DNA from: Naegleria gruberi
Lineage: Eukaryota
Length of the DNA: 64,000 bases
Direction: 5' to 3' (one strand)
Assembly: GCA_000004985.1 (NCBI GenBank)
Contig: GG738848.1
In this document: in pieces, positions 1 through 64,000 of the stretch
How the letters are laid out: every line of letters begins with the position of its first letter
Position numbering within the stretch: the stretch's first letter is position 1
Translations under genes and position numbers: made by a program
The notes under the pieces: generated by a model
What the model was told of the DNA's origin: nothing
The model's input: only the letters and a program-made list of their open reading frames with translations
Databases searched by the model: none

Positions 1-2
1 AT

Positions 3-779
3 ATGGCCTATGCTGATTACAATGATTTGATGAAGATTACTGAAGAATTGTTGAGTGAAATGGCTCTCGTTGCCAATGGAAAGGATCCAAAGAACTTGCC
101 ATCAGTTGTTCCAGATGAATGGTATCATAGAACTTTCACTATGCCACACACTAATAAGGATGTTGTTGTCAACTTCAGACCACCATTCAAGAGACTTCCA
201 ATGATTTCAAGTATTGAAGAAAGACTTAACGTCAAGATCCCAACTCAATTGGATACTGAAGAAACCAGACTTTTCCTTGTTGATCTCCTCAAGAAGAATA
301 AGGTTGATTGTTCTCCACCAATGACCACTGCCAGAATGTTGGATAAGTTGGTTGGTGAATATCTTGAACCAGAATGTATTAACCCAACTTTCATTACTGA
401 ACATCCACAAATCATGTCACCACTCGCTAAGTGGCATAGAGATAACAAGGTCCTCACTGAAAGATTCGAATTGATGATCATCGGTAAGGAAGTCTGTAAT
501 GCTTACACTGAATTGAACCAACCTTTCATCCAACGTGAAAGATTCGAAGATCAAGTTGCCCAAAAGGATGCTGGTGACAATGAAGCTCAATTCATGGACG
601 AAGATTTCTGTAAATCACTTGAATATGGTTTGCCACCAACTGGTGGTTGGGGTATTGGTTTGGATCGTTTGACTATGATTCTCTCCAATAACTACAATAT
701 CAAGGAAGTTATTCTCTTCCCTGCTCAAAAGCCAGAAGATAACACACCAACTGAAAAGCCAGAAGAAGCCAAGCAATAA
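3..779 (+). CDS. Lysyl-tRNA synthetase, C-terminal catalytic part (5' end lies before the window)
   Basis: Class II aaRS motifs 2/3 context (…ERFELMIIGKEVCNAYTELN…, GLPPTGGWGIGLDRLTMIL) typical of LysRS. Continuous ORF ending TAA at 777-779. Yeast-like codon usage. Confidence 0.88.
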   Translation: MAYADYNDLMKITEELLSEMALVANGKDPKNLPSVVPDEWYHRTFTMPHTNKDVVVNFRPPFKRLPMISSIEERLNVKIPTQLDTEETRLFLVDLLKKNKVDCSPPMTTARMLDKLVGEYLEPECINPTFITEHPQIMSPLAKWHRDNKVLTERFELMIIGKEVCNAYTELNQPFIQRERFEDQVAQKDAGDNEAQFMDEDFCKSLEYGLPPTGGWGIGLDRLTMILSNNYNIKEVILFPAQKPEDNTPTEKPEEAKQ

Positions 780-833
780 ATTTATTGCAAAGTAAATATT
801 GTATAAATTATTTAAAATTAAGCTTTATTCTTT

Positions 834-2090
834 TTACGTATCAAGCCAAGAAACGTGGCCAGCAATTACAAATTTGCCTGGAAGTCCTTTACCAGGGGAT
901 GGAGAAAGAATTGTCATTGTCTTATTTTCATGGTCAATCTTTGTTACATGGATTACTCCATAAATATTTCTTGTTAAAACATCTTCCAATTTATCTGCAA
1001 GAGAAACAGCCAAGATACTGAACTTGGTGATTTCACTATGGTCAACTTGTTTAACTTCAACTGGATTATAACTGGATTTAGCACCAATTGGTAAAGCACT
1101 CAATGGAGCCTGCCATTCACCACCAATTCTGCAAAGGGTGAAATCCTCAAATCTTACAACTATGGAGTGAGGACTCAAAGATTTATGCATTCCATAGAAA
1201 TACTGCTTAGTTTTAAGTTGATTTGCAGTGGTTCTTTGCTCTTTTGATCTATTAATTACACCAGGATTTTTCTTCAAACGAGTGACAACAGCTTTTGTAT
1301 CTTTCAAATCTTTCTTTAAATTATTTGTAAGTCTGTCATCATCCATAACAATTACGTGGTTAATTTGCATAGTTTTTACAATATATAATAACAATTGAAT
1401 GCCAGAGCTGTCAACCCAACTTCCTGTATTAACAATAAATCCTCCTTCCTCATAGAATTGATCAACAGAACATTTCCTATCAATCATCTTTTTAGTTTGT
1501 TCCACAATCTTTTTGAAATGATCAACATTTTTATCAGGAGTTGTTTCACCATAGAAATAAGTTAAAGGAGAACATAATGAGAATTCATCCTCAATATCAA
1601 TTGGTTCATATGCATTCTTAGCAACCATACTGATGGTTCCAGGGAATGTAATATCATTCTGACCACAATCTAAATCAACAAATATCACTTTTTTACCAAC
1701 TCTAACAGCATAATTAACTAAAATTTTAGCAACTGATGATTTTCCTGTATCAGCAGGACCAACAACAAGAACTCTTGGAGGATTATTAACAGGTCCTCTC
1801 TCCATATTAATTTTATCATGAAATTCCAAATATTCCTTCATTGGTGTTTCTGATCCGACATAGTTAGAAATATTATCCTTTCCTTTAGAACTCTCCATTT
1901 CGATTGTTGCTCCATGATATGTAAATATTGCTCCATTTCTTCCACCAATAAAATTATAATCTCTATTCAAAGCCAATTCGGAACCAAAAAATTCAGCTTT
2001 TCCTTCCACTAATTTTATTTTAATACTTTCATCAAAGCCTACTTCAAATCTCAACTCTTCTCCTGCCTTTAATTCCACTCGGTGTTCCAT
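834..2090 (-). CDS. CLP1: Clp1-type polynucleotide kinase / pre-mRNA cleavage factor (418 aa)
   Basis: Walker A VLVVGPADTGKSS. Clp1 N-terminal beta-sandwich plus central kinase and C-terminal domain layout. ATG at 2088-2090. Tail-to-tail with LysRS, with about 55 nt between the stops. Confidence 0.82.
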   Translation of the reverse strand: MEHRVELKAGEELRFEVGFDESIKIKLVEGKAEFFGSELALNRDYNFIGGRNGAIFTYHGATIEMESSKGKDNISNYVGSETPMKEYLEFHDKINMERGPVNNPPRVLVVGPADTGKSSVAKILVNYAVRVGKKVIFVDLDCGQNDITFPGTISMVAKNAYEPIDIEDEFSLCSPLTYFYGETTPDKNVDHFKKIVEQTKKMIDRKCSVDQFYEEGGFIVNTGSWVDSSGIQLLLYIVKTMQINHVIVMDDDRLTNNLKKDLKDTKAVVTRLKKNPGVINRSKEQRTTANQLKTKQYFYGMHKSLSPHSIVVRFEDFTLCRIGGEWQAPLSALPIGAKSSYNPVEVKQVDHSEITKFSILAVSLADKLEDVLTRNIYGVIHVTKIDHENKTMTILSPSPGKGLPGKFVIAGHVSWLDT

Positions 2091-2278
2091 TTTTTTTGTA
2101 TTTGATTAAAATAATATTAATTCAATTTTATTGAACATGATGCAAATAATATCATTACAAAATAATTGAATGTATCAAAATTTATATCAATTTATCAATT
2201 ATATTGATTGTTTGATAACATGTAGTATTATTTCTAATGATTTCTTCATCAATTTAAATCAAAATCATCATTAAAAAA

Positions 2279-5200
2279 ATGAGTAAACAACTTTTTCGGA
2301 TTTGTAGCAACAATTCTTCATCAGCAGTTGCAACGAGGAATGGTAGTGTGCAGAAGAAAGGCTTGTTGATGACGGTTCGGGATCATGATGTCGGTAATAG
2401 TCAGAGAGGAAACTATCATACCTCTTTTAAAAATCAAGCAAAAATTGGATTATTTGGAGATATTCACTTTCAAGATGTTGGTTTGGAGAGAGTGGTTGAG
2501 ACTGGAGAGTGGATTACAAAAGAGTTTGAAAATCAAAAGGTGGATTATATTGTGTGTATGGGTGATGTGTTAAATACTCGAGAGACTGTTAGTATTAAAG
2601 CACAGAGTTCAGCTCTCCAATTTTTTGATAAATTGTCTCAAAAGATACCGAAAGAAATTCACATTATTTGTGGTAATCATGACTTGAATTTAAAGTATGA
2701 TACAAAAGTGAGCTCCTTGGATGCACTTGGTATGTCAAGTGTATCATCTAATAGAATTTATCTTCATAAGCATATTACAGAAACAGAGTTTGATGGAAAG
2801 AAAGTAGTATTAATTCCATATTATGAGGATACTTCAATAATCAGGGATTGGGTTGTTAAAAAAATCACAAAAGAACCACTTGATAATTCGATTGGGTTCT
2901 GCCATATGGCGATTAATGGAGCAATTCAACGATATCAAAAAGATAGTAAGGAAAATGTTTATTCTAGGAGTTATGATGACCATTCTGGAAAGAATATTTT
3001 GGTTGAAAAGAAAAAAGGAGACAAGAAAAAGGATACAGGAAGCGATATGGATTTGCCTGAGGAAGGATCCAAAGTACCAAAATTTTTAACTCAATTTCAA
3101 AGAGTGTTTTCAGGTCACTTTCACCATCATCACTTTTGTGATAAGAAGGTAGCATACGTTGGTGCACCTATGCAACATCACTTTGGAGATTCAGGTGATG
3201 CATCTAGAGGAGTAGTAATTTATGACACTGAAACTGATGAAATACAATTCGTTCAAAATCCTGAGTGGGATAAATTCAGAATACTACGATTGAGTAAGGA
3301 GGAAGACCTTGGAGAAATCACAGAATATAAGGGAAAGCACGTATCTGTTATTTATGAAAGTTTCGATTTAGTTCCCCAAGTTATACAAGAAAAGTTATTG
3401 AAGGCTGGAGCAAGTTCTGTGAAAAAACACTCTGTGGTAGTGAGAAAGGTTCAATCAGCATTATCTAGTGATGATCGTCAAAAGGATGACGAGAAGGCGT
3501 TCACTGGTCAAATGTTTGAGGATTTCGTTGTAAAATATGTAAAACAGTATGCTAATCTATCATCTATGGGATATGATTCTCAATTCAGTGATAATATAAT
3601 CAAAATTGGAAAGGAAATTATTTCAGAATCAACAAAGGAAGATAACAATAATCTAAATGTTGGTGATACGTTCAAAGCTAATATCAAGAGTATCACAATC
3701 CAAAATTTCTTGGGTGTTCAAGGATGTATTACCTTTGAAATCAAGAATATGCAAAATGGAATTTGGTTTTTGGAGGGATCAAATGGTGCTGGTAAAAGTA
3801 CAATTTTAGAGGCACTAACATGGTGTCTTTTTGATAAGTTTTTAAGATCTGATATGAAGGCAGATTTTGTTGTCAATGACCAAGTCAAAAAGGATTGTTT
3901 GGTCAGAGTAGATTTTGAATCAGGTTATTCTATTGAAAGATTCAGAAAGTATACAAAGACTGGAGAAAAGGAATTACCAGATGAATTAATTAGCAAATCT
4001 GCTCCAGAAAGAAAAGGAACAGGTGTTAGAGTTTTTAATCAAGGAACATATCTCAGCGATTTTGAAAAGGGTTCAACAAGAGATTCCCAGACTTCTATTG
4101 AGTCTCTTACCGGAATTAATTTTGATATGTTCACCAAAGCTATTGTTGTGGGAGACAATGCTGTAAATTTCTTAACCTCTGATGCAAAACAAAGAAGAGA
4201 TTTAATTGAAGATTTATTGGGGTTGTATCTTTTTGATAGCTATTTATCTAAGGCAAGGGAAAGAAAAAAGAGTCTTATTGAAAAAGTATATTCCATGAAA
4301 TCAGAACAGGAAAAAACAGAGTCTACCATTGTTTCCTTGGAAGAATCTCTGAAAAAGTGGAAAGAGCAATTATCACAAATTGATTCTGCTATTTCTGAAA
4401 AAGAAAACGATTATGCCGAATCAGTAGAATTGTGTAATGAATTAGTGGCTAAAAAGAAATCAGCAGAGAATAATTGGAAACAATTCCAGAAACTCAATAT
4501 TGCCAGGCAAAATTACAACAATCTCTTGAAGAAAAATGATCAATTAGAAGTCAGAATTAATACCCTCGAAAAGAATCTAGAAAAATTAGCAGAGGAAAAG
4601 GGGTCATTCTTTACTGACGATATCACAGATGTTAAACAATTGGAGAGATATTTTGAGGAGAATATTAATGAAATCAGATCTAATTTGAAGAGATTTTCAC
4701 AAACTTTGATGGAGAGCAATGTAGAATTAAATGTTTCTAAAGAGAAATTAGAAAAGTTGATGGACCTTTCTGAAAACAATGAATGCCCATATTGTGAGCA
4801 ACCTATCAAGGAACACACTCACGAGAAAATTCTTGAAGAAAAAAGAACCATTGAAGCTAGGGTTGAAGAGTTGACACAAAATATTGAGCATATTAATTTT
4901 ACTATTGCAGATTTGCAAGAGGAAATGGATGATTTGGAACGCTCTAAAAAATCCACAATGCAATCTCTTACCAAACTTGAAAATACAATTATCCTAAACC
5001 AGAAGGAGAAGGCAAATCTTGAAAATGATCTGGTCAATATTAGATCATCTATTGATTCTTCAGAAAAGGAATTGCAAAGTTTATCTAATGAATCTGAGGA
5101 CGTTGAGGCTACTCTTAATAGCTTGGTATCCCAAGAAAGAAAGGCAATGCAAAAAAAGTACGAATTGGATGCCAACATTAAATTCTCAAAGAAGAGAAAA

Positions 5201-5803
5201 TTAGAACTTGAACGAGACATAAAATCTAGTGAAGATTCTTTGGAAAATCTCAAGATAGATTATGAAACTATTTCTACAAGCTACAAGGATTATGAGCAAG
5301 ATTTTTCTGCTCTTGAATTTTGGGAAAAGGCTTTTGATAAAAAGTCAAAGAAATCAACCAAAGATGATTTTGAAACAATGAGATCATTCTTATTGAACAA
5401 ATCTATTGAAGATCTCAATAATATTTTGGATGAATATTCTAAACTTGTTGGAAGTGATATGTTAAAGATTACATTTGACTCTGATTTAATGATCAAAGAG
5501 GATTATGGTAAACGTTCTTCTGGACAACGTAAAAGAAATCACTTGATGATTCATTTTGCATTGTTCGAATTGGTTAGGCAGAGATCTAGATTCAGAAGCA
5601 ATTTCCTAATGTTGGATGAAGTATTTGATGCCTTGGATGTAAATGGGCAAGCACAAGTACAGCAAGTCATTGAGATGATTTCCACCAAGATTGATAAAGT
5701 ATTTGTAATTTCTCACTCAACCTCAAACATGGAACTGAGAAAAAAGGCAATTGTTGCCACCATGTCAGATGAGGGATCAAAGTACAAACTAACCTATAGA
5801 TAA
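2279..5803 (+). CDS. Fusion protein: N-terminal Mre11/SbcD-like calcineurin-type metallophosphoesterase plus C-terminal Rad50/SbcC-like ABC ATPase with coiled coil and CxxC zinc hook (1174 aa, no intron)
   Basis: Phosphoesterase motifs GDIHF (I), CMGDVLN (II), CGNHD (III), FCHMAING (IV), SGHFHHHH (V). Then Walker A GSNGAGKSTILEAL, a long heptad coiled coil with central CPYC hook, signature-like SSGQRK, Walker B/D-loop FLMLDEVFDALD and H-loop VISHS. Confidence 0.8.
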   Translation: MSKQLFRICSNNSSSAVATRNGSVQKKGLLMTVRDHDVGNSQRGNYHTSFKNQAKIGLFGDIHFQDVGLERVVETGEWITKEFENQKVDYIVCMGDVLNTRETVSIKAQSSALQFFDKLSQKIPKEIHIICGNHDLNLKYDTKVSSLDALGMSSVSSNRIYLHKHITETEFDGKKVVLIPYYEDTSIIRDWVVKKITKEPLDNSIGFCHMAINGAIQRYQKDSKENVYSRSYDDHSGKNILVEKKKGDKKKDTGSDMDLPEEGSKVPKFLTQFQRVFSGHFHHHHFCDKKVAYVGAPMQHHFGDSGDASRGVVIYDTETDEIQFVQNPEWDKFRILRLSKEEDLGEITEYKGKHVSVIYESFDLVPQVIQEKLLKAGASSVKKHSVVVRKVQSALSSDDRQKDDEKAFTGQMFEDFVVKYVKQYANLSSMGYDSQFSDNIIKIGKEIISESTKEDNNNLNVGDTFKANIKSITIQNFLGVQGCITFEIKNMQNGIWFLEGSNGAGKSTILEALTWCLFDKFLRSDMKADFVVNDQVKKDCLVRVDFESGYSIERFRKYTKTGEKELPDELISKSAPERKGTGVRVFNQGTYLSDFEKGSTRDSQTSIESLTGINFDMFTKAIVVGDNAVNFLTSDAKQRRDLIEDLLGLYLFDSYLSKARERKKSLIEKVYSMKSEQEKTESTIVSLEESLKKWKEQLSQIDSAISEKENDYAESVELCNELVAKKKSAENNWKQFQKLNIARQNYNNLLKKNDQLEVRINTLEKNLEKLAEEKGSFFTDDITDVKQLERYFEENINEIRSNLKRFSQTLMESNVELNVSKEKLEKLMDLSENNECPYCEQPIKEHTHEKILEEKRTIEARVEELTQNIEHINFTIADLQEEMDDLERSKKSTMQSLTKLENTIILNQKEKANLENDLVNIRSSIDSSEKELQSLSNESEDVEATLNSLVSQERKAMQKKYELDANIKFSKKRKLELERDIKSSEDSLENLKIDYETISTSYKDYEQDFSALEFWEKAFDKKSKKSTKDDFETMRSFLLNKSIEDLNNILDEYSKLVGSDMLKITFDSDLMIKEDYGKRSSGQRKRNHLMIHFALFELVRQRSRFRSNFLMLDEVFDALDVNGQAQVQQVIEMISTKIDKVFVISHSTSNMELRKKAIVATMSDEGSKYKLTYR

Positions 5804-6199
5804 ACTCTTTTAAATAAAACATGTTAGTTTCGCTCTACTCTAATAAACAATAAGAGACCAACCATTTAACTTCTTGCACCAGCCATCATAAACAGTTGTT
5901 AATAATACAGCTCAATAATAAGCTCTGGCCACTAATAGCCCTAAGGCCTAAGGTTCTTCCTTGTAATGTTACAGTTATTACGGCTCGTATTATCATTTTA
6001 ATGGACCTCATGTTTATTGAATGTTCTTCATAAAAACAAGATAAATTGGAACAGAGTTTTTGTTAAATTCAATGTACATTATATATAATTCTCAATTCTT
6101 CTAATTGCATCTTCCAATTATTACTTATTAATTAATAATTCTATTATTATTATCTTTAGAGAACTCCTATTTGGTCTTGAAATTTTTCATTATCAAAAA

Positions 6200-7324
6200 A
6201 TGATGCACAGAGATTTTGATTATGCAAATAAGGGTGAGTTTAAAGATTGTTATTTTGCTTAGTGTTATCATTATCTTTTATGATTGAAATAGTGATTATT
6301 ATAGGAGATAGTGCAACAGGTAAGTGATGATAAGAAGAGTTTGTTATTAAGTATTCAATTAAAAATTGATGATATTACAATTATTTATGATTTAATTAGG
6401 AAAATCATCATTGATGAATGTAAGGAGTCTTGTTGAATAATAAGGATTAATTTCATCACATAGAGGTTTTGTTATGATAAATTTAATCCTAATTTTGTAT
6501 ATACCATCGGAATGGAAATGGGCCATAAAACAATCAGTTTGAATGATAAGAAAGTTAAGGTGACTGTCTTTGATACGTATGTAGATTGAAATATAAATTC
6601 AGTTTATAGCAAGGAATTTAAAGTGCTGGACAAGAACGATTTAGGAGTATAGTAAGTAAAATTGAAAAACAAGGCCAATACTGATAATGGATGAACGCAA
6701 TGATAGACACAAAGTTACTATAGAGGAGCTGATTCAGCCATTGTAGTTTATGATGTAACCTCAATAGATACATTCAATCATGTGAGAGGATGGCTGAAGG
6801 ATTTGTACAATTACACAGATGGTAATATTAAGAAAGTTTTATTGGGAAATAAGTGTGATCAAAAGGATGCTAGAAGAGTTTCCTATGAAGAAGGTAAAAA
6901 GTTAGCCGATGAATATGGAATTACATTCTACGAGACTGTATGTTATCATCATTAACTTTGTGAATTGTTTTTAATCATGAATTAGAGTGCATTTGATGGA
7001 ACGAATGTGGAGAGTGCATTCTTATCTGTTGTGAGTAAGTTTCAATTAACAATGTTAAATAGTTTATAGATAATTGAAACATTTCATTGAAATTTTAATT
7101 GAAATTCATGACAATTACAATTTTTCAAATTGAATGGAATGTGAAATATAAACTGTATTCAAACAGAGGAAAAGGAAATTAAGCAACCACTGTACAATGC
7201 ACATATCAAAGAGGAAATATTATTATCAGAACATGGACTAGGTGATGACAATAGTAGTGAAGAAGAAAAAGTTAAAACAAAATCGAAAAAGACATCATCA
7301 TCATCCTCTTCATGTAATTGTTAA
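6200..7324 (+). CDS. Rab-family small GTPase, multi-exon gene with about 7 short introns (span given; exons partly resolved)
   Basis: Spliced exons read …GDSATGKSSLMNRFCYDKFNPNFVYTIGMEMGHKTISLNDKKVKVTVFDTAGQERFRSI|TQSYYRGADSAIVVYDVTSIDTFNHVRGWLKDLYNYTDGNIKKVLLGNKCDQKD…YGITFYETSAFDGTNVESAFLSVV|KEKEIKQ…SSSSCNC*. The C-terminal CNC prenylation motif is present. GT…AG boundaries with AT-rich introns. Exon 1/2 junction (the region carrying the KLLLIG-like hydrophobic segment) is not fully resolved. Confidence 0.7.
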
Positions 7325-7409
7325 TTCAATAATACCACTGATAATGAAACTATTGTAAAGTATTCCATAAAAACCAAATGATTATAATCTAACGTGTGAA
7401 GTGCTGCAG

Positions 7410-8943
7410 ATGTTTGCTGTCAATTCAATTTCAAATTTAAAAAAAATGTTTCAAAGTCTTTCACAATCAAAGGTTGGACTTTTTGCCAACATTTTAAAAA
7501 AAACAGTTGTTTCGGGAGATGATACCTTTAAATACTCTGAATTATCAAACACACAAAATGTGCTAAACAAAAATCCATTCCTTTCCGATATTTTCTCAGT
7601 TCCTGGTTTGACACGATTAAATCAAATTGTGACAGGTATCATTGGTGTATTTTTAGGAGTTTGTTTAACATTTCTAATGGGAACAATTCTAATTCAACTT
7701 TTATTCTACAAATTATTTGCTGTTGTAAGTAATTATCATTGGTGATCATGATTTCTAATAATTTCTAATAGCTTTTCGGATTGTTGATGATTTTGGTTTC
7801 TACTATTTTTATTCTAAACGTTGCAGTGACACCAGTAAGTAAAATAACCAAATATCCACCAATAATTAACTAACTGTCATGATCTTTTAGTATGATGAAG
7901 CATCTGCAACTAGAAAATTAGTTGCATTTATCATTTTTGGTTTATGCATATTTTGTGGATTGTTGTGTGTTTTCTTGTATGGAACTGATTGGACAGAAAA
8001 TGCCAAATCAATTATTGTCATTCGTCAAGAAAATTATACAACTCAAACTAAATCTAAATTAGGAAAAACTGGAGCTCAGTGGAAAGTTTTGTGGACTTTT
8101 TTAATTGGAATTTCAATTTTCTTTTTAATTATTTATTCATGTGCTGAAATAATTACTACGGGAATATTCCAATGTAAATGTTTTTCCTTTTTATGGTATA
8201 GAAGACCAACGTGTAATTATGTTTACTTTATGGCATGTGCATTGTTTTCCAGTGTTATCATTTCAAGTGCATTCACATTATTTATTAGTATTCAAAAAGA
8301 TTCAAATGTTTCAATTGATTCTTTAATTGGAGATTCAAATCCTAACTTTATTAGTTTGAGTAATATGCTTTATGGAATGTTAATGTTGAAACAATTGTAT
8401 TTGGTTGTTCCATTCGGTGTTGTCTTTGGTCCAATTCTTGCACTCGTTTTCCAATTCAATTATTTGAAAGATTGGGTTGACTATCAAAATTTGAGAAATG
8501 AAAGTACTCATAATGGAAAAAGCGTTTTAATCAAGACAACTAGTTTGGATTTGAGTGACGATGATGAAGATAGTCCAATTGACATTACTAAAATTACTCC
8601 TGAAAATGGTGATGCATTCTTCAATCAGTCAATTGAACATCAATCCTCTTCTCCAACACATAAGCAAATTTCATTCAAGAGTAGACACCAAAACAATACC
8701 ACTATCATTGCAGGAAATGTGAATACCAATAGCCCAACATCAAATATTAACTCATCACCAGTTATTGGAGGATTCACAGTTTCAGGAAGTAGTAATCCAT
8801 TAGCTGCCACCACAACTCCAAACACTCCTGTTCAAGTTAATGTTGTGGTTGAGCAAGAGTCAACTAATCCACTTCAAACAAATGATTCATCTGTGCTTAT
8901 TACAGAAAAGGATGATATTGTTTTTGATAATGAGGATTTGTAA
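7410..8943 (+). CDS. Multi-pass membrane protein with S/T/N-rich C-terminal tail. Three exons: 7410-7724, 7772-7834, 7891-8943
   Basis: In-frame joins at gtt|GTAAGT…aatag|ctt and cca|GTAAGT…ttttag|tat. Several hydrophobic helices. No recognisable catalytic motif. Start could be ATG 7410 or 7446. Confidence 0.55.
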
Positions 8944-8998
8944 TTTCATTTTTATTTAATATATATTTACATTATTTACATGATATTTGTAGTAATTC

Positions 8999-9307
8999 TC
9001 AATGTTTTTGATAATTGTAAAATGGATTTTCATTTACTTCATCTCTTTTATCAAATTTAGGAACTTTATCATAGACAACTGGTGCATAATTAAGAACTTC
9101 CATCAAGGAGTTTTCGCCTGGAAGAATTGATTGTTGACGATAACGAATTAATTCATCTCTTGATTCATCAGTGGAGAATACATTGGTTTTAGGCATGGTA
9201 CCAACAAGTTTGTAAACTCCAATTGAAAAGATTGAAGAGGCAAGGAAAATTCCAACTTGTTTGTAAAGCTTTGGATGGAAAAAGTTGTAATGGTGGTGTT
9301 GATTCAT
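8999..9307 (-). CDS. Small single-TM protein (102 aa), hypothetical
   Basis: ATG at 9305-9307. One hydrophobic helix (VGIFLASSIFSIGVYKLV). Coding-like codon usage. No identifiable family. Confidence 0.4.
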   Translation of the reverse strand: MNQHHHYNFFHPKLYKQVGIFLASSIFSIGVYKLVGTMPKTNVFSTDESRDELIRYRQQSILPGENSLMEVLNYAPVVYDKVPKFDKRDEVNENPFYNYQKH

Positions 9308-9451
9308 TTTTTTAATTATTGAAAAATGTAAATTGTCTAATTATGGTAACTGGTACACCACTGAAGCAACAGCTCTGATATTTTGTACTGTTGATTGATT
9401 GCATTGTGATACAAATTCATTGTAAAATGTTAAATAAAAATTACAAAAAAA

Positions 9452-9832
9452 ATGAGTGAACAACCTTCTCAAATTTCTTTGGGAAATATTTATGATTTGT
9501 CAGCTGAAGATTTAAATAAGAGTAGAGGTGAAAATATTGAACTTTTCCAAAGTCTTTACAAAACAAATTCCACACACATTGAAAGAATAATTTCAACAGG
9601 CCAATTCACACCATCCGATGAGTGGTATGATCAGGAAAGAGATGAATATGTTGTCTTGTTGAAAGGAGAAGCAACTTTGCTGATTGAAAATAAGGTAGAA
9701 AATGGTGTCGAATTGAAAGAAGTCAAATTGAAAAATGGTGATTATATTAATATTCCAAAACATGTTAGACATCAAGTGAAAGAAACCTCTAAGGATGATC
9801 CTTGTATTTGGTTGGCAGTTCACTATAATTAA
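9452..9832 (+). CDS. Cupin-fold small protein (126 aa)
   Basis: Beta-barrel cupin-like pattern (…EYVVLLKGEATLLIE…GDYINIPKHVRHQV…). ATG 9452. Its stop overlaps the stop of the convergent gene. Confidence 0.6.
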   Translation: MSEQPSQISLGNIYDLSAEDLNKSRGENIELFQSLYKTNSTHIERIISTGQFTPSDEWYDQERDEYVVLLKGEATLLIENKVENGVELKEVKLKNGDYINIPKHVRHQVKETSKDDPCIWLAVHYN

Positions 9833-12030
9833 TTGGAATGTTCTTTTTTCTTTCCCTGACTGAAATAATTATATAAAAATCTTAAAAATCTAAAAGTATA
9901 GACAACTACAGATATTGGAAATACAAATCCAGAAAGGAAAATAAGTGTTCCTAACATGTATCCTGAACCCTTGTCGAATAGCAATTGTACCAAATAATCT
10001 CTTCTGTTGTAATATCTGGATTCAGATCCTTTAAGTTGGGCAATATTTCCATCGGGTTTCATCTCAATAATACCATAATTTCTTCGAATAGAATGTTGCA
10101 AAAGTGGCTCATCTTCATCATTAGTTTTTCTGACCAGATACCAATGATCGAGTGTTGGATTAGCAAAGAAGAAGAAATCTATCAAATTGGCCACAATAAT
10201 CTTGAATTCACTTGAAACTGTAGAAGCTATGGTCATTCCACTTGTTATCAACTGTTCGAAACATTGATCTGGTGATTTACAAATTCTTGACTTTAAAAAT
10301 TGATGAATATCTCCTCCAACAAATACTATTCTATAGGTACCGTATGTATTAGATAAATAATCAAGGAAATTAATGACATCTTGTTTGAAATCTGGGTGAG
10401 TGGTATATCTTTCCTTCTCTGCAGCATAAACAACACTAGAAAAAGTATCTCCAAAGAAAAGGATTGGTATTGAAGTGAAAATAAGTGCCCTCTTAATCTT
10501 GATCGATCTATTTTCATTATTCATGCATGTACTCAAGAATGATTGAAGCTCTTTAAGTTGCTTACTTCCAAATAATGGATGAGTAGAGTCTCCATTGAAC
10601 GTTCTTTCAAATCTCAGATCCATCAGTGCTATGCAAGCGATACCAATGTCTCTGAAATAATAAATAGGTTCATTACTCACCAATTCTTGTCTAGAACCTG
10701 CAACAAGAGAATCCTTGATCAATTGGTATTGATATTCAAAAAATACCTCCTTTCCTGCCAATATCATTCTCTTAAATTGTTGATTTGAGTCTTGTTCCAT
10801 CATCCATCTATCCAAGTTATTGATAATATCATGATCGTCTGGAATCATCAAGTGTGAACCGTGTCTTAAAATCCTCTGTACAGCATTATATTTCCATGTA
10901 TTTCTATAAACATATCTGAAAGCATTCACTAAATCATCAAAAGTGGCATCAGGATTAATCTTTTTTACATATTCATGATAAACCCAATCAGCATACTATT
11001 AAAGTTCAATATTTTCAAATTAGAATCCACTACTTACAACCTGATCTCCCAAATGGATAACATAATCCCATAAATTATTTTGGTGTTCAATGTAAAACTC
11101 ATCAAAGGTAGTGATATCTTCATCCTCAAAAAGCCTGTCACAACTCATAGCTGCAATCCTAACATTTGATGTCAGTGAAAATGGGTCTGTAGAAATTGTA
11201 CAAAAAGTAGCATAATCCTCATCTTCATTCACGCTCTCTAATCTAATAAATTCAACAGTATAACAAGTGTTTGGAATTAATGAAGTAAATTGTAAAACTT
11301 TAGGTCCTTCTCTATCTTTCACTTCCACAACTTGTCCATGAATATCCTTTCCATTAACAACTGTTCTCGTATCAGTTCTTCTCAAAACAATCTTATATTG
11401 AGATGTATGCTGTTTAGTCCATTCAAGTCTTTCTTGTTCTGTCATCATTAAATAAATAAATTCAAAATCATCCTTATTCTGCTTGTACATTTTAATATTC
11501 GATTTAGAAGCAAAAATAGTTTCAATTCTCTTCTTTACATCCACAAATAAACTAATATCTTGTGGATTCTGTAAATCTCTGATCACATATGGAGGTGCCC
11601 ATTCATACAATATCCTAGCAGAGGTATCTGTAACTTCACCAACAACAATCATGAGTGGATCTTTTTGTTGTGATGGTTTATGATGAACAACTTTTGAAAA
11701 CATTATACTATTTGCATAAGGTTGACTAGATACAAAATTAATCAAAGTACAAGCAAATAATACAATTACAATATATGCCATCCACCTCCTCTTATATACA
11801 TTCAATAAATTACTACTATTATTTACAACTTGGTCTCCTCCTCCTTCCATCAACAACAACATTTCGTTCCGAGACTTTAATTCATTCACCATCATTATCC
11901 TCCTCTCTCCTATACAATTCTTCTCTGATAAATTCAAAGTCTTGTCATGAAGAGCATCAACACTATCATGATTGCAATCAAATAAAAACATTCGAAGCCT
12001 CCTCATCGTCACTCCTTCATTATCTTGCAT
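9829..12030 (-). CDS. PhoD-like metallophosphatase / phosphodiesterase. Two exons: 11038-12030 and 9829-10995; intron 10996-11037
   Basis: Spliced product restores the conserved …IHLGDQVYADWVY… and downstream DDHDI motifs of PhoD-family calcineurin-like phosphatases. N-terminal hydrophobic segment MAYIVIVLFACTLINFVSS acts as signal or anchor. Donor GTAAGT and acceptor AATAG are on the minus strand. Confidence 0.72.
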
Positions 12031-12390
12031 TTTTTTAGGTGTTCGGAAGAATTTCGTGCCCAATGACAAGTTCCCTGCATTTTAGCCTTGTTGATTCAGA
12101 TGTTATCATTTGGAACAGATGACAGTTTCGATGTGGAACAGAGAAAGTAGTCGTTGTATTCGTTGTTATTGTTAAGGAATTGGATTTTTATTTGCAACTT
12201 CATTCTAATTTGCAAGTCGGATGTTTTAAAAATTATTCAATTAATTATATTTAAAAAAAATATTCAAAAGCTATTGCCCCATTCTCTCTTGTTGAAGTTG
12301 AATTTTTTGAGGTTTATATTGTTGAAGTGAAAATATTTTGGAAATAATTTATTTTAGTTTTTGTAAATAGTGTAAAATATTGGAGTGAAA

Positions 12391-13299
12391 ATGTACAGAT
12401 CAGATTCGGAATCGGATTTAACTTCAACAGCAACAAATACTACGACATCTCGTATGACAAAGTCTACGAGTGCGTTTGATTTATCTGGGCAATCCTTGAG
12501 CAAACCAACTAGTTTTTACAAAAATCATAAATATCCAACCTATATGCAAAATTTACCTATTTGTAAATCATTGCAACGAGCTGAAGAAGTTAAAAAATTA
12601 AAACATTTAGTGTATCAAAGAGAAAAAGCAACTGATAGAATTAAAAATGATAGAAATGAATTGTTGGATTTGAGGACTTGCTTGATTGCATTCATAAATA
12701 TTAATCAAAAAGTTTCAAACCTTTCATCATTTGTGGAGAGAAACGAATTGAAGGCACTCTATCAAATCATAAGAACTGATAGAGATGACTTGAGAAAACA
12801 AGTGAAAGATTTAGAAAATGAGAAATCCACTCTCATTTCTGATATTCAAAAATTGAACGAGAGTCTGAATCAACTTGATCTTGATGTACAGAAATTCCAC
12901 TCTTCTATTGAAGAAAACTTTAAATCGAATTATTCCATTGATAACATTCATGAGAGGTTTGCTGATATTGATAAGGATGACCAGAATGAATCTTACAACA
13001 TCCCATGTACACACCCAACTCTTTTGAGAGGAATGTTACACATTTATACAAAATATTTAGCTTTTGAATCTATTGTAATAATGGGATCAAAGGAAGAAAG
13101 AACGTTAGTGATCCAAATTGATAATATTCAACAAATGAGCAAGTCACACAGTCTTTTGCATGACTGTGGCATTATTTTACACGTAACTGGTAAATCTAAA
13201 CAAAATGAAAAGATTGAATTTTCAGAGTTTAAGAATACAGAAGAAAGAGATAAGGCTTTCGATTTAATTTTTGGATTGGCATTCAATGCCAAAGAATAG
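12391..13299 (+). CDS. Coiled-coil protein with possible C-terminal GRAM-like domain (303 aa), hypothetical
   Basis: ATG 12391. S/T-rich N-terminus, a heptad-rich middle, and C-terminal …LLRGMLHIYTKYLAFESIVIMGSKEERTLVIQIDNI… resembling a GRAM/PH-like fold. Confidence 0.45.
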   Translation: MYRSDSESDLTSTATNTTTSRMTKSTSAFDLSGQSLSKPTSFYKNHKYPTYMQNLPICKSLQRAEEVKKLKHLVYQREKATDRIKNDRNELLDLRTCLIAFININQKVSNLSSFVERNELKALYQIIRTDRDDLRKQVKDLENEKSTLISDIQKLNESLNQLDLDVQKFHSSIEENFKSNYSIDNIHERFADIDKDDQNESYNIPCTHPTLLRGMLHIYTKYLAFESIVIMGSKEERTLVIQIDNIQQMSKSHSLLHDCGIILHVTGKSKQNEKIEFSEFKNTEERDKAFDLIFGLAFNAKE

Positions 13300-13341
13300 A
13301 AGAACAATTAGATAAAGTACAAGTAGTTGTTATTCAATAAT

Positions 13342-14595
13342 TTATTGTTGGTTTGAGCTAGATCCAGAAGCAAATTGCATCTTTTCATCGTGCAATTGTT
13401 TTCTGGCCTTTTCTAATTCCTCTCGTTCTTGTTGCATGGCTTTTTCTAACTTTTCAAAATATTTAATCTTCTTTTCTAATTTCTTCAATTGTTGTTCAAT
13501 TACAAAAGCAACAAGTCTTTGTAATTCTCTTTCTTCTCTAGTGGCGATTTCTTTTGCTCTAGCAGCTGCAGCACCTATAGCAGCATTTGAGGCTGTTTGT
13601 ACATCTAGTTTTGAAATATCAAATTGTGGATTTGTTTTGACTTCTTCAGTAATTCCTGATTGTTCTTTAATTTTGTTGAGGGCTGCTTCAGCTGCTGCTG
13701 CAGCAACAGAAGGACTGACAGTTGAGGAAAGGAAGGCAACTGTGTGCATTATTGGATTACTGGCATCAGCAAATGGAAGTGGCAAATCTTGATATTGAGA
13801 ATTTTCAAGACCATCATGTTCTAAAAGGAATTCATCTTCAATTGGTAATTGTAAGAATTGAAGAACACATTCTTCTTTAGATCTAGTTTGAACATGTCTA
13901 GCAATACTTTCCCAATCATCTTTGAATTTTTCGACACCTTCTAAAAGTTTCAAAATTTCGTGATCTGTCCAATTTGAGATTGGTGGAGTAGGCTTAGGTT
14001 CTCTCTTTGGTTCTTGATTATTACTTTGGAAACAATAGAATTTTTCAGTTAATGATTGACCATCATTTGTATAATTATGTACTTGTACATCACTTCCATC
14101 TTCCAAAGGTTGATTTAATTTAATTGGTCGATTTCTTGGATCTAAACCATAGTTAATCAAACCCCAATGTTCTAAGAATGAATATACTCTAATTATTGAA
14201 GTTATATCGGCATTGATTATCTTTCTACAATCGGATGTTGTTAAATATACATCAGGGTTTCTTCTAAATTGTGTAATTATATTGTTTCTAATATTCACGT
14301 ATACTTCTGCTTTTTTCCCCTCACTAAAGAATTCTGGAAGACCATTAATTTCATTCTGATGGATTCCTTCAAGGTTAAACCAATTACTATGAACGGGTAT
14401 TGTTGTAGATAATTTTGTTTTCTTAAATTGTGATGATCCGTCTTCATCATGATGAAGAGCAACACCAGACTCTGTTAAATCTCTCTTAAGTCCTGATGAT
14501 GATGCTACAGATGAACTACCATTCATATTATCATTACCAACCACACTATCCAATCCGTCATCAAACTCAGCTAAAAAGTCCGTTGGGTTAGACAT
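13342..14595 (-). CDS. SWI/SNF complex subunit SWI3/SMARCC-like (SWIRM plus SANT plus C-terminal coiled coil)
   Basis: SWIRM-like LPEFFSEGKKAEVYVNIRNNIITQFRRNPDVYLTTSDCRKII…HWGLINYG. SANT-like NWTDHEILKLLEGVEKFKDDWESIARHVQTRSKEECVLQFLQLPIED. C-terminal leucine-zipper region. ATG at 14593-14595. Confidence 0.78.
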   Translation of the reverse strand: MSNPTDFLAEFDDGLDSVVGNDNMNGSSSVASSSGLKRDLTESGVALHHDEDGSSQFKKTKLSTTIPVHSNWFNLEGIHQNEINGLPEFFSEGKKAEVYVNIRNNIITQFRRNPDVYLTTSDCRKIINADITSIIRVYSFLEHWGLINYGLDPRNRPIKLNQPLEDGSDVQVHNYTNDGQSLTEKFYCFQSNNQEPKREPKPTPPISNWTDHEILKLLEGVEKFKDDWESIARHVQTRSKEECVLQFLQLPIEDEFLLEHDGLENSQYQDLPLPFADASNPIMHTVAFLSSTVSPSVAAAAAEAALNKIKEQSGITEEVKTNPQFDISKLDVQTASNAAIGAAAARAKEIATREERELQRLVAFVIEQQLKKLEKKIKYFEKLEKAMQQEREELEKARKQLHDEKMQFASGSSSNQQ

Positions 14596-14830
14596 TTTTT
14601 TTTTATTTAAAAATATTCTTAAATTTAATTCGAAAATCAAAACAAGCCTTGCCACTCTGACAGTTTTTAATTTGAGAATACTTGAGTGGCTATTGATGGG
14701 AATTATACTTTGATCATTTAAGAGTTGATTATTCTCCTCAATTTTTCTTCAACTTACCAAGTGTATTCTCCCGCTGCTTGAAGAAAAAGCTTCGCAGATT
14801 TATTAAAATAAAAAATTTATTTATTAAAAA

Positions 14831-15644
14831 ATGAAGTCCATCGTCACCACCATCAACAGACTCAACAAGAACAACAAGTCATCATCAATTATTTGTACAA
14901 TTCAAAGCAGATGTTACTCTGAGGACGTTGCTAAATCTCAATTCAAGATTTCACCTTCTCAAGCTGCTAGAAATAAATTTATTGAATATAGAGCAAACAA
15001 TTTGGAAAATTATATGGGAATGGTTAATTTTGTTCCTGATGTTGCTCACATTGGTCAAAGACGTTGCCATAATCAAGTCATTCCACGTGATGCTCCTGCT
15101 CAACTTTCTAAATTAGGTTTGGATTTGTACACTAGAGTTACTCCAATCTTAACCTTCATTAAAAATGTTGCTTGGGATAACATGTGTTCTCATGATGTTG
15201 AATTCGTAAGTATTGATAACGGAAGTGATTGGAATTTTATTGTTCACATCAAAAATAATAATCTTACAGGTTGAAGAATGGGAATGTTGTCAAAAACAAT
15301 ACGAAAGAGACTCTTCTAAATTGACTGCTGAAGATAAGCAAATTCTTGATCCTATCATGAATAGAGCTACATTGTTGTGGAATGTTGCATTGCACGCTGA
15401 AAATATTTCTTCAATTTTAGCTACTTTGGGTATGAAGTACAGAAACACTTATTCTTATCCAGATGAAGATAAGGATATGATTTTAGATATTACTGCTGAA
15501 TATGTCGAATTGCGTGACAAGCATTGGGAAGATCGTGAAATCAGAGACAAGTTGGCCAATTCTATTTTCCAACGTTTGACTTTGTTGAAGCAAAAGATTG
15601 TTTTGCCTGAACTTACTATCAAATTCCCAAAGCTCTTTGTTTAA
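14831..15644 (+). CDS. Small protein with N-terminal organelle-targeting-like presequence. Two exons: 14831-15205, 15270-15644
   Basis: Intron gaattc|GTAAGT…ttacag|gttgaa is phase 0 and in frame. N-terminus MKSIVTTINRLNKNNKSSSIICTIQSRCYS is basic/hydroxylated and lacks acidic residues, like a mitochondrial or hydrogenosomal presequence. Confidence 0.55.
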
Positions 15645-15995
15645 ATTTCTTCTGACATTTTAAGGGTATTAATAATGTGTTTAAAGAGATTGTATTAATA
15701 AATTATTTTGAAAATTAATGAAAATTGTAATCATTGTTTCAGAATGGAAGAGTATTGTTGAATCCTCAGCATTCTAAATAAGGTGGAGCAAGTTCTCTTC
15801 CTTTTTCAAAAACAAAATAAACCTTAAATAAAAAGAATAAATAGTTTACTGATGCTGTATTATTGTTTACAAATATTTGATTGAATAATTTGATAATAAT
15901 CAATATCAAATTATTCACAGTTATTAATTAAATATACATTTTGGCGGCACTTGGGATGTGGAAAGTTTAAGTTTTTAGGAAAGATTTTTGAAGAA

Positions 15996-16583
15996 TTATT
16001 CATATTCCAAAATTGGTTCTCCTATAGCAGTAATCTTATCAATACTTGGAGGGAAATCGAATACTTTGGCCAATACAAGTTTGAAAAGCTTTTTGATGTT
16101 AATACCAGCAGCAGCGCTACAATAGATGAGAGGACACTTCATCTTTTCAGCATATTTTCTGGCTTGTGCTGTTATATCTTCTTGATCTTCCTTTGGGAGA
16201 TCAACAAACTTATCATACTTTGTACCAATCAAAAAAGGCAGAGCTCGTTTGTTATATTTTCGTGAGTGAAGGAACCAATCTTTAACGGAACGAAGTGTTT
16301 GTTTCCTTGTGAGATCAAACATAAAGAACAAAGCTAAGGAATCATTACAGACAAGGTCAAGCATGCTCATAAACTCTTTTTGACCTCCTAAATCCCAAAT
16401 CATTAGATTTACTTCCGTATTCTTGATTTGGACCTTCTTTTCCAAAAAGTTAACTCCAAGAGTCATAATATAATCCTCATCAAATTTACCATTAACATAT
16501 TTCACCATCAAACTTGTTTTACCAACTTGTACGTCACCAAGCATACCAACTTTAACCACGAATTGTTTGTTCTTACTAGACAT
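15996..16583 (-). CDS. Spg1/Tem1-type septation (SIN/MEN) small GTPase
   Basis: G1 GDVQVGKTSLMVKYV, G3 WDLGGQKEF, G4 IGTKYD. Overall spacing closely follows S. pombe Spg1 / S. cerevisiae Tem1 rather than Rab or Ras. Confidence 0.85.
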   Translation of the reverse strand: MSSKNKQFVVKVGMLGDVQVGKTSLMVKYVNGKFDEDYIMTLGVNFLEKKVQIKNTEVNLMIWDLGGQKEFMSMLDLVCNDSLALFFMFDLTRKQTLRSVKDWFLHSRKYNKRALPFLIGTKYDKFVDLPKEDQEDITAQARKYAEKMKCPLIYCSAAAGINIKKLFKLVLAKVFDFPPSIDKITAIGEPILEYE

Positions 16584-17022
16584 TTTTACTACTATTTGTT
16601 GTTGTTATATCCGATGTTGTTGTTGTTATATGTTGTGATTTTAATAATTCAAGATCGGCACCTTCTTCGTCTCTTTTAAAAAACTTGTTGTTGATGGCGG
16701 CGAAAGAACAATATCGTAGATTATTTTTTTTGTGATGATAGGAGGGATTGGTGTTATGATGATGGTGATGTGGGCAACCTTTAAATGCATTGATGAGTTG
16801 TTGTGTGACCATTGATTACCTGCAGTGTTCAAGAACTTGACTGAGAAATCATCTAATTATCCTCCTGAGTCATTCATCATAAAGTATTAGATAAAACTTT
16901 GTTCATAAAACTGTTGTTGAACGATCAATAGACACAATGAATATCCTCCTATTTCCAATTACAATGTACAAATTTTTGAAATGTTGTAATAATAATAATT
17001 TAATTTTCTTCTAGATTTGAGC

Positions 17023-18102
17023 TTAGAGTAACATGAATGAAATCAATGAGAGGAGGGCAACAATTAATTGAAGGGCAGCAACTGAGGCATTGGATTTCTT
17101 ACTGCTTGCTGCAGTAGGAGTTGAGGATTTTCTGACACCAACGGCAACATTACTAGTTGCACCAACATCACCCACATAACTGAGCTTGGTGGCATCTAAC
17201 TTGACTTGATAGAGAGCATTAATAATAGGAGCAAGGTAGGCATGACAGAAATCAGCATTTAAGGTCTTGGTATATGGATCAGCACCCAAAGAAAAAGAGG
17301 TAATGTTGGCATTTGGGAAATTGCTTTTAGCAAGAGTTTCCATTGAAGTACCAGATTGAACACACAAATTGACTGTCTTTTGATTAAGATCACTCAAAGA
17401 TGAAATAGCAGAGCCAAGATTGCCTTTGACAACACCATTACCATCCTTAATATATGGACAAGTAAAATCAATCAAATCAGTTCTTGGAACAGTTTGACCT
17501 GAAGGGAGAGTTACTGTACCTTCAACTGACATACCACTCAAAATAAAATCAAATCTGAGATTACCCATATCAGTAATGAGATTACCAAAAACAGTGGTAT
17601 CATTGGTAAAGTAAGCTTGGAAAGGAACACCTGCATAATTCATACCAATTCTATAAGCAATAGAGGCAGCAATATCTTTAAAATTCAATTAGAACACATT
17701 AATACAGCACTATTTAAACTTACCAGCTTCGAAACCAGTGCATTTACCATAATTTGAACCTACAGCAGTGTAATTAAATCTTTTTGGAACATTCGCAACA
17801 CTGTTAGCACCAAAGAGAATATATTTACGTGCGAGAATACTGGCCATAGTAGAATCAGCTTGAAGGTCGGAAGCAGCTGGCCAAGTAGTATAATTTGTAC
17901 ATTTACTTGTTGGGGCATGGAGAATATTGTCACCAAAGTAAGATTGATGGATAGCATTGAACCCAATACTAGTTGTTGTATCAGCAAGGAAATCATAAAC
18001 AGCCTTGTTCAATGTTTTGGCAGCTGTTGACTGGGCACTGACAAGTGTAGCAGTGGTGGCAACTACACAACACAAAACGACAAGGAAAAATAAATTCTTC
18101 AT
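17023..18102 (-). CDS. Secreted, probably GPI-anchored protein with bacterial-type solute-binding family 3 (PBP type II) domain. Two exons: 17724-18102, 17023-17675
   Basis: N-terminal signal peptide MKNLFFLVVLCCVVATTATLVSA. SBP_bac_3-like core …DFILSGMSVEGTVTLPSGQTVPRTDLIDFTCPYI…. C-terminal S-rich stretch then hydrophobic tail AALQLIVALLSLISFMLL (GPI signal-like). A 48-nt GTAAGT…AAAG intron gives a phase-1 join. Confidence 0.65.
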
Positions 18103-18347
18103 ATTTTCTATTTATCAGAATGTTATTTGATAAAAATATTATTATTAGATTGTTAAAAATTGTGTTGATGGCACGTTGAAACATACCAAAAAATAAAAGG
18201 AGCGATGATGAATTTTTTTTGTTCGGAGAGAACGACAAATCTCTCAATTTATGTGATTTTATGCACTTACAAAAGACATTAAAAACTGGAGACATTAGAG
18301 AAATTACAAAGATAATTCGGAGGTACCTTAGAAGGTTTTATTGAGGG

Positions 18348-20516
18348 TTAATAGATCGATTTGGCTTCCTTTCTGTAGGAGGATATTAATTGTTGTGGAT
18401 AGTGAAGAGAAAGCTTTTTGAGAATAACGTCCAATCTTCTTTGTCTTTTTCTTGATGTTTTTGGAACTTGTTGAATTATGAAATGTCTTGGCAAGACAAA
18501 GTATTGGAATTTTTGTAGAATCAAATTGGCGTGGTAAATAATCTTATCGTTGGTACTATCTTGTGTGTAGAGAGGCAAGTGAGATACTTGGCCAATTATT
18601 ACTGGCTCGAATGGATAACTTGCTTTGATTTGATAGGCTTTTTGACCTTGTGAAGAAACACTGACATATCTTGCAGTGTCAATAAATGCATTGTCTGAAT
18701 CAACTGGAGCGTATTCATTACTTTTGAATAGGGACTTTTTCAGAGTGGTAAATTCTTGTGGAATGTCAGTATTTTCATCATCTGATTGACTAATGAAAGA
18801 TGGGACAACAAATACAATCTTTTCCTTTTCTAAATATTGAGAGAGGGAAGGATACGATTCCATTAAATTTTGTGGAGATTTCCATAATCTGGTCTCAATT
18901 TTGGCGGAGATTGGTTCCAACTTGTCGAGTGGCTTGGAGGATTTGTCATGTACGAATAATTTCAAAAAGTCTCTGTTCAAATACTTGGAAATGACGCTAC
19001 TGGCATCTACTAGAGCAATCCATTTGGTTCTTGTCATAAGAATTGCTTCATTTCTTAGCAAATTAATAGGAAGTTTGTGTTCATCGAAAGTTGGAATCAC
19101 AATACACTTGTAATCAAATTTGACTTTCTTAGAGGATACAACAAGTTGAGTTAACTTTTCTGAGGAACAGTCACTTTGTGATTTAGAAGCTATGGAAACT
19201 ACCAAGTTATCACCTTCAGAGAGTCTCTTGATAAAATCGTTAATAAGAGGTATCTGAGAAATAGTGCAGTAGGTAGCAAATGTAAGACCGTTTTCAAGCA
19301 ATTCTGTTGAACGTTTTTCAAAATCGTGAGAAGGTGTCCATTCAATGGAGTAAGGTGAGGGAACAAAATAAATTGGAGGTGATGGGATTTCATCCTTAAC
19401 ATTGTTATAGGATTCCAATATGTTTGAGATGAAAGACTTGGTTATCATTCTTCTTATATCTACAATGGAAAAGCTGCTTTGATAGCTTGACTCTAAAGAT
19501 TTCTTTTCTAATTCATCTCTGACAAGTTCAATAATTTTGGAATTTTTCACCTTGAATTGATTATCTTCAGGAGAGGAAGTAGCAAACACAAACCACAATA
19601 ATTCAGGCACTTCCTTCTCAGTTAAAGGTTCTAATTTGCTGGAAGATACCCACTTGGTTTGTAATTTCCTGTTAATTGTCCTCGAGGATTTAGAAAGAAC
19701 ATTTTCAACATTGGTAAAGTATGGAGTATTCTTTTCAGAGTTCATTACATTGAATGCCAAAAGACCATAGTCAACATGCTCACCAAACAATGATTTTCTA
19801 TCTGATGTTTCTTTCAATAAATAATCTACTCTCTTATTATCTTGATTAACAAATATCGAAAATCCTGGCTCCAAAATCAAAACATATTCTGCCAATCTGC
19901 TTGTCGATTTTAATCCATTAGAAATCAATGCAGGAGCTTGGCATTTCTTGGCTGTAAAGACTCTAAACACGTCATAAAGTTCGGGATTGGAATATTTTGA
20001 CATGTGTAAATCCTTTTTTAAATCTTCACACATTGATATCGTCACTATAATTTGACTTTCTCTTAATTTATCTAATTTATCCAAATATTCCTTCTCAATC
20101 CAATCCATCTGTGAAACTGTTTCAACATATGAAATAATACCCAATTTACTCTTTTTAAAAACATCATCACCTGTTGGAAGATTAGGTATTTCCTCTTTAA
20201 CGTTCTCCCATTCAAATGTTTCCGTTCTACTAAATTGTAATGAAAAAATCAACAATATTATAAGTGGTATAGCAATAATTGCCACTAAAATCCATCGATT
20301 TGGTTTAGATGATGAAGCAGATTGTTTGTATTGTCCTCCTCCATACGAAGAATATTTACTATTGCCATAACTATAGGATGTTGAATGGGAGATTGGATTT
20401 TCATCAATAGGAGAAGCCAACTTTGTTGGTCGATTTCTCATTGTTAATGGTTGGGTGTAGGCACTTCCCGAAGTTGTGGTCAGAGATGAAAATTCTTCAT
20501 CATCACGAAAAGACAT
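18348..20516 (-). CDS. Type II membrane protein with large lumenal/extracellular domain (722 aa), hypothetical, possibly glycosyltransferase-like
   Basis: Cytoplasmic S/Y-rich N-terminus, single TM WILVAIIAIPLIILLIFSL, then a 620-aa globular region. No definitive catalytic motif recognised. Confidence 0.5.
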   Translation of the reverse strand: MSFRDDEEFSSLTTTSGSAYTQPLTMRNRPTKLASPIDENPISHSTSYSYGNSKYSSYGGGQYKQSASSSKPNRWILVAIIAIPLIILLIFSLQFSRTETFEWENVKEEIPNLPTGDDVFKKSKLGIISYVETVSQMDWIEKEYLDKLDKLRESQIIVTISMCEDLKKDLHMSKYSNPELYDVFRVFTAKKCQAPALISNGLKSTSRLAEYVLILEPGFSIFVNQDNKRVDYLLKETSDRKSLFGEHVDYGLLAFNVMNSEKNTPYFTNVENVLSKSSRTINRKLQTKWVSSSKLEPLTEKEVPELLWFVFATSSPEDNQFKVKNSKIIELVRDELEKKSLESSYQSSFSIVDIRRMITKSFISNILESYNNVKDEIPSPPIYFVPSPYSIEWTPSHDFEKRSTELLENGLTFATYCTISQIPLINDFIKRLSEGDNLVVSIASKSQSDCSSEKLTQLVVSSKKVKFDYKCIVIPTFDEHKLPINLLRNEAILMTRTKWIALVDASSVISKYLNRDFLKLFVHDKSSKPLDKLEPISAKIETRLWKSPQNLMESYPSLSQYLEKEKIVFVVPSFISQSDDENTDIPQEFTTLKKSLFKSNEYAPVDSDNAFIDTARYVSVSSQGQKAYQIKASYPFEPVIIGQVSHLPLYTQDSTNDKIIYHANLILQKFQYFVLPRHFIIQQVPKTSRKRQRRLDVILKKLSLHYPQQLISSYRKEAKSIY

Positions 20517-20647
20517 TTTTTATGATGAATTTTATTATTTAATTAATATGATTCGGAGAATGTTTTATCAAACGTAAATATATTAAAAGTCTTTTGTTAC
20601 ATGATCCATTTAAGGACTATTAAATTATGAAATCACACAATTAAAAA

Positions 20648-22321
20648 ATGATTTTAATGAAACCACAGGGGTGCATTTTGTGGGTTCTTGTGGCGGTGAT
20701 TATTTTCTTTGGACAAGTGACATTATCACATGATAATTACATAATTTTAATGCCATTTCCTGATGTATCACATATTGTAGATAGTAAACAGATTGCTAGA
20801 GCCATTTCCATTATGAATATTACTAGTCAACCTGATCATTTATTTATTATCAATACTAGTGATGAGAGACAAGTTGTCGATCAAAATAATCAAAATTATT
20901 CAATGATTAATATCAAGGATTATTCTCCATATCACAATGCAATCAAAGGAAATTTAATTGAGAGAGTAAGAGCATTGGTTAGTGATTCTCAAATGACAGA
21001 TAGATATCAAGCAATGGTTGGATATTATTTTGATATTTACGAACCAACAATTAGAGGATTGGATGAATTATTCGAAACTCATCCTCAACTTTCTACTATA
21101 GATCCATCAAAACTCTTCTTTGTCATTGATGGCATCTACTCACCAGCAATTGAATGGTCAAGGAAAAGAGGAATCAGACATATTACATTGGCAAACACTC
21201 TCATTCTCATTCCACATCAATATAAACCAAATATTTTCCCACGAATGATTTATGAAAGAACTAGTTTGAGAAGAGGAAGAGAAATTTTGGAAAATGAAGG
21301 AATTTTGAAATTCTTTATGAATAGAATTGAAGAAAAATTGTTGAGATTCTTTGATTTTTTGAGGAATGTTATTTCATTATCGAATAGATTGAATGAAGTG
21401 AGAAAAAATTTGGGATATGAATCTGTTATGGGACCATTTGTTGATAGTTCTGATAGAGCTTCTATTTATTTTTCACTTCCTGGATTCGATTATGCCACAC
21501 CTCTTCCTGTAAATTATCATCTTGTTGGATTTACTAATACCATTGTTGATAATACTAAACTAAACGAAAGGGATGAAATTGTTGATGGTTGGATGGAAAG
21601 AAGCAATGCGAATCAAATAATTTATCTTTCATTTGGTACAAAGGCAAGATTATCTATCAATCACACTTGTGATTTTATTAGAAATATTCTATCAATTAAT
21701 TCAACTTATAATATTTTGATTTCTGAAAGAATTAACACTTGGAGTGATTTTGAAAAATGTAGAGGAATTCTTCCAGAATGGAAAAACCAAGTTTTAGTTA
21801 GACCTTGGTTAAATCAAGCTAAGGTATTGAGTAATCCGAAAGTTAAAATTTTCATTTCACATGGAGGAGCTCATTCCCTATTCGAATCCATTGAAAATCA
21901 AGTTCCAATCATGTTATTCCCTCAATTTGCTGAACAATTCCTGAACAACATTCGAGCAGAAGATTTAGGTTTTGGAAGAGCAATTTATGATCCAGCCAAT
22001 TCAGTTGAATTTACAAAACTATACAATGAATTGATGGAAAATACAAAAATCAAAACAAATTTGAAAAAGTGGGACAAAATTAATCAATTTCACACTCAAC
22101 ATTTCACTCAACTCGCTCAACACAATCAAATTTCACCAAATTTATTAATGGCCGCCAATGTAATTGAAAATATTATTGAAAATGGTGACGAACATTTAAG
22201 ATCAACTGAGAAACAACTTTATTTTATTGAAACAATTGATATTGTGCATTTACTTTTACTTTTATTAGTATTGCCACTATTGTTATTTCTTTCAAAGAGA
22301 TTTTTATTGAGAAGATCATGA
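20648..22321 (+). CDS. UDP-glycosyltransferase (GT1/UGT family) with C-terminal membrane anchor
   Basis: UGT signature HGGAHSLFESIENQVPIMLFPQFAEQFLN (PSPG-like box). N-terminal signal peptide. C-terminal hydrophobic anchor IVHLLLLLLVLPLLLFL. Confidence 0.82.
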   Translation: MILMKPQGCILWVLVAVIIFFGQVTLSHDNYIILMPFPDVSHIVDSKQIARAISIMNITSQPDHLFIINTSDERQVVDQNNQNYSMINIKDYSPYHNAIKGNLIERVRALVSDSQMTDRYQAMVGYYFDIYEPTIRGLDELFETHPQLSTIDPSKLFFVIDGIYSPAIEWSRKRGIRHITLANTLILIPHQYKPNIFPRMIYERTSLRRGREILENEGILKFFMNRIEEKLLRFFDFLRNVISLSNRLNEVRKNLGYESVMGPFVDSSDRASIYFSLPGFDYATPLPVNYHLVGFTNTIVDNTKLNERDEIVDGWMERSNANQIIYLSFGTKARLSINHTCDFIRNILSINSTYNILISERINTWSDFEKCRGILPEWKNQVLVRPWLNQAKVLSNPKVKIFISHGGAHSLFESIENQVPIMLFPQFAEQFLNNIRAEDLGFGRAIYDPANSVEFTKLYNELMENTKIKTNLKKWDKINQFHTQHFTQLAQHNQISPNLLMAANVIENIIENGDEHLRSTEKQLYFIETIDIVHLLLLLLVLPLLLFLSKRFLLRRS

Positions 22322-22574
22322 TTTCCTTCATTCAAAAAATTCTCTCTTTACAATAAATTCTCATTCCAATAACAACTCAAACCCCAATATATTCATGACA
22401 GATACAAAAAATTAATATTTTGGACAATTAGATAGATTACCACCATAAAAGTTCACTCGTCCACTCTTCGCTAAATATTTTTCAAGCAACTCAAAACTTT
22501 AAAAAAAAACAACCAAGTCAATATATCTCCCTGTTGCTTGAGTGGAAAGTAATCAAAAAAGAAGGCTTTGAAAG

Positions 22575-25058
22575 ATGGGCAATACATCATCGGTGGATGT
22601 TTCATCAATGAATGATACTACATTCATAACTCTTCCTTCGAATTATGCATCAGATTTACCTCCGCATCAACAAAGCCTCACATCCTCATCACTTTCTAAT
22701 ATAGAATATTCTAAACAAGATTTGGAGAATATAAACATTGTAAAATCAAAGCTATTACACTATCTACAAGTAAAAGGACAAGAAAATCAAGTTCCTGATC
22801 ATGTTTTAAATTTCATCATTGAACCACTTTCAGTTGAAAATGAATTAAAAGGTTCCTACTTAAATTCTGATTGGAAAATTACATCAAGAATGGTTGAAAT
22901 TTATGAATTTATGTGTTTTAAATATGTTCACAATAGTCATCACTGTAAAGAAGAGAAGGATTATAAAAAACTGTTGAGTGTGATGAGAGCACATTTGGCA
23001 ACTGCTCATGCCAATTCATTGAATACTTTTGATTTAAATACTAGTACAATAAGTAATGCATCATCAAATGCTAATACTTCCATTGCTGGAGGTAATAGTT
23101 TGAATAATAGTTTGGTTGATGAATCTACAAGTCCTCCAACCATTTCTTCCTCAATTTCACCTCCGACTGGTCATTCTGTTTCAGAGCATCAACAGCAATC
23201 ACTACAGAGCATATCTCATAATGTGAGTAATACTGTAGAATCTGAAAGTGTTATCAGTAGTGGTGGAGCCGCAGAAAGTGTTTCTACAGCTGGAAATGTT
23301 TCATCTCCAACTACAGATAAGAAACTTGACCTTTCATCCAAACGAAAAAGTCAATCATTTAGTGGAATATCACAACTTAATTTAAATGAAATTCAAGATA
23401 ATTTACAAAGTGGAAAATCATCTGAAATTAAAAAGACAGCTGCCAGTTCATCATTTACTGAACAATCTAGAAAAGTTTCTTCACCAAAATCACCAAAAGA
23501 TGAAGCCGATGATAAGAATGATTCTACTGCAAGCAAATTGAAGAGAACTCTTTCTAACTTGAAAAAAGTACCAAAACTTAAGCTTCCTGAACTTTCCTTT
23601 TCGAAATCTCCAAAATCATCCCGTGCTAACAGTGTCAGTTCACCAAAAGATAATCACAGTAGCTCTGCTCTTTCAATAACTTCCTCTGCAAGTACATCCA
23701 ATTTAGAAACATTGGATAAGAGAGCATCAATGAGAAGTATTCTCGTTGACACTAAATCACTCAATCAATCATCACATAATTCACATCAACAAGATAATAG
23801 TGAACATCACCAAACAAGTGAACAAGATAAGGGTACAAAGATTGGACTTCTTAAAAAGTTGGGTTCTTTCAAAAAGACAAAATCTGGAAATAACCTCAGC
23901 CAGAATAATTCTGTTTCGAACACACCTCTAGTGGATCCTTTTGCTGATGAAGTAACATCAACAATTACCACAGTTCCAGATGTTGACAGAATTTTAGCAA
24001 ATACAGAACATGATTTTGATGATAAATTTAAGGCGCTCAAATCTCAGTACATTGAAGAGAGAAAACAAAAGAGAGAACAATATCACACTCACAATTTGTG
24101 TTTCAACGACCATGAATTTATGGAACATGAAAATTTTGAGCATGCCAAAGCAATAGATGATCTATTGGCTAAACGAGTTTGTTCAGGTAGAGAAGATGTT
24201 GTTAAGAATGAAATTGATATGAAACGACTCTTTTCTAAAAACGATGAGCTGCCTTCTTATATTAAGGAAAAGCTCGATATTATATCACATCAGAGAGATT
24301 TATCAAATCAATTGATAGGTATCAAATTATTGGTCATTGACTGTTCATGCAAACAATCTATTATTCGAATGCTTTCTCCTGTGAAGGAAACATTAGAATT
24401 CTCCAACAGTAAAACTAAAGGGTATGAATTGGGACTAGTGGTTGGACCTTGGTTATTAACTTATCATGAAGATGTTGGATTAGTTATTCCTTCAAAGATT
24501 ATTCCACCACTCGAAAATATACTATTTGACTTGGGAACTTTGGATTTATCCTCAAGTTTAGAACAACTATGTCAGGAATTATCCACTACAATCATTGAGT
24601 GGAATACAAAGAAATTTTACAGTAAGAACAATTCAGAAATGCCTGACTATCTTAAAGAGGTTTCTAAATTAAATATGACATCTGGCAGTTCCTATGACTT
24701 TGTGATGGAAATATTGAGTAATCTTGGAATTAGATTGAACCTATCTGATAATCCTTCTTTACAACTCTTATTTTCTAACATTAAGAATAACGGTTCATCT
24801 CCAATGGTTTGGATTACTGACAAGAATGAAGAAGTTGTATTTGAAACTCATGCACAACTCGATGAGTATGTGAACAATTTATCCAAGTCAAGCAATAATA
24901 CGATAGCAATGTATAGATCCTTGGATTGGGAACTTTTGAAATCATATGATAGAGTTTTTTGGGCTAAACATTTAACAACTATTGATAGTACATTTGATCC
25001 AAGCTTCAATCATGAAACTACAATTAACTGCCCTTTCAAACATCCTTATCTAATCTAA
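22575..25058 (+). CDS. Ser-rich protein with N-terminal myristoylation consensus and conserved C-terminal globular domain (827 aa), hypothetical
   Basis: MGNTSSV start (MGxxxS/T). Long S/T/N low-complexity middle. Structured C-terminal ~350 aa. Long ORF with coding codon bias. Confidence 0.5.
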   Translation: MGNTSSVDVSSMNDTTFITLPSNYASDLPPHQQSLTSSSLSNIEYSKQDLENINIVKSKLLHYLQVKGQENQVPDHVLNFIIEPLSVENELKGSYLNSDWKITSRMVEIYEFMCFKYVHNSHHCKEEKDYKKLLSVMRAHLATAHANSLNTFDLNTSTISNASSNANTSIAGGNSLNNSLVDESTSPPTISSSISPPTGHSVSEHQQQSLQSISHNVSNTVESESVISSGGAAESVSTAGNVSSPTTDKKLDLSSKRKSQSFSGISQLNLNEIQDNLQSGKSSEIKKTAASSSFTEQSRKVSSPKSPKDEADDKNDSTASKLKRTLSNLKKVPKLKLPELSFSKSPKSSRANSVSSPKDNHSSSALSITSSASTSNLETLDKRASMRSILVDTKSLNQSSHNSHQQDNSEHHQTSEQDKGTKIGLLKKLGSFKKTKSGNNLSQNNSVSNTPLVDPFADEVTSTITTVPDVDRILANTEHDFDDKFKALKSQYIEERKQKREQYHTHNLCFNDHEFMEHENFEHAKAIDDLLAKRVCSGREDVVKNEIDMKRLFSKNDELPSYIKEKLDIISHQRDLSNQLIGIKLLVIDCSCKQSIIRMLSPVKETLEFSNSKTKGYELGLVVGPWLLTYHEDVGLVIPSKIIPPLENILFDLGTLDLSSSLEQLCQELSTTIIEWNTKKFYSKNNSEMPDYLKEVSKLNMTSGSSYDFVMEILSNLGIRLNLSDNPSLQLLFSNIKNNGSSPMVWITDKNEEVVFETHAQLDEYVNNLSKSSNNTIAMYRSLDWELLKSYDRVFWAKHLTTIDSTFDPSFNHETTINCPFKHPYLI

Positions 25059-25060
25059 CT

Positions 25061-26368
25061 TTATAATTTGTTTATCAAATTTACAATTCCAGTAACGGTT
25101 CTCATGTAATGATCAGGTAAAAAGTCAATAAACAAGTGGAAACTATGAAGTGGAATATTTTCTCTCTGAATACTGACACTGGAACTGGTTGCTTTCAAAT
25201 TATCAATAACAGTTTCAATTTCATGACTAAATCTCTCTCTGCCAGAGTATGAAATAAACATTCCCTTTGGCAGAACAGATGAAACTCTTTGCCATTGATC
25301 TGCTGTCCACAGATATGGAGAGAATTGTTTGACTCTTTCCTCTTCACCAAGACCACATGGAATACCATTTAGTTTCCACTCTCTCAAATCAGTATTTCTC
25401 ACAAGTCTATCCTGATGAAATAAATCTGATAATTCTGGTGTTGCCATTTGTAAATCACACCAAGGACTCAACAAGATAGCACCTTTTAGGGCTGTCATGT
25501 ATTTCCCTTCCGTTGATGAATCCAATTGAGACAGTTTATCTGCCAGTAACCAACACAAATTAGCCCCAGCACTCTCGCCAATGACATAAATTTCAGAATG
25601 ACCCTTTTCTTCCACTAGCCATTTCAAAGATCTTAATGCTTCCTCAATTATTCCTTCAATTTCTCCCAATGGAAAAGTTGTGTATTCCAATCCTAATAAG
25701 TCGAACTTATGCTCTGAGCACCATCGTTCATGAATGTAACATAATTCTCCAACACCTGTCACATAGGCGCCACCATGGAAATGTAAGATGGCGACCTTTC
25801 TGCTTTCATTCCTTGCAAAATTAAAGAAAAAACTCTTTACAGAACTTCCCTTTAAGGTAAAATCAGGGAATTCATCAGGTTGATTAAAAGGTCCTGCATT
25901 CAAAGCAAATATAGCATTACTTGATTTCTTCTTCATTTTGGCCAAGTTTTCAGCAATTTGTTCTTTTGTATATGGTTTCAAATCCTTCGGAAGAGCTTTT
26001 AAATTATACTTTAATGGACCAAAAACAGAGTCAGCTACTCTAATGGTGGCCAATTCTCTACAATCCAATCCTTGCAGTACAATGGCTCTATATAATTCTG
26101 CCTTCTCTTTATCATTTAAATTTTCCTTACTCGACAACTCTTGAATAAGCTGAGGATGGTTTGGTTTACGAATTGAAATATCAGAACACTCCAACCAATA
26201 GAAATAATTATAGATAGAGTAGGAAATCATCGCCATTAAACTCCTCTTATAAACTCTCTTGCCGATTATTAAGAGGGTTGCTACTGTGGCTGTAAGACCA
26301 ACTACAAAGAACATTTGATGACCTTTTTTCTTGTTTTTTTTAATATTAATAAAAGCCATAAAGTTCAT
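25061..26368 (-). CDS. Alpha/beta-hydrolase fold-3 esterase/lipase with N-terminal membrane anchor
   Basis: Oxyanion-hole HFHGGAY and nucleophile elbow GESAGANL (GxSxG). N-terminal TM FFVVGLTATVATLLIIG. Confidence 0.78.
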   Translation of the reverse strand: MNFMAFINIKKNKKKGHQMFFVVGLTATVATLLIIGKRVYKRSLMAMISYSIYNYFYWLECSDISIRKPNHPQLIQELSSKENLNDKEKAELYRAIVLQGLDCRELATIRVADSVFGPLKYNLKALPKDLKPYTKEQIAENLAKMKKKSSNAIFALNAGPFNQPDEFPDFTLKGSSVKSFFFNFARNESRKVAILHFHGGAYVTGVGELCYIHERWCSEHKFDLLGLEYTTFPLGEIEGIIEEALRSLKWLVEEKGHSEIYVIGESAGANLCWLLADKLSQLDSSTEGKYMTALKGAILLSPWCDLQMATPELSDLFHQDRLVRNTDLREWKLNGIPCGLGEEERVKQFSPYLWTADQWQRVSSVLPKGMFISYSGRERFSHEIETVIDNLKATSSSVSIQRENIPLHSFHLFIDFLPDHYMRTVTGIVNLINKL

Positions 26369-26394
26369 CTAATTTAAGGAGGCAAAAGGTTAAG

Positions 26395-26467
26395 TGGAGA
26401 TGCGGGGTATCGATCCCCGTACCTCTTCCATGCTAAAGAAGCGCTCTACCATGTGAGCTACATCCCC
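26395..26467 (-). tRNA. tRNA-Ala (anticodon AGC)
   Basis: Minus strand reads GGGGATGTAGCTCACATGGTAGAGCGCTTCTTTAGCATGGAAGAGGTACGGGGATCGATACCCCGCATCTCCA. Cloverleaf with G3:U70-type acceptor, anticodon loop TTAGCAT and T-arm GGGGATCGATACCCC. No encoded CCA. Confidence 0.85.
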
Positions 26468-27181
26468 TTACATTCATATTGAAAATATTTTATTGTTGAA
26501 CAGCAAACTCAGTCGAGGAAGGGCGTGAAATGTTTCCACGAATGGGATTTGACTGAAAGAAATGATGGAACGTTTCCAGATATTGTTGAGGCTGTTCATG
26601 AGATACCTTTTATTTCTAGTTATAAGGGAGATGAGGAACTTGACAACATATTCGAAAGTATGCATTTAGAGTAACTTCTCTGATGCTAGATTATCATCAC
26701 TAGACACAGATTATTGAGTTCTTACTAATATATCGAATAGATATGAGTGTAACAGAAAATACATGGAACAGAATTCTCATTTTCAACATAACTCTTTGTG
26801 GATTGGAAAAAATCAGGCAATCTTCTATTGTTATCATTTGCAACTGTAAACATTCCTGCATCCTTCAAAGGAATTGGAATAAACATAGAGTGAGGGGACG
26901 AAAATTCTTTCACGATACCAGTAAATTACTTGTTTTTGAAAAATTGAATAGACCAGCAAAAATGTTCCTTCAAGTCATGATGACGGAAAATTGCCCAGAA
27001 CATCAATGATTGTAAAGTACGATTGATGATGCTTGATTGATGTGTCCCTCTGTCTGACACTCCTGTTACCAGATAAAAAAAAATTACACACAATCCTGAG
27101 CATACAGTTGTGTTAATAACTCATTAAAAGCACTAAAGAACACTCGGTTACCGTTTCAACAAAGCAGTATCAAATTTCACA

Positions 27182-29173
27182 ATGAGCAAGGGAAGAGACG
27201 CAATTCTTAGATGGTGCCAACGTAACTCTTATGGTTATGATGGTGTAGAAATTGATAATTTTGATTCATCATTTGCCAGTGGTTTGGCATTCTGTGCTCT
27301 CTTGGACAGTGTAAGTTGTTTCTTTCACAAAATTCTAATTCTAGGTTTTTAAAATTTTAATCAATTTGATGATTTGAATTTTTCAATTTTAATATTTTCA
27401 AATTCTTGTGATGATGGTGATAATTGTTTTTTAATTTTTTACTCTGTGTAGCAACGTCCTGATCTTCTTAAGGAATCTGGATTGGAATGGAGCGACTTGG
27501 TTAATGATTTTAGCAGAAATGAAAGATTAGAATGGGCTTTCGGAAAGGCTGATGAAATTGGCATTCCAAGATTGTTGGACCCAGAAGATGTTGATGAACA
27601 AAAACCAGATCCAAAGGTTGTAATAACCTATCTCTCTGGAATGATTCGTTTCTTCCAGGAGGATGATGGTGGATCAGAGGCTACCATTGATAGACCAACT
27701 GGTTCTTTCGCTGCTTCCATTGATGATTTAATTAATGGTGGTGGAAAGAAGAAGCCTTCTGGTGGTGATCAAACACCTCCACCATCATCAGCTAAGGTTC
27801 CACAATTAAAGGCTACCGGAAAGTCTGATTCAACACCACCTGCTGCCTCTCCTAGAAAAGATGTACCAGTTGAAAAACAATTGGAAAATCTTGAAAAGAT
27901 GTACCAAAAGGGTTTACTTAACGAAGAATCCTATGAAAAGAGTAAACAAAAGATTATGGAAAAGATTAAGGAACAACAAGCCCAATTGAGTGCTAGAAGT
28001 GATCATTCTTCAAATTCCGAAACTTCATCCAATTCATCATCTTCTCAACAAACAACAAGTGAAGATAAGACACAAAAGGCTCTTGCCAACTTGCAAAAAC
28101 TCTATGAAAAGGGTACTTTATCTGAAGAAGAATATAAGAAGGCAGTTGAAAAATTGAAGGCTAAATCAGCTCCAGTTACTACAAGTGAAGTCAAACCACA
28201 ACAAACAACTGAACAATCATCATCTTCATCTTCAGTTGATACATCAAAATTCTCTCCAGAACAATTGAAGCAATATGAAAAATTGACCAAGATGCTTCAA
28301 AGTGGTTTATTAGGAGAAGCTGAATATCAAAAATCATTGAATAATTTAATTGATAAGGTCAACAAGTCTCAACCAAGTACAAGCTCACAACAAGAATCTC
28401 CAGTTGTCACCAAACAACCAAATCCACTCATTGAAAAGATTCAAGATACCAAAAAGTTGAATAATTTGAAGACTCTCCTCAACAAGGGTGTCATTACTGA
28501 AGAAGAATTTGATAAATCGATCACTAAGCTCTATCAACAAGAACAAGAAAAGCAAAATTCTGCTCCTTCCACTCCTCCACCAACTGCTGAACCATCATTT
28601 GATGGTGTTGATATTGATAGTTTGAAGGAAGAAGATTTTGATGAAAAGACTAAAGGACGTGTTAAGGCCATTGAAAGAATGTACAAGGCAGGTCTCTTCA
28701 AGGATAACGAATATGCCCATGCTAGAAGAAAGGCCATTATGCAAGGTCTTCAAGAAGCTGGTGGTAAATTCACTCCATCTCCTGTTACTGAAACAAAGGA
28801 ACCTGAAGTCAAGCCAGTTGCTGAAGAAAAGCCACAAAAGAAGAGAACTAACAGTGTTTTCATCCAACAACCTAATCTTCCAAAGGAAATTAATGCTGAT
28901 GTTGAGGATTATCGTATTCTCTATGAAAAGTTGTTGAAGGAACACGAAAAATTGGCAGCTGACTTTGATGAAATTCAAGAAGATTATGAGGAATTGAAGG
29001 AACAATTATCTACTGTCTATGATGAAAAGAAGAAGGATGTTGAAGTTCCAGAAGAACTCAAACCAGTCTTGAAGAAGATTGGCCTCAAGAAGAAGCAATC
29101 TGGTAAGAAATTGGATGTTGTCATTATTTATTCTTCTGATGATTCTCTCGTCACTGAAAAGGTCACTCTTTAA
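27182..29173 (+). CDS. Calponin-homology (CH) domain protein followed by five SHOCT-like repeats. Two exons: 27182-27310, 27452-29173
   Basis: CH domain …ILRWCQRNSYGYDGVEIDNFDSSFASGLAFCALLDS|QRPDLLKESGLEWSDL… is split by a 141-nt GTAAGT…GTAG intron. Five ~30-aa repeats follow: LENLEKMYQKGLLNEESYEKSK / LANLQKLYEKGTLSEEEYKKAV / LKQYEKLTKMLQSGLLGEAEYQKSL / LNNLKTLLNKGVITEEEFDKSI / VKAIERMYKAGLFKDNEYAHAR. They are separated by S/T/P/Q linkers, and a C-terminal coiled coil follows. Confidence 0.72.
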
Positions 29174-29331
29174 AATTGTAAATAAACTCTATAAAACTGA
29201 AAAGAATCCAAAATATTATGCATAATGGACCAAAAGATCTTTTCATCCATACATAATCACCAATTGATTGATTGTAATACATCAAAATTTGACATTTATT
29301 GATAGGATAATAAAAACATATTCAAATAAAA

Positions 29332-30396
29332 ATGATTCAACAAGATCCGTCATCTTCAGAGCAAAATCAACAACAACAACATCACCACAATGATGAAAAT
29401 GTTCCGAAAACAAAACAACGAAAATTAAGTATTCGAGAAGTCGAAGAGAGACACACATTCAGAATTGCCTCTTTCAATGTAGAAAACTTGTATGGTAGAT
29501 ATTGCTTTAACAAGGCACAAATGGCAAAGATATCCAAGCAATGTTTGGGACGCAAAGGAAGTCTTGAATTTGGTGTCAATGATGTACAAACTAATTTAAC
29601 TATTGCTGATGAAGATAGTAAAAGAATTACAGCTGAAGCAATAAAACAAGTGAATGCAGATGTGATTTGTTTGATGGAGGTGGAATCTTTGCAAGTATTG
29701 GACTCGTTCAATGAAAAATATTTACAATCAATGAATTATGCCTATTCAATTTTAATAGATGGAAGAGATCCTCGTAGTATTGATGTTGGAGTTTTATCAA
29801 GATATCCAATTGTAAATATTCGTTCAAATAGACATGCTACCTATCCAGGTGAAAAGACCAGATACATTTTCTCAAGAGATTTACTTGAATTGGATATTGA
29901 ATTTCCAGGAAATAATAATTTGACAATTTATGCAACTCATTTGACATCTATGAGTAAGGGAAGAGAAGAATCAAAAGATAGAAGACTTGTACAAGTTGAT
30001 TATATTTGTGATAGAATTGAAAAATCTTGGAAAGATAAGAATTATAAGGGAAATTTCATTGTTTTGGGTGATATGAATGACTATAATGATTCTGAAACAA
30101 GTTTAGGAAAATTATTGAAACATGACCACATGGCTGACATTATTTCACAAAGATTGCCATCTGATGAACAATGGACTCACTATTACAATAGAGGTAATGC
30201 TTACAATCAACTTGATTACATGTTTATTTCAAAACATTTACTTCTTAGAAACCCAAGAGCTAAACCAGTTATCTTCAGAAAGGGTCTCCCAAAAAGAGCC
30301 CATTCTTTCACTGGAAAAAGAATTAAGGGTGTTGGCCAAAATGAACCAAAGGCCTCAGATCATTGTCCAGTCTATGTCGACCTATCATTTGACTAG
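29332..30396 (+). CDS. Endonuclease/exonuclease/phosphatase (EEP) family protein
   Basis: EEP motifs: FRIASFNVENL, VICLMEV, …GDMND…, terminal SDHCPVYVDL. ATG 29332. Confidence 0.78.
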   Translation: MIQQDPSSSEQNQQQQHHHNDENVPKTKQRKLSIREVEERHTFRIASFNVENLYGRYCFNKAQMAKISKQCLGRKGSLEFGVNDVQTNLTIADEDSKRITAEAIKQVNADVICLMEVESLQVLDSFNEKYLQSMNYAYSILIDGRDPRSIDVGVLSRYPIVNIRSNRHATYPGEKTRYIFSRDLLELDIEFPGNNNLTIYATHLTSMSKGREESKDRRLVQVDYICDRIEKSWKDKNYKGNFIVLGDMNDYNDSETSLGKLLKHDHMADIISQRLPSDEQWTHYYNRGNAYNQLDYMFISKHLLLRNPRAKPVIFRKGLPKRAHSFTGKRIKGVGQNEPKASDHCPVYVDLSFD

Positions 30397-30975
30397 TACT
30401 AACATTTAAGATCCAATTGTATAAACTGGAGATGTTTAATCTTCAAAATTTAGGACAATAATTGCCTCACTTTCTCCAATAACTTTTGTACAAAAGATAT
30501 TGAAGAAACAGCCATAATAAAAAATGAATCATCAAAATCTCTAATGGAATAGTTGAGTAATCAGGTAAAAATTGAGAAGTATAAAACTGCAGAGGTCACT
30601 TCCGGGTTTTTTACAGCAATCACCTTCCATGACCCTAACCTGCAGCTCGAGGCATTCTTGGGAAGAGAGTTCGGTTTGCAGTATGATTGCTACCAAATCA
30701 TTCATCCAGTGATCTATTAGAAAATTTATTGAAATTAATATTTTTTACTTTTGGTTGCAAAATATTTGCAAATATCAAAAATTTGCGTAAATTTACGTTC
30801 ACTTCGCCAATAGGAGACTAAAGTCTACAACACAAGAATCCCTTGAAGATAATTCAACAATCTCCATATACGCCTTGTACATTTTCACCTTTCCAACATT
30901 TTCCAATTGAAATATGGATTATTTAACAAGTGAACCATTACCACTTAGACCCTTAGATTCTAGAAATAGGATAAG

Positions 30976-32904
30976 CTAAGGAAGCAAACTATTGGTAGTG
31001 TCTTTTCTTTCAAACCATGTACTCTTAATCCAAATTATTCTATTACAAATAACAGCAATTATCATGGCAATACATCCCAAAGACCAAATTACTTCTCCTG
31101 TAATTTCCAAAGATCTTTCATTAACTAAAAAGCAACCTGAACCAATTGTGAATAATAAACTACTTGTAATATTCAATAAATAAGCAGATAAATCAATTGA
31201 CATGAATGTAAAACATTTTACATTGATATCCATTCCATTCCTAGCAGATTTAATGATATCCACTTGTTTTACAATATATTGAATTATTGAAACAATTAAA
31301 TATGAAATAGCTCCAACAGACCAATTGACCTCTGCAATAATTACAATTAAAATAGGTGGATTCAACATGTATAACGAAGATCCAATTGTAAAAGTTAATC
31401 CTCCCAAAATTAAAAAGAAATCATTCACCATTTCCAAAATAATCATTTTCAATGGAGGTAAATCAGGAGGTCTATATGAACTAATATCTTGATGTAATTC
31501 ATGCATTTGATCTTTTAACCTTTTAGAACTTTCATTTTGTAAATTTGTAATTTCCTTCACTTTCTTCTCCCATCTGAAATGTCTAATTAAATTAATGACA
31601 TCAACCAAAGCCTTTCCCAATGGTCCAACAAGGAATAAAACTGATCCTATAATAAACAATAATATTCCCGAGAAGAAGAAGGTTACATTATTAGCAATCA
31701 ATAAACCACATCCAGCCACGAACAATGCTGCTCCAATCACAAACGAAATATCCAACAATGCAAAAGCAGCAATATTTAACCCTCTCATCATTATCAGAGT
31801 AGAGTTCTTCTGCTGATGATTCCCAACGAGAACAAGAATGGAAGAGGAAGGAATTTTGGAATTTTTTTCTCTTGTTTTGTTTGATTCTTCGTGTTCTTGT
31901 TTGATTGTTGTTGTAATATTCTGTTGGTGCTTCTTATTGTTGTTGACGATGGTCTTATTACTCCTGTGGAGAATTTCATGATGGAATTGTGAATGTTCAT
32001 CCTTGTTATCATCATGCTGAAGGTTATGTAGAAGGGAATTAATTTTCGAGTGTTCATCTCTGATCGATTGAAGAAGATCGAGTGTGCTATTGTTGTTATC
32101 TACTGCTGTTGAGGTTGACAATTGTTTGAGATTGTTTGAAGAGTTGGGTTGTTCTTGATGATGGAGATTAGTAAGAGAACCATCCAATGTATAGATTGAG
32201 AAGGTCTCTCCTTCTTCACTTGTTGTTGAAGTGCTACTATGACTTGAATTACTATAGGAAAGTGCATGGTGATACTTTCTTTGGGGAGGTTCTAATATAA
32301 TTTCATTGTTGTTGTCTTGTTCTTCATGATGTGATGATGATGAATTCATTACATTTCTTGAATAAGAAGGTTGAATAGAAAATGCTTCCATGTGAATAGG
32401 TTCAACCAATGTTTCCTCCAATTTACCAATTATTGATTTCTCATAATGTTGATTATCACATCCTGATGGAGGTGTAATATCTGGTTGTTGCTGATGATTG
32501 TTTTTTTCACAAAGAGAGGAAATAATTGATGGAGAAATCTTAGACAAATCAATTGTACTTGCATTCAGCATTTCAATATTCTCTCCAATAATATTATCTT
32601 TAGTTTCTAATGCTTTTTCTTGACAAGTTGAATCGCCTTGTTTCTTCTGCATGTTGTTGAATGGGTTTGTTTGCATTTTCTTATTAATTTGGTTGTGAGA
32701 GTCTGGCAACGAATCATGCAGCTGCTGAGAAGACATTCCAATAAATTTACCTTTCGTATAATTATTTTCTTCTGCATCCTCAATAATGTCCACAATAACA
32801 ACACTATTGCTTGAAGATCCGTGGTCGGCCGAATAGGAGAAATGTTTCTCTTGATTATTTGTCTTGCTATTTATGTGACTTGTTTTGAAATTCATAAAAT
32901 TCAT
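30976..32904 (-). CDS. Membrane protein with N/Q/S-rich N-terminal half and C-terminal six-TM region built from three internal 2-TM repeats (642 aa)
   Basis: Repeated units FVIGAALFVAGCGLL…FFSGILLFIIGSVLFLVGP, FLILGGLTFTIGSSLYML…WSVGAISYLIVSII, LLFTIGSGCFLV…IWSLGCIAMIIAVI. ATG 32902-32904. Confidence 0.55.
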   Translation of the reverse strand: MNFMNFKTSHINSKTNNQEKHFSYSADHGSSSNSVVIVDIIEDAEENNYTKGKFIGMSSQQLHDSLPDSHNQINKKMQTNPFNNMQKKQGDSTCQEKALETKDNIIGENIEMLNASTIDLSKISPSIISSLCEKNNHQQQPDITPPSGCDNQHYEKSIIGKLEETLVEPIHMEAFSIQPSYSRNVMNSSSSHHEEQDNNNEIILEPPQRKYHHALSYSNSSHSSTSTTSEEGETFSIYTLDGSLTNLHHQEQPNSSNNLKQLSTSTAVDNNNSTLDLLQSIRDEHSKINSLLHNLQHDDNKDEHSQFHHEILHRSNKTIVNNNKKHQQNITTTIKQEHEESNKTREKNSKIPSSSILVLVGNHQQKNSTLIMMRGLNIAAFALLDISFVIGAALFVAGCGLLIANNVTFFFSGILLFIIGSVLFLVGPLGKALVDVINLIRHFRWEKKVKEITNLQNESSKRLKDQMHELHQDISSYRPPDLPPLKMIILEMVNDFFLILGGLTFTIGSSLYMLNPPILIVIIAEVNWSVGAISYLIVSIIQYIVKQVDIIKSARNGMDINVKCFTFMSIDLSAYLLNITSSLLFTIGSGCFLVNERSLEITGEVIWSLGCIAMIIAVICNRIIWIKSTWFERKDTTNSLLP

Positions 32905-33603
32905 TTTGGCTATTGGATGAGAACAGTTAGTAATTTGATAAGAAGTGATTTAATATATATTGAAAAGATGATGAAAAGAATGTTCAGAAGTAATGATTGC
33001 AATAAAACGTTACTAAGTAACTTTAATAATAGATTCTGAGAGAGATATAAACAACATGAGCAGTGTGGGTAACAAGGTTTAATGTTGCCACACTTTTTAT
33101 GAGATATATATTTGACAAGAGAATAACCAACAGACAACCCAAGCTCTATTTTTAATGTTATCACAACAGGTTCTTTTGTTGGTAGTAGTTGGGTGTGGGT
33201 TTGAGTATTGTGAATTAGTTGAATTGGGAGTTTGTTGTTTCTAAAGTGCTCTGGGTGATGTCTTGATACTGTTTTATTAAATTGAAGCGTTATTGGATAA
33301 TGAAATGAATTTTCATGCCTTATCTAGTTTCTTTTAATGTAAATAACTGAAGAATTTGATTTAAGGATTGACTGTATTCAATCTGAATACTTGATAAATA
33401 TAATATCATAAATAACGAACTCAATAGGTACTGTAATAATCTTCCTATTGGTTCCTTAATATTACTTCCTTTTTACCACATCACATTTCAAGATCTGTTC
33501 ATTGTTCAAGAGTCTTTTCATAAATCATCGATAGGAAGCTATGAACTTTTAATCAAAAAAAAAGAATTTACATTGCCAATTCTTCTTCTATAACGTCGTC
33601 ATC

Positions 33604-36600
33604 ATGTCCCAACAACAACAACAACAACAGGAGGAAGAAATTGATCCAACATTGTTGAATTATAGAAACTTGACATTGTATGTAAAAAAGGGTGAAAGTA
33701 AGGATGTTGTCTCGGCATTGATCAGAGAGAATGAAAGTTCAAGTCAATCATCCTCTTCCGAAGATATTCAAAATAATGTGGAGGAGGCTTTTTCCAAGAC
33801 TGTTGATGAATCTACATTCCGAATTGAAGAATTAGATGAGGAGAGTTTAGAAAAATTATTAGCAGAATTATTAAAAGATCAAGATGATCAAGAAGTGTCA
33901 ATTCAACAAAATTATCTAATGAGAGAACAATCACTAAAACCTCCAGAACCTGGTACTGTTGAAATTAAACAACAAGTTGAATTTCCTCCTAAATTAGATC
34001 AATTAGAAACTGCCATAAATTCTGTAGGAAATTATCTGGCAGAAAAGGCAACAGAAAACAAGAAACAAGAAACAAACTTTAAAATCATTAGATCTGTTCC
34101 AACTGGAAAGCAAAATTCGGAAATAAGTTCAGTACCATTTATTTCCATTACATTTAGTCATGATATGATTGAAGAATTTGATGGAGAACCAAAATCATTT
34201 GAAGAAATTGATTTTGTTGAAATTAGTCCAGTCACTGAAAATGTTAAGGAAGGAAAATGGAAATGGATTGGAACTAAATCTTTAGTATTTCAACCAAGAT
34301 TCAGATTTGATAGATCTAATGAATTCACTTACAAGATTCTGAAAGAAAAGACCAAATCTGTGTTTGGTAACACGATTGAAGAAGATTTGGTGGTCACTTT
34401 CAAAACGCCAACATCACGCACTCTCTCAGTTATTCCTTCGTCAACAAGTTTCCCAATTTCCGAACTTCCTTTCATTTTCCTTCAATTTGATCAAGATATG
34501 GATAAGCAAAGTGTTCTTGCACATTTGTCAATAACAGTTTCTTCTAAATCTATTGGTGTAGAAGTATTAGAAGAAACATCAATTATTTCCAAAATGTTGG
34601 AAGATTTGGATTATGCTAAAAAGTTTCCATATGTTTTTGGATCATACAATAGATGCCTTCAAGGCACATATGACCCAAAGAGGTGTATGTGGCTGAAGTT
34701 GCATATTGCCAATGAAACTTTACATGCTGGAAAGGATTATCCAAAAATTGGATTAGGAGAATATTTGAGTATTTTATTGAAAAAGGGGTATAAGAGTTTG
34801 GAAGGACCAATACCGTCAGCTCATGAATACTCGACAGGTATTTATGGTTATTCCAAAATGGCAGTCAACTATCATTACCCAAAGAAACATTTATTTTATA
34901 ATGATATTTATCCAGGATGTTCATTTACTTTCAGTTTCAACAATCCAATTGATTTGGACAAGATAGAAAGTATTGAAACATTTGTCCAAGTTGAACCAGC
35001 CATTAAAAATTATAAGGTAACTTGTAATGGTAATAGTATTGTAATATCTGGTGATACACTTGCTAGAGAAAAGTATCGTGTGAAAATATTGAAAGGTGTC
35101 CCTGATATTTATAATCAAAGCTTGGAAAATGAATATGAAGCAACTTTTGAAGTGAGCGGAGAAGATAGAGAATTCAACATGACTCTTTCAAACTCAACAA
35201 TTATGCCACCTTGCTTGTTTGATTCACAAGATCCTTTTCTTTACTTTGATTCTGTAAATATTCAAGAAACTCATGTTATTATTAATCAAGTTGATCCTGT
35301 AGAAATGTACAAGGAAAGCTCTTTTCCCAAGTTAGCTGCAAAAACAGTATTTAATTCATATGATAATTATGATTACTTTGATTGGTATCCTCGTAAACCT
35401 CACAAGATTGGAAAGGAAGTTTTTGATCAAAAGGTAAAACCTGATAACTTTGTAAAAGATAGAACAGTTTCAACCAAGATTATGTTATCTCAATATCTCC
35501 AAAATGGAAAGACTGGATCTCTACTTGTTCACATCAAACCAAAGAGATCTATTTTATACAACTTATTTAATGGATACGAAACCAAGTGGATTCAAGTTTC
35601 AAATTTGTGTGCTGATATTATTAGTATCACAGGAGAGAAGGCAGCAGTTTTTGTTACTGATTTCTCAACTGGAAAACCAGTTCCAAATGCCACAGTAACT
35701 TTATCCTATTCTACCAATAATACACCAACGAAAGATGAAGACTTGAATATTATCTCAACAAGTGAAACAACAAATGAAAATGGAATGGCCTTCTTTTCCT
35801 ACAGTCGTAATTATCACACTGTTTTGATCATTTCAAAAGATCAAGATCAAGTTGTGTACACAAATCCAACAATTTACTCTCATTCAATCCGAACCGACAC
35901 AATTTCTGCTCATATATTTAATGATCGTGGTCTTTACAAGCCAAATGAAAATGTACATATCAAAGGTTTCCTTAGAGATATCAAGTACAATTATGAAAAG
36001 GGTTCTGAGAACTATGGCACCTATTCTATTAGAGAACCATCCACTGAAACTAAAGCTACCTATGAAGTTCAGGATTCTCGAGGTGTCAAATATTTGGATG
36101 GAAAGATTGAATTGAGTCCAAGTGGATCCTTTGTATTGGATTTAACTGTTCCTGATAATGCTAATTTGGGTTCTCATTCCTTGACAATTTGCTATGGATC
36201 TAGAAAATTTAACCACACTTTCAATGTTCAAGAATTTAGAACAAAAGAGTATACAGTTTCTAGCAGCATTATTCCTTCATCTGATAAGGTGGATTTGTTT
36301 ATTGGTGACAAATTGGTAAATAAGGTCAGCGCAAAGTATTATAGTGGAGGTGGCTTGTCCAATTCCCAAGTTAACTACCAGTTCAACACAGAACCTGCAA
36401 CCTTTAATCCAGAAGGATGGAGTAATTATGTCTTTCAAGATACAGATCTCAGAAATAATTACAAGCTCAATACTCTTATTGAAAATATGAAATCCAAATA
36501 TCAAGTATATCAAAGCTTTAACAGTGCAACTGACCCAAGCGGAGATGATCATGCCTTTATGCAGTTGTGGGATCCAGAAAAAATAGTAACTGGTCCAATA

Positions 36601-39600
36601 AGCATTAATTGTAAAGCAAATGTTCAAGATATTAATAGACAAACACAAGGAACATCTAGTGAGGTTATTCTCCACTCTTGTAAATACTATGTTGGTATTC
36701 GCTGTACAAAGAGAGTTGTTATGAAATCTGATGAAAATATTGACTGCTTTTTCATTGTTACAGATATTAGAGGTAAAATTGTAAAGGATATTCCAATATC
36801 TGTAAAATTGGTCAAGTTTGGTTATGATTCTAGGGGTTATGAAAGATGGGAAACCACTAAACCAATCAAGGAAATTAATCTAACCTCTCAAAGTCAACCA
36901 CTTCTTCATACATTTACCCTCAATGAAAACACAAATGATACTGCCTATGGAGAGTATGCAATTTTGTGTGAGGTAAAAGAGAGTGAAAGACCAAAATTTA
37001 GATCAGGCATTAACAGATGTAGTATTCCAATTCGTAAATTTGGATTTAAAGAACACTTGACATCAAAGGGATACACTTCACTCAGCACCAATTCACTTGA
37101 GTTAATTTCTAATAAGTTTGAAACTGATGAATACGAGCCAGGTGAAGAAGCCAAAGTTTATATTGTCTCTCCATTCAATGGTGAGTGCTCTGGATTTGCC
37201 TGGGTTTTATGCAATGGATTAATCAAAGAGGAGAGATTTGACATTACTAACGGTATCCATGAATTGACCATTCCAATCAAGAAGGAATACAGACCTAATA
37301 TCCAAGTAAGAGTTCAATTATTTGGTACTGAAAATTATATTGATGTTGATGACAAGCCAAGAGTTAATCCAGCTCATGCTACTGGATCTCTAACCCTCAA
37401 TATTTCCAAAACCGAGCATGAACTCACTGTAACTGTCACTCCAAAGGACCCAATCTTGAGTCCAGGAAAAGAAACTGATGTCAGCATTCTCGTAAAAGAT
37501 AAGCAAGGAAACAATGTACCAAATTGTGAGGTTTGTTTAATTGTTGCTGATCAAGCTGTTTTAGATATGGCCAATTATTCAGTTACCAATCCAATGTTTA
37601 CCTTTGTTTCTAACAATTCATGCTCTGTTGATTTCTCTTCGATAAGAGATCGAGTAAGATATTGGTTATATCCAAGAAAAAATCAAAGAGATGAAGAAAT
37701 CTTAGCAATAAGACAACAGGCACTCCCTTCTTCAAATTTGTGTGCATGTGATTTAGCTGGTTGCAGTGGAGGCCGTTCGCGTAAATGCTGTGAACAATGT
37801 GGCGAATGTGACGATATGGCTCAAAAGGAATGCAAACGTGAAAAGTGTTGCAAGAAGTCATGTGGCCTTGCATGTTTTTCTAGAAGGTGTTGTAAAAATA
37901 GTAAGGATTCATATGATGGCTCACGATCCCAGATGCCATCTATGGATGATAGAAATGGTGTATTTGAAATTCGTTCCAACTTTAAACCAGATGCTGCTTT
38001 TATTGGATTTGCTCAAACTGATGAAAATGGATTTGCAAAGCTTGATTTCAAATTGACTGACGCTCTCACAAAATTCAAAGTTACAGCTGTTGTAAATGCT
38101 AAACAAGACATGTTTGGTATTGGTAATTCTGCAATTACTACCAATTTACCTATTGCAGTTAGACCATCACTTCCAAGATTTTTGAATTATGGAGATTTAT
38201 GTGATTTGACCTATGTTTTACAAAATCAAACAGATTCTGATTTGACTCTTTCTCTAGTATGTAATGTATCAAATCTCAGAATATTCAATGGAAAGGATAA
38301 AAATCAACGTAAGAAGGGATATACTGTTGTGATACCAGCAATGGGAAGAAAAGAAATTAGAATTCCTGTTCAAGTACTCAAATGTGGTAAGGCTCTTATC
38401 AATCTTGGAGTTAGAGTGGTTAGAGCCATAGCCAAGAATCCTGAAAAGCAAGAACTTGCCGATGGAATGGTTGGATGGTCAGATGCTGTCAAGAATGATT
38501 TCAAAGTTTTTACTCCAGTAACCAATGAAGCTTTTGCAACGTATGGAGATGTTAGTGCAGAAAGTGAAACTATTGTACAACCAATTTCACTTCCATCCAA
38601 GAATCTATTGGCACACTTTGGTGAATTCACTGTTAGTACTTCAACAACAGCTCTATCTACATTGACTGATTCTCTCATTTATCTCTATTCTTATCCATAT
38701 GAGTGTAATGAGCAAATTGCATCAAAGATTTTAGGTATAGTTTGTATGAAGGAAATGATCTTACAATTCTACACACCTGAAGAGCTTCAAAGATTGATGG
38801 AAATTTCTGGAGAGGAAGAAGTTAACACATTCATTAATTCCAACCTTGCTAGATTATTTGATCGTCAAAGATATGACGGAGCATTCTCATATTGGGATAG
38901 CAAGTTAATTGGAGACCCATTCTTAACATGTCATGTAGCTCTCTGTTTTGCAAAATGTAAATCTGAAGGTTACAAAATCCCAGATCAAATATTATCAAGA
39001 ACCAAATCCATTTTGAAGAATATTTCAAGTTTATTCTTCTTTGGATTCCTTTGGCCAAGATGTATTAAGGATACAATCAAATCATATGCCTATTATATTT
39101 TATCATTGTTAGCTGAAAGTGAATCTGATAAGGGACAGGTAATTTCTCTGTGTGAAGGAATTCTTGATCATTATAATAGCATTACTGAATTGACACAAGA
39201 ATTATCCCCAGAGACTGCTGCCTACCTTGCTATGGCCATTCATAAATGTAAGAAGGAACCAGTAACAGAAGAAAAGAAGGGCTTCTTTGCTAAATTTACT
39301 AAAGAAAAGATAACTATTCATCAATGGTTGGATGCTATCAAATCATACTTTAAGGAAAATGTAACAATTGACTCTGGAATTTATGCTCACTTTATTACTC
39401 GTTATGAAGATAATGAACTCGCTCAAATGGTTATGTTGCATTCAAATACCAGAACTGATGCTGTTGTTTTGGGTTGTTTGATGGAAATTGATAGAGAAGA
39501 CAGTAGTGATATTATTCAAAAATTGGTGAGAAGTTTGTTGGCTGCCAGAAATGCAAACAGATATGGTCGTTGGTATAATACTCAAGAAAATTCCATCTGT

Positions 39601-40404
39601 CTCATGTCACTCACTGATTATTTCAAGATATTTGAGAAGGAAATTCCAGATATGAATGTCAATACTTGGCTAGTAGATAGTACTAGACCAGAGGAAACTG
39701 TATTCATGGGTAATCAATCTTGGAAGGGAAGAAGTAGAGAAAAGAAAACTACATCATTACCACTTGTTGCCTTTGTTCCACGAAGTGATATTGAAAAGGA
39801 AGTTGTTAATCCAAATGAAAGTGATTCCAAAAAGTCATTCTTGTTGACAAAGAATGGAGCTGGAAGGCTTTACTATAGAATTGCTCTTTCATACACTCCT
39901 GAAGAATTGGTTCTCAAAGCTCTTGATAAAGGATTTTCAGTTTCCAGAGTTTACGAAGCAATTACCAACCCAGATGATGTCAAGTTTGACAAGTCAACAA
40001 AAACATGGAAGGTAAAATCAGGAGAATTAGTCAGAGTAACAGTTACGATTTGCAATCCAACCAGAAGATACAATGTAGCCATGGTTGACAAGATGCCAGC
40101 AGGTTTCGAAGCTGTCAATCCAGAACTCGATACACAATTTACTGATTTTGGAAATAGTGGCAATGAAGAAGATTTAGCAAACAAATACTATTACAAATGG
40201 TTCGAAAATCAAAACATTAGAGATGAAAGAGTTGAAGCATTCAGCAGAATCTTATATGAAGGCTCCCACGTTTACAGTTATATATGCAGAGCTACTACGA
40301 TTGGATCATTTGTTTCTCCTCCAGCTTATATCGAAGAAATGTACTCTCCTGAATGCTTTGGAAGAAGTAAGACTGAGTTTGTGCAAGTTTATGATAAAAA
40401 ATAA
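33604..40404 (+). CDS. Giant alpha-2-macroglobulin / thioester-containing-protein-like protein (2266 aa), single exon
   Basis: Thioester-like PYECNEQ (CxEQ) followed by TED-type RQRYDGAFSYW. Many MG-like beta-rich repeats upstream. A Cys-rich insert at 37735-37915 sits where a bait region would be. Poly-Gln N-terminus with no signal peptide. Confidence 0.65.
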   Translation: MSQQQQQQQEEEIDPTLLNYRNLTLYVKKGESKDVVSALIRENESSSQSSSSEDIQNNVEEAFSKTVDESTFRIEELDEESLEKLLAELLKDQDDQEVSIQQNYLMREQSLKPPEPGTVEIKQQVEFPPKLDQLETAINSVGNYLAEKATENKKQETNFKIIRSVPTGKQNSEISSVPFISITFSHDMIEEFDGEPKSFEEIDFVEISPVTENVKEGKWKWIGTKSLVFQPRFRFDRSNEFTYKILKEKTKSVFGNTIEEDLVVTFKTPTSRTLSVIPSSTSFPISELPFIFLQFDQDMDKQSVLAHLSITVSSKSIGVEVLEETSIISKMLEDLDYAKKFPYVFGSYNRCLQGTYDPKRCMWLKLHIANETLHAGKDYPKIGLGEYLSILLKKGYKSLEGPIPSAHEYSTGIYGYSKMAVNYHYPKKHLFYNDIYPGCSFTFSFNNPIDLDKIESIETFVQVEPAIKNYKVTCNGNSIVISGDTLAREKYRVKILKGVPDIYNQSLENEYEATFEVSGEDREFNMTLSNSTIMPPCLFDSQDPFLYFDSVNIQETHVIINQVDPVEMYKESSFPKLAAKTVFNSYDNYDYFDWYPRKPHKIGKEVFDQKVKPDNFVKDRTVSTKIMLSQYLQNGKTGSLLVHIKPKRSILYNLFNGYETKWIQVSNLCADIISITGEKAAVFVTDFSTGKPVPNATVTLSYSTNNTPTKDEDLNIISTSETTNENGMAFFSYSRNYHTVLIISKDQDQVVYTNPTIYSHSIRTDTISAHIFNDRGLYKPNENVHIKGFLRDIKYNYEKGSENYGTYSIREPSTETKATYEVQDSRGVKYLDGKIELSPSGSFVLDLTVPDNANLGSHSLTICYGSRKFNHTFNVQEFRTKEYTVSSSIIPSSDKVDLFIGDKLVNKVSAKYYSGGGLSNSQVNYQFNTEPATFNPEGWSNYVFQDTDLRNNYKLNTLIENMKSKYQVYQSFNSATDPSGDDHAFMQLWDPEKIVTGPISINCKANVQDINRQTQGTSSEVILHSCKYYVGIRCTKRVVMKSDENIDCFFIVTDIRGKIVKDIPISVKLVKFGYDSRGYERWETTKPIKEINLTSQSQPLLHTFTLNENTNDTAYGEYAILCEVKESERPKFRSGINRCSIPIRKFGFKEHLTSKGYTSLSTNSLELISNKFETDEYEPGEEAKVYIVSPFNGECSGFAWVLCNGLIKEERFDITNGIHELTIPIKKEYRPNIQVRVQLFGTENYIDVDDKPRVNPAHATGSLTLNISKTEHELTVTVTPKDPILSPGKETDVSILVKDKQGNNVPNCEVCLIVADQAVLDMANYSVTNPMFTFVSNNSCSVDFSSIRDRVRYWLYPRKNQRDEEILAIRQQALPSSNLCACDLAGCSGGRSRKCCEQCGECDDMAQKECKREKCCKKSCGLACFSRRCCKNSKDSYDGSRSQMPSMDDRNGVFEIRSNFKPDAAFIGFAQTDENGFAKLDFKLTDALTKFKVTAVVNAKQDMFGIGNSAITTNLPIAVRPSLPRFLNYGDLCDLTYVLQNQTDSDLTLSLVCNVSNLRIFNGKDKNQRKKGYTVVIPAMGRKEIRIPVQVLKCGKALINLGVRVVRAIAKNPEKQELADGMVGWSDAVKNDFKVFTPVTNEAFATYGDVSAESETIVQPISLPSKNLLAHFGEFTVSTSTTALSTLTDSLIYLYSYPYECNEQIASKILGIVCMKEMILQFYTPEELQRLMEISGEEEVNTFINSNLARLFDRQRYDGAFSYWDSKLIGDPFLTCHVALCFAKCKSEGYKIPDQILSRTKSILKNISSLFFFGFLWPRCIKDTIKSYAYYILSLLAESESDKGQVISLCEGILDHYNSITELTQELSPETAAYLAMAIHKCKKEPVTEEKKGFFAKFTKEKITIHQWLDAIKSYFKENVTIDSGIYAHFITRYEDNELAQMVMLHSNTRTDAVVLGCLMEIDREDSSDIIQKLVRSLLAARNANRYGRWYNTQENSICLMSLTDYFKIFEKEIPDMNVNTWLVDSTRPEETVFMGNQSWKGRSREKKTTSLPLVAFVPRSDIEKEVVNPNESDSKKSFLLTKNGAGRLYYRIALSYTPEELVLKALDKGFSVSRVYEAITNPDDVKFDKSTKTWKVKSGELVRVTVTICNPTRRYNVAMVDKMPAGFEAVNPELDTQFTDFGNSGNEEDLANKYYYKWFENQNIRDERVEAFSRILYEGSHVYSYICRATTIGSFVSPPAYIEEMYSPECFGRSKTEFVQVYDKK
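33608..33632 (+). repeat. CAA trinucleotide run encoding poly-Gln
   Basis: (caa)7 at the start of the A2M-like ORF. Confidence 0.9.
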
Positions 40405-40454
40405 AGTTTGATATTACAAGTAAGGTCAATAAATTAGGTCCTAAACAGCTTATT

Positions 40455-43012
40455 TTACTCCATACCAAGTGTTGGTTGGTTACTTTGCTTTTGCATAATC
40501 TTTTTCCATTTTCTGTTTGTGTGATCCATATGGAAGAATATTTGTCTCTTTTCGTCATTGCCATATTCTTCGTGAATAAGAACTTTGTCTTCAAGAAGGC
40601 CATCATCAGGAACACGACCAGTAAGAAATTGGAAAATCTTAGTTCTAGTTTCCTCAGTCACACGATTACAATCTTTCAAAATATTTGTGTTCAAATAAAG
40701 TTCAACTCTTTGTCTTCTTTCTTCATCATTTGCTTGAGGTTGTTGTGGAGGTTGTTGAGTTGGTTGTGGCTGTTGTTGTACTTGAGTATTTTCGAATGGT
40801 TGTTGATAATTTGGTGGATATTGTGGTTGTCTCATTTGATTTGGATTAGCTTGAGGCCTACTCATCATCATCATTTGATTATTCAATCCATTCATAGTGT
40901 TATTATCAGGTTGTTGGTGGAATCCCATCATGTTAGGGAATGCAGGGTTACCAATGGAAGGTAATAAATTGTTGGTTGGAGGTCGAGCATTAGATGGTTG
41001 AGAAGAATTAATACCTAGTAATTGAGTAAAGCTTTCTTGTCCCTTTCCAATACCACCAGGTAATACTCCTGGAGGAGCCATTAATCCAGGTTGTTGACTT
41101 GTGGGTTGAGAAGGATTTTGTTGATTGGCAAAGAATGGATTTGTCAACAAGCCAGACATGTTGGAATATTGATTTTGAGGGAAGTGTGAAAATCCTCCAG
41201 GAGTACCAGGATTAAACATTGGAGTAAGATAAGGTGCAGTATGATTCATGAGTGTTGTACTGAATAATGCTTGTTGATGAGGGTTAGTAGGATTGGCATG
41301 CATTGGTTGATTAATATTAGGATCTTGAGCTTGTGGCATCATATTATCAGCACCTTGTGGCATACCTTGTTGAGCATTAGCAGGATTGTTCTTTCTTCTC
41401 TTTCTACCAGGACCTGCACCATTTGCTAATTGAGCTTGTTGTGCAGCAACCTTTCTTTCTTCGGCCTGTTTCTTCTTAGCTTCTTCCTTTGCTTTCTTCT
41501 TCTCGATTTTTTCTTTTTCCTTCTTTTCCTTCATCTCAATCTTTTCAATCTTCTTTCTTTCTTTTTCTTGAACCTTTTGTTCATCTGTCATTTGTTTGGT
41601 GGAGGTTCTCTTCTTTTCATTTAATTGTTGTTCTTTCATTCTTTGAAGAGCAACAGAGTCATCTAGAAAAACTGATCTCGATGTGGAAGCTGACGAAACA
41701 GGAGTAGAAATGAGTTGTGTACCATGAGTAGGAGGATTTTTGATAAGGGTTGTCTTAGGTGTGGAAGGTAGATTGTTAATTTTCTTGATACCAGTGAGTT
41801 TGTTCTTATTTAACATAGTTGCACTTGTTGGTGTGTGGGTATTAGAATTGTATGTTTGTGGTCTAGTTGGAGTAAGTTTTTTAAGAGGAGAAAGTTTAAC
41901 TCCAACATTCTTCTTAGCAGACTCACTCTCCAATTCATCAAGAACAGAAAGCGGTTCAATTAAATTTTTACAAGCAGATGGTCTTAGGTTGAAATGTTTG
42001 TTAGAAACTAAACTACATGAGTGAGAACTGTACAAGGATCGGCCATTAGCCATCTCTTCCAAGTAGTGTTTCTTTTCGTTGAATTCTTTTGTGAGTTGTT
42101 CATTGCCCTCAGAGGAAACGTTCAAATATTTGAAAACGTTTGGTTTAAGAGTAGCAAAAGGAGATTGGGAGTTTTTAGAATCATCGTTCATCATATGAGC
42201 ATCATTATCTTCATCCTTTAGTGATAAATTACGGAAATACTTGATAGCTTGTTGGAAATATCGTTGAGGAGAATCTTCTTGCTCAATAGGGGCACTAATA
42301 GCCAATTCATTCAGGATACTAGTTTGAATATCAGTTCTAATACATGAATGTTCTGGGAATAAGTACAGTATTTCTGCCATCATTCTAACCCAATCATCTT
42401 CTCCATGGGTACTCTCGATAATATTCTGTATTTGTGCAATAATGATAATAACGAAAGTTGTTGGTTTTGTAGTGTGATGGTTTGAAGGGAGTGATGGGAG
42501 TAAAATGCATTTCGTAAAATAAGCAAGCCAACACCCAAAAAAAATAATAGAAGGGTTCAAAAAGTAGTTAGTTTGGTATGAAGGTTAATTGCATTCGGTT
42601 TGCTTTCAAAACTTACCTTGAATAATGTACAAAAGTGAGATGCCAATGTAGGAGACATTTGCTTCTTCTTTACAGAAAGGCAACACATTATGAATCGAAG
42701 TTTTATCAGTGGAGAGTTTGAAACACCCAAATTATAAAAATTTTCATAGTTATGATGAGTAGAGTCTGTCAAGAACAACTCTAGTGTTTCTTCATTGATT
42801 TGGGATGCGATACGATCCGAACTCCAGTCTGTATTCAGCTTGGAACATAACCACAATTCAATTTCTGGTAATTCTTTCTTGTGTTTTATACCACCATATG
42901 CTGAGGATGTATTTGTGTAGGAACCATCATGATGATGATCATCTATTATTGCGTCGTGATGAGAGCCGTTATAGTCATCTTGGTGGTGATAGGGTGAGGG
43001 TGTATCAATCAT
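40455..43012 (-). CDS. Q/N/P-rich nuclear-type protein with K/E-rich charged coiled-coil block. Two exons: 42627-43012, 40455-42425
   Basis: In-frame join …HFCTLFK|NIIESTHGEDDW… using minus-strand GTAAGT donor (plus 42621-42626) and …ATACAG acceptor. Conserved globular N-terminal ~200 aa. Charged block KEKERKKIEKIEMKEKKEKEKIEKKKAKEEAKKK. Long P/Q/N tail. Confidence 0.55.
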
Positions 43013-43285
43013 ATTTTTTTTTATATTTATTATTAGATAAAATATTTTTTAAAAAAAAACGGATTGTAAAAAAACCTAACGTTTGTCATATCTGTCTTGC
43101 TGCTCCTCTGAAAAGCCACTTCAAGCCTATTGCTAACTTGAGGAAGGAAGCTTGATTTTCATCTTGATTAATAGTAGTCAATAATAATTTATGTGATTGG
43201 CGGAAGAAGATATATAGCTACTCTGCATTGAAGCTTTTGAGAGAAGAATTTTAATAGTTTGGTTTCGATATATTGCATCATCGTG

Positions 43286-44116
43286 ATGATTTTAGGAAAA
43301 GTATTCGATCCAGACTTTGTTGTACACTCTATTAGTTACGAGAATGGAGGAAATAGTAATACTATGGTAAATAGGAATACAGTATTTTCATCCATTCTTC
43401 AACTTGGTGGGAAAGTAAAACAAGAAATGATGACAAGTATTAATAGTGGTGATTCTAAAGGAACAAACAAGGAACCTGTTCTTCCTTCACTACAATATTT
43501 GCAAACAAACCCTCTAGTGACTGGCAACTATAAGGAGACAATCAATAATAGGGAAGAATCTACAAGAGAAATTGCTTCCTCGGAAAATAGTGATGGCTCA
43601 CTCCTTCCCAAATTTCTAATAATTACCCACAAATTGAATCCTATTTCTATTGAGGATTTTATTGAATCTCTTAGTGGATGTATAAAAAGAATGTATGATA
43701 TTCAAAAGGAACAATTTCAGAATTTGAAGCAAAATATTCCTCATTATCACATTATTGATGGATTCACAATAGAAGGTGTTATTGCTTTACCAGAAGATAG
43801 ACAGAGTTCAGTATTTGTTCCATTTGCTGGAAATCGTGTGCATTTCAATGAAGATATGTTCTTTAGGTTGGTGGATGGATTATCAGAAGGTGTTAGTGAT
43901 GACTTGTTGCCTTCTCAGGTTGTAACTTGGCTCAATAATTCAATGTTGCCTTATTTTACAGATCCACAAAGAAAATTCCATTTTTTTGCTTTTGTACAGA
44001 CGCATGGTCATTCATCTATGCTGAAATCTGACACGTCCAGCGCGTTTGTAAAGAACCAGAGCCCGTTGAACAAGTTATGCACACAATTGGGTTTTCACAG
44101 GACTTCTAAATTGTGA
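43286..44116 (+). CDS. Hypothetical protein (about 276 aa)
   Basis: Continuous ORF with coding codon usage. The first ATG is at 43286; the ORF track begins at a TTG at 43259. No family recognised. Confidence 0.45.
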   Translation: MILGKVFDPDFVVHSISYENGGNSNTMVNRNTVFSSILQLGGKVKQEMMTSINSGDSKGTNKEPVLPSLQYLQTNPLVTGNYKETINNREESTREIASSENSDGSLLPKFLIITHKLNPISIEDFIESLSGCIKRMYDIQKEQFQNLKQNIPHYHIIDGFTIEGVIALPEDRQSSVFVPFAGNRVHFNEDMFFRLVDGLSEGVSDDLLPSQVVTWLNNSMLPYFTDPQRKFHFFAFVQTHGHSSMLKSDTSSAFVKNQSPLNKLCTQLGFHRTSKL

Positions 44117-44152
44117 TCACGTTTCAAAAAGACACAACAACACAAAAAAACA

Positions 44153-46225
44153 ATGAAACCTATGTTACTGCAAATCTGGTTGGTCGTTTCATATATTATT
44201 CTAATCAACCATGTTCATGTATCAACATGCTCACCTTCATATAGTTTAGATTTTATTTATTCAAAGAACTTTACAATACCGTCATTTGCGAAGGGGAAAG
44301 AGATCGATATAGCTAACATTAAAGAAGGAGATGTACTATCATATGGGTATTCCTTTTCTTTTTTATTGGTTAGAGAGGAAACCTTTCTTCATCTTAAGAT
44401 TACTACATTCAAGGATTTTATCACATACAACTACAACCAAACAATTGGAGTTGCAAGTGAGATGGTCCCATATTGGGAGGAAGTGCTTAAATTTTATTCA
44501 GTAGCTTCGATCAATTGGAAAACTTTTGAATACTATAATTCATTCTGTGCTCCAAATAACCCTTTCAACGAATATGACATTATCTTCACAAATAGGGAAG
44601 TATTCTTTGCAGCACATTTCTATGGCTCTGAACATTTGTTTAAATTTCTACCAATTAGAGCAATCCCTCTCTCCTTAAGATCTCAAGAAGCCTTTCCAGC
44701 ATCGTTTGCATATGCAATATCATTTGACAAACAGACGGATTTTATGAGCACAAATATTTACATGTACTTTAGATATGGAAATTTATCTGCAGATGATATT
44801 TCTTTTATCAAATTTTACTCTGGAGTTGAGAATGTTGTTGTGGACTATAACAGCTTTAAATCAATGATTGATAATGCTAGTAATCTGTACCATATTGATC
44901 TTGAAAACATTAAGCCAACATCAAGTGACTACTTTGATAACCTCAAAACTTACTATTTAAGTCCATATTTTGTAGACATGGATTACTGGCATATTCCCTG
45001 CATAGTATTAATCATATTATACTTTCTATTTCTATTTATTTCAAGACTGTTCTTGAAACCATCGATGAAAATTAGATTAATTATACCATATTTTCCTATT
45101 TTGATATTTATTCAGGAGATAGGAGGCTCTAACTATATATTCTATTATTGTTCAGAGTGGATTGGATATTTGAGAAGTTTTATTTTCTGTTTTGTTTGTT
45201 TTTCATATGGATTTACTGTGGTAAGAATATACTATCTCAGGAACATCTATTCTATTATGTATAACAACGAAAGTATAGACGAAAACAGAATTAAACGAAT
45301 GAAATTGTTAACTACTAAGAAGTTTGCTCTAGTTGCTATCCCTTTAGTTTCATTTATTCTATCATTTTTGCTAACCCTACAATGTGTAGCCTTATTTTTT
45401 GACATTGGATACAAAACAAGATTCTTAATTACAAATATTAGTTTTCCAATTTATCCAATAATTGGTGCTTTGATTGGTTTGTTTGCAATAATTGTAGACA
45501 TTAAAATGAATTGGAAACAAATTAGAGAAAATGGGGTTAAAAAGTTTCTACTTTGGGATGATGTGTATAATATTCGGATAGATTTAATGTTAATGTCAAT
45601 TTTATTGGTTTTGGTGATATCCATTGTGATTCTGTTTGCATTAGATGTTTACAATCATTCCATCAAAGTTTTGCTTTGGTTGTCGTATCTTGTTTTCACA
45701 TTAATTTGTGGTGGTAGTACTTTTATTAAGGAGCTAGTGATAGCCATACGAAAGGATAGAAGTCCAAAATCAGAATTAGAAAAGCTTTTAGAAAATCATT
45801 CATTCAGACAATTATTCAAAGAGTATAGCACAAAGGAATTATCACTTGAAAATTTTATGTTTTATGAAAAGTTGAGAGAATTGGTATCAAAATATGGAAT
45901 GAATGGTTTTATTCCACATGAAACTCTTCAACAAGTTGAAAACCAATTCTTTAAACAAGACTCTCCCTATGAATTGAATATACCATCCAGAACTAGAAAA
46001 CTCTTTTATGCCTTATTTGAAAATTATGAAAAACCAGATTCATCAAGTGCAGAATTAATTGAATATGCTAATACTACAAAAGTATCAGATTTATACACAA
46101 TTATTTACAATGATTTACTTACTAACATGTCTGATACTCAAAGTAGACTTATTGAAACTGATGTTTTTCAAAATTGGTATGCTGTATTTACTATTCAAAG
46201 AAAACAATCAGTGATTATTGTATAA
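44153..46225 (+). CDS. 7TM receptor-like protein with C-terminal RGS domain (AtRGS1 / fungal class VI GprK-like architecture) and about 280-aa N-terminal ectodomain
   Basis: Signal peptide. Cys/aromatic-rich ectodomain. Seven hydrophobic helices across 44990-45740. RGS box FRQLFKEYSTKELSLENFMFYEKLREL…LFYALFENY…FQNWY. Confidence 0.72.
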   Translation: MKPMLLQIWLVVSYIILINHVHVSTCSPSYSLDFIYSKNFTIPSFAKGKEIDIANIKEGDVLSYGYSFSFLLVREETFLHLKITTFKDFITYNYNQTIGVASEMVPYWEEVLKFYSVASINWKTFEYYNSFCAPNNPFNEYDIIFTNREVFFAAHFYGSEHLFKFLPIRAIPLSLRSQEAFPASFAYAISFDKQTDFMSTNIYMYFRYGNLSADDISFIKFYSGVENVVVDYNSFKSMIDNASNLYHIDLENIKPTSSDYFDNLKTYYLSPYFVDMDYWHIPCIVLIILYFLFLFISRLFLKPSMKIRLIIPYFPILIFIQEIGGSNYIFYYCSEWIGYLRSFIFCFVCFSYGFTVVRIYYLRNIYSIMYNNESIDENRIKRMKLLTTKKFALVAIPLVSFILSFLLTLQCVALFFDIGYKTRFLITNISFPIYPIIGALIGLFAIIVDIKMNWKQIRENGVKKFLLWDDVYNIRIDLMLMSILLVLVISIVILFALDVYNHSIKVLLWLSYLVFTLICGGSTFIKELVIAIRKDRSPKSELEKLLENHSFRQLFKEYSTKELSLENFMFYEKLRELVSKYGMNGFIPHETLQQVENQFFKQDSPYELNIPSRTRKLFYALFENYEKPDSSSAELIEYANTTKVSDLYTIIYNDLLTNMSDTQSRLIETDVFQNWYAVFTIQRKQSVIIV

Positions 46226-46357
46226 TATATGTATTATTTAAATTTGATTACCAAATATGGACCTCAATTATCTATTAACAATTATTAACAACAATGTAAA
46301 TAAATGTAATAAGAAATTAATAATAGATAATTTTGGATAATTTAATTATTAAAAAAA

Positions 46358-47325
46358 ATGAGTTTATTGGAGGTGATCAATCACCCACTCGTCAAGTCGG
46401 GTCACTCTGTTTTAAAGAACGCTTTTGATACATATCAATCTTTGGATGCTACTCTTGTATTTAACTTATTCTTTTTAAGTCATGCTTTTATTGTTGCCTT
46501 GATGGTCAAGAGATGTTTTGAAGGCTTGATCGCTAAAGGAAAAGTCAAGGAAATTCCTTTTGTTGCCGGAATGTTGTTGTGCTTTGCTGTTGGTACTGGT
46601 GGAGCTATTTTAACTTCTCTCCTCTTAGGAAAAACACAAATCTTCTTTGATAATGATATTATTAATTTATATTTAATTTGGTAGGTTGATGATTGTGATT
46701 ATTTACAAACAAAATAAGTGCTTGGATCATTACAATTTATGCACCATTTAACCTTGTTGATATCCTTTTGGGTAATGCCCTAGTTCAACTTTTTACTTTT
46801 GCTGCTGAAGGATTCTTTGTTGGTGGATTTTGTATTGGTGGAGTTAATAGAGGTGCTGCTGAATATCCACAATCACACTTTGCACCAATTATTCTTGGTT
46901 CTATTGCTTGTGTTGGAGGTGCTATTTTGAGACCATTCTTTGTCAATCTCTATGTTGGTGAAAGTGTTGAAGGAAGTGTTTTGAGCTCACCAAATTTCAC
47001 TCTTAAGGCTCCAATTTTGATAAGTGCTTTCCTCTATGTCACCAAGTTTATTCTCAAATTGGATGTTATTGAAATTCCATTGTCTTCTATTCCAGTTAAG
47101 GAAATTTCTGGACAAGTCATTGCATTCACACCTGAACAACTTGTTAAGGCATACTTTGTTTTGCACTTTATCATTATTTATTATATTTCACATCCATTCT
47201 TCCAAAAGGCTCCAAAGGTTGTAAAGAAGACATCTGTTGCTACTGTTACCACAACAAGTGTTGAACAACCATCATCAGCTGATAAATCTTCCAATAAGAA
47301 AAAGGAAACTAAGAAGAATAAGTAA
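46358..47325 (+). CDS. Polytopic membrane protein, possibly TRIC/TMEM38-like cation channel. Two exons: 46358-46680, 46719-47325
   Basis: Gly-rich intramembrane motifs FAVGTGGAIL and FCIGGVNRGAAE in two halves. Phase-2 GTAGGT…AATAAG 38-nt intron. K-rich C-terminus. Family assignment is tentative. Confidence 0.45.
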
Positions 47326-47347
47326 ATTCTCTAAACTTTTAAAAAAA

Positions 47348-48400
47348 ATGGAGTTGAATCAATTAACGTATTTTTTAATGATCATTTTCATGGTTGTTTT
47401 TAGTTTTAGTGTTTTTTATCATTCTAAACCAATCGGAACCTCCAATTCAATAACATTTAATGTTACAGATTCTATCGGAAATATTAAACAATTAACCAAG
47501 ACAGTTTGTGATTATGGAAATAGAATACCAAGTGTTTCTACTGGATATTATCAAACACAAGAATATATTAAATCTACAATTGAAAATTATACAAAATATT
47601 ATACGATCAGTTTTGATAATTTTACTGCTACAACACCAATATTTGGAGATTTGAAAATGTCAAATATTATTTTTGATTTTACTCCTTCTTCTGATTTGGA
47701 AAGTGAAAATAGAAAGAGAATTGTTCTTGCTTGTCATTATGAAAGTAAATATTTCAAAGGAAATACTTTTGTTGGAGCAACTGATTCTGTAGTTCCATTG
47801 GCCATGATTTTAAATTTTATGGTTGAATTTGAACATTATTATAATGAAACAATTAATTCAGGAAATAAGTTGAATTATGATTTACAAAGTGAGTAGCAGT
47901 ATTATTTGGAATTTTGGATTTATATTTCAATAGTTGTTTTATTTGATGGAGAGGAAGCTTTTGAAAATTGGAGTAATGATGATTCCTTATATGGAGCTAG
48001 ACATTTGGCTAATTTATGGTCCTCTCAAAACAAATTATCATCCATTAAATATTTAATGCTCTTAGATTTAATTGGAACTGCTGATGTCAAATTTAAGAAT
48101 TTCTATATTCACAAGAGTGGAGGAACAAGTTCTCTATTTTCAAGAATGACCACCATCGAAAAAACTAAATATGGATCTGCAAAGTTTTTCAATGATGGTA
48201 TCTCATATTCTGGAATTGATGATGACCACAGACCATTTATGGAGAAGGGTGTGCCAATTATTCACTTGATTAGTGAACCATTCCCGTCTGTTTGGCACAC
48301 TTTGAGAGATGATTTTGATCATTTGGATTGGAAATCTAATGAAAGAATTTATGATGTAATTGCTTCGTTCTTGAAAGAGCAACTTATTGTGAGAAAGTAG
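47348..48400 (+). CDS. Glutaminyl-peptide cyclotransferase (M28-family glutaminyl cyclase). Two exons: 47348-47888, 47934-48400
   Basis: N-terminal signal anchor. Zn-binding scaffold …VLFDGEEAF…GARHLA…HTLRDD… Phase-1 intron aa|GTGAGT…CAATAG|tt (45 nt). Confidence 0.78.
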
Positions 48401-48432
48401 AATGTCATTACTGTAGTGAACTAATAAATTAT

Positions 48433-50514
48433 TTATTTTCTATTTGATAGGATTTTCTTTACAGTTTTGTTATCTGAACTCAAAACGAGATCAGGAGCAA
48501 TGTTCAGAACAATATCACCAGTAATTCCTTGTTTTACAATATAATTCTCTTGCGCTAATTTTTCAGTACTATCTGCAATTTCAGTAAAGTTACTTCTGAA
48601 ATCGTCATCAAGTATCTCTTCATATTTTCTTCTAAATTCCTCAGAGGTTATTTCTCCATTAAACTTTTCCTTCTCAGATGCAACACAGCAAAGTATGACA
48701 AGTACTTCAATTGTTGTCTGACCTAATCCTTTTAGTATATCCAATTTTCTGCTAAATTGTGTATTTACAAGTTTTATCAGCTTACTTGTATCCAAGGTAT
48801 GAGCAATTGGAATCAAGTGAGTTTCCACAAATGATTTAATTTGTCTCATATCATGTTTGTTCTTTAAGAGACCCATCATTTTCTGAATCATATCTGCTGA
48901 AATCTTGTGCTTGTATTCATGAACAAGGATTGAGGTAATATCATCCTGTTCATACTGATTAAATGCCAAAAAGTTAATACCTGGATTCTTTGGTGGATCG
49001 TTGGTGATGGCCAATATTATTACTTTAGCCACTCGAATTTGTTCCAGATATTTGTTATGCTTGCTATATGAAAATTCATCAAGTAAGATGAGTGCTGGTG
49101 TGTGCTTCTTATTGAAATACTCCAATAACTTGGTGATTCTCTCTTGCTTCTTTGTTGAATCTGTTGATCGAGTGTAAACTTTTTCATAGAGCCTATATAT
49201 CAAATCAGATGCTTTTTCTGAACCAGCTAAATTCAATTGATACTTTTCCAAACAAGATGCATCAAATACTGAAGTTGTTACCATTGTTTTTCCTTGACCA
49301 TTAGTTCCGTAAATAAAAAGCACATTCTTTTGGGGATTAAAATCTTCATAACAGTTTTGGATAAAGTTAATTATTGTATCACATTCCTGCTTTCTTGAGA
49401 ATACTTCAACGTTTTGATTAAAGATTTTTGGTGATGATTTTTGTTTCTTTAGAGAAGATTCAAAAGGATGTTTCTCTTGTTCTTCTTCTCTTTCTGTGAC
49501 TGGAAGCTTAGCAATTGTCTTTCTTCTTGCTTGTCTTTGTTTTTTTGGAACTATTTCAATCTCGTCTTCAGATAGTAATGGTTCTTCAGTTTTCACAACC
49601 AAATCTTGTGAATCCTCAACTGGTTCAATTTTGACTTTTTGTCTGCGTCCTTGCCTAGATTTAACAGGAACAGGTTCTAATACTTCTTCTTGTGGTTGTT
49701 GCTGTATCTCATTAACAATAGGCACACTAGTTGAGGGTGAAACAATTTCTTGTGAATCTTCGGCTACTGTTGGAGGTACTGTTTCGTCTTTCGTTTCTGG
49801 AGTGATGCTAATAGTAGGTCGGGCTTGCCTCTTCTTTGTTCTAGTTTTAACAGATGCATGAATTACAGGGGATTGAATGTTGTTGGTAGTAGTATTCGAA
49901 TTGGATTGTTGTGATGAACTAGTTTCTTGAATTGGAGATTGTCTAACTAGATGAGTTTGAGGAGGGGAAAGAGGTGAAATTGATGGAGGCATCATTGGAA
50001 TTGAATGTTGACTATTGCTGTATGGACTTTGTGATAATGAGCTTTCGACTGGCATATTTCTCATTGGTGTTGAAAAGCTTCTAGAGGTTGTTGGACTGAA
50101 AAAGTATTCTCTTGTTTGATTAACAGATGTAATATATTGATCTCGATCCATAAGATCGATTTCTCTTTGTTCTGGTGGTAGTAATAAGAGTTTCTTCCAC
50201 AGCAGTCTATATTGAGTATTAGAGGTAATTTTAATGTCCTTGTTTGTTTTAATATCGTGAAAAACAATCACAAATTTACTCCTATCAACATTAGGATCAT
50301 CTATCACTTCCGACATTAAAAATTGTCTTGTTGATTCAATATCGGAATTTTCTTGTAATAGAGTTGTAGTTACACCATAATTTAAACACGATAGAGTGAC
50401 TTCCATTTCATCGGTAACACTATCATCAATCATGGAATGATCGGACAGAAGTGATGAGGAGAAAGAAGAGGTTTGTCTCCTTGTTGATGTATCTGTGATG
50501 TGTTGTTGACTCAT
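48433..50514 (-). CDS. Cdc6/Orc1-family AAA+ replication-initiation ATPase-like protein (693 aa)
   Basis: Walker A YGTNGQGKTMV and Walker B ILLDEFSY. Many S/T-P sites in the N-terminal half. C-terminal winged-helix-like region. Confidence 0.62.
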   Translation of the reverse strand: MSQQHITDTSTRRQTSSFSSSLLSDHSMIDDSVTDEMEVTLSCLNYGVTTTLLQENSDIESTRQFLMSEVIDDPNVDRSKFVIVFHDIKTNKDIKITSNTQYRLLWKKLLLLPPEQREIDLMDRDQYITSVNQTREYFFSPTTSRSFSTPMRNMPVESSLSQSPYSNSQHSIPMMPPSISPLSPPQTHLVRQSPIQETSSSQQSNSNTTTNNIQSPVIHASVKTRTKKRQARPTISITPETKDETVPPTVAEDSQEIVSPSTSVPIVNEIQQQPQEEVLEPVPVKSRQGRRQKVKIEPVEDSQDLVVKTEEPLLSEDEIEIVPKKQRQARRKTIAKLPVTEREEEQEKHPFESSLKKQKSSPKIFNQNVEVFSRKQECDTIINFIQNCYEDFNPQKNVLFIYGTNGQGKTMVTTSVFDASCLEKYQLNLAGSEKASDLIYRLYEKVYTRSTDSTKKQERITKLLEYFNKKHTPALILLDEFSYSKHNKYLEQIRVAKVIILAITNDPPKNPGINFLAFNQYEQDDITSILVHEYKHKISADMIQKMMGLLKNKHDMRQIKSFVETHLIPIAHTLDTSKLIKLVNTQFSRKLDILKGLGQTTIEVLVILCCVASEKEKFNGEITSEEFRRKYEEILDDDFRSNFTEIADSTEKLAQENYIVKQGITGDIVLNIAPDLVLSSDNKTVKKILSNRK

Positions 50515-50780
50515 TTTTTTGATTGTTTAAAAATTTAACGGACTCGAGAAAGAAAAAGGCGCCAAAAAACAGTTTGATTTTATTGGCAATGATAACAATA
50601 TTAATATTTCAACTAAGAATCAATATTACTATTGAACAACAGTATTGTACTTGCGAGAGTTGATGAAGGTTCCTTACAATTCATTTTTTATTAAAACAAT
50701 ATAAACGGAAAGAAGGCTGTAACAAGGGCGCTAACAAAGGTCGCTTCATCTTAAAAAAACGCACACTTTCATTCACCAAC

Positions 50781-53700
50781 ATGTCTTCTGAGGGATCATC
50801 ACTACTTGAAGGCTATTTCCACAAACAAGGACAAGGTGCTACCGGAGCCTCATATAAAAGAAGATGGTTTAAAGTGTATTCTGATCGGATAGAATACATG
50901 GTTGGTCCTAAAGATAAAAAGATTAAGGGTGATGTAAAAACATTAGATATGATTAGACTTGAAGATGGTTTTCATGGTCCAAATCAATTTAAAAATTATG
51001 GATTATCTCTTGTTACTGAAAGTAGAACATATAAAATTTGTTTTGAGGATGTTGTTACTAGACAAAGGTTTAAGGAAGTTGTTACAAAATTAATTCCTTC
51101 TACCGTCATACATCATGAAGAAAAACAAGATGACGATATTGATGATGATGAAGATATGCCTACTTTTGATGATAGTTCGGAAGAAGGTTTTGATGATTTG
51201 GAAATAGATAATTTTGATAAGGATAATGAAGAACACGAAGGTAAAGAAGATGAAGGATTAATGGACGATGGTGATGAAGAATTGGAAGTTAAATCCCATA
51301 TAGATATAAAAACAGATGATAGCAGGATGATCAAAAACCCTCTAATTCCTGATTACTTGGTAAGAGAAACTCCTTTTGGGTCTGTAAATAGTGATGATAG
51401 CAATAATTTCTCGAGTGGTGATGAAAGTTTTATGCCATCTACAAAAGATGATAAGAAGCATCTCAACCAAACTCCTCCGTCACAAGAATTAAAAATTAAG
51501 GAAGATTGGAGCGATTATAGCGATTATAGTGATGATGAGACTCTTCAAACTTCAAGACAAGAAGAACCAACAAACTCTACTGAGGAGGAAGTAATTATTA
51601 GTTCCCAAATTGAAATCCAATCGAAACTTCTTTTCCCTGAAAAGGATGTTGACGAATTACTGGAAGACGAAGAAAAAACAAGAAGAGAAACAAAAAGTTC
51701 AGATCACAAACAGGTGTCCTTGTTAAGTGAAGATAATCTTAATATAGGATCTTACAAGCATTTCATTGAAAGAATGACAGAACATGGAGAATCTGAAATC
51801 TTATGGAGTGGTTCTGTAAGAAAGGTGGTAAGAGGAAAGGTAAACAAGTTTGACGAAAGAAGTTTGGTTGTCACGAAATCAGCACTTTATCTTTTAACTG
51901 CAAAATCAAAAGGACTTGAATTCAAAGCCCGAGTTACATTCAGGGATATTTCTTCTCTTCTTATTAATGCATACGAAACAGAAGAGAAAGACTTCTTATC
52001 AATTTTGATCACAAACCCTGCAATCAACAATGGACATGATATGTTACTTGCATTCAACGATAATAGAGAAAAGTTTCTTGCTCATATCAAGAATGCGTTT
52101 GAGCAAAAAATGCTTAAGGAATTAATTGTCCATCTTGTTGATGACGTGACATTATATACAAGAACAAATAGAGCTGAGAGAAAGCCAATACCTCAACCTA
52201 TTTCCAAGGAAGATATCGTAACTTCAACAGATCACGATTATGCAAACTTTATTGTATCAGCAGATTGGAGATATCTTCTCAAACAATACGGAGACAGACA
52301 TATCTATTTTAGCGAGGAAATGTTAGTTAATAACACAAAACATGCTATTTTGATAACAAACTTGGCATTAATCAAAACAACAGACGCTAAAGTAAAAAGA
52401 AGAATAGAACTTGTTGATATATCAGAGATTTGGATTGACAATGCTGCCAAAGAAAACCTTCTAATCAAAGTACCTTCGGAGTATGACATATTTATTTCAA
52501 CAGCAAAGAGAAATGAAGCTGTTTCATCTTTACAAGAAGCTTTGGAAAAGTTAAAGGTAGACTTTAAACTTATTCAATCAGTAAACATTAAGGAAAAAGG
52601 TCAATTAAAGAAAACTGGAGATTACAGACAAAAAATGAAAAAGATGAAGGATCCAAAGAGAATTAAAGATCTAATGACACACGCAATTAAATCAAAGGAT
52701 GTTAGTGAGCTTGAAAAAGCAATTTGTAGCGCAAGAATATATGGATTAACAAACGATAAGCTGTATATCTTGTGCCTTCAACAAATACAAAAGATCAAGA
52801 CATCATCGATGGTACAAGAGGAGATGGAAGATGCCTATAAAAATTGTCATCTTAAGAAAATGAGAGAGCTTTTAAAGAAGGCTGAATCATTACGTCCACA
52901 TCTCACCCAATTGATTCATGTGATGACTCCTAAGTATACTGAACTTGTTAACACTAGGTTATTCAAAAAGAAAATGGAAGAAGCTATCAGTAAGAAGGAC
53001 TTTAGAATGATGAAGGATATATTTTCCAAAGCTCTTAGAGCTGGCTTGGCAGGTGATGTTGAAAAATACAAGCGAGATTATGATGCAGATGTACAAAAGG
53101 AATATTTGAGAGATCTGGTTTCTCAACATTTAGCTAATAGGGATGGAGACGCTCTTCGTCTTATTCTTATTGATGCTAAAAGTCTAGGCGTGGAAAATGA
53201 GAAAATTTTCCAAGAAGCTAAAAATTCAGTTTTGTTATTCAAAGAAGAAACTAAAATCAAAAGAAGATTAAATAAGGGTGTTGACGACGCTAACGACATA
53301 GGGAATATTGAAAAGTTGAGGGAATTGATTAAGGATGCAAAGGCCTTTGTTTCTACCAATCCTTCTATTTCACTCTCGAATACTATTGATTTTTGTAATA
53401 AGGAATGTGATAGAATCCAACAACGATTTTCTATTATTGAAAAGATAGATGAAGCCATCATGAAAAGAGACAAATCAGCAATTGATGAAATTATTGAGAG
53501 CAACAAACTTGATGATAGGTTGGATTTAACAAAAGCATATGAATGTCTAGATCACATCAATACTGATAGAGAACAAGAACAATTGGCAGCTATTTACAAG
53601 CTGGAAGAAACTCTTGATTCTCTGATTGTACTATATGACCATGAAACAACACCTGATAATGAAATCAAGTTGATGCAAATTATTGTTGAAGCAGAAATGT

Positions 53701-55540
53701 TTGTTGAATTGGGAGACTTGGTAGATTCTGCTAAAAATCTCATTCAAAAGAAGAGAATGGAAGCAAAGAGAAAGGAAAGAAAAATTCTCTCAATCAAATA
53801 TAGACTTGCTCAAGGTATTAAGGAAAGAGATATAGATGATCTTGAGACTGTTCTTGAAGAAGGACCATTTTATCCTGAATTGGCAACAGAGGTTCAAATT
53901 GCTAAAGAAATGTTAAGTGAATTATATCTTCATACACACGTTAAGGAAAATATCGTGGTGGTACCAGCTTTAACAGAAAAGGTTGAAAAGAAGGAAAATA
54001 CCTCAACTGGAAAATTCGAAGCCTTCCTAAAGAGTGCTCATATGTCCTTAGGAAGTGTTGAAAAGAGTGTTGAAGTCAAATTAGATTTTGAAGAATTGTT
54101 AGAAAAGAAGGATATTGTTGCTCTGGCTAAATTTATCAATAAGAATAAGCAGTTACTTACAAAAGAAGAAGCACAAAGAGCAACAGAAGTTATGGAAGAG
54201 TTATCATTGCCAAGTGCAACACCTGCAACTGCCACTGAATCATCAAAAGAGGAACTTCAAAAGAAGACAAAACCATTTTCATTCAACACAATGGTTTCAT
54301 CTCTCCATAGTAATATTATGAACTTGCTTAGTACTTGTGATGCAGACTCTATTGATCCAACATCAGGAAGATATGTTGTTCACTTATTCCCTCTTGGTGA
54401 TATCATTGTTAAGAATATTACATCAATTTTATATAATGGAACAAGAGTAAGTAGAAAATTTACTAACTTTGAAATCTTATCATTCATTAGAAAATTTATT
54501 GGATTAAAGAAAGAACACCATATGACATTTTTAAAAATCTTCAGGTTAGTGCTGTACAAGATGTAATTAGAGAATTTGAAGCCTTGGATCAAGTTCAACA
54601 TTTACCAAGTGATAACTTTGGAAAGACTGCTTCTCTTCTTCTGGTTCAATATTTACTTGATTGTGACTTCTTTGTTTATGCAATCAATCAATTGGCAATT
54701 GATGAAATGTACTTGCAAGAATGTTACGATAAGACTGCTATTTTATTTAACAAACAACTCAAAGATGAAATTTTGGGTGTATTCTCATTGCTCAATCAAT
54801 TTGATTTCCGTTTTGGATTTACCAAGGAAGTTGACGCAAAGGATGTTGCTTCTGCTAATATAGATCCACTTGCATCAACACAATCTGGCGTATCAATCAC
54901 GCAAACAGCTCAACCAAGTTTAAGTTTACAATTAACTTCAAGTACTTTGGACATGATTTCACTTTCACCTTTACTTCAATTGAAACAGTCAATCAAATCA
55001 ATTGTTCAGTTCTTCTATATGAAGAAGAATGATGAAAAGATGGATTTATATGATATTGGTGATGATTCAAAGAGTAGAGAAATTGATGTTCTTATAAGAA
55101 AGAAGCTTTGTTATTCATTGATGGATATTTTCTTGAAAGGATTTAAGAGTTTCTCAATATTCAAGACCTACCATGTTTGGAATGTGATTGAAGAAGCTGC
55201 AAGACTGAAAAAGTCATCTGCTGTTGATATTGGTGGTATTGGTATTCCATCGGCTGTTGAAACTGTTAACAAGATTGTTGAAGAGAGATTATCTTTAAAC
55301 ACCAAACAATTATCAAACATTGAAGATCTCAAGTTTAGAATCTTTGTTTGTTACTCATTGAATGATAATCAATTATCATACTTTATTCAATCTATTTTGA
55401 GAGAAAGTGATTTAATTAATAATTATTATGAAGCTGATTCATTGATAAGAAATTCCAACATTAGAGAAAAGGTGATTGGTTTCTTATCCAAGTTGGACAG
55501 ACTTCCATTTAACCTTTCTTTAACATCTGAATTGTTGTAA
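50781..55540 (+). CDS. Large PH-domain protein with acidic region and C-terminal RUN-like domain. Two exons: 50781-54544, 54571-55540
   Basis: N-terminal PH domain (EGYFHKQGQ…RRWFKVYSDRIEYM…YKICFED). Long in-frame ORF. The second ORF continues in frame if a 26-nt ag|GTTAGT…AATTAG intron is removed. An assembly frameshift is the alternative. Confidence 0.55.
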
Positions 55541-55558
55541 ATAAAAAATACCTAGATG

Positions 55559-58500
55559 TTAAATGTGATACAATTCGTGAATCATGAAAAAGTATTCAAT
55601 TGGACAATATAATTTGAGTTTTCGTACCATCTCTTCATCTAATTTGATCGTTATCAATAAATCTCTACATTGATTGATAATTTCAAATAATTGTTCAATA
55701 ATGAAAGGTTTTAAATGTTCATGTTCCATCAAATCAATAAAAATTCTCATTCCTTTCAAAATTTCATCAGAGGCAACAGAATTTAAACTCAACGAGCTTA
55801 TAGTTCCATTACTATTGTTATTGGAATTTTGAATCAGAGAAGTTTCATAATTATAAGAATGATTAATGGATTCATTCTTCAATGCAGTAATATCATTTAG
55901 AACATTAAATCTACTTGTTATTGTTTCTAATCCTAAACGAACAATTTGATGTTCCATACATGGTTGTATTAAACCTTTCAATACTTGATTAGGAAAATAT
56001 GAAATATGAGTTGTAACATTAGAATATCCAAAATTTAAAGAATCAACAATTAATGAAGATGCAGCACTAATATTTCCAAATAAACTTGTTAAGGTTGATT
56101 TACGTCTATTGTTAGATTGTCCAGATGATCCAATAGTATTATAATTACCAGCATTGCCACTATTATTTGTCTGTTGTTGAGAATCTTGAGAATTAATATT
56201 ATTATAAATTGAATAATTTGGAAACATGGCACTTGTTGGTGAATTCATTCCTCCTCCAACTCCACCACCCATAAATGTACCACTATTATTATTGCTATTG
56301 CTTGTAGTATTAGAAGTAGGAGGATATAACAAGTGAGAAAGTTGAACTGTCCACTCACTAATATTCACACCACTATTATTCATTCCACCAACACTACTAA
56401 CATTACCAAAACTTCCACCTATACCACCTATATTATTATTACTTGAATTATTATTACTACCACCACCTATATTACCAATATTATTATTATTACCAGTATT
56501 AATATTATTATTACCAGTATTATTAATATTATTATTATTATTACTTGAACCACCATTAAAAGATTGTGAAGTTGTTGCAATTAATCTTTTTAAAATTGTT
56601 TGTTCAAATTCTTCTTTTTGTTGTTGATTAGTTCCAAATTTAATGAAATGAAAAATGTGATTTAATAATTTTTGAGTATTTGAATTTAAAATAAAAGAAG
56701 AAATTCCATCAATTAATTGTCTTTCAATAATAGTATTACTAAATAAAGATAAAGTATTAACATTTGATAAATTTTGATCTTTTCTAAAAATTTCATTTAA
56801 ATAAAAACAAGCATAAAATCTAATTATAAAAGGTTGATTTCCATTTTGAATTAAATCCATAAATCTTTTTATAACTCTTTCAGATGAAATTGGTAAAATT
56901 GATAAAACTTTAAAAGTTTTAATAATTAATTCATTATTAATTTCATAATTATTTCTATTATCATCATGAATAAATAATAATAATAACATTGATAAATTAT
57001 TTAATAATTGTTCATGTAAATTATTTTTAATATTTCCATTTTTAGTAGTAATATTACTATTTATAGTATTATCATTATATTTATAGTAATTAATTAAATA
57101 TTCTTTCATAATTTTTAAATAATGTTTATAAACAAGTAAAAGTAAAATTGTTTGTTTAAATTCAGATAAAGGTTGTTGTGAAATTCTAATTAAAGATTTA
57201 AATAAAATTGATAATAAATCACAAAATATTCTTTCTATAATAATTGGAACTCCTTTACATGTAATTGTATAATTTCCATATATAGGTAGTAATTTAGTTA
57301 CTATATATAGACATGATAAATGTTGTTCTAAATTAAAATTTTGATCAAAATAATATAATTCTATATTTGTAGGTATTGAAGCAATTCCTTTTTGTTCATT
57401 ATTATCTAATAAATTTGGTAATAAATATGAAATACATAATTTTAAAATATGTGAAATTTTACCATTTGAATTTAATTCTAAAAATTCAAATTGATTTAAT
57501 AAATTTTTATGTGAAATTTCCATTTCTGTATTATTATTACCATTTTTATCAGAATGAGAAGAAGAACAAGATGATGATGATGAATCTGAAATATCATCTG
57601 AAATATCATCTTCATCTTCTGAATTTACTATATTTGTTAATAAAATTGTAATTGATTTTGCTAAATTTAAAAATCTTGGAATTAAATAATTTTTTTTAAT
57701 TAAAATATATTCCCTTTTTAAATATTGATCATTTTCAATTTGTAAAATATATTGATTATTATTAATATTATTAAATAAATTATTTTGATTATTTAAAATT
57801 CTTTCCATAATTATTAATAAATGAATTTCCTTATTAGTAGAAATAGTTTCAATTAATTTTACAAAATTTAAATCTAAAGAATTTAAAATACAATTATCAA
57901 TAATTGATAAAATACTTGTTTTAGAATTACTATTTATAGTAAAATTAAAAGGTACATAAATGGAAATTAATTTACTCATGTAAGATTCATCTTGTTCAAA
58001 AATATCAATAAATTTAATTAAATGATCATAAAATAATTTGTTAAATTCAATTGAATTATTATAAATTTTACCTAAAAAATTAAAATTAATTAATTTTTTA
58101 AAATCATCCATAATTTTATCTAAAATTAAATTATCAATAATTAAATTTAAATTTAATAATTGTAATAAAAAATTAGAACAATTAATTTTTTCATTATTTT
58201 TATAATTTTTAAATAAAAAATTATATAATTGATAAACAATTTTATAACTATCATAACTTGTTTTAGATTCCAAATTTGGAGAAATAAATTCATCTGGATT
58301 TATATTTTGAATTATATTAATTAAAGTTAAAATTAAATTAAATAAAATTATAATTCCTTCATCATTTTTATAATTATTAATTAAAATTAATAAATCATTA
58401 ATTGACTTTTTTAGTAATTTCATATAAACATTTAAAATTTGTCTATTTTGTATAATTTCTATATTTGAATTTAAAATAATTAATAATAAAAATGGTGTTG

Positions 58501-59418
58501 TATTATAAATATTTAATAATAAATTACTCATTTGTTCAAATAAATAATTTAATTGGCAATGTTCAATTAATTTAGTAATTCCAAAACAAGTATGTACATA
58601 ATTAGAAATATTAAAATTTGTAATATTAAAAAAATCAGAATCATTAAATTCACTTAAATTAATTGGTTGTGATAATTTTAAAGAAGGTGTAATTGACCTT
58701 CTAAAAATAGATTTTGTTTTCTTTTTTTCTAAATTTATAATTAAATCTTCAGAAATTTTCTTATTTTTTAAAAAATCACTTAAAATTTCTATAAATGTAT
58801 TTGAATTTAAATCATTATTATTAAAATAACTTGTTTCATTTTTAATTAAAATTCTTAAAGCAATTTGTTGAATACTTGTATATTTAGAAGTAACTGCCCT
58901 TTTTAGATATTCTCTATATATAGTTTCAATTTCTTGTATATCTTTTAATTCTCCATTTATATTATTAAGAACATTACTTCCATTTATATTATTATTATTA
59001 TTATTATTAGTAGTATTATTAGTAGTAGTGGATGATGATGATGGTGATGAATTATTCCATAAATTACCACTATTAGATTTATTAGATGATAATCCATTTA
59101 AAATACTACTTGTATGATTATTCATACTATTATATTGTCTTGAATGTTGTTGTTGTTGTTCTTTCTTATTTCTTATATTCATTATATTCATTATACTATT
59201 ATTACTATTATTATTATTATTAGATCTACTACTATTATTTTTAAAAGAATTAGAAGTAGATGATAAATTATCAACACTATTTGAATAATTTGTTGTTGAT
59301 GATGAAATTTGTCTAAAAGAAGATAATTCATTCTTTCTTCTAATTTGATTTGTAAATTGTTCAAGTTTATCCAATGATAAATTTCTAATTAAAATTCTTT
59401 CAATAATTAATTCTTCAG
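55559..59418 (-). CDS. C-terminal portion of giant Asn/Ser-rich protein-kinase gene (continues across the assembly gap)
   Basis: 1271-aa ORF, open in frame right up to the N-run. Asn/Ser homopolymer tracts and a Leu-rich helical region. Confidence 0.6.
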
Positions 59419-59468
59419 NNNNNNNNNNNNNNNNNNNNNNNNNNNNNNNNNNNNNNNNNNNNNNNNNN
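59419..59468. other. Assembly gap (run of 50 N) inside a coding region
   Basis: Literal n characters. The ORF is open on both flanks. Confidence 0.99.
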
Positions 59469-62400
59469 AAATTGTGGTAAATATCCTAATAATGGAAATT
59501 GTTGTGATGCAATTTGATGATCATCTTCATAATATTGTTGATAAATAAAAACTAATTGTCTCCAAATTAGGCGATACAATTGTGGTCTTTCAGAAAAGAA
59601 ATCATCGGGTAATTTTCTAAACTTTTCAATTTTGGAAACTGATAAATATTCTGCTAAATCTAACATGAATTCCATAAATTCATTAGATGTTAATATTTTT
59701 TCCTTTTTTGTAAATTGTTCAATATTATTAAAGGAAATTCTCTTTCTTTCATCACTTTCTTTTAATGAAAGTCTATTTCCACTACTATTATTATTATTAT
59801 TAGTAGTAGTAGTATTAGTAGTAGCACTACCTCCTCCACTATTACTATATATACTTGAATTTGAGATAACACCACCACTTGAAGAATTTGTTTGATTGTT
59901 AAATAAATTCAAATTCTTTGAATCTCTTTTACCCATTGAAAATCTTAAACTTCTACTTCTGACACGTCCACCACCAGCACCAACACCACCACTAGATGTT
60001 GGTGTTCCACTACCACCTACATAATTAGAAGTAAAAACACCAGTACCAGCACCACCACTATTAGTATTAGTATTATTTGGACTAATACTGAGTGAATGAG
60101 CCATAGCAGTATTGGAATCAGATGAATTTGGTATTAAAGTGGATGGAGTATTAGATGCTGAATTAAATACATCACTATATTGTTGTTCAATATTAGCAAA
60201 TAAAGAAGGTGTTACAACAACAACAAGTGAATCAGTTGATGAATCATAATCCATATGAGTTGATTGTTGTTGCTGCTGTTGTTGTTCAGATCCTCTTCTA
60301 AAGAATGATTGTGAATGATGATGTGATGATTGATTCATTCCAATACTATTATTACTATTAACATTTCCAAATAAATAATTATTAGATGCCAAATTACTTG
60401 GTAATAAATTCAAATCAGATGAAATGTAAAATTTGTTTAAAAATTGTTCTAACATCATTCTAATTGGTATTTCATTCATTTCAATTAAACTATTACTAGT
60501 ATTAGTATTACTATTAGTAGTATTAGTATTATTACTAGTATTATTAGTAGTAGATTCAATATTTTCCTGTTGTTTGAGTGCAAAATAATGAGCAAATGAT
60601 GGAATTCTAGCAATTTCCAAATATCTAAAATCATATTCATTCAATTCATTAAATAAAGTATTATATAAATTTAATGATCCACTATAATTCTTTTTATCCT
60701 TATTCTTTTTAACATTTGAATTGGCATTAATTGAAGAAGAAGAAGTGGATGATGAAGAATTTGATTGTCCTGAAACAATATTTCCTAAAATATTTGATAA
60801 ATTAGTAGAAATGAATAAATTAGGAGGAGGTGGAGCACAATTTTGTAAAAGAGATGAAATATTATTAATACCCATTGATTGAATATCAATAGTTTTTAAA
60901 ATATAATTATAATGTTGTGATTGATTAAAATTTGGATCTAATGGATGTTGTTGTTGTTGCTGAGTAAAATTTTGATTTTCAATAATATAAATGGTATTAT
61001 TTGTTAAATTTGATAATTGTGACATGATATTAAAATATTCTTGACCTTTAAAATGTTGAAAATGATCAAAAATTAAAATACATTTACCATTTAAAATTAA
61101 TTGTTTTAAATATTGTTGAATTTCCTTATTAAATTGTAAATGTTGTTTTTGTAAATTGTTTGCAGTTGATGAATTATTTCTAGAATTAAATCTTGGACTT
61201 TGTGTAAAACTACCAAAATTAGAATTTGAATTTTCATTAAATAAAATATCATTTGCTAATTTTATAACATTTCCAAAATAATATTCAAAACATCCTTGAA
61301 TTATTTTATCTATAAAATCATTTATATTTGGCATATTTAATATATTTCTTAAAGATACCATAATTGGTATTTTAAATAAACTATTAGAATGATTTGATAA
61401 TAATTGATTTAATAAATTATTATTACTTGCCATATTAGAAGAATTACTAGTATTTAAAGTATAAATATGTTCCATATAATATCTATGTATAGATGAAATA
61501 AAAAATGATAAATCTGAATCTGTAAAATTACAATTTCTACAATTTAAAACATAACATATACAAAGTGATGAATATTTGTTATATTGAAAATTATCATTTC
61601 CACCTCCTCCATTACCATTTCCACTATTATTACTTCCAATACTACTATATCCACTACTACTATTTACACTATTAATACTATTATATCTATTATTAGAAGA
61701 TTGTGTACTAAATCTATTATTATTATTATTATTATTATTATTACTGATATTATTACCGATATTATTGATATTATTATTGTTAATACTATTTCTATAATCG
61801 AATGAATTTGAATTATTTGAATCAATTAAATGACTTGATTGAAATAAAAGATCAAAATTTGTATTTCTAACACCAATAACAGCACCTCTCTTTCTTGTTT
61901 TAAAATTATCACCATCATTAATATCCATTGAAAATACATTCATTGACATTCTATTAGATGCTATATTAGAATAGCATGATAATCCAATTGTAGAAGAAGA
62001 AGAGGATGATGATATTATTGAATTAGATTGATTATTCATATTAATATTATTGGATTGATTCATATTAGTATTATTAATATTGGATTGATTGATAGATGTT
62101 GAAATGGTATTATTTAAAAATGGTGAATTAAATAGTGGTGAATTATTATTAGCAACACCTGAAGAAGAATTAAATGAAGAATTTCTTGATATTGAAATTG
62201 GTAATGAAGATGCAATATTTGATACATTAATATTACTTATATTTGTTGTTGTTATTGAAGTGGTAGTGGTGGTATTATTATTATGAATATTATTATTATT
62301 AATATTATTAATATTACTATTTATAGTAGTATTATTATTATTATTATTATTTAATAAATTATTTAAACTTGATGAATGTGAAAGTTTTCTTGAAGAAGAA

Positions 62401-63664
62401 AATTGATTTGATGATAAATAATTATTTTGAGGTGTAATATAAGAAGTAATTTCCAATTTTACTTCTTTTAAAAATCGAATATAATCAAATTTTCCTTTTA
62501 TAGAAAATATTAAATTATCTTCATCTTGAATTCTTTTAAATAAATCATATAACATTACATTCATATTATTTTCATTAAATGTTTCAGATTTATCTTCTTC
62601 CTCGTTTTCATTAAAAATATTACTATATATATATAAATTACTAAAATATTCATCCTTAAATGGAAAGTTTTTACAATTTTGTACACATTTTACAAAAGTA
62701 TAAATGGAAACATTATTTTCACTATCACTTGATAATAAAGTTTTTAAAACTTTTTCAGATTTTGAATGAAAAGCAGATTTTGTAAAAAAATAATAACAAT
62801 CTTTAAATTCATTCCAAGAAACTTTGTAATTTTGAGTTCCAAACATTTGATCCCAAAAATGTCTTGCTAATCTATAAATAATATAATAGGTAGATGTAAA
62901 TTTATGTATAAATGATAATGAATTTCCTAAATTAGTATTTCCTAAATTGGATGATTGATTATTCATTAAAATATTACTTAAATTAGAAGACATGGGTGAT
63001 GATGAAATCATTTGAATATTTCTAGGTGAAAAATCTAATCCATTATTATTATTATTATTATTATTTATATTTATATTATTTATATTATTTATATTATTAT
63101 TTATATTATTATGATCTATTAAATTTAAATTATATGAAGAAATTGATTGTATTGAATCAATATCTTTTTGAATTGATTCTAATGCAGATAAAATATCTAC
63201 TTTTTCATCCATACTTGTATTTATATTTCCATTAATGGATGTATTATTACCATTAATAGAATGATGATTGTGATGATTATTATTAATATTATTATTAAAA
63301 TTTGATTCTTTTCTTTCTTTTAATAAAAAATTTAAACATTCAGTTGCATTTAATCTTTCACTTGAATCTAATCTTAAACATTTATATACCAATTTTAGTA
63401 ATATTGAATGTCCTTTATCAAGTAATAAAGTTAATAAATTAAAAGATTGATTCTTATCAATACATTCACTTATAAAATTATCAATTACTAATTTAGTTTC
63501 ATAATTATTTGAACAATTAAATAATAAATCTCTTAATGAATCAAATCGACTTCTCCTTTTTTGTACAAGTAATTGTAATGCTACTATTCCTAATGCCCAC
63601 ATATCAACTGATTCATTATAATATTTACCATCAAATATTTCAGGTGCCATATAATTTTTAGATC
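59469..63664 (-). CDS. Central exon of giant protein-kinase gene: kinase C-lobe followed by ~1350 aa Asn/Ser/Gln-rich low complexity
   Basis: …GSKNYMAPEIFDGKYYNESVDMWALGIV… (subdomains VIII-XI), then poly-N/NNI repeats. Acceptor AAAAAG|GATC at 63665. Confidence 0.65.
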
Positions 63665-63779
63665 CTTTTTTTAAAATTATTAAAATATTAAAATATTATT
63701 TATGGAAATTATTTAATATATATGGAAATTAATATATAAAATTAATATGAATAAATGAATATGAATGAATAAAACTTAC

Positions 63780-63930
63780 CTGTTATACTCATAAGAGGTG
63801 AATCACCAACTTTAAATTCACGTGTTAATCCAAAATCAGATAAATAAATTTGAGCATTTTCAATAATTTCCTTATATGATAAATTTGTATCATTTGTTTT
63901 TTTAGATTGTAATAAAATATTATCAGGTTT
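63780..63930 (-). CDS. Protein-kinase exon (catalytic loop to activation segment) of the same gene; more 5' exons lie beyond the window end
   Basis: KPDNILLQSKK…IYLSDFGLTREFKVGDSPLMSITG. GTAAGT donor (plus 63774-63779) and AATTTAG acceptor. A 115-nt AT-rich intron lies between this exon and the next. Confidence 0.65.
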
Positions 63931-64000
63931 CTAAATTATTTAAATATATTTATAAATATTAATAAATATTAATAAATTAAAAATATTAAAAATATAAAAA

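Follow-up and report, generated by a model that had tools for sequence, protein, structure and literature searches.

A leaderless bacterial-type alpha-2-macroglobulin with a cysteine-packed bait loop in Naegleria gruberi

The window analyzed here, a 64,000-nucleotide stretch of Naegleria gruberi contig GG738848.1 (assembly GCA_000004985.1), contains a large single-exon gene (Table 1). The ORF list and its translation returned this 2266-aa frame exactly as the original prediction, made from the sequence alone, had described it, and its product was 100% identical to the uncharacterized N. gruberi protein NAEGRDRAFT_45966 (XP_002681967.1 / D2V1U6). An in-frame stop codon lies 17 codons 5' of the ATG, so that a 5' extension of the ORF is impossible without splicing. 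The 6.8-kb ORF is unbroken and free of introns, its GC content (32–36%) is the same as that of its flanks, and the flanking genes on this 712-kb contig (Clp1, RGS, myosin TH1/PH, kinase) are eukaryotic.

Table 1. Features of the NAEGRDRAFT_45966 locus, with nucleotide positions numbered along the window.
Feature	Residues (aa)	Nucleotides	Strand	Basis or remark
In-frame stop codon		33550..33552	+	17 codons 5' of ATG
Complete single-exon CDS	1-2266 + stop	33604..40404	+	ATG start; ORF list, translation
N-terminal region	1-140	33604..34023	+	poly-Gln, acidic, predicted disordered, no hydrophobic leader
Big_5 bacterial Ig-like domain	157-268	34072..34407	+	Pfam PF13205, E=5.4e-8
MG2 macroglobulin domain	769-875	35908..36228	+	Pfam PF01835, E=4.1e-15
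A2M_BRD bait-region domain	1172-1322	37117..37569	+	Pfam PF07703, E=1.8e-16
Bait loop	~1348-1462	37645..37989	+	disordered, hypervariable, longer than in bacterial relatives
Cysteine-string core of bait	1379-1431	37738..37896	+	14 Cys in 53 aa: LCACDLAGCSGGRSRKCCEQCGECDDMAQKECKREKCCKKSCGLACFSRRCCK
A2M domain	1466-1550	37999..38253	+	Pfam PF00207, E=4e-11
Helical thioester domain (TED)	~1683-2010	38650..39633	+	AlphaFold2 model
CNEQ thioester motif	Cys1701...Gln1704	38704..38715	+	aligned with YPYGCLEQ of SaA2M
bMG10, bacterial-type C-terminal macroglobulin domain	2110-2250	39931..40353	+	Pfam PF17973, E=5.7e-30
RDER	2206-2209	40219..40230	+	counterpart of conserved RDDR, C-terminal MG domain; alignment
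EEMY (EXMY motif)	2244-2247	40333..40344	+	aligned with VESMY of SaA2M

Profile searches for A2M domains matched MG2, A2M_BRD, A2M, bMG10 (over positions 1–131 of its 131-position profile) and Big_5, which places the protein in the A2M/C3/TEP superfamily at E-values that chance would not produce. The A2M/TEP-like assignment proposed earlier therefore stands at the level of the superfamily but needs refining: NAEGRDRAFT_45966 is a bacterial-type thioester alpha-2-macroglobulin and not one of the metazoan type, as indicated by bMG10, Big_5, an N-terminal region resembling MG0-NIE-MG1 and a phmmer search against the PDB in which bacterial A2Ms were the sole matches (Salmonella A2M 4u48, E=2.7e-21). 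Metazoan A2M, C3, TEP and CD109 share with it the superfamily fold and the putative thioester chemistry, the model matching A2ML1, CD109, TEP1 and C5 with E-values of 1e-35 to 1e-42, but the PDB sequence search did not pick them up, and NAEGRDRAFT_45966 differs from them in its bMG10 C-terminal domain, its MG0-NIE-MG1-like N-terminal region and its missing signal peptide.

The solved structures nearest to NAEGRDRAFT_45966 are the A2Ms of Salmonella and E. coli. Big_5 opens a chain of beta-sandwich domains reaching approximately residue 700, and an AlphaFold2 model of aa 1–720 had the MG0-NIE-MG1 portion of E. coli A2M as its top match (4zjg, E=1.6e-10). A second model, covering aa 1101–2266, matched native Salmonella A2M 4u48 with E=6.9e-49 and a query-normalized TM-score of 0.54, and the MG7-to-C-terminus fragment of E. 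coli A2M (4ziu) with a target-normalized TM-score of 0.79. TM-scores were lower (0.33–0.37) against protease-activated forms of E. coli A2M, the predicted fold being closest to the native conformation. In this model the TED is all-helical across fragment residues 583–910, and by alignment the bait-region domain corresponds to SaA2M residues 753–926.

Domain order is identical to that of ECAM/YfhM from E. coli and SaA2M from Salmonella (4u48, 5a42, 4ziq, 4rtd), namely N-terminal Ig/MG, MG2, bait-region domain, disordered bait, A2M, helical TED and bMG10, and CxEQ aligns as well, with the tyrosines of YxY, an RDDR-like motif and EXMY all retained. In contrast to these proteins, with which identity is just ~16% in structural alignment, NAEGRDRAFT_45966 belongs to a eukaryotic host, has a cysteine-rich rather than cysteine-free bait, and lacks a signal peptide, a lipobox, a periplasmic destination and a pbpC partner gene. 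The excess of ~600 aa over typical A2Ms noted earlier holds against ECAM/YfhM (PDB chains of 1614–1647 aa) but otherwise misleads, because the protein's own bacterial relatives measure ~1950–2100 aa; the excess over these is only about 240 aa, made up of a longer bait loop and ~10 short insertions atop the disordered N-terminal region.

As predicted, CNEQ, contained in PYECNEQ (aa 1698–1704), occupies the thioester position, aligned with the Salmonella CLEQ, and RQRYDGAFSYW, expected ~55 aa downstream, starts at aa 1754, 53 residues past Cys1701. The shielding tyrosines Tyr1697 and Tyr1699 (YPYE) are retained directly before CNEQ. The other residues of the thioester shield, RDER and EEMY, are likewise present. 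In native SaA2M, Met1625 and Tyr1626 of the EXMY motif cover the thioester, and a role has also been described for RDDR in the C-terminal MG domain (PMC4498604). EEMY is retained in all 11 heterolobosean members and CxEQ in 10 of them, as well as in bacterial relatives. The exception is a Willaertia paralogue, otherwise intact, that carries SNEH instead, which makes the thioester dispensable for some members.

The heterolobosean set comprises the N. gruberi paralogue NAEGRDRAFT_59848, N. fowleri FDP41_007782 and FDP41_008308, N. lovaniensis C9374_010671, C9374_013396 and C9374_010557, Willaertia magna ABK040_013894, ABK040_000474 and ABK040_000516, and a Percolomonas cosmopolitus transcript. 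Members are 2047–2381 aa long and all uncharacterized; a literature search found no paper mentioning these A2M proteins. Outside this set the nearest relatives are bacterial, with about 28% identity over 93–99% of the length, and the closest of them are uncharacterized A2Ms of ~2000 aa such as the Chloroflexi MAG protein CVU39_19540 and Pyrinomonadaceae HJT28376.1. These share Big_5, the N-terminal linker motifs, EEMY and the thioester motif (CSEQ in theirs), whereas most have a transmembrane or lipoprotein leader and their cysteine content is about 0.3%, versus 2.1% in NAEGRDRAFT_45966. In a neighbour-joining tree based on Kimura distances, the heterolobosean proteins grouped with three metagenome proteins that also lack a leader, with 100% bootstrap support (98.5% once five further leaderless metagenome proteins were added), and this clade was nested among leader-bearing bacterial proteins. 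A single, well-supported eukaryotic clade within a bacterial group agrees with an old transfer from a bacterium to a eukaryote and later duplication, and most likely an ancestor of the heterolobosean amoeboflagellates acquired the gene from bacteria.

The protein begins with MSQQQQQQQEEE, and both the poly-Gln start and the missing signal peptide of the original prediction were confirmed. AlphaFold2 pLDDT was below 50 at aa 1–77 and 88–140, and the first 140 residues are the counterpart of the linker that lies behind the signal or anchor in bacterial relatives, with P113, P114 and G117 (motif LKPPEPG) conserved and aligned with the bacterial proteins. Kyte-Doolittle analysis revealed no leader in the first 120 aa (top 15-residue average 0.22), and all 19-residue windows of the whole protein were at or below 1.27, which leaves the protein without a signal peptide or transmembrane segment. 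A hydrophobic leader was likewise absent from all 11 full-length heterolobosean homologues, which come from five species (N. gruberi, N. fowleri, N. lovaniensis, Willaertia magna and Percolomonas cosmopolitus), the Percolomonas transcriptome-derived ORF being the one member with mRNA-level support. Among relatives from the ~2000-aa group, 115/142 (~80%) had an N-terminal hydrophobic leader by a hydropathy cut-off below which many proteins still show lipoprotein-type leaders.

The most unusual feature of the protein, absent from the original prediction, is its cysteine-packed, hypervariable bait loop. Placed between the stretches aligned with SaA2M residues 926 and 1000, it had a pLDDT of 26–33 (aa ~1345–1451), and it evolves much faster than its flanks, the two N. 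gruberi paralogues being 34% identical in the bait versus 70–87% on either side of it. With the same alignment boundaries applied throughout, the bait of NAEGRDRAFT_45966 has 112 aa and 14 Cys, against 41–109 aa, mostly cysteine-free, in bacterial relatives (no bait cysteine in 38 of 40). Six of the seven Naegleria members have 11–17 bait cysteines, and two leaderless metagenome proteins of the same clade, P0150 and P0187, have 15 and 19; in Willaertia and Percolomonas the string is weak (2–5 Cys). Cysteine positions differ even between 74%-identical paralogues. The composition (CKKSC, CC, CxC and CxxC with Lys, Ser and Gly) resembles that of metallothioneins and cysteine strings, and the core matched no Pfam family at E<=10, metallothionein included.

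The bacterial trap machinery appears intact in its disordered bait loop, CxEQ and Tyr/Tyr/Met/Tyr pocket residues, so the known mechanism would be expected: a protease would cut the bait, the thioester domain would be set free, and the putative thioester, otherwise buried between that domain and the C-terminal MG domain, would be exposed and bond covalently with the protease. The eukaryotic clade departs from the bacterial pattern in two ways. It has lost the signal or membrane anchor at the N terminus by which the bacterial proteins reach the periplasm, so that synthesis and retention in the cytosol would be the default, and in Naegleria the bait has turned into a hypervariable cysteine string. 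Given both changes, the protein may act within the cell, which would set it apart from the known members of the A2M family. The best reading, and probably the right one, is thus a covalent protease trap that has no leader and is cytosolic by default, its location and activity being inferred. Against a cytosolic location count that unconventional secretion is compatible with a missing signal peptide, that cysteine-rich loops are more typical of secreted, disulfide-bonded modules, and that cytosolic thiol and amine nucleophiles could attack the thioester; to this last objection can be opposed the conservation of the shielding pocket.

It had been asked whether an upstream signal-peptide exon was missed, the real protein being a conventionally secreted A2M. 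Introns do occur in some Naegleria genes, a hydrophobic short ORF (MLSQQVLLLVVVGCGFEYCELVELGVCCF, 33155-33241, + strand) lies ~450 nt upstream, and the cysteine-rich loop would suit a secreted protein. However, no signal-like mini-exon or counterpart of this ORF was found upstream of the three N. fowleri/N. lovaniensis members examined; in two of these loci, one per species, the previous gene ends just 150–175 bp ahead of the start codon, and the 442 bp upstream of the nearest N. fowleri homologue hold no hydrophobic ORF. In-frame stops lie 4–17 codons 5' of the start in the family loci examined, the N. gruberi paralogues begin at the same position as the N. fowleri orthologue (MS..., IDPTLL / IDSELL / LDPTL), and the 11 leaderless homologues were annotated independently. 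A missed exon is thus very improbable, and the missing leader is genuine. Still weaker is the view that the gene comes from contaminating bacteria or is a non-functional remnant of transferred DNA: the bacterial nearest relatives and the lack of introns would agree with it, but GC content, eukaryotic neighbours, the intact ORF and orthologues and paralogues in five species with functional motifs kept effectively refute it.

An unlikely, though the most credible, competitor is that the leaderless protein reaches the outside through unconventional secretion, vesicles or lysis and traps proteases of prey bacteria or competitors, its cysteine string then being disulfide-bonded. The cysteine-rich module sits where C3/C4/C5 have their disulfide-bonded anaphylatoxin domain. 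The known A2M/TEP members have their site of action outside the cell or in the periplasm (PMC4498604, PMC8712716). On the other hand, the bait is predicted to be disordered, and its unconserved cysteine positions do not fit a fixed disulfide fold. Rather less probable is that the protein has been turned from protease inhibition to another task, the thioester then being secondary: it could serve as a scaffold, tag other molecules covalently or, centred on a metallothionein-like loop, act in metal or redox binding. This compositional likeness and the loss of CxEQ in the Willaertia paralogue would favour such a use, but the loop has no Pfam match, and conservation of CxEQ, the YxY tyrosines, RDER and EEMY in ~10 members at 40–50% identity points to selection that acts on the trap mechanism.

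Such a change of use has a precedent among other protists, which speaks for this last reading: in Dictyostelium CPRas2, an A2M-like protein of the bacterial type (COG2373), a circularly permuted Ras GTPase domain has been inserted (PMC2430557). Like NAEGRDRAFT_45966 it is a protist protein on a bacterial-type A2M scaffold, but it exceeds 3000 aa and has another architecture; it was absent among the 150 best relatives of NAEGRDRAFT_45966 and was thus probably acquired separately. Its GTPase insert suggests that it may act inside the cell.

The A2M gene occupies positions 33604-40404 (+) of the window as an unbroken 2266-codon ORF with an ATG start, and its product is identical to the N. gruberi protein XP_002681967.1 (D2V1U6, NAEGRDRAFT_45966), labeled in databases merely as a "predicted" or "uncharacterized" protein. 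Translation, alignment and hydropathy analysis bore out the original description of the ORF, of its CNEQ thioester motif and of the absence of a leader. The original prediction had also placed the protein in the A2M/C3/TEP superfamily. An HMM search detected the MG2, A2M_BRD and A2M domains and thereby upheld the superfamily, although the assignment has to be narrowed to the bacterial type on account of the C-terminal bMG10 domain. A scan against NCBIfam gave zero family matches for this protein, and the only solved structures matched by sequence were those of the Salmonella and E. coli A2Ms, SaA2M and ECAM (4u48, E=2.7e-21).

Features of the 2266-aa N. gruberi A2M protein (amino acid positions)
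Feature	Position (aa)	Basis
Big_5, bacterial Ig-like domain	157-268	Pfam
MG2	769-875	Pfam
A2M_BRD	1172-1322	Pfam
Disordered stretch at the bait position of SaA2M/ECAM	~1345-1451	Structure model, pLDDT 26-33
A2M	1466-1550	Pfam
Helical thioester domain	~1683-2010	AlphaFold2 model
Tyr pair of the putative pocket	Y1697-P-Y1699	Alignment with SaA2M
CNEQ	1701-1704	Alignment with SaA2M
RDER	2206-2209	Alignment with SaA2M
bMG10, bacterial C-terminal domain	2110-2250	Pfam, E=5.7e-30
EEMY	2244-2247	Alignment with SaA2M

In the alignment, the sequence YPYECNEQ of the window protein lies opposite YPYGCLEQ of SaA2M, so that Cys1701 and Gln1704 sit at the thioester positions, CNEQ facing CLEQ as the prediction implied. 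The thioester cysteine column is occupied by Cys in 42 of 46 bacterial sequences. The counterparts of the shielding pocket were all aligned with SaA2M as well, with EEMY pairing with the Met1625/Tyr1626 motif and RDER with RDDR. According to Fyfe et al., the two tyrosines, the Met and Tyr of EXMY and the RDDR motif form the hydrophobic pocket and contacts that guard the thioester until the bait is cut (PMC4498604).

When aa 1101-2266 were modeled with AlphaFold2 (mean pLDDT 75.6), the result displayed beta-sandwich domains, the helical thioester domain and a C-terminal beta domain. Its top structural matches were native SaA2M (E=6.9e-49) and native ECAM, with the protease-activated forms scoring worse; the structures matched by the models comprised 4zjg, 4u48, 5a42 and 4ziu. 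In a model of aa 1-720, the first 140 residues were disordered and preceded a chain of Ig-like domains that best matched MG0-NIE-MG1 of the E. coli A2M. The overall order (MG chain, bait-region domain, helical thioester domain, bacterial-type MG10) is that expected of a bacterial A2M, and the predicted disordered stretch falls where the bait does in SaA2M and ECAM.

By most criteria the protein belongs to the bacterial thioester A2Ms and is predicted to work like ECAM and SaA2M, with which it shares CxEQ, pocket, domain order and a flexible bait position. It differs from them in lacking the signal peptide with lipobox or the membrane anchor that goes with periplasmic location, in the absence of pbpC linkage, and in a bait of atypical composition that contains 14 Cys. 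The pbpC gene (penicillin-binding protein 1C) does not adjoin the A2M gene in the window, where the neighbors are eukaryotic, nor is a PBP1C gene adjacent in two close bacterial relatives. Presence of CNEQ sets the protein outside the thioester-less YfaS/MagD class, which is defined by an absent CxEQ; some metagenome relatives are automatically labeled "YfaS". Similarity to metazoan A2M, C3 and TEP members is at the fold level only. These have a signal peptide, a body of eight MG domains and a receptor-binding-type C-terminus, whereas the window protein has no signal peptide, ends in bMG10 and carries extra MG0-NIE-MG1-like and Big_5 domains at its N-terminus.

Closest relatives were sought with a word-indexed search, which returned an N. 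gruberi paralogue at 74% identity and proteins from N. fowleri and N. lovaniensis at 51%, followed by bacterial proteins of about 2000 aa with ~28% identity over 93-99% of the length. An exhaustive HMMER search with aa 1101-2266 yielded 12013 relatives at E<=1e-3 and, together with a cluster look-up, revealed a heterolobosean family wider than the first search had indicated. N. fowleri has at least two copies, the closest homologue being FDP41_007782 (2266 aa); three or four family genes are present in N. lovaniensis and three in Willaertia magna, and there is one transcript from Percolomonas cosmopolitus. Database entries name the family proteins just "uncharacterised" or "A2M domain-containing". 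In one long-subfamily protein of W. magna (ABK040_013894, 2273 aa), SNEH stands in place of CxEQ while EEMY and the architecture are kept, so its thioester is lost and some family members may function without one. Two adjoining N. lovaniensis gene models, C9374_013412 (1190 aa) and C9374_013413 (891 aa), seem to be a single A2M gene that annotation cut in two.

The comparison with bacterial A2Ms that the prediction called for was made by neighbor-joining, a distance-based method that left the donor lineage without resolution. Heterolobosean sequences and three leaderless metagenome proteins formed one clade with 100% bootstrap support, which was joined by five more leaderless metagenome proteins at 98.5%, and the heterolobosean clade was nested inside a radiation of leader-bearing bacterial proteins. 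From these sequences, the simplest history would be a single old transfer from bacteria into an ancestral amoeboflagellate of this group, with later duplication giving rise to a long and a short subfamily. The metagenome relatives that cluster with the clade (search handles P0150, P0187, P0183, P0196, P0197, P0133, P0136 and P0130; locus L006) are leaderless and enriched in cysteine. The gene beside P0130, on a contig of 36% GC, is eukaryote-like, and P0196 and P0197 have lost CxEQ. The family probably extends to uncultured protists.

The gene is resident in Naegleria and contamination is excluded, since its GC content (32-36%) is the same as that of its flanks and the surrounding ORFs, on a contig of 712 kb, are ordinary eukaryotic ones (Clp1, an RGS-domain protein, a myosin-TH1/PH protein and a kinase). 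In a synteny check, no counterparts of these neighbors were found at the N. fowleri FDP41_007782 locus. Exact-product look-ups with the window protein and its N. gruberi paralogue found no transcript record, and the N. fowleri records matched were genomic contigs, not transcripts.

The lack of a leader could reflect either a signal-peptide exon missed upstream, as the prediction suggested, or a genuine property of the family. No hydrophobic stretch was detected anywhere in the window protein (highest 19-residue Kyte-Doolittle average, 1.27), and 17 codons 5' of its start the frame is closed by a stop. When all ATG-started plus-strand ORFs from 30900 to 33603 were scanned, the sole intergenic candidate for such an exon was a short, hydrophobic, signal-peptide-like ORF in a G/T-rich stretch at 33155-33241 (+), MLSQQVLLLVVVGCGFEYCELVELGVCCF. 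It was rejected for want of a counterpart at three loci of N. fowleri and N. lovaniensis, and was judged a chance match. FDP41_008308 of N. fowleri and C9374_010671 of N. lovaniensis start 150-175 bp past the end of the previous gene, and FDP41_007782 has 442 bp of upstream DNA; no signal-like ORF was found upstream of any of the three, and in-frame stops occur 4-7 codons upstream. All 11 full-length heterolobosean homologues are likewise devoid of a hydrophobic segment. Among bacterial relatives, 115 of 142 passed a hydropathy cut-off for an N-terminal hydrophobic leader, and many of those below it still show visible lipoboxes, the typical start being a transmembrane or lipoprotein-type leader. 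The first 140 residues of the window protein, though disordered, align with the bacterial linker through an LKPPEPG motif, so the eukaryotic proteins look like the bacterial ones minus the export signal. Judging from these sequences, absence of the signal peptide is genuine and extends across the clade, and the idea of an annotation gap is not supported.

The bait sets the family apart in another way. The stretch that joins the bait-region domain to the A2M domain is 41-109 residues long in bacterial relatives, and in 38 of 40 it has no cysteine; a forty-first sequence counted as bacterial, P0150 (15 Cys), belongs to the leaderless clade. With the same boundaries the window protein has 112 residues and 14 Cys, all of them inside 53 residues (aa 1379-1431). 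Six of seven Naegleria family members, with both subfamilies represented, have 11-17 bait cysteines, and the Willaertia and Percolomonas baits have 2-5. The leaderless metagenome relatives P0150 and P0187 contain 15 and 19, including runs such as CCRKCCCNCCNCCCKCC. Across these baits the cysteines cluster in CC, CCC and CxC runs with Lys/Arg flanks. Cysteine-string baits were confined to the leaderless clade among the sequences examined. The loop is predicted to be disordered (pLDDT about 30), and the two N. gruberi paralogues share just 34% identity in it, compared with 70-87% for its flanks; the positions of the cysteines vary between these paralogues and richness alone is kept. A Pfam scan of four Naegleria bait cores at E<=10 matched no family, leaving a metallothionein or anaphylatoxin assignment unsupported; the insert showed neither a curated-profile match nor a conserved Cys pattern. 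The cysteine string makes this a bait region of a new kind.

The thioester proteins of A2M and complement type have their known sites of action outside the cytosol: blood, haemolymph, the surface of cells and the periplasm of bacteria. Lacking a leader, the Naegleria protein would by default be located in the cytosol, and a thioester there is chemically plausible because bacterial A2Ms are routinely made in the E. coli cytoplasm with the thioester intact (ECAM and SaA2M work). Since the clade conserves every sequence feature that the bacterial trap needs, the known trap activity seems most likely: a protease would cut the bait, the thioester domain would be released and the protease would be covalently captured. 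Possible cytosolic targets would be proteases of intracellular bacteria or giant viruses, or those from leaking food vacuoles. One possibility for the cysteine string is a palmitoylation site substituting for the lost lipid anchor, in which case the bait would provide a new membrane anchor at the cytosolic face, or it could be a metal- or redox-sensitive trigger. Should the protein be secreted after all, it could instead form a disulfide module. Overall Cys content (2.1% in the window protein, 0.91% in 15 neighboring ORFs pooled and 0.3% in bacterial relatives, with most of the extra cysteines conserved within the long subfamily only) was rejected as a clue to location, being uninformative because a reducing compartment and new disulfides fit equally. 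The fullest reading is that a periplasmic protease trap of bacteria was turned into an intracellular thioester protein of heterolobosean amoebae, capturing proteases covalently in the cytosol with a cysteine-string bait that is palmitoylated or acts as a metal- or redox-gated trigger, and that the A2M/complement superfamily would here have its first cytosolic member; we put it forward tentatively, as a doubtful though possible proposal. Where in the cell the protein sits and what its cysteine-string bait does, the most interesting parts of the finding, are inferred.

If these proteins do stay cytosolic, thioester-based covalent capture can operate inside a eukaryotic cell, and the intracellular-trap reading would amount to a cell-autonomous, complement-like defence in a protist. 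A conserved eukaryotic clade appears to keep the entire thioester trap with the export signal gone. The family also illustrates clearly how protists acquired and diversified a large defence protein of bacteria, in a lineage to which the human pathogen N. fowleri belongs. Whether the bait works by acylation, metal binding or redox sensing, its chemistry could bring to light a novel mode of A2M triggering or anchoring. Neither the leaderless heterolobosean clade nor the cysteine-string bait was found in the literature searched, in which no paper mentions these Naegleria proteins and the sole find was the cpRAS paper on a Dictyostelium A2M-like protein; protists are not mentioned in a 2026 A2M review. 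Dictyostelium CPRas2 represents another protist reuse of a bacterial-type A2M scaffold (PMC2430557) and is absent from the best 150 of the 12013 relatives of the window protein.

Several other ORFs of the window deserve mention. The 642-aa product of the gene divergent from the A2M gene, at 30976-32904 (-), contains two YrhK-like domains, YrhK being a bacterial membrane-protein family. The 563-aa ORF at 27482-29173 (+) combines a calponin-homology fragment with repeated SHOCT, SHOCT_2 and GvpG-like short domains, which are mostly bacterial, and may be another bacterial-derived module within a eukaryotic gene. At 2279-5803 (+), a calcineurin-like phosphoesterase (Metallophos) is joined to an AAA_23/SMC_N ATPase head in a 1174-aa ORF that looks like an SbcD-SbcC or Mre11-Rad50-like fusion on a single polypeptide. 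Weak AAA_22 and NB-ARC matches in the 693-aa ORF at 48433-50514 (-) suggest a STAND-type NTPase. Past ~56 kb the GC content falls sharply, from ~30-35% to 18-23%. Two long ORFs of 1271 and 1411 aa adjoin each other at 55559-63650 (-) and are very rich in Asn and Ser (16-18% Asn); the second opens with the C-terminal portion of a protein kinase domain, so the two are probably a single large intron-containing gene. The composition looks unusual for the N. gruberi genome.

Follow-up and report, generated by a model that had tools for sequence, protein, structure and literature searches.

A cysteine-dense bait loop in a bacterial-type alpha-2-macroglobulin of Naegleria gruberi, possibly a metal-thiolate trigger

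The stretch of Naegleria gruberi contig GG738848.1 analyzed here (64,000 nucleotides, referred to as the window) carries a single-exon gene for a member of the alpha-2-macroglobulin (A2M) family that is of bacterial type by fold and motifs, not by cellular compartment. A cluster of 14 cysteines very probably forms the central part of its bait loop, in the MG8/bait slot. Our best guess, to which we assign a probability of about 40%, is that this loop is a metal-thiolate cluster that controls the cleavability of the bait. Beyond the original prediction of a metallothionein-like cysteine cluster at the bait-equivalent position, we find that the host is a bacterial-type, probably cytosolic A2M and that the trait recurs across its eukaryotic homologs.

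The encoded protein is 100% identical to the N. gruberi predicted protein NAEGRDRAFT_45966 (XP_002681967.1; UniProt D2V1U6), and its designation as A2M-like is borne out by Pfam domains, a thioester motif and the structural match of an AF2 model (Table 1). The best match of the model of aa 1140–2266 was native Salmonella A2M (SaA2M; PDB 4u48, E 4.7e-50); against the native SaA2M and ECAM structures, E-values ranged from 1e-48 to 1e-50 at an identity to the PDB chains of only ~17%. The A2M_BRD region aligns to SaA2M residues 753–926 and ECAM residues 764–906, and in a direct alignment the thioester Cys1701 falls exactly on Cys1187 of the ECAM CLEQ motif. The bMG10 region contains RDER at aa 2206 and EEMY at aa 2244, counterparts of RDDR and ExMY in bacterial A2Ms, motifs whose binding partner there is the TED or the cleaved bait (PMC4498604). 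Judged by these motifs (thioester CNEQ, YPY lock, RDER and EEMY), the trap machinery is predicted to be intact. The neighboring genes are unrelated and of eukaryotic style (endonuclease/exonuclease/phosphatase, YrhK-like, RGS, alpha/beta hydrolase), with no DHHC, metallothionein or protease partner among them.

Table 1. Positions in the window of the A2M gene and of the features that it encodes.
Feature	Position	Strand	Basis
Bacterial-type alpha-2-macroglobulin gene, single exon, 2266 aa	33604..40404	+	ORF list and translation
N-terminal ~120 aa, polyQ/acidic, without signal peptide, lipobox or TM segment	33604..33963	+	Hydropathy
MG2 domain, aa 769–875	35908..36228	+	Pfam PF01835, E 4e-15
A2M_BRD, aa 1172–1322, directly upstream of bait loop	37117..37569	+	Pfam PF07703, E 1.8e-16
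Hypervariable loop (predicted bait), aa 1361–1453, 93 aa	37684..37962	+	Alignments; AF2
Cysteine-rich core, 14 Cys in 51 aa, aa 1380–1430	37741..37893	+	Translation, Cys count
A2M domain, aa 1466–1550	37999..38253	+	Pfam PF00207, E 4e-11
Thioester motif YPYECNEQ, aa 1697–1704; Cys1701 at nt 38704–38706	38692..38715	+	Motif; alignment
bMG10/C-terminal MG domain, aa 2110–2250	39931..40353	+	Pfam PF17973, E 5.7e-30

Translation of the plus strand yields the cysteine-rich peptide, CACDLAGCSGGRSRKCCEQCGECDDMAQKECKREKCCKKSCGLACFSRRCCKNSKD, in frame within the single ORF 33604..40404, with the segment delimited originally (37735–37915) running from aa 1378 onward. While some 18 Cys in 55 residues had been announced, we count 14, both in the 51-residue core (27% Cys) and in the 56-residue string quoted with that figure. 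The core contains three CC, one CxC, two CxxC and two CxxxC motifs, among them CEQCGEC, and has a net charge of +4, 16% hydrophobic residues, one aromatic residue (Phe), no His and no Cys run longer than two; nowhere does the protein exceed nine Cys per 30 aa. Residues of the core are largely hydrophilic and in part acidic (CCEQCGECDDMAQKEC), its Cys pairs have K/R flanks (RKCC, EKCCKK, RRCCK), and a small hydrophobic patch, CGLACF, adjoins them. Cysteine enrichment is well above chance: outside the loop, 34 of 2173 residues are Cys (1.56%), a background at which at least 14 Cys in 51 aa have a probability of 4e-14 (9e-11 after correction for ~2200 windows), and in 2000 shuffles of the protein no 51-aa window held more than 8. 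The GC content of the segment is 0.45, compared to 0.34 for the gene. An origin by tandem repetition or DNA slippage is ruled out, as the only repeat in the segment is a trivial 9-nt x2 match. The Cys-rich loops of the four Naegleria proteins, scanned on their own against Pfam, matched nothing at E ≤ 10, which rules out recognizable metallothionein, ANATO, LDLa, zinc-finger or Sprouty homology. A word-indexed protein search with the 65-aa Cys segment, a method ill-suited to such a composition, returned no match, its own protein included.

The cluster lies between A2M_BRD and A2M, 271–321 residues upstream of the thioester Cys, and the distance of about 320 residues given at the outset is right for its start. 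The direct alignment places its insertion point behind ECAM residue 937, in the Arg923–Leu942 bait segment that lacks density in elastase-cleaved ECAM (PMC4498604). Similarly, HMMER alignment to 4u48 left SaA2M residues 927–999 unaligned opposite the loop. The comparison with A2M that had been proposed as a check therefore puts the segment inside the bait region, not outside. The description as "inserted" is fair as well, given that the Naegleria loop is 30–55 aa longer than the closest bacterial loops (median 69 aa). A variable, low-pLDDT stretch between A2M_BRD and A2M, as expected of a disordered bait, is indeed predicted here, bounded by the conserved motifs RYW.YP.KN and F.(I/V)R..F.PDA. 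In the AF2 model, a short helix (aa 1361–1373) precedes a stretch with pLDDT 25–29 (aa 1373–1455), the flanking MG domains reach 80–95, and the MG fold restarts past the loop with strands from model residue 327 (aa 1466). The suggested structure prediction of the cluster thus yielded disorder instead of a fold, a call in which a true disordered bait and a metal-dependent fold look alike. Such disorder is expected for baits and apo-metallothioneins alike.

All four close Naegleria homologs, including the present protein, are Cys-rich at this site (14 Cys here and 13, 17 and 13 in the others), and the absence from orthologs that was to count against the insert was not seen. Their Cys cores comprise 51–68 aa with 13–17 Cys and are almost unalignable in sequence, sharing no more than a weak motif, CC[KR]x(2,3)SC, at the center. 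Between the N. gruberi paralogs, windowed identity drops to 13% in the loop versus a mean of 72%; apart from the N-terminus, no part of the protein evolves faster than the bait loop, and Cys positions are unconserved even between 74%-identical paralogs. Other Naegleria paralogs and orthologs have three aromatic residues and one or two His in the core. Each Naegleria genome encodes three or four paralogs with differing Cys-rich loops, plus one without.

Cys-dense bait loops also occur in a second Naegleria clade and in two other eukaryotic lineages. Altogether, 16 of 36 eukaryote-like homologs have 9–19 loop Cys, while 239 of 244 bacterial-like homologs have none; many eukaryotic homologs lack a Cys-rich loop. 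In a neighbor-joining tree, which is a rough guide and was used only for this purpose, Cys-rich members have Cys-poor sister sequences. CxEQ is kept in all 16 Cys-rich members. In each of the 12 Cys-rich proteins that were examined, the bait loop is the sole Cys-dense window, and the equally variable N-terminus never is. Composition differs among clades: the other-clade homologs P0273, P0281 and P0282 have Cys runs of 3–4 and 41–54% Cys, with a loop in the transcriptome-derived ORF P0273 that reads RCCRKCCCNCCNCCCKCCAAPQACC (15 Cys in 28 aa, 54%) and CCCC runs in P0281 and P0282, and the clade-B loops of N. lovaniensis and N. fowleri carry net charges of -6 and -11. The loop is thus conserved for Cys density, not for Cys positions. 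Retention of 13–17 Cys despite 13% identity in a genome of 31% GC, together with recurrence in at least four clades, calls for selection.

Maximal Kyte-Doolittle hydropathy (19 aa) within the first 120 residues is 0.22, compared to 1.4–3.4 in bacterial homologs, and no segment of the whole of NAEGRDRAFT_45966 exceeds 1.3. An in-frame stop codon is located 18 codons upstream of the ATG. An N-terminal signal or anchor is present in ~190 of the 244 bacterial-like homologs; among the ~36 eukaryote-like homologs, transcriptome-derived complete ORFs included, neither a signal peptide nor an N-terminal hydrophobic segment or TM segment was found. The eukaryotic proteins are therefore probably cytosolic, and for NAEGRDRAFT_45966 we consider this location likely, solely from its lack of targeting signals. 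Amoeboid eukaryotes probably gained this A2M from bacteria. In one relative, P0288, whose contig carries eukaryotic neighbor genes, a full ubiquitin (Pfam 1–72/72, E 7.6e-25) with an LRLRGG end is located between A2M_BRD and A2M, which indicates that the bait loop accepts foreign modules. An AF2 model of the ubiquitin-containing region gave only pLDDT 30–60 for the ubiquitin part, a low score that probably reflects the lack of ubiquitin rows in the alignment; the module is identified by the Pfam match.

In the reducing cytosol, where the protein probably works, the 14 thiols would not be disulfide-bonded. We suggest that they might instead ligate metal, either Zn/Cu in the manner of a metallothionein or possibly an Fe-S cluster through CxxCxxC, and that metal binding might fold an otherwise disordered loop. 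The metal-bound bait would be compact and shielded; metal loss, oxidation or protease attack on the K/R-rich linkers would expose the loop and allow it to be cut. The freed C-terminal part of the loop could then displace the thioester domain from the C-terminal MG domain, as in ECAM, and the exposed thioester would link covalently to the attacking protease.

Several observations favor metal-thiolate ligation. The core is metallothionein-like in composition, with CC, CxC and CxxC motifs including CEQCGEC, and its composition values are near those of human MT2A. Disorder of the loop is as expected of apo-metallothioneins too. Moreover, Cys density appears to be under selection in the bait loop, the only Cys-dense part, of proteins that have all kept CxEQ, and the setting seems cytosolic, as suggested by the missing N-terminal hydrophobic segment and by ubiquitin in the slot of P0288. 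In addition, baits are modular: ECAM with a swapped bait still works as a trap, and the bait sets its specificity (PMC9918453). On the other hand, the label "metallothionein-like" holds for composition and goes no further, as there is no homology to metallothioneins or another metal-binding family in Pfam at E ≤ 10 and the Cys positions differ between 74%-identical paralogs. Metallothionein isoforms normally retain their Cys array. The paralog cores with three aromatics and up to two His also argue against metal-thiolate ligation, and the Cys runs in other clades are nearer to a palmitoylated cysteine string than to a metallothionein.

The latter resemblance leads to the main alternative, which we regard as unlikely, namely that the loop is a DHHC-S-acylated cysteine string that tethers a cytosolic trap to a membrane, for example that of the phagosome or the plasma membrane. 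The string would replace the lost bacterial N-terminal anchor, found in ~190 of 244 bacterial-like and in no eukaryotic homologs, and loop cleavage would both release the protein and trigger the trap. For a lipidation cluster, Cys density without fixed positions would suffice; K/R-flanked CC pairs beside the hydrophobic CGLACF fit, odd Cys counts are compatible, and the trait is confined to eukaryotes, DHHC-type S-acylation being a eukaryotic modification. The 54% Cys of P0273 and the CCCC runs of P0281 and P0282 resemble the string of CSP, which has 12–15 palmitoylated Cys and directs membrane targeting (PMC4447612). However, the core of the present protein is hydrophilic and partly acidic, with at most nine Cys per 30 aa and runs of no more than two; the clade-B charges of -6 and -11 would be unfavorable near a membrane; the disordered N-terminus, an alternative site for a string, bears none in the 12 Cys-rich proteins examined; and many eukaryotic homologs do without a Cys-rich loop.

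The loop might also be a fast-evolving substrate mimic or integrated decoy bait, in which Cys richness would select the proteases to be caught, such as effectors with which pathogens cleave host proteins that are rich in Cys, lipidated or bound to metal; the ubiquitin homolog would likewise draw deubiquitinases. Foreign modules do occupy the slot, as in P0288, and the cpRAS GTPase domain of Dictyostelium CPRas2 is found at a similar distance from the C-terminus, about that of the bait slot, by the coordinates in PMC2430557. The rapid evolution of the loop (second only to the N-terminus) and the sets of three or four paralogs with different Cys-rich loops and one without in each Naegleria genome point the same way, as does the finding that bait sequence alone fixes the specificity of engineered ECAM (PMC9918453). 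We nevertheless consider a decoy improbable as the explanation, as no protease class with a known liking for Cys-rich sequence was identified and an encounter with pathogen proteases has no support here; moreover, such a role is compatible with metal or lipid loading and hence not exclusive. Quite improbable, in our estimate, is a redox or electrophile sensor, in which thiol oxidation or alkylation, by an oxidative burst or by thiol-reactive toxins, would cross-link or unfold the loop and thereby alter its cleavability or fire the trap directly. A disordered loop that packs fourteen thiols closely, in what is probably a cytosolic protein, and the conservation of Cys number rather than position would suit a sensor. 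We found neither an A2M-family precedent nor a conserved CxxC redox pair, and the sensor largely overlaps the metal-thiolate model, because oxidation-driven metal release is typical of metallothioneins.

A disulfide-knot module had been offered originally as an option beside metal binding; in the form of a knotted mini-domain akin to an anaphylatoxin or LDLa module, in a protein secreted by an unrecognized route, it is highly improbable. Animal thioester proteins do bear disulfide-rich modules in the slot (PMC7016707), and the loop Cys of the present protein are even in number. Against a knot stand the odd counts (13, 17, 13) in the other three close Naegleria homologs, the lack of signal peptides and TM segments in ~36 eukaryote-like homologs, the unconserved Cys pattern without an ANATO or LDLa match at E ≤ 10 or a fold in AF2, and the ubiquitin of P0288, which points to the cytosol. 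Finally, although disorder and weak conservation of the loop would fit, we give almost no credence to low-complexity drift without specific function or to an assembly or annotation artifact, since 13–17 Cys are kept at 13% identity and Cys-rich loops recur in at least four clades. Independent assemblies of three Naegleria species contain the cluster, as do both N. gruberi paralogs, and a retained intron or misassembly is rejected by the continuous ORF, by orthologs, by Cys-rich loops in transcriptome-derived ORFs (P0273) and by a GC content above that of the rest of the gene, the opposite of what an AT-rich retained intron would give.

In animals, A2M-family traps are known to be extracellular; those of bacteria are periplasmic. 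The clade of bacterial-type A2Ms in amoebae, both free-living and pathogenic (N. fowleri among them), has lost the export signal and kept the thioester machinery, and appears to have rebuilt its trigger loop repeatedly with cysteine strings; one relative has a whole ubiquitin there. If these proteins are intracellular, they would represent an unrecognized kind of protease sensor or inhibitor, with a bait that encodes its specificity or the way in which metal, lipid or redox state arms it. A broader notion, distinctly unlikely as it stands, is that Heterolobosea, Amoebozoa and Euglenozoa possess cytosolic thioester traps in which the bait is a plug-in decoy slot: ubiquitin would attract deubiquitinases, a Ras-like GTPase would attract proteases that cleave Ras, and Cys-rich strings loaded with metal or lipid would attract proteases that attack such host targets. 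Were this true, the traps would serve innate immunity or surveillance inside the cell, and the Cys cluster described here would be a decoy or a conditional trigger. A literature search (Naegleria A2M, Cys-rich baits, deubiquitinase plus A2M bait, locus tags) returned nothing on these genes.

Compared to ECAM/YfhM and SaA2M (PDB 4u48, 5a42, 4rtd), NAEGRDRAFT_45966 shares the MG2, A2M_BRD, A2M and bMG10 domains, the thioester residue for residue, the YPY lock, the RDER/EEMY motifs and a disordered MG8 bait loop. In contrast, its host is a eukaryote, it has no signal peptide or lipobox, it is ~600 residues longer than ECAM (2266 versus 1653 aa) with 48 rather than 3 Cys, and its bait is ~70 aa longer and Cys-rich, where that of ECAM is Gly/Ala/charged. 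The closest non-eukaryotic relatives are ~2000-aa A2Ms of the Chloroflexi/Acidobacteria type (P0005–P0015 and ~240 others; 28–40% full-length identity), with which it has in common the architecture, an N-terminal Big_5 region and a PPxTG...FPP motif. Unlike the present protein, these have an N-terminal hydrophobic anchor (~190 of 244), a total of 4–8 Cys in those examined, and Ala/Gly/Pro/Ser-rich bait loops with 0.07% Cys.

Cys-rich modules in the bait slot have animal precedents, ANATO in C3/C4/C5 and LDLa in MCR (PMC7016707), which tempers the claim that a cysteine module there would be an unconventional trigger. In animals, the modules form folded domains outside the cell that are disulfide-bonded and show a fixed Cys pattern seen by Pfam/SMART; the Naegleria loop, by contrast, is predicted to be disordered and probably cytosolic, shows no fixed pattern, and matches no six-Cys ANATO or LDLa domain model at E ≤ 10 in a protein without a signal peptide.

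Metallothioneins resemble the loop in Cys content (27%, within their range of about 20–35%), in CC/CxC/CxxC motifs, in K/R/S/G/E as partner residues, in few aromatics and in (predicted) disorder without metal. They differ from it in being small and free-standing, whereas the loop is internal to a 2266-aa protein, has no family match and no conserved Cys array, and in some paralogs contains aromatics and His. One paper that we checked (PMC7578549) describes no Naegleria metallothionein.

With the strings of CSP/DNAJC5, the loops share dense Cys, basic flanks and the lack of a signal peptide. CSP-like density (~12–15 Cys in ~25 aa, with runs) is attained by P0273, P0281 and P0282 (41–54% Cys, CCC/CCCC runs; PMC4447612 for CSP) and not by the present protein, in which the string is 27% Cys with runs of at most two, partly acidic and located in an internal loop of a 250-kDa, β-rich protein. 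CPRas2 (PMC2430557) and P0288 are also bacterial-type A2M homologs, likely acquired by HGT and devoid of a secretion signal, and both carry their module ~775–820 residues from the C-terminus, the CPRas2 site being placed by published coordinates. Their modules are folded domains, a cpRAS GTPase and a ubiquitin, unlike the Cys-rich, low-complexity string that occupies the Naegleria bait.

The A2M gene of the window is a single uninterrupted open reading frame (ORF), whose product is identical to the N. gruberi 'predicted protein' NAEGRDRAFT_45966 (XP_002681967.1, D2V1U6); the window, with a GC content of 31%, is therefore N. gruberi nuclear DNA. Its fold and motifs make the protein a member of the bacterial-type A2M family, and it departs from that family solely in export or anchoring. 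Two neighbouring ORFs contain typically bacterial domains, namely three SHOCT repeats with a partial CH domain (27482-29173, + strand) and two YrhK-like repeats (30976-32904, - strand), and may represent further horizontally acquired genes.

Features of the window protein and of the ubiquitin-bearing homologue P0288
Feature	Residues	Nucleotides	Strand	Evidence
A2M-family ORF, 2266 aa, uninterrupted		33604..40404	+	ORF list, translation
MG2 domain	769-875		+	Pfam
A2M_BRD domain	1172-1322		+	Pfam
Cys-rich core, 14 Cys in 51 aa (27% Cys)	1380-1430	37741-37893	+	translation, Cys count
A2M domain	1466-1550		+	Pfam
Thioester motif YPYECNEQ, reactive Cys 1701	1697-1704		+	sequence motif
Bacterial MG10 domain	2110-2250		+	Pfam
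RDER, counterpart of E. coli A2M (ECAM) RDDR	2206		+	motif position
EEMY, counterpart of ECAM ExMY	2244		+	motif position
P0288 ubiquitin	1234-1305	about L001:13700-13915		Pfam 1-72/72, E 7.6e-25

Among proteins of solved structure, the sequence search retrieved only bacterial A2Ms as relatives. Residues 1168-1347 and 1501-1802 align with residues 753-926 and 1000-1276 of Salmonella A2M (SaA2M), so that the alignment covers both flanks of the Cys cluster, which itself faces SaA2M residues 927-999. In a direct alignment with ECAM (yfhM of E. coli MG1655), the thioester cysteines coincide (C1701 with C1187), residues 1349 and 1447 are anchored at ECAM 933 and 952, and the whole of residues 1361-1430 is inserted after ECAM 937. 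The ECAM bait region lies within MG8, with Arg923-Leu942 lacking density after elastase cleavage (PMC4498604), and the insertion point therefore places the Cys cluster, as judged by alignment, inside the bait region, where the original prediction had put it. An AlphaFold2 model of residues 1140-2266 (mean pLDDT 77.5), best matched by native SaA2M (PDB 4u48, E 4.7e-50), shows confidently modelled MG, CUB, thioester (TED) and MG10 domains, while a short helix (1361-1373) leads into residues 1373-1455 with a pLDDT of 25-29. We conclude that the Cys-rich segment forms the bait loop of a trap that is intact in other respects. Once cleaved, the ECAM bait docks onto two motifs in the C-terminal MG domain, RDDR and ExMY, freeing the thioester domain (PMC4498604); as in ECAM, a cut anywhere in the loop would untether the C-terminal part and allow the thioester to fire.

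The predicted peptide is present, in frame and of the right place and kind, with 14 Cys rather than about 18, located 271-321 residues upstream of the thioester. Given the background Cys content of the protein (1.56%), the probability of at least 14 Cys in 51 residues is 4e-14, and 2000 shuffles never yielded more than 8. The core contains CC, CxC, CxxC and CxxCxxC motifs; the GC content of the segment exceeds that of the A2M gene, and a tandem-repeat check of the segment revealed no underlying DNA repeat. A tetrapeptide within the cluster, CCEQ (37786-37797, residues 1395-1398), fits the thioester consensus CxEQ and equals the genuine thioester motif, (E)CCEQ, of several clade-B (second Naegleria clade) and other eukaryotic homologues; the match is probably coincidental.

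All close Naegleria homologues contain the insert, the presence of which in orthologs had been proposed as a check. The window protein and its three closest homologues, N. gruberi NAEGRDRAFT_59848 (74% identity), N. fowleri FDP41_008308 and N. lovaniensis C9374_010671 (51% each), all carry 13-17 Cys in a core of 51-68 residues at the same site. Their bait loop is the most divergent region after the N-terminus (window identity between the N. gruberi paralogues is 13% in the loop versus a mean of 72%), with a weak central CC[KR]x(2,3)SC motif as the sole common element. Loops of this clade A span 98-126 residues compared with a bacterial median of 69, so that the additional length is about that of the Cys core. 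Clade B, with members in N. fowleri, N. lovaniensis and N. gruberi (NAEGRDRAFT_59800, P0282; 17 Cys, CCCC runs), is also Cys-rich, its bait loops bearing 9-17 Cys with CCC/CCCC runs (P0282, P0281, P0284, P0285, P0271, P0280/P0397) and being strongly acidic in some members (net charge -6 and -11). Loop Cys are absent from paralogues P0283 (N. gruberi) and P0125 (N. lovaniensis) and number only 1-4 in Willaertia magna. The closest homologue outside Naegleria, W. magna P0122 (ABK040_013894; 45% identity, 2 loop Cys), has lost the thioester (SEYESNEH where YPYECNEQ is expected), as have two Cys-poor proteins, P0195 of Sappinia and P0194. NCBI and UniProt call P0283 (XP_002670374.1) a 'ras GTPase domain-containing protein'; Pfam detected A2M-family domains only and no Ras domain. 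This name may have been carried over in annotation, or the gene model may be truncated, as the protein begins within the conserved N-terminal region.

The next relatives are bacterial A2Ms of about 2000 residues (28-40% identity), with bait loops rich in Ala, Gly, Pro and Ser. Two homologue searches, the first of them an exhaustive representative search, together gave a set of 280 full-length proteins, of which we classed as eukaryote-like those that lack an N-terminal hydrophobic segment and contain 13 or more Cys beyond the loop. Among 244 bacterial-like proteins, 239 had no loop Cys and none more than 2; 16 of the 36 eukaryote-like proteins had 9-19, and all 16 retained the CxEQ thioester. 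Cys-rich loops also occur in a transcriptome-derived protein (RCCRKCCCNCCNCCCKCC..., 15 Cys in 28 residues), which a rough NJ tree places next to Dracoamoeba, and in a metagenomic group with 19 loop Cys. Since each Cys-rich group has Cys-poor sisters (W. magna, one N. lovaniensis and one N. gruberi paralogue, Dracoamoeba), the Cys-rich loop has undergone several gains or losses. No Cys-rich protein has a Cys-dense window outside the bait loop, not even in the equally variable N-terminus. By eye, some bacterial-like homologues also show folded-looking bait-loop modules, resembling a CarboxypepD_reg domain in P0268 (GTLVGTVTDARTGEPLQGAIVTLRG...) and an Asp-rich calcium-binding TSP3/OmpA-type repeat in P0250 (DRDADGILDSADRCPNEPENFNGLQDQDGCPD).

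In the bacterial homologues examined, the N-terminus bears a strongly hydrophobic signal or anchor (hydropathy 1.4-3.4) and the whole protein contains 4-8 Cys; the Naegleria proteins contain 47-51 Cys, lack such an N-terminal segment (hydropathy at most 0.37) and show no transmembrane segment throughout in a hydropathy scan. The reading frame of the window protein is closed by a stop 18 codons before its start codon, no signal-peptide-encoding exon is evident upstream, and transcript-derived complete ORFs and other eukaryotic members likewise lack a signal or anchor. In P0288, a signal-less, eukaryote-like homologue with an intact YPYECNEQ thioester (L001:10001-16096), a complete ubiquitin ending in LRLRGG occupies the bait slot, exactly between A2M_BRD and A2M, which suggests a natural deubiquitinase trap; L001 is a 146-kb metagenome contig with eukaryotic neighbours (RNAi-type RdRP, SNase-Tudor, GPS/RGS). 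Dictyostelium DdiCPRas2, a homologue of bacterial-type A2M (COG2373), carries a circularly permuted Ras GTPase (residues 2844-3013) between homology blocks 2140-2771 and 3158-3933, about 775 residues from the C-terminus (PMC2430557). The corresponding distance from the loop end of the window protein is about 820 residues, and by this measure the Ras insertion probably uses the same slot. As ubiquitin and Ras are cytosolic modules and export signals are missing, a cytosolic location is the most economical reading. The wider pattern holds the most interest: a probably cytosolic amoebal clade of thioester traps with customised baits.

What the cysteines do is more tentative. We assign a probability of about 40% to a metallothionein-like metal-thiolate cluster that would fold and shield the loop, making triggering dependent on metal or redox state. 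The core of the window protein resembles human MT2A in Cys density, charge, hydrophobicity, absence of His and near absence of aromatics. Pfam found no family homology between the loops and metallothionein, so the predicted likeness holds for composition only; Cys positions are unconserved among loops, and homologues of other clades show Cys runs and a density reminiscent of cysteine string proteins, all of which count against a metal-thiolate cluster. Its main rival, a multiply S-acylated cysteine string replacing the lost bacterial membrane anchor, agrees with the history of the family and with the higher Cys density of the strings in homologues, but it fits the hydrophilic, partly acidic core of the window protein poorly, leaves the constant placement in the bait loop unexplained and appears the less probable of the two. 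A substrate-mimicking decoy bait, compatible with either, is unlikely, and a redox sensor loop slightly more so. The disulfide knot, also proposed originally and here taken to lie in a secreted protein, is improbable, and a cluster that is functionless or artefactual even more so.

Cys-rich modules in the bait slot have precedent in ANATO (C3/C4/C5) and LDLa (MCR), which stand 'in place of' the bait (PMC7016707). These are folded, disulfide-bonded and extracellular, and neither was detected in the Naegleria loops by Pfam. In engineered ECAM the bait is replaceable, the replacement then setting specificity (PMC9918453). In the literature searched, neither these Naegleria genes nor a bait that is Cys-rich or contains ubiquitin is mentioned.

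What the first reader, a model, noticed from the sequence alone, without database searches (positions are those of the whole stretch)
44153..46225. 7TM-RGS receptor with unusually large N-terminal ectodomain
Seven predicted TM helices are followed directly by a canonical RGS box. That architecture is known from plant AtRGS1 and fungal class VI GPCRs. Here it is preceded by a signal peptide and a ~280-aa Cys/aromatic-rich extracellular domain, which suggests a ligand-binding ectodomain coupled to intrinsic GAP activity.
Basis: partly seen in the sequence, partly recalled or inferred. Interest (0 to 1): 0.55.

Follow-up and report, generated by a model that had tools for sequence, protein, structure and literature searches.

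The report
Naegleria 7TM-RGS receptor, solute-binding-type ectodomain
This intact Naegleria gruberi gene encodes a seven-helix membrane receptor fused to a G-protein "off-switch" (RGS) domain, a receptor family already published for Naegleria; what is new is that its outer domain is predicted to fold like a bacterial solute-binding protein and that the public gene model keeps only the last third of the protein.

Summary

The interpretation, a ligand-sensing receptor with built-in GAP activity, is reasonable but not unusual. Naegleria has a published, expanded 7TM-RGS family (28 genes in N. fowleri, PMC9283941), and some of those RGS domains were shown to be GAPs. The tested members have ectodomains of roughly 1000 aa or more, so this one is small by comparison. 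An exhaustive search found 125 related cluster representatives; 50 of the 128 related sequences analysed share this ectodomain plus the 7TM core.

Verdict: a new member of a known kind, of moderate interest.

The parts
44153..46225 (+). Complete single-exon gene, 690 codons plus TAA stop; full-length 7TM-RGS receptor
   Evidence: ORF list and sequence. Homology to full-length Naegleria paralogs runs from aa 96 to 687 (E=2.8e-72), so the part upstream of the public model is coding and in frame.
44153..44224 (+). Signal peptide (aa 1-24), MKPMLLQIWLVVSYIILINHVHVS; cleavage not tested
   Evidence: Hydropathy of the query and of the family. Modelled as a lone helix followed by a low-confidence linker at aa 25-44. 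No signal-peptide predictor was available.
44225..44980 (+). Ectodomain (aa 25-276), predicted type-II periplasmic-binding-protein-like bilobed alpha/beta fold; aromatic-rich, 2 Cys, 4 N-glycosylation sequons
44981..45751 (+). Seven-transmembrane GPCR-fold core (aa 277-533): TM1 277-299, TM2 309-331, TM3 334-363, TM4 389-415, TM5 420-452, TM6 474-496, TM7 501-533. Family motifs: KPSxKxRL-xPY-P (ICL1), YLRN-Y after TM3, N453...G461...DD(469-470)...R475 (ICL3)
45764..46210 (+). RGS domain (aa 538-686) with all canonical G-alpha contact residues and a variable insert between helices alpha6 and alpha7 (about aa 628-650)
   Evidence: Pfam PF00615, 28.3 bits, aa 542-627. Profile against the PDB. Contact-residue mapping. 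The query keeps 23 of 23 family-conserved positions. Foldseek TMt 0.71 to 2gtp_C, RGS1 bound to G-alpha-i1.
45506..46225 (+). Extent of the deposited public gene model NAEGRDRAFT_62703 / XP_002681969.1 / D2V1U9 (239 aa, starts at internal Met452): only TM6, TM7 and the RGS domain
   Evidence: P0008 is 100% identical to aa 452-690. The full 690-aa product is not in the 15-billion-protein collection.

Best explanation
This is a full-length member of the Naegleria (heterolobosean) seven-transmembrane RGS receptor family.

Shown by sequence or model: a signal peptide directs a ~250-aa bilobed, solute-binding-protein-like domain to the cell exterior. A GPCR-fold seven-helix bundle crosses the membrane with the N-terminus outside and the C-terminus inside. 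A cytoplasmic RGS domain follows TM7 directly and keeps an intact G-alpha-binding surface.

Inferred, by analogy with AtRGS1 and with the N. fowleri 7TM RGS proteins whose isolated RGS domains were tested biochemically: the tethered RGS domain accelerates GTP hydrolysis on one or more of Naegleria's many G-alpha subunits, some of which self-activate. This holds them in the GDP state at the membrane.

More speculative: binding of a small extracellular molecule in the cleft of the clamshell ectodomain is passed through the 7TM bundle, or acts through receptor removal or phosphorylation. This changes the RGS domain's access to G-alpha and so turns signalling on or off. The layout is reminiscent of class C GPCRs but has GAP output rather than GEF output.

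This particular paralog is divergent. It has lost four conserved extracellular cysteines and part of a conserved ectodomain motif, so its ligand specificity may be altered or lost.
For: Organism: neighbouring ORFs match N. gruberi NAEGRDRAFT proteins exactly, on a 712,659-bp scaffold.

Architecture.

RGS: Pfam score above the gathering cutoff; PDB RGS matches at E=1.4e-8; all G-alpha contact residues present and invariant or nearly so in 30 relatives; 23 of 23 conserved RGS positions kept; structural match to RGS1 in a G-alpha complex.

Family: 125 representatives at E<=1e-3 and 29 at E<=1e-30, including N. fowleri, N. lovaniensis and N. gruberi proteins of 746-784 aa. Of 128 related sequences analysed, 40 have ectodomain+7TM+RGS and 10 more have ectodomain+7TM cut off by a contig end.

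Precedent for function: N. fowleri has 28 7TM RGS genes. The RGS domains of Nf 7TM RGS2-4 act as GAPs on, or bind, Nf G-alpha 2/3/5/7, two of which are self-activating (PMC9283941).

Ectodomain fold.
Against: No experiment bears on this protein.

The query lacks family-conserved ectodomain features: D164 is K, it has a 12-residue deletion in the RxxRD...RK...N-SDF motif, and it keeps only 2 of 6 conserved extracellular Cys. It also differs at an otherwise invariant Pro in ICL3, P471 to V.

I could not show that any retrieved relative is one of the four biochemically tested N. fowleri proteins.

The closest relative is only 34-35% identical, so there is no evidence of a conserved ortholog.
Confidence: 0.72

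Rival explanations
1. It is a bifunctional receptor. The 7TM bundle is a genuine G-protein-coupled receptor (a GEF) that activates G-alpha on ligand binding, and the tethered RGS domain then shuts the same G-alpha off quickly. It would be a self-limiting GPCR rather than a pure receptor-GAP.
For: The 7TM core has a true GPCR fold. It has strongly conserved cytoplasmic-loop motifs, the YLRN-Y motif after TM3 and a conserved ICL3, in the places where GPCRs contact G proteins. The N. fowleri paper reports only one clear conventional GPCR candidate, 13 G-alpha subunits, and diverse nucleotide-cycling kinetics of which only G-alpha 5 and 7 are called self-activating. Some other GEF would therefore be needed.
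Against: No 7TM-RGS protein is reported to have GEF activity in the papers read here, and the conserved loops could equally position the RGS domain. Nothing in the sequence separates this reading from the best explanation.
Confidence: 0.15
2. It is a degenerate, ligand-blind paralog. The ectodomain no longer binds a ligand, and the protein acts as a constitutive membrane-anchored GAP, as a non-binding partner subunit of a dimer with another family member, or is on its way to becoming a pseudogene.
For: The query keeps only 6 of 10 conserved ectodomain positions, against 23 of 23 in the RGS domain. It has three deletions relative to the family consensus, including the juxtamembrane C-x2-C-x4-C motif. 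Four of six conserved extracellular Cys are lost. No relative is closer than about 35% identity.
Against: The ORF is fully intact over 2070 nt in a 31% GC gene, where chance stop codons would be frequent. The ectodomain still models confidently as a folded domain, with pLDDT 85-97 over most of it. The TM and RGS parts are well conserved.
Confidence: 0.1
3. It is a gene-model artefact. The true gene is only the deposited 239-aa product, and the upstream 451 codons are not translated as part of it.
For: The public annotation (NAEGRDRAFT_62703) starts at Met452. No transcript evidence was available here. The ATG at 44153 lies only 36 nt after the stop of an upstream same-frame ORF.
Against: The reading frame is open for all 690 codons. 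Residues 96-451 align to full-length paralogs from three Naegleria species (E down to 2.8e-72). A 239-aa product would contain only two TM helices of a seven-helix bundle. The N-terminus has a signal peptide at the position where paralogs start.
Confidence: 0.03

Closest known systems
Naegleria fowleri 7TM RGS proteins (28 genes; Nf 7TM RGS1-4 studied by Bosch, Jeck and Siderovski, J Biol Chem 2022, PMC9283941)
   Same: Same genus, and the same order of parts: extracellular N-terminal domain, seven TM helices, C-terminal RGS. An N. fowleri 'RGS domain-containing protein' (FDP41_008785, 769 aa) aligns over aa 181-687 at E=1.2e-67. The G-alpha contact residues are canonical, consistent with the canonical RGS/G-alpha interface shown experimentally in that paper.
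   Different: The four tested proteins are much longer, with RGS fragments starting at aa 1036-2293. The paper describes a sizable number of the family, including these four, as having EGF-like repeats, lectin/carbohydrate-binding domains and GPS motifs. It does not mention a periplasmic-binding-protein or solute-binding type ectodomain. I could not match any retrieved relative to those four proteins.
Arabidopsis AtRGS1 (plant 7TM-RGS)
   Same: Seven TM helices followed by a cytoplasmic RGS domain. The proposed logic is also the same: a receptor-GAP restrains a self-activating G-alpha until an extracellular cue relieves it (as summarised in PMC9283941 and PMC8584482).
   Different: From my own knowledge, AtRGS1 has essentially no ectodomain, whereas this protein has a ~250-aa folded one. 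Homology between the two 7TM regions was not tested, because no AtRGS1 sequence was held and the AFDB library was unavailable. The architecture may have arisen independently.
Class C GPCRs (mGlu, GABA-B, CaSR, T1R)
   Different: Class C receptors use a type-I PBP domain (ANF_receptor) and the 7tm_3 family. Here the best fold matches are type-II PBPs, and no Pfam 7TM or ANF_receptor family is hit. The output is a fused GAP, not G-protein activation. This paralog lacks the Cys linker. Class A receptors score equally well on the 7TM part, so no class can be assigned.
Bacterial type-II substrate-binding proteins (OpuBC/ProX/EgtU, PhnD, SsuA/NMT1-THI5-like, ModA/TupA) and the iGluR/GLR ligand-binding domains
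   Different: Sequence identity is 9-14%. Only about half of the domain aligns. The query itself has no significant sequence match. The domain is fused to a eukaryotic 7TM-RGS rather than serving a transporter or an ion channel.

Membership tests
RGS domain (Pfam PF00615) | Profile match above the curated gathering score | tested here: met
   28.3 bits against a cutoff of 23.9, aa 542-627, profile positions 2-83 of 117. The match is truncated by a variable alpha6-alpha7 insert. 23 of 33 family members also hit RGS at E<=0.01.
RGS domain (Pfam PF00615) | All-helical RGS-box fold | tested here: met
   Tested on the AF2 model. Foldseek prob 1.00 and TMt 0.71 to RGS1 (2gtp_C); also RGS18, RGS9 and RGS17.
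RGS domain (Pfam PF00615) | G-alpha contact residues (RGS4 E83, S85, E87, N88, E126, N128, D163, S164, R167) | tested here: met
   They map to E562, S564, E566, N567, E607, N609, D661, T662 and R665, all invariant or nearly invariant in 30 relatives. The EfSxEN and EvN motif registers are independently confirmed by HMMER alignments to RGS17 and RGS18.
RGS domain (Pfam PF00615) | GTPase-accelerating activity on a G-alpha subunit | not testable with these tools
   Needs a biochemical assay.
7TM-RGS receptors (Naegleria family) | Seven TM helices N-terminal to, and continuous with, the RGS domain, with the RGS domain cytoplasmic | tested here: met
7TM-RGS receptors (Naegleria family) | Sequence homology across 7TM and RGS to Naegleria 7TM-RGS proteins | tested here: met
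   E=1e-67 to 1e-72 to N. fowleri, N. lovaniensis and N. gruberi full-length proteins. 85 of the 128 related sequences match both the 7TM and the RGS sub-profile.
7TM-RGS receptors (Naegleria family) | Identity or orthology with the experimentally tested Nf 7TM RGS1-4 | tested here: inconclusive
   Peptides encoded by the published cloning primers found no convincing match in the relatives held; only a 4-residue primer peptide matched, at inconsistent positions and without the C-terminal match. The library holds one representative per 50% cluster, so absence is uninformative.
Plant AtRGS1 / fungal class VI GPCR | Homology of the 7TM region to AtRGS1 or to fungal 7TM-RGS proteins | not tested
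   No reference sequences were held and the AFDB library was unavailable. Only the order of domains is shared.
Class C GPCR | 7tm_3 transmembrane family and ANF_receptor (type-I PBP) ectodomain | tested here: not met
   Pfam finds only RGS at significant E-values. The best ectodomain fold matches are type-II PBPs. Class C TM domains are no better matched than class A.
Type-II periplasmic binding protein fold (Pfam PBP clan) | Two alpha/beta lobes joined by a hinge, matching solved SBPs | tested here: met
Type-II periplasmic binding protein fold (Pfam PBP clan) | Significant sequence match to an SBP family | tested here: inconclusive
   The query has none. Paralog P0041 hits NMT1/THI5 at 22.3 bits against a cutoff of 20.5. 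Two of 27 ectodomains hit NMT1, best E=3.5e-5. The family profile against PDB sequences gives no hit.

The most novel reading that the evidence does not exclude
The roughly 50 cluster representatives that share this ectodomain could form an undescribed receptor class in heterolobosean amoebae: a type-II solute-binding (clamshell) domain, usually a short Cys linker, a GPCR-fold 7TM bundle, and a fused RGS domain. In effect this would be an 'inverse class C receptor', in which closure of the clamshell around a small nutrient or osmolyte-like molecule switches a tethered GAP and so releases self-activating G-alpha subunits. Because solute-binding domains can be expressed as soluble proteins and screened, this would give the first 7TM-RGS proteins with a directly identifiable ligand.
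Probability: 0.3. Interest if true: 0.6.

Novelty: new member of a known kind. Interest (0 to 1): 0.36.

Why it matters
How extracellular cues control 7TM-RGS proteins is still unsettled, even for AtRGS1, whose direct ligand remains debated (for example bioRxiv 10.1101/2025.09.10.672744, listed). The Naegleria paper states that whether these proteins act as surface receptors "remains to be determined".

A subfamily whose ectodomain is a recognisable small-molecule-binding fold gives a practical route: express the soluble ectodomain, screen for ligands, then test the effect on GAP activity. This matters for understanding receptor-GAP signalling in eukaryotes that rely on self-activating G-alpha. 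It may also matter for the pathogen N. fowleri, which has homologs.

On a smaller scale, the public N. gruberi model for this locus is truncated to 239 aa and hides the receptor architecture. Domain-architecture surveys that rely on that annotation would count it as a short RGS protein.

This particular paralog looks like a divergent member, so it is probably not the best one to study first.

Tried and rejected
1. The search for homologous proteins with the full protein and with the ectodomain alignment returned nothing. It missed even the 100%-identical P0008, so the word index is unusable for this family and the zero results mean nothing.
2. Exact look-up of the 690-aa product: absent from the collection. 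This led to the truncated-model finding.
3. The look-up of encoding contigs for P0008 and for a neighbouring gene: not on record. The public gene calls around the locus could not be displayed.
4. tblastn of the protein against the window: no paralog within the 64 kb.
5. Matching relatives to Nf 7TM RGS1-4 through the peptides encoded by the published primers: no convincing match.
6. An ectodomain profile against PDB sequences and ectodomains against NCBIfam: only noise. Sequence-level support for the PBP fold is limited to Pfam NMT1 hits in two paralogs.
7. Pfam on long relatives (800-1370 aa) to identify other ectodomain types: nothing beyond RGS.
8. The AFDB50 fold library was unavailable. 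Model coordinates are not exposed to scripts, so I could not check the binding cleft or a possible C132-C333 disulfide.
9. Anantharaman et al. 2011 (PMC3396428) and Bradford et al. 2013 (PMC4871593), the papers most likely to have catalogued such architectures, are not held. Prior description of a PBP-type 7TM-RGS cannot be excluded.
10. The bacterial promoter/terminator scan is irrelevant for a eukaryote and was ignored.
11. I considered and rejected a fusion with the upstream same-frame ORF by readthrough or an intron. A signal peptide and an A-rich ATG context sit at 44153, and paralogs begin at the equivalent point.

Full report
WHAT IS THERE. Window 44153..46225 (+) is one uninterrupted ORF of 690 codons ending in TAA. 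The ATG sits in an A-rich context (aaaaaaacaATG). It lies 36 nt downstream of the TGA of an upstream ORF that happens to be in the same frame. The window comes from Naegleria gruberi: seven neighbouring single-exon ORFs are identical to NAEGRDRAFT proteins on a 712,659-bp scaffold. GC content is 29-37% over the gene-dense part.

CHECK OF THE OBSERVATION. Hydropathy of the protein and of a 33-member family alignment gives an N-terminal signal-like segment (aa 1-24) and exactly seven TM segments. Lys+Arg counts in the loops are 2, 0, 5, 2, 5, 0, and 6 in the C-tail. This fits an N-out/C-in topology, which puts the ectodomain outside and the RGS domain in the cytoplasm.

The C-terminal domain passes Pfam RGS, 28.3 bits against a cutoff of 23.9. 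The family profile hits only RGS domains in PDB sequences (best E=1.4e-8). Foldseek matches RGS1 from its G-alpha-i1 complex at TMt 0.71. The Pfam match stops at profile position 83 of 117 because the family has a variable insert between helices alpha6 and alpha7.

The residues RGS4 uses to contact G-alpha are E83, S85, E87, N88, E126, N128, D163, S164 and R167. They map to E562, S564, E566, N567, E607, N609, D661, T662 and R665, and are invariant or nearly so in 30 relatives.

One descriptive claim fails. The ectodomain (aa 25-280) has 2 Cys (0.8%), so it is not Cys-rich. It is aromatic-rich: 20.4% F+Y+W, against 13.5% in paralog ectodomains and 9.8% in the other long ORFs of the window.

RELATIVES. 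The word-index protein search found nothing, but this was a tool failure. An exhaustive phmmer scan of 1.84 billion representatives found 125 proteins at E<=1e-3, 74 at E<=1e-10 and 29 at E<=1e-30. Most are 600-800 aa and about 30-35% identical across the TM and RGS regions, and often across the ectodomain too. The named ones are all Naegleria: N. lovaniensis C9374_011226, N. gruberi NAEGRDRAFT_70394 and _74523, and N. fowleri FDP41_008785. The rest come from unnamed metagenome assemblies.

I searched the 128 related sequences held locally with sub-profiles for the three regions. 40 have ectodomain+7TM+RGS. 10 have ectodomain+7TM and are cut by contig ends. 45 have 7TM+RGS with no ectodomain or a different one. 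31 have RGS only. There is no paralog inside the window.

PUBLIC ANNOTATION. The top hit, P0008, is 100% identical to aa 452-690. It is the deposited model for this locus: NAEGRDRAFT_62703 / XP_002681969.1 / D2V1U9, a 239-aa 'predicted protein'. The full 690-aa product is not in the collection. The frame is open throughout, and aa 96-451 align to full-length paralogs. The deposited model is therefore truncated at an internal Met and retains only TM6, TM7 and the RGS domain.

THE ECTODOMAIN. Foldseek of the full model also found E. coli PhnD, the Lmo1422 substrate-binding domain and an OpuBC-derived sensor. One paralog weakly hit Pfam NMT1/THI5.

- many LysR effector domains

Sequence-level support is thin. 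Two of 27 paralog ectodomains hit NMT1/THI5-like (best E=3.5e-5). One full-length paralog, P0041, scores 22.3 bits against a cutoff of 20.5. NCBIfam and a profile search of PDB sequences gave nothing. I put the PBP-II fold assignment at about 0.75.

This paralog is a divergent member of its subfamily. It keeps 23 of 23 family-conserved positions in the RGS domain and 29 of 33 in the TM core, but only 6 of 10 in the ectodomain. It has three deletions relative to the consensus, including the juxtamembrane C-x2-C-x4-C motif. It keeps only C132 and C333 of six conserved extracellular Cys columns.

COMPARISON WITH WHAT IS KNOWN. 7TM-RGS proteins are well documented in plants (AtRGS1) and many protists (de Mendoza et al. 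2014, PMC3971589). Bosch, Jeck and Siderovski (2022, PMC9283941) report 28 7TM RGS genes in N. fowleri. They describe several with 'complex extracellular N termini' (EGF-like repeats, lectin domains, GPS motifs). They show that isolated RGS domains of Nf 7TM RGS2-4 accelerate GTP hydrolysis on, or bind, Nf G-alpha 2/3/5/7 through a canonical interface, and that G-alpha 5 and 7 are self-activating. Their tested proteins are far longer, with RGS fragments starting at aa 1036-2293.

That paper does not mention periplasmic, solute-binding or Venus-flytrap-type domains, and a full-text search found no paper linking such domains to Naegleria or RGS. Two potentially relevant surveys, Anantharaman et al. 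2011 and Bradford et al. 2013, are not held, so I cannot exclude an earlier description.

MECHANISM.
- Shown by sequence or model: the domain order, the topology, the GPCR fold, and an intact G-alpha-binding surface on the RGS domain.
- Inferred from the N. fowleri and Arabidopsis precedents: the RGS domain is a membrane-tethered GAP for one or more Naegleria G-alpha subunits.
- Speculative: a small molecule binds the clamshell ectodomain, and the 7TM bundle (or ligand-induced internalisation or phosphorylation) changes the GAP's access to G-alpha. This would be a class-C-like layout with inverted output.

Rivals are a combined GEF and GAP receptor, a ligand-blind degenerate paralog, and a gene-model artefact. 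They are listed with their tests.

VERDICT. The architecture is real and correctly read apart from 'Cys-rich'. It is a new, mis-annotated member of a known and published kind. The modest additions are a predicted solute-binding-type ectodomain, shared by about 50 related cluster representatives, and a corrected gene model. Interest is moderate to low for this gene alone. It would be somewhat higher for the subfamily if the PBP-type sensor idea holds and has not been described before.

Noticed in passing
window 43259..44116 (+) and 44114..44152: An upstream 285-codon ORF with no Pfam hit is in the same reading frame as the receptor gene. Only one TGA plus 36 nt separates it from the receptor's ATG, which is an extremely short intergenic spacer if both are genes.
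   Followed up: partly
window 33604..40404 (+): A 2266-aa ORF with bacterial-type alpha-2-macroglobulin domains (bMG10 at E=5.7e-30, A2M_BRD, MG2, A2M) in a eukaryotic scaffold. It may be of bacterial origin.
   Followed up: no
window ~56000..64000: GC content drops from about 0.30-0.36 to 0.18-0.23, although two very long minus-strand ORFs (55559..59374 and 59415..63650, one with a protein-kinase-like motif) lie there. An assembly gap (run of N, seen as X in translation) sits near 59.4 kb.
   Followed up: no
window 46358..46684 and 46768..47325 (+): Two adjacent ORFs encoding hydrophobic, Gly-rich segments look like two exons of one multi-pass membrane protein gene, split by a short intron just downstream of the receptor. 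Neither piece has a Pfam hit.
   Followed up: no
window 26394..26467 (-): A tRNA-Ala (anticodon AGC) gene lies immediately next to the 25061..26368 ORF.
   Followed up: no
family alignment A1; query positions 132, 266, 269, 333: Relatives share six conserved extracellular Cys columns: one in the PBP-like domain, one mid-domain, three juxtamembrane, and one at the top of TM3. This suggests three disulfides, possibly including a tether between the linker and the TM3/ECL1 region. The query keeps only C132 and C333.
   Followed up: partly
window 48433..50514 (-): The neighbouring 693-aa protein (NAEGRDRAFT_62705) has a weak AAA_22 / NB-ARC-type P-loop NTPase signature, so it may be a STAND-like NTPase.
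   Followed up: no

What the first reader, a model, noticed from the sequence alone, without database searches (positions are those of the whole stretch)
55559..64000. Giant protein kinase with >2500 aa of Asn/Ser homopolymer-rich sequence spanning an assembly gap
Kinase subdomains VIb-XI are split over at least two exons (63780-63930 and 59469-63664). They are followed by two very long open frames, 1411 and 1271 codons, that stay open across the N-gap on the minus strand. Stop-free frames of that length in ~85% AT DNA must be coding. The kinase N-lobe lies beyond the window end. The gap at 59419-59468 probably reflects collapse of the repeat, so the true protein may be even longer.
Basis: seen in the sequence. 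Interest (0 to 1): 0.5.

Follow-up and report, generated by a model that had tools for sequence, protein, structure and literature searches.

The report
Giant Naegleria kinase gene, under-annotated
This is one real, very large (about 3,000 amino acids) protein-kinase gene of the amoeba Naegleria gruberi; the public annotation has it a third too short because it treats the most AT-rich coding stretches as introns, and otherwise it is an ordinary kind of signalling protein with an oddly AT-rich codon usage.

Summary
On the minus strand there is a kinase exon (63930-63780), a genuine 115-nt GT..AG intron, then two stop-free frames of 1398 and 1285 codons on either side of a 50-N gap. About 131 stops would be expected by chance in each frame.

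The window is Naegleria gruberi and the gene is NAEGRDRAFT_62707 (XP_002682118.1), annotated at 2038 aa. A collinear Willaertia magna ortholog (1887 aa) runs through the gap-equivalent region as one exon. It shows that both frames belong to one gene. It directly shows that two of the five in-frame 'introns', both gap flanks and the in-frame C-terminus are coding sequence. The gap hides about 91 non-repetitive codons, so it is not a collapsed repeat.

The true protein is about 3,030 aa:
- an active-looking non-RD Ser/Thr kinase;
- a conserved middle region with no recognisable domain;
- a C-terminal ARM/HEAT-like alpha-solenoid;
- about 1,060 aa of lineage-specific Asn/Ser-rich inserts.

The non-kinase tail has no other relatives among 1.84 billion representative proteins.

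One thing is unexplained. Silent sites are 6-7% GC, against 21-30% in all 13 neighbouring ORFs, and the change falls at the gene boundary.

Verdict: a real gene of a known kind whose public model needs correcting. Interest is modest.

The parts
63931..64000 (-). 3' end of an upstream intron, with acceptor AG at 63932-63931. The rest of this intron and the exons for kinase residues 1-210 (N-lobe) lie beyond the window.
   Evidence: Stops in all frames upstream of 63930. P0001 residues 1-210 do not map to the window. GC is 14%.
63780..63930 (-). Kinase exon covering the catalytic loop (HLD-)KPDNILL, a roughly 17-aa insert, and DFGLTREF...SITG. It ends in a split Gly codon.
   Evidence: Pfam Pkinase E=9e-21 on the spliced product.
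63665..63779 (-). Genuine spliceosomal intron: 115 nt, GTAAGT...AG, phase 1, 9.6% GC.
   Evidence: Stops in all three frames. Exact ends are given. Splicing restores ...SITG|SKNYMAPE, identical to P0001 and aligned to the W. magna protein.
63318..63664 (-). Kinase C-lobe: APE, DMWALG (subdomain IX) and the subdomain XI Arg, up to ...ERLNATECLNFLL.
   Evidence: Pfam Pkinase. 61% identity to the W. magna kinase domain with all catalytic motifs invariant.
60396..62921 (-). Conserved middle region (about 440 aa in W. magna) interrupted by Asn/Ser/Thr-rich inserts. No recognisable domain.
   Evidence: 48% identity over aligned columns. The 'intron 2' segment 62601-62822 is 58% identical to W. magna, E=4e-26. 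No Pfam or PDB match. The AF2 model was unusable at pLDDT 38.
59469..59759 (-). Conserved helical block just before the gap (…RISFNNIEQF…LIWRQL…GYLPQF).
   Evidence: Aligns to W. magna 1003-1089. Predicted helical.
59419..59468 (.). Assembly gap of 50 N inside the coding sequence. It probably hides about 91 codons (about 270 nt) of unique sequence.
   Evidence: N run located. The flanks map to W. magna 1060-1089 and 1181-1199. W. magna is one continuous exon across this region. No tandem repeat touches the gap.
58951..59416 (-). Post-gap conserved motif (EELIIERILIRNLSLDKLEQ) followed by an Asn/Ser/Gln-rich linker.
   Evidence: The frame is open to the gap edge. The motif is 63% identical to W. 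magna 1181-1199. Low-complexity profile.
55562..58950 (-). C-terminal all-alpha ARM/HEAT-like solenoid region. It includes two Gly/Asn/Ser-rich inserts and a conserved C-terminus …YCPIEYFFMIHELYHI.
55559..55561 (-). Stop codon (TAA), 18 nt from the stop codon of the convergent RUN-domain gene at 55538-55540.

Best explanation
The region is the 3' 90% of a single Naegleria gruberi gene, NAEGRDRAFT_62707 (XP_002682118.1, UniProt D2V1V3), on the minus strand. It encodes a protein of about 3,030 aa.

Shown:
- The catalytic domain carries a 115-nt intron. After that intron, translation runs uninterrupted for 1398 codons, through a sequencing gap that probably hides about 91 codons, and for a further 1285 codons to a TAA at 55559-55561.
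- The public 2038-aa model is wrong in seven places. It splices out five in-frame, stop-free, very AT-rich segments (306, 222, 240, 1206 and 408 nt). It bridges the gap with an 'intron' that deletes conserved residues. It also replaces the conserved C-terminus with an out-of-frame mini-exon.
- From N to C the protein has four parts. (i) A divergent Ser/Thr kinase domain with every catalytic residue intact; it is non-RD, with HLD in place of HRD. (ii) A conserved middle region with no recognisable domain. (iii) A helical block that spans the gap. (iv) A roughly 700-1,100-aa ARM/HEAT-like alpha-solenoid.
- About 1,060 aa of Asn/Ser/Thr/Gly/Gln-rich inserts are absent from the W. magna ortholog.

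Inferred:
- The protein works like other kinases with an N-terminal catalytic domain and a C-terminal helical-repeat tail. The solenoid and middle region would recruit partners or substrates, or localise the enzyme, and the kinase would phosphorylate them.
- The inserts are disordered linkers produced by trinucleotide slippage, (AAT)n and similar, in a gene under extreme AT pressure.
- The very low GC3 most economically reflects a gene lying at the AT mutational equilibrium, with little or no selection for the C/G-ending codons its neighbours use. This last point is not established.
For: - Identity: 100% match to the N. gruberi predicted protein P0001.
- Coding status: 0 stops against about 131 expected in each frame, P about 1e-60. 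The five model 'introns' are all multiples of 3 and open only in the coding frame, with P(open) between 4e-4 and 6e-21. The genuine intron has stops in all frames.
- Ortholog: W. magna KAL9654569.1 scores E=4.7e-131 and is collinear over 1769 aligned columns at 46% identity.
- Ortholog matches inside disputed segments: intron 2 E=4e-26, intron 4 E=3e-19, in-frame C-terminus E=1e-18, gap flanks E=6e-4 and 1.5e-5 with 91 W. magna residues between them. The W. magna gene is one 1799-codon exon across all of this.
- Kinase: Pkinase E=9e-21. The Gly-loop, AIK, alphaC Glu, HLD-KPDN, DFG, APE and subdomain IX/XI residues are invariant in both species.
- Inserts: 25 runs of 15 aa or more, 1060 aa in total, 23% Asn and 18% Ser. 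Short (ATT)n-type arrays lie in the DNA.
- Architecture precedent: ULK-family kinases have N-terminal kinase domains and C-terminal substrate-recruitment regions, and STK36 and ULK4 carry armadillo repeats (10.1101/2020.06.18.159293).
Against: - No transcript evidence was available, so exon connectivity and the absence of splicing in the five segments rest on statistics and on one ortholog.
- Three of the five 'introns' (63033-63338, 62316-62555, 56906-57313) have no significant W. magna counterpart. Their coding status rests only on being in frame and open.
- The gap content is inferred, not seen.
- The solenoid model has low to moderate confidence (pLDDT 53, pTM 0.35), and the fold hits have low TM-scores (0.11-0.45).
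- No Pfam ARM or HEAT repeat is detected.
- The function is inferred from architecture alone.
- The low-expression explanation for GC3 is weakened: no stretch of the other 55 kb, coding or non-coding, is as AT-rich.
Confidence: 0.88

Rival explanations
1. The public 2038-aa model is correct. The very AT-rich in-frame segments would be real introns, and the protein would be a third shorter than the open frames suggest.
For: The segments are the most AT-rich parts of the gene (13-19% GC), like the genuine intron at 9.6%. Three of them are poorly conserved or absent in W. magna.
Against: - All five are multiples of 3 and stop-free only in the reading frame, with P from 4e-4 to 6e-21 each.
- Two of them, the gap-spanning 'intron' and the discarded C-terminus all contain sequence significantly conserved in W. 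magna.
- At 222-1206 nt they are far longer than the genuine 115-nt intron.
- Their approximately mapped ends do not start with the GTAAGT seen at the genuine intron.
Confidence: 0.03
2. There are two genes. A kinase gene would end inside the gap, and a separate gene for the helical-repeat protein (55559-59418) would start there.
For: The gap hides unknown sequence. The two frames differ in coordinate phase.
Against: - In W. magna both halves lie in one uninterrupted 1799-codon exon.
- Both gap flanks are conserved and collinear with that exon.
- ORF B has no conserved start. Its frame is open to the very edge of the gap.
Confidence: 0.03
3. The gene is of foreign origin. One version is a contaminant or chimeric join in the assembly. 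The other is a lateral transfer or introgression from a much more AT-rich eukaryote. The second version is compatible with the gene structure described above.
For: - GC3 is 0.01-0.14 in every 100-codon bin, against 0.21-0.31 in the neighbours, and the switch falls within the 18-nt spacer.
- No 150-nt window in the other 55 kb is below 15% GC.
- RSCU distance to the neighbours is 4.6, while each of the 13 neighbours lies 1.2-3.7 from their pooled usage. The usage is closer to W. magna genes (distance 2.0, r=0.98).
- GC1 and GC2 are also shifted, which implies long exposure to AT pressure.
- The only relative found is in W. magna. No other Naegleria protein was retrieved.
- The W. magna locus is not syntenic.
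Against: - The compositional junction lies in contiguous sequence with no N, exactly between two convergent stop codons. That would be an unlikely place for a chimeric join.
- No dictyostelid, viral or other donor-like homolog exists among 1.84e9 representative proteins or in the viral contigs. This rules out contamination from any sequenced AT-rich organism.
- The nearest relative is in the sister genus, as vertical descent predicts.
- The gene has spliceosomal introns.
- Any extreme AT bias yields similar RSCU, so resemblance to W. magna does not identify a donor.
- Translational selection on codon usage is reported for Naegleria (PMC11702301), so a weakly expressed gene could drift to very low GC3.
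Confidence: 0.1
4. The tail is a decaying, non-functional relic (pseudogene-like) that has filled with slippage repeats. Only the kinase would be functional.
For: The gene shows extreme AT drift and has gained about 1,060 aa of low-complexity inserts relative to W. magna. No known domains are detected in the tail.
Against: - 2,683 codons without a single stop at about 0.1 stops per codon expected requires ongoing purifying selection.
- The conserved blocks are 46% identical to W. magna right to the last residue.
- The inserts preserve the frame.
Confidence: 0.02

Closest known systems
Willaertia magna hypothetical protein ABK040_006633 (KAL9654569.1, 1887 aa)
   Same: It is the only detectable relative of the non-kinase tail. 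The two proteins are collinear from the kinase domain to the final residues. The kinase domains are 61% identical, with the same HLD non-RD catalytic loop and the same insert before DFG. The middle region is 48% identical, and the C-termini match (…EYFF.[IL]H[ED][IL]YHI).
   Different: - It lacks about 1,060 aa of Asn/Ser-rich inserts.
- It has a single 38-nt intron at a different position (aa 88/89) and none at the N. gruberi intron site.
- It is compositionally ordinary for its genome (GC3 0.106 against 0.09-0.24 in its neighbours).
- Its gene neighbours are different.
- It is itself uncharacterised.
ULK-family kinases with armadillo-repeat tails (Fused/STK36, ULK4)
   Same: Both have an N-terminal kinase domain followed by a long C-terminal helical-repeat (ARM) region that serves as a protein-interaction and substrate-recruitment module (10.1101/2020.06.18.159293). 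ULK1 and ULK2 are among the best solved-structure matches to the kinase domain.
   Different: - The kinase domain scores no better against ULK1/2 than against STK33 (CAMK) or NEK1/2, at 60-50 bits, so ULK membership is not established.
- The tail has no sequence similarity to any ARM or HEAT family.
- There is an extra conserved middle region of about 440 aa.
- The protein is two to three times longer.
Other kinase-plus-solenoid proteins (Cdc15/Cdc7/SepA and MAP3K-epsilon type, plant RUNKEL, SCYL1), recalled from my own knowledge and not tested here
   Same: They share the general logic of a catalytic or pseudo-catalytic kinase domain fused to an ARM/HEAT scaffold.
   Different: No sequence relationship was detected in any search. 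These families were not compared directly.
Asn-rich low-complexity proteins of extremely AT-rich genomes (Dictyostelium, Plasmodium), from my own knowledge
   Same: They show AAT-codon runs, frame-preserving low-complexity inserts within conserved proteins, and very low GC3.
   Different: Here the phenomenon is confined to one gene in a genome region whose other 13 ORFs have Asn at 3.5-9% and GC3 at 21-30%.

Membership tests
Eukaryotic protein kinase superfamily (Pfam PF00069 Pkinase) | Significant match to the Pkinase profile above the gathering threshold. | tested here: met
   The window-encoded spliced C-terminal half of the domain scores E=9e-21, 74.9 bits, against a cut-off of 31.7. P0001 and P0002 both carry PF00069.
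Eukaryotic protein kinase superfamily (active enzyme) | Catalytic residues are present: Gly-loop, beta3 Lys, alphaC Glu, catalytic Asp and Asn (HxD..N), DFG and APE. | tested here: met
   GGGIEG, AIK, DLE(Q/E)QIK, HLDxKPDN, DFG and APE are invariant in N. gruberi and W. magna. The N-lobe motifs come from P0001 and lie outside the window. Activity itself cannot be tested here.
RD kinases | Arg immediately before the catalytic Asp (HRD). | tested here: not met
   The motif is HLD in both species, so this is a non-RD kinase.
ULK / Fused (STK36) / ULK4 family | The kinase domain is closest to ULK-family kinases. | tested here: inconclusive
   The profile against PDB gives STK33 61.7 bits, NEK1 60.4, ULK2 60.1, NEK2 53 and ULK1 51, with no separation between families. 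A kinome-wide phylogeny was not possible with these tools.
ULK / Fused (STK36) / ULK4 family | C-terminal armadillo-repeat region homologous to that of STK36 or ULK4. | tested here: not met
   The exhaustive phmmer of the tail found only the N. gruberi and W. magna proteins. There are no ARM or HEAT Pfam hits. The only resemblance is at the level of fold class.
ARM/HEAT alpha-solenoid fold class | Tandem helical hairpins or triplets forming a solenoid, with structural similarity to known solenoids. | tested here: inconclusive
STAND / NACHT P-loop NTPase (considered for the middle region) | Walker A GxxxxGK[ST] and a significant profile similarity to a STAND NTPase. | tested here: not met
   There is no GK[ST] motif at the expected position (…ITKNSNFMD… / …NCRNCNFTD…). 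hhalign against the window's own NB-ARC/AAA protein gives probability 0.2%. There is no Pfam or PDB hit. Only a beta-alpha-beta secondary-structure pattern in a low-confidence model points this way.

The most novel reading that the evidence does not exclude
The gene is a true compositional island. Its silent sites (GC3 6-7%) are more AT-rich than any coding or non-coding DNA in the adjacent 55 kb. The switch falls inside an 18-nt spacer. Its codon usage matches W. magna-type genomes better than its own neighbours. Its only detectable relative is a non-syntenic W. magna gene.

Two readings would follow. The gene may have reached N. gruberi by eukaryote-to-eukaryote transfer or introgression from an AT-rich heterolobosean. 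Alternatively it may be subject to a gene-specific mutational regime. Neither would be simple relaxed codon selection.
Probability: 0.12. Interest if true: 0.55.

Novelty: new member of a known kind. Interest (0 to 1): 0.3.

Why it matters
The practical point is annotation quality. The reference N. gruberi model for this gene lacks about 1,000 residues, including conserved domain sequence and the real C-terminus, because the predictor treated AT-rich coding DNA as introns. The same error may affect other AT-rich genes in this reference genome, which is widely used for comparative work on early eukaryote evolution.

Biologically, the gene adds a Heterolobosea-restricted kinase with a solenoid tail whose middle and tail regions have no characterised relatives.

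The sharply bounded codon-usage anomaly is the only feature that could lead somewhere unexpected, such as gene transfer between amoebae or gene-specific mutation bias. It needs genome-wide context before it means anything.

Tried and rejected
**Searches and models that gave nothing usable**
- The first homolog search used the whole 1285-aa ORF. It returned only the self hit because the candidate list was saturated by poly-Asn words. Masking the low-complexity runs fixed this.
- The look-up of encoding contigs on P0001 found nothing on record, so I could not read the 5' end of the gene beyond the window.
- The third word-index search used W. magna residues 398-838. It returned nothing, not even the source protein, so it failed its own positive control and I treat it as uninformative.
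- P0003, the only extra hit of the exhaustive search (E=6e-4), is a bacterial Ser/Thr-rich repeat protein that aligns to the low-complexity linker. It is spurious.
- The metagenome scan and two viral-contig scans found no relatives.
- Pfam at E<=5 on seven N. gruberi and four W. magna tail segments gave only sub-threshold noise, such as Cbl_N2 EF-hand-like at E=0.04 and AvrPtoB_bdg at E=0.05.
- PDB profile searches of the middle and C-terminal regions found nothing.
- The AF2 model of the middle region had pLDDT 38.5, so I ran no fold search on it.
- The AFDB50 fold library was unavailable.

**Ideas rejected**
- The idea that the middle region is a degenerate NACHT/STAND NTPase is rejected for now. 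It has no Walker A motif, and hhalign gives 0.2%.
- Contamination from a sequenced dictyostelid, or a giant-virus insertion, is rejected. No such homolog exists in any collection searched, and the nearest relative is a heterolobosean.
- Repeat collapse at the gap is rejected.

**Literature**
- Searches found nothing on AT-rich or Asn-rich gene classes in Naegleria.
Full report
**What is in the sequence.** On the minus strand, an exon at 63930-63780 encodes KPDNILL…DFGLTREF…SITG. It is followed by a 115-nt intron (63779-63665, GTAAGT…AG, 9.6% GC, stops in every frame). A second exon starts at 63664 and continues …GSKNYMAPE…DMWALG…. The spliced product matches Pfam Pkinase at E=9e-21. From 63664 the frame stays open for 1398 codons to the edge of a 50-N gap (59419-59468). 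On the other side a frame is open from the gap edge (59416) for 1285 codons, to a TAA at 55561-55559. Each frame has 0 stops. Composition-preserving shuffles give a mean of about 131, the other five frames hold 63-290, and the probability of staying open by chance is about 1e-60 for each frame. No other ORF in 55541-64000 exceeds 91 aa, and there is no RNA gene there. Two details need correcting. The DNA is 78-81% AT overall, reaching 82-89% locally. The protein is Asn- and Ser-rich (16-18% and 11-15%) but has only 21 homopolymer runs of 4 or more residues, the longest being N9.

**Where it comes from.** The first 55 kb of the window is about 33% GC. Its genes are eukaryotic: PH with myosin-TH1, RUN, RGS, an NB-ARC/AAA protein and others. 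The long ORF matches a Naegleria gruberi predicted protein at 100% identity. That protein is P0001, 2038 aa, also known as XP_002682118.1, EFC49374.1, UniProt D2V1V3 and NAEGRDRAFT_62707, on a 712,659-bp scaffold. Its residues 1-210, the kinase N-lobe, do not map to the window, which confirms that the gene starts beyond position 64000.

**The public gene model is too short.** I mapped P0001 back to the window. It then removes five internal 'introns' of 306, 222, 240, 1206 and 408 nt, bridges the gap with an 'intron' (59576-59339), and ends with a 139-nt 'intron' and an out-of-frame 18-aa exon. All five internal segments are multiples of three. All are stop-free only in the reading frame, while the other two frames hold 2-80 stops. 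The probability of being open by chance ranges from 4e-4 to 6e-21. They are also the most AT-rich parts of the gene (13-19% GC). This points to a gene predictor mistaking AT-rich coding sequence for introns.

**An independent test from an ortholog.** I repeated the homolog search with the homopolymer runs removed. It found one relative, Willaertia magna KAL9654569.1 (P0002, 1887 aa, E=4.7e-131). The two proteins are collinear from the kinase domain to the last residue, with 1769 aligned columns at 46% identity. BLASTP of each disputed segment against P0002 gave these results:
- 'Intron 2' (62601-62822): 58% identity over 85 aa, E=4e-26.
- 'Intron 4' (57626-58831): 32% over 335 aa, E=3e-19.
- The in-frame C-terminus that the model discards: 48% over 66 aa, E=1e-18. 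N. gruberi ends …LKLYCPIEYFFMIHELYHI* and W. magna ends …LKQYCQLEYFFILHDIYHI.
- The two gap flanks align to W. magna 1060-1089 (E=6e-4) and 1181-1199 (E=1.5e-5).

In the W. magna genome (L001) the gene is a 264-nt first exon, a 38-nt intron and one 1799-codon exon that covers everything from the N-lobe to the stop. This has three consequences. The two long frames belong to one gene. Two of the five in-frame 'introns', the gap flanks and the C-terminus are directly shown to be coding. The gap probably hides about 91 codons of unique sequence. 'Introns' 1, 3 and 5 have no significant counterpart in W. magna, so their coding status rests on the frame statistics alone. No tandem repeat touches the gap; the nearest arrays are about 180 and 320 nt away. 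The flanks are not low-complexity either, so the 'collapsed repeat' explanation is not supported. The reconstructed protein is 261 + 1398 + 1285 = 2944 aa plus the gap, or about 3,030 aa.

**What the protein is.**
- *Kinase domain.* It is 61% identical between the two species. Every catalytic motif is invariant: the GGGIEG loop, AIK, the alphaC Glu, HLD-KPDN, DFG, APE and the subdomain IX and XI residues. It is therefore very probably active, and it is non-RD, with HLD instead of HRD. It cannot be assigned to a kinase group. A two-species profile scores almost equally against STK33 (61.7 bits), NEK1 (60.4), ULK2 (60.1), NEK2 and ULK1.
- *Middle region.* This region is about 440 aa in W. magna and 48% identical over aligned columns. 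It matches nothing in Pfam or the PDB. Its AF2 model was unusable at pLDDT 38.5. I suspected a degenerate STAND/NACHT NTPase because of strand-helix-strand motifs such as CILIFDHF and TIYIIEN. However, there is no Walker A motif, and hhalign against the window's own NB-ARC/AAA protein gives 0.2% probability. I do not claim it.
- *Distribution of the tail.* An exhaustive phmmer of W. magna residues 690-1887 against 1.84 billion representative proteins found only the two amoeba proteins and one spurious hit. Metagenome and viral-contig scans found nothing. Within what could be searched, the tail is restricted to N. gruberi and W. magna. Absence from other Naegleria species is suggested but not proven.
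- *Inserts.* Relative to W. magna, the N. gruberi protein carries 25 inserts of 15 aa or more, totalling 1060 aa, at 23% Asn and 18% Ser. These coincide with short (ATT)n-type arrays in the DNA.

**How it most likely works (inference).** The architecture is an N-terminal catalytic domain followed by long helical-repeat and other conserved regions. This is the architecture of scaffolded signalling kinases. In the ULK family, the kinase domain is N-terminal, the C-terminal regions recruit substrates and partners, and STK36/Fused and ULK4 carry armadillo repeats (10.1101/2020.06.18.159293). I infer that the solenoid and middle region dock partners or localise the enzyme, and that the Asn/Ser-rich inserts act as disordered linkers. 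Membership of the ULK/Fused family is not established. The kinase-domain test is inconclusive, and the tail-homology test is negative.

**An unexplained feature.** The gene is a compositional island. GC3 is 0.01-0.14 in every 100-codon bin, with a mean of 0.06-0.07. The 13 neighbouring ORFs have GC3 of 0.21-0.30. The convergent RUN-domain gene, whose stop codon lies only 18 nt away, keeps GC3 at 0.23-0.31 to its end. Every synonymous family is shifted: AAC is 2% against 26%, AAG 14% against 47%, and GC-ending Leu codons 8% against 42%. GC1 and GC2 are also lower. No 150-nt window in the other 55 kb, coding or not, falls below 15% GC, whereas this gene has kilobase stretches at 11-14%. By RSCU the gene lies 4.6 from its pooled neighbours, while each neighbour lies 1.2-3.7 from the pool. 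It lies 2.0 from W. magna genes. W. magna is AT-rich throughout, and its ortholog is unremarkable there, with GC3 0.106 against 0.09-0.24. The simplest reading is a weakly expressed gene sitting at the AT mutational equilibrium. Its own introns are 10-14% GC, and translational selection on codon usage is reported for Naegleria (PMC11702301). That reading does not explain why nothing else nearby is as AT-rich. Lateral acquisition from an AT-rich heterolobosean cannot be excluded, and neither can a gene-specific mutation regime. Contamination from a sequenced dictyostelid or a giant virus is excluded, because no such homolog exists. A chimeric join is unlikely, because the junction lies in contiguous sequence exactly between two stop codons.

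**Verdict.** The gene is already in the databases as a predicted kinase. What is new is a corrected structure of about 3,030 aa instead of 2038, a lineage-restricted tail, and an odd codon-usage island. It is a new member of a known kind, a multidomain kinase with a helical-repeat scaffold, and of modest interest.

Noticed in passing
window 55541-55558: The kinase gene and the convergent RUN-domain gene have stop codons only 18 nt apart, so their 3' UTRs must overlap in antisense. The sharp GC3 switch (0.23-0.31 to 0.10-0.14 and lower) falls in this spacer.
   Followed up: partly
window 50781-55540 (+), junction about 54545-54583: The PH plus myosin-TH1 ORF (50781-54566) and the RUN-domain ORF (54584-55540) are on the same strand, 17 nt apart and in different frames. 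A GTTAGT…TTAG stretch of about 26 nt sits at the junction. They may be one PH-TH1-RUN gene joined by a very short intron.
   Followed up: partly
window 48433-50514 (-): A 693-aa ORF has weak AAA_22, NB-ARC and AAA hits, so it may be a STAND-like P-loop NTPase. I used it only as a comparator and did not characterise it.
   Followed up: no
window 26394-26467 (-): tRNA-Ala(AGC) is the only RNA gene in the window by ARAGORN and by Rfam at gathering threshold.
   Followed up: yes
window 33604-40404 (+): An uninterrupted 2266-aa ORF with ordinary N. gruberi composition (GC3 0.25). I did not examine its domains.
   Followed up: no
window 30976-32904 (-): A 642-aa ORF has two copies of the YrhK-like domain (PF14145), a family I know mainly from bacteria. 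It may be worth checking as a lateral-transfer candidate.
   Followed up: no
L001 10001-15702 (W. magna contig JBEGDK010000040.1): The W. magna ortholog has a single 38-nt intron in the N-lobe (L001 10265-10302, aa 88/89) and none at either N. gruberi intron position, so intron positions are not conserved. Its neighbours (an ATG16-like gene and RINT1/TIP1) differ from those in N. gruberi, so there is no synteny.
   Followed up: partly
P0001 residues 43-63 and 95-123 (outside the window): The N. gruberi kinase N-lobe also carries Gln/Asn- and Ser-rich inserts that W. magna lacks. The low-complexity insertion process has therefore reached the catalytic domain itself.
   Followed up: no
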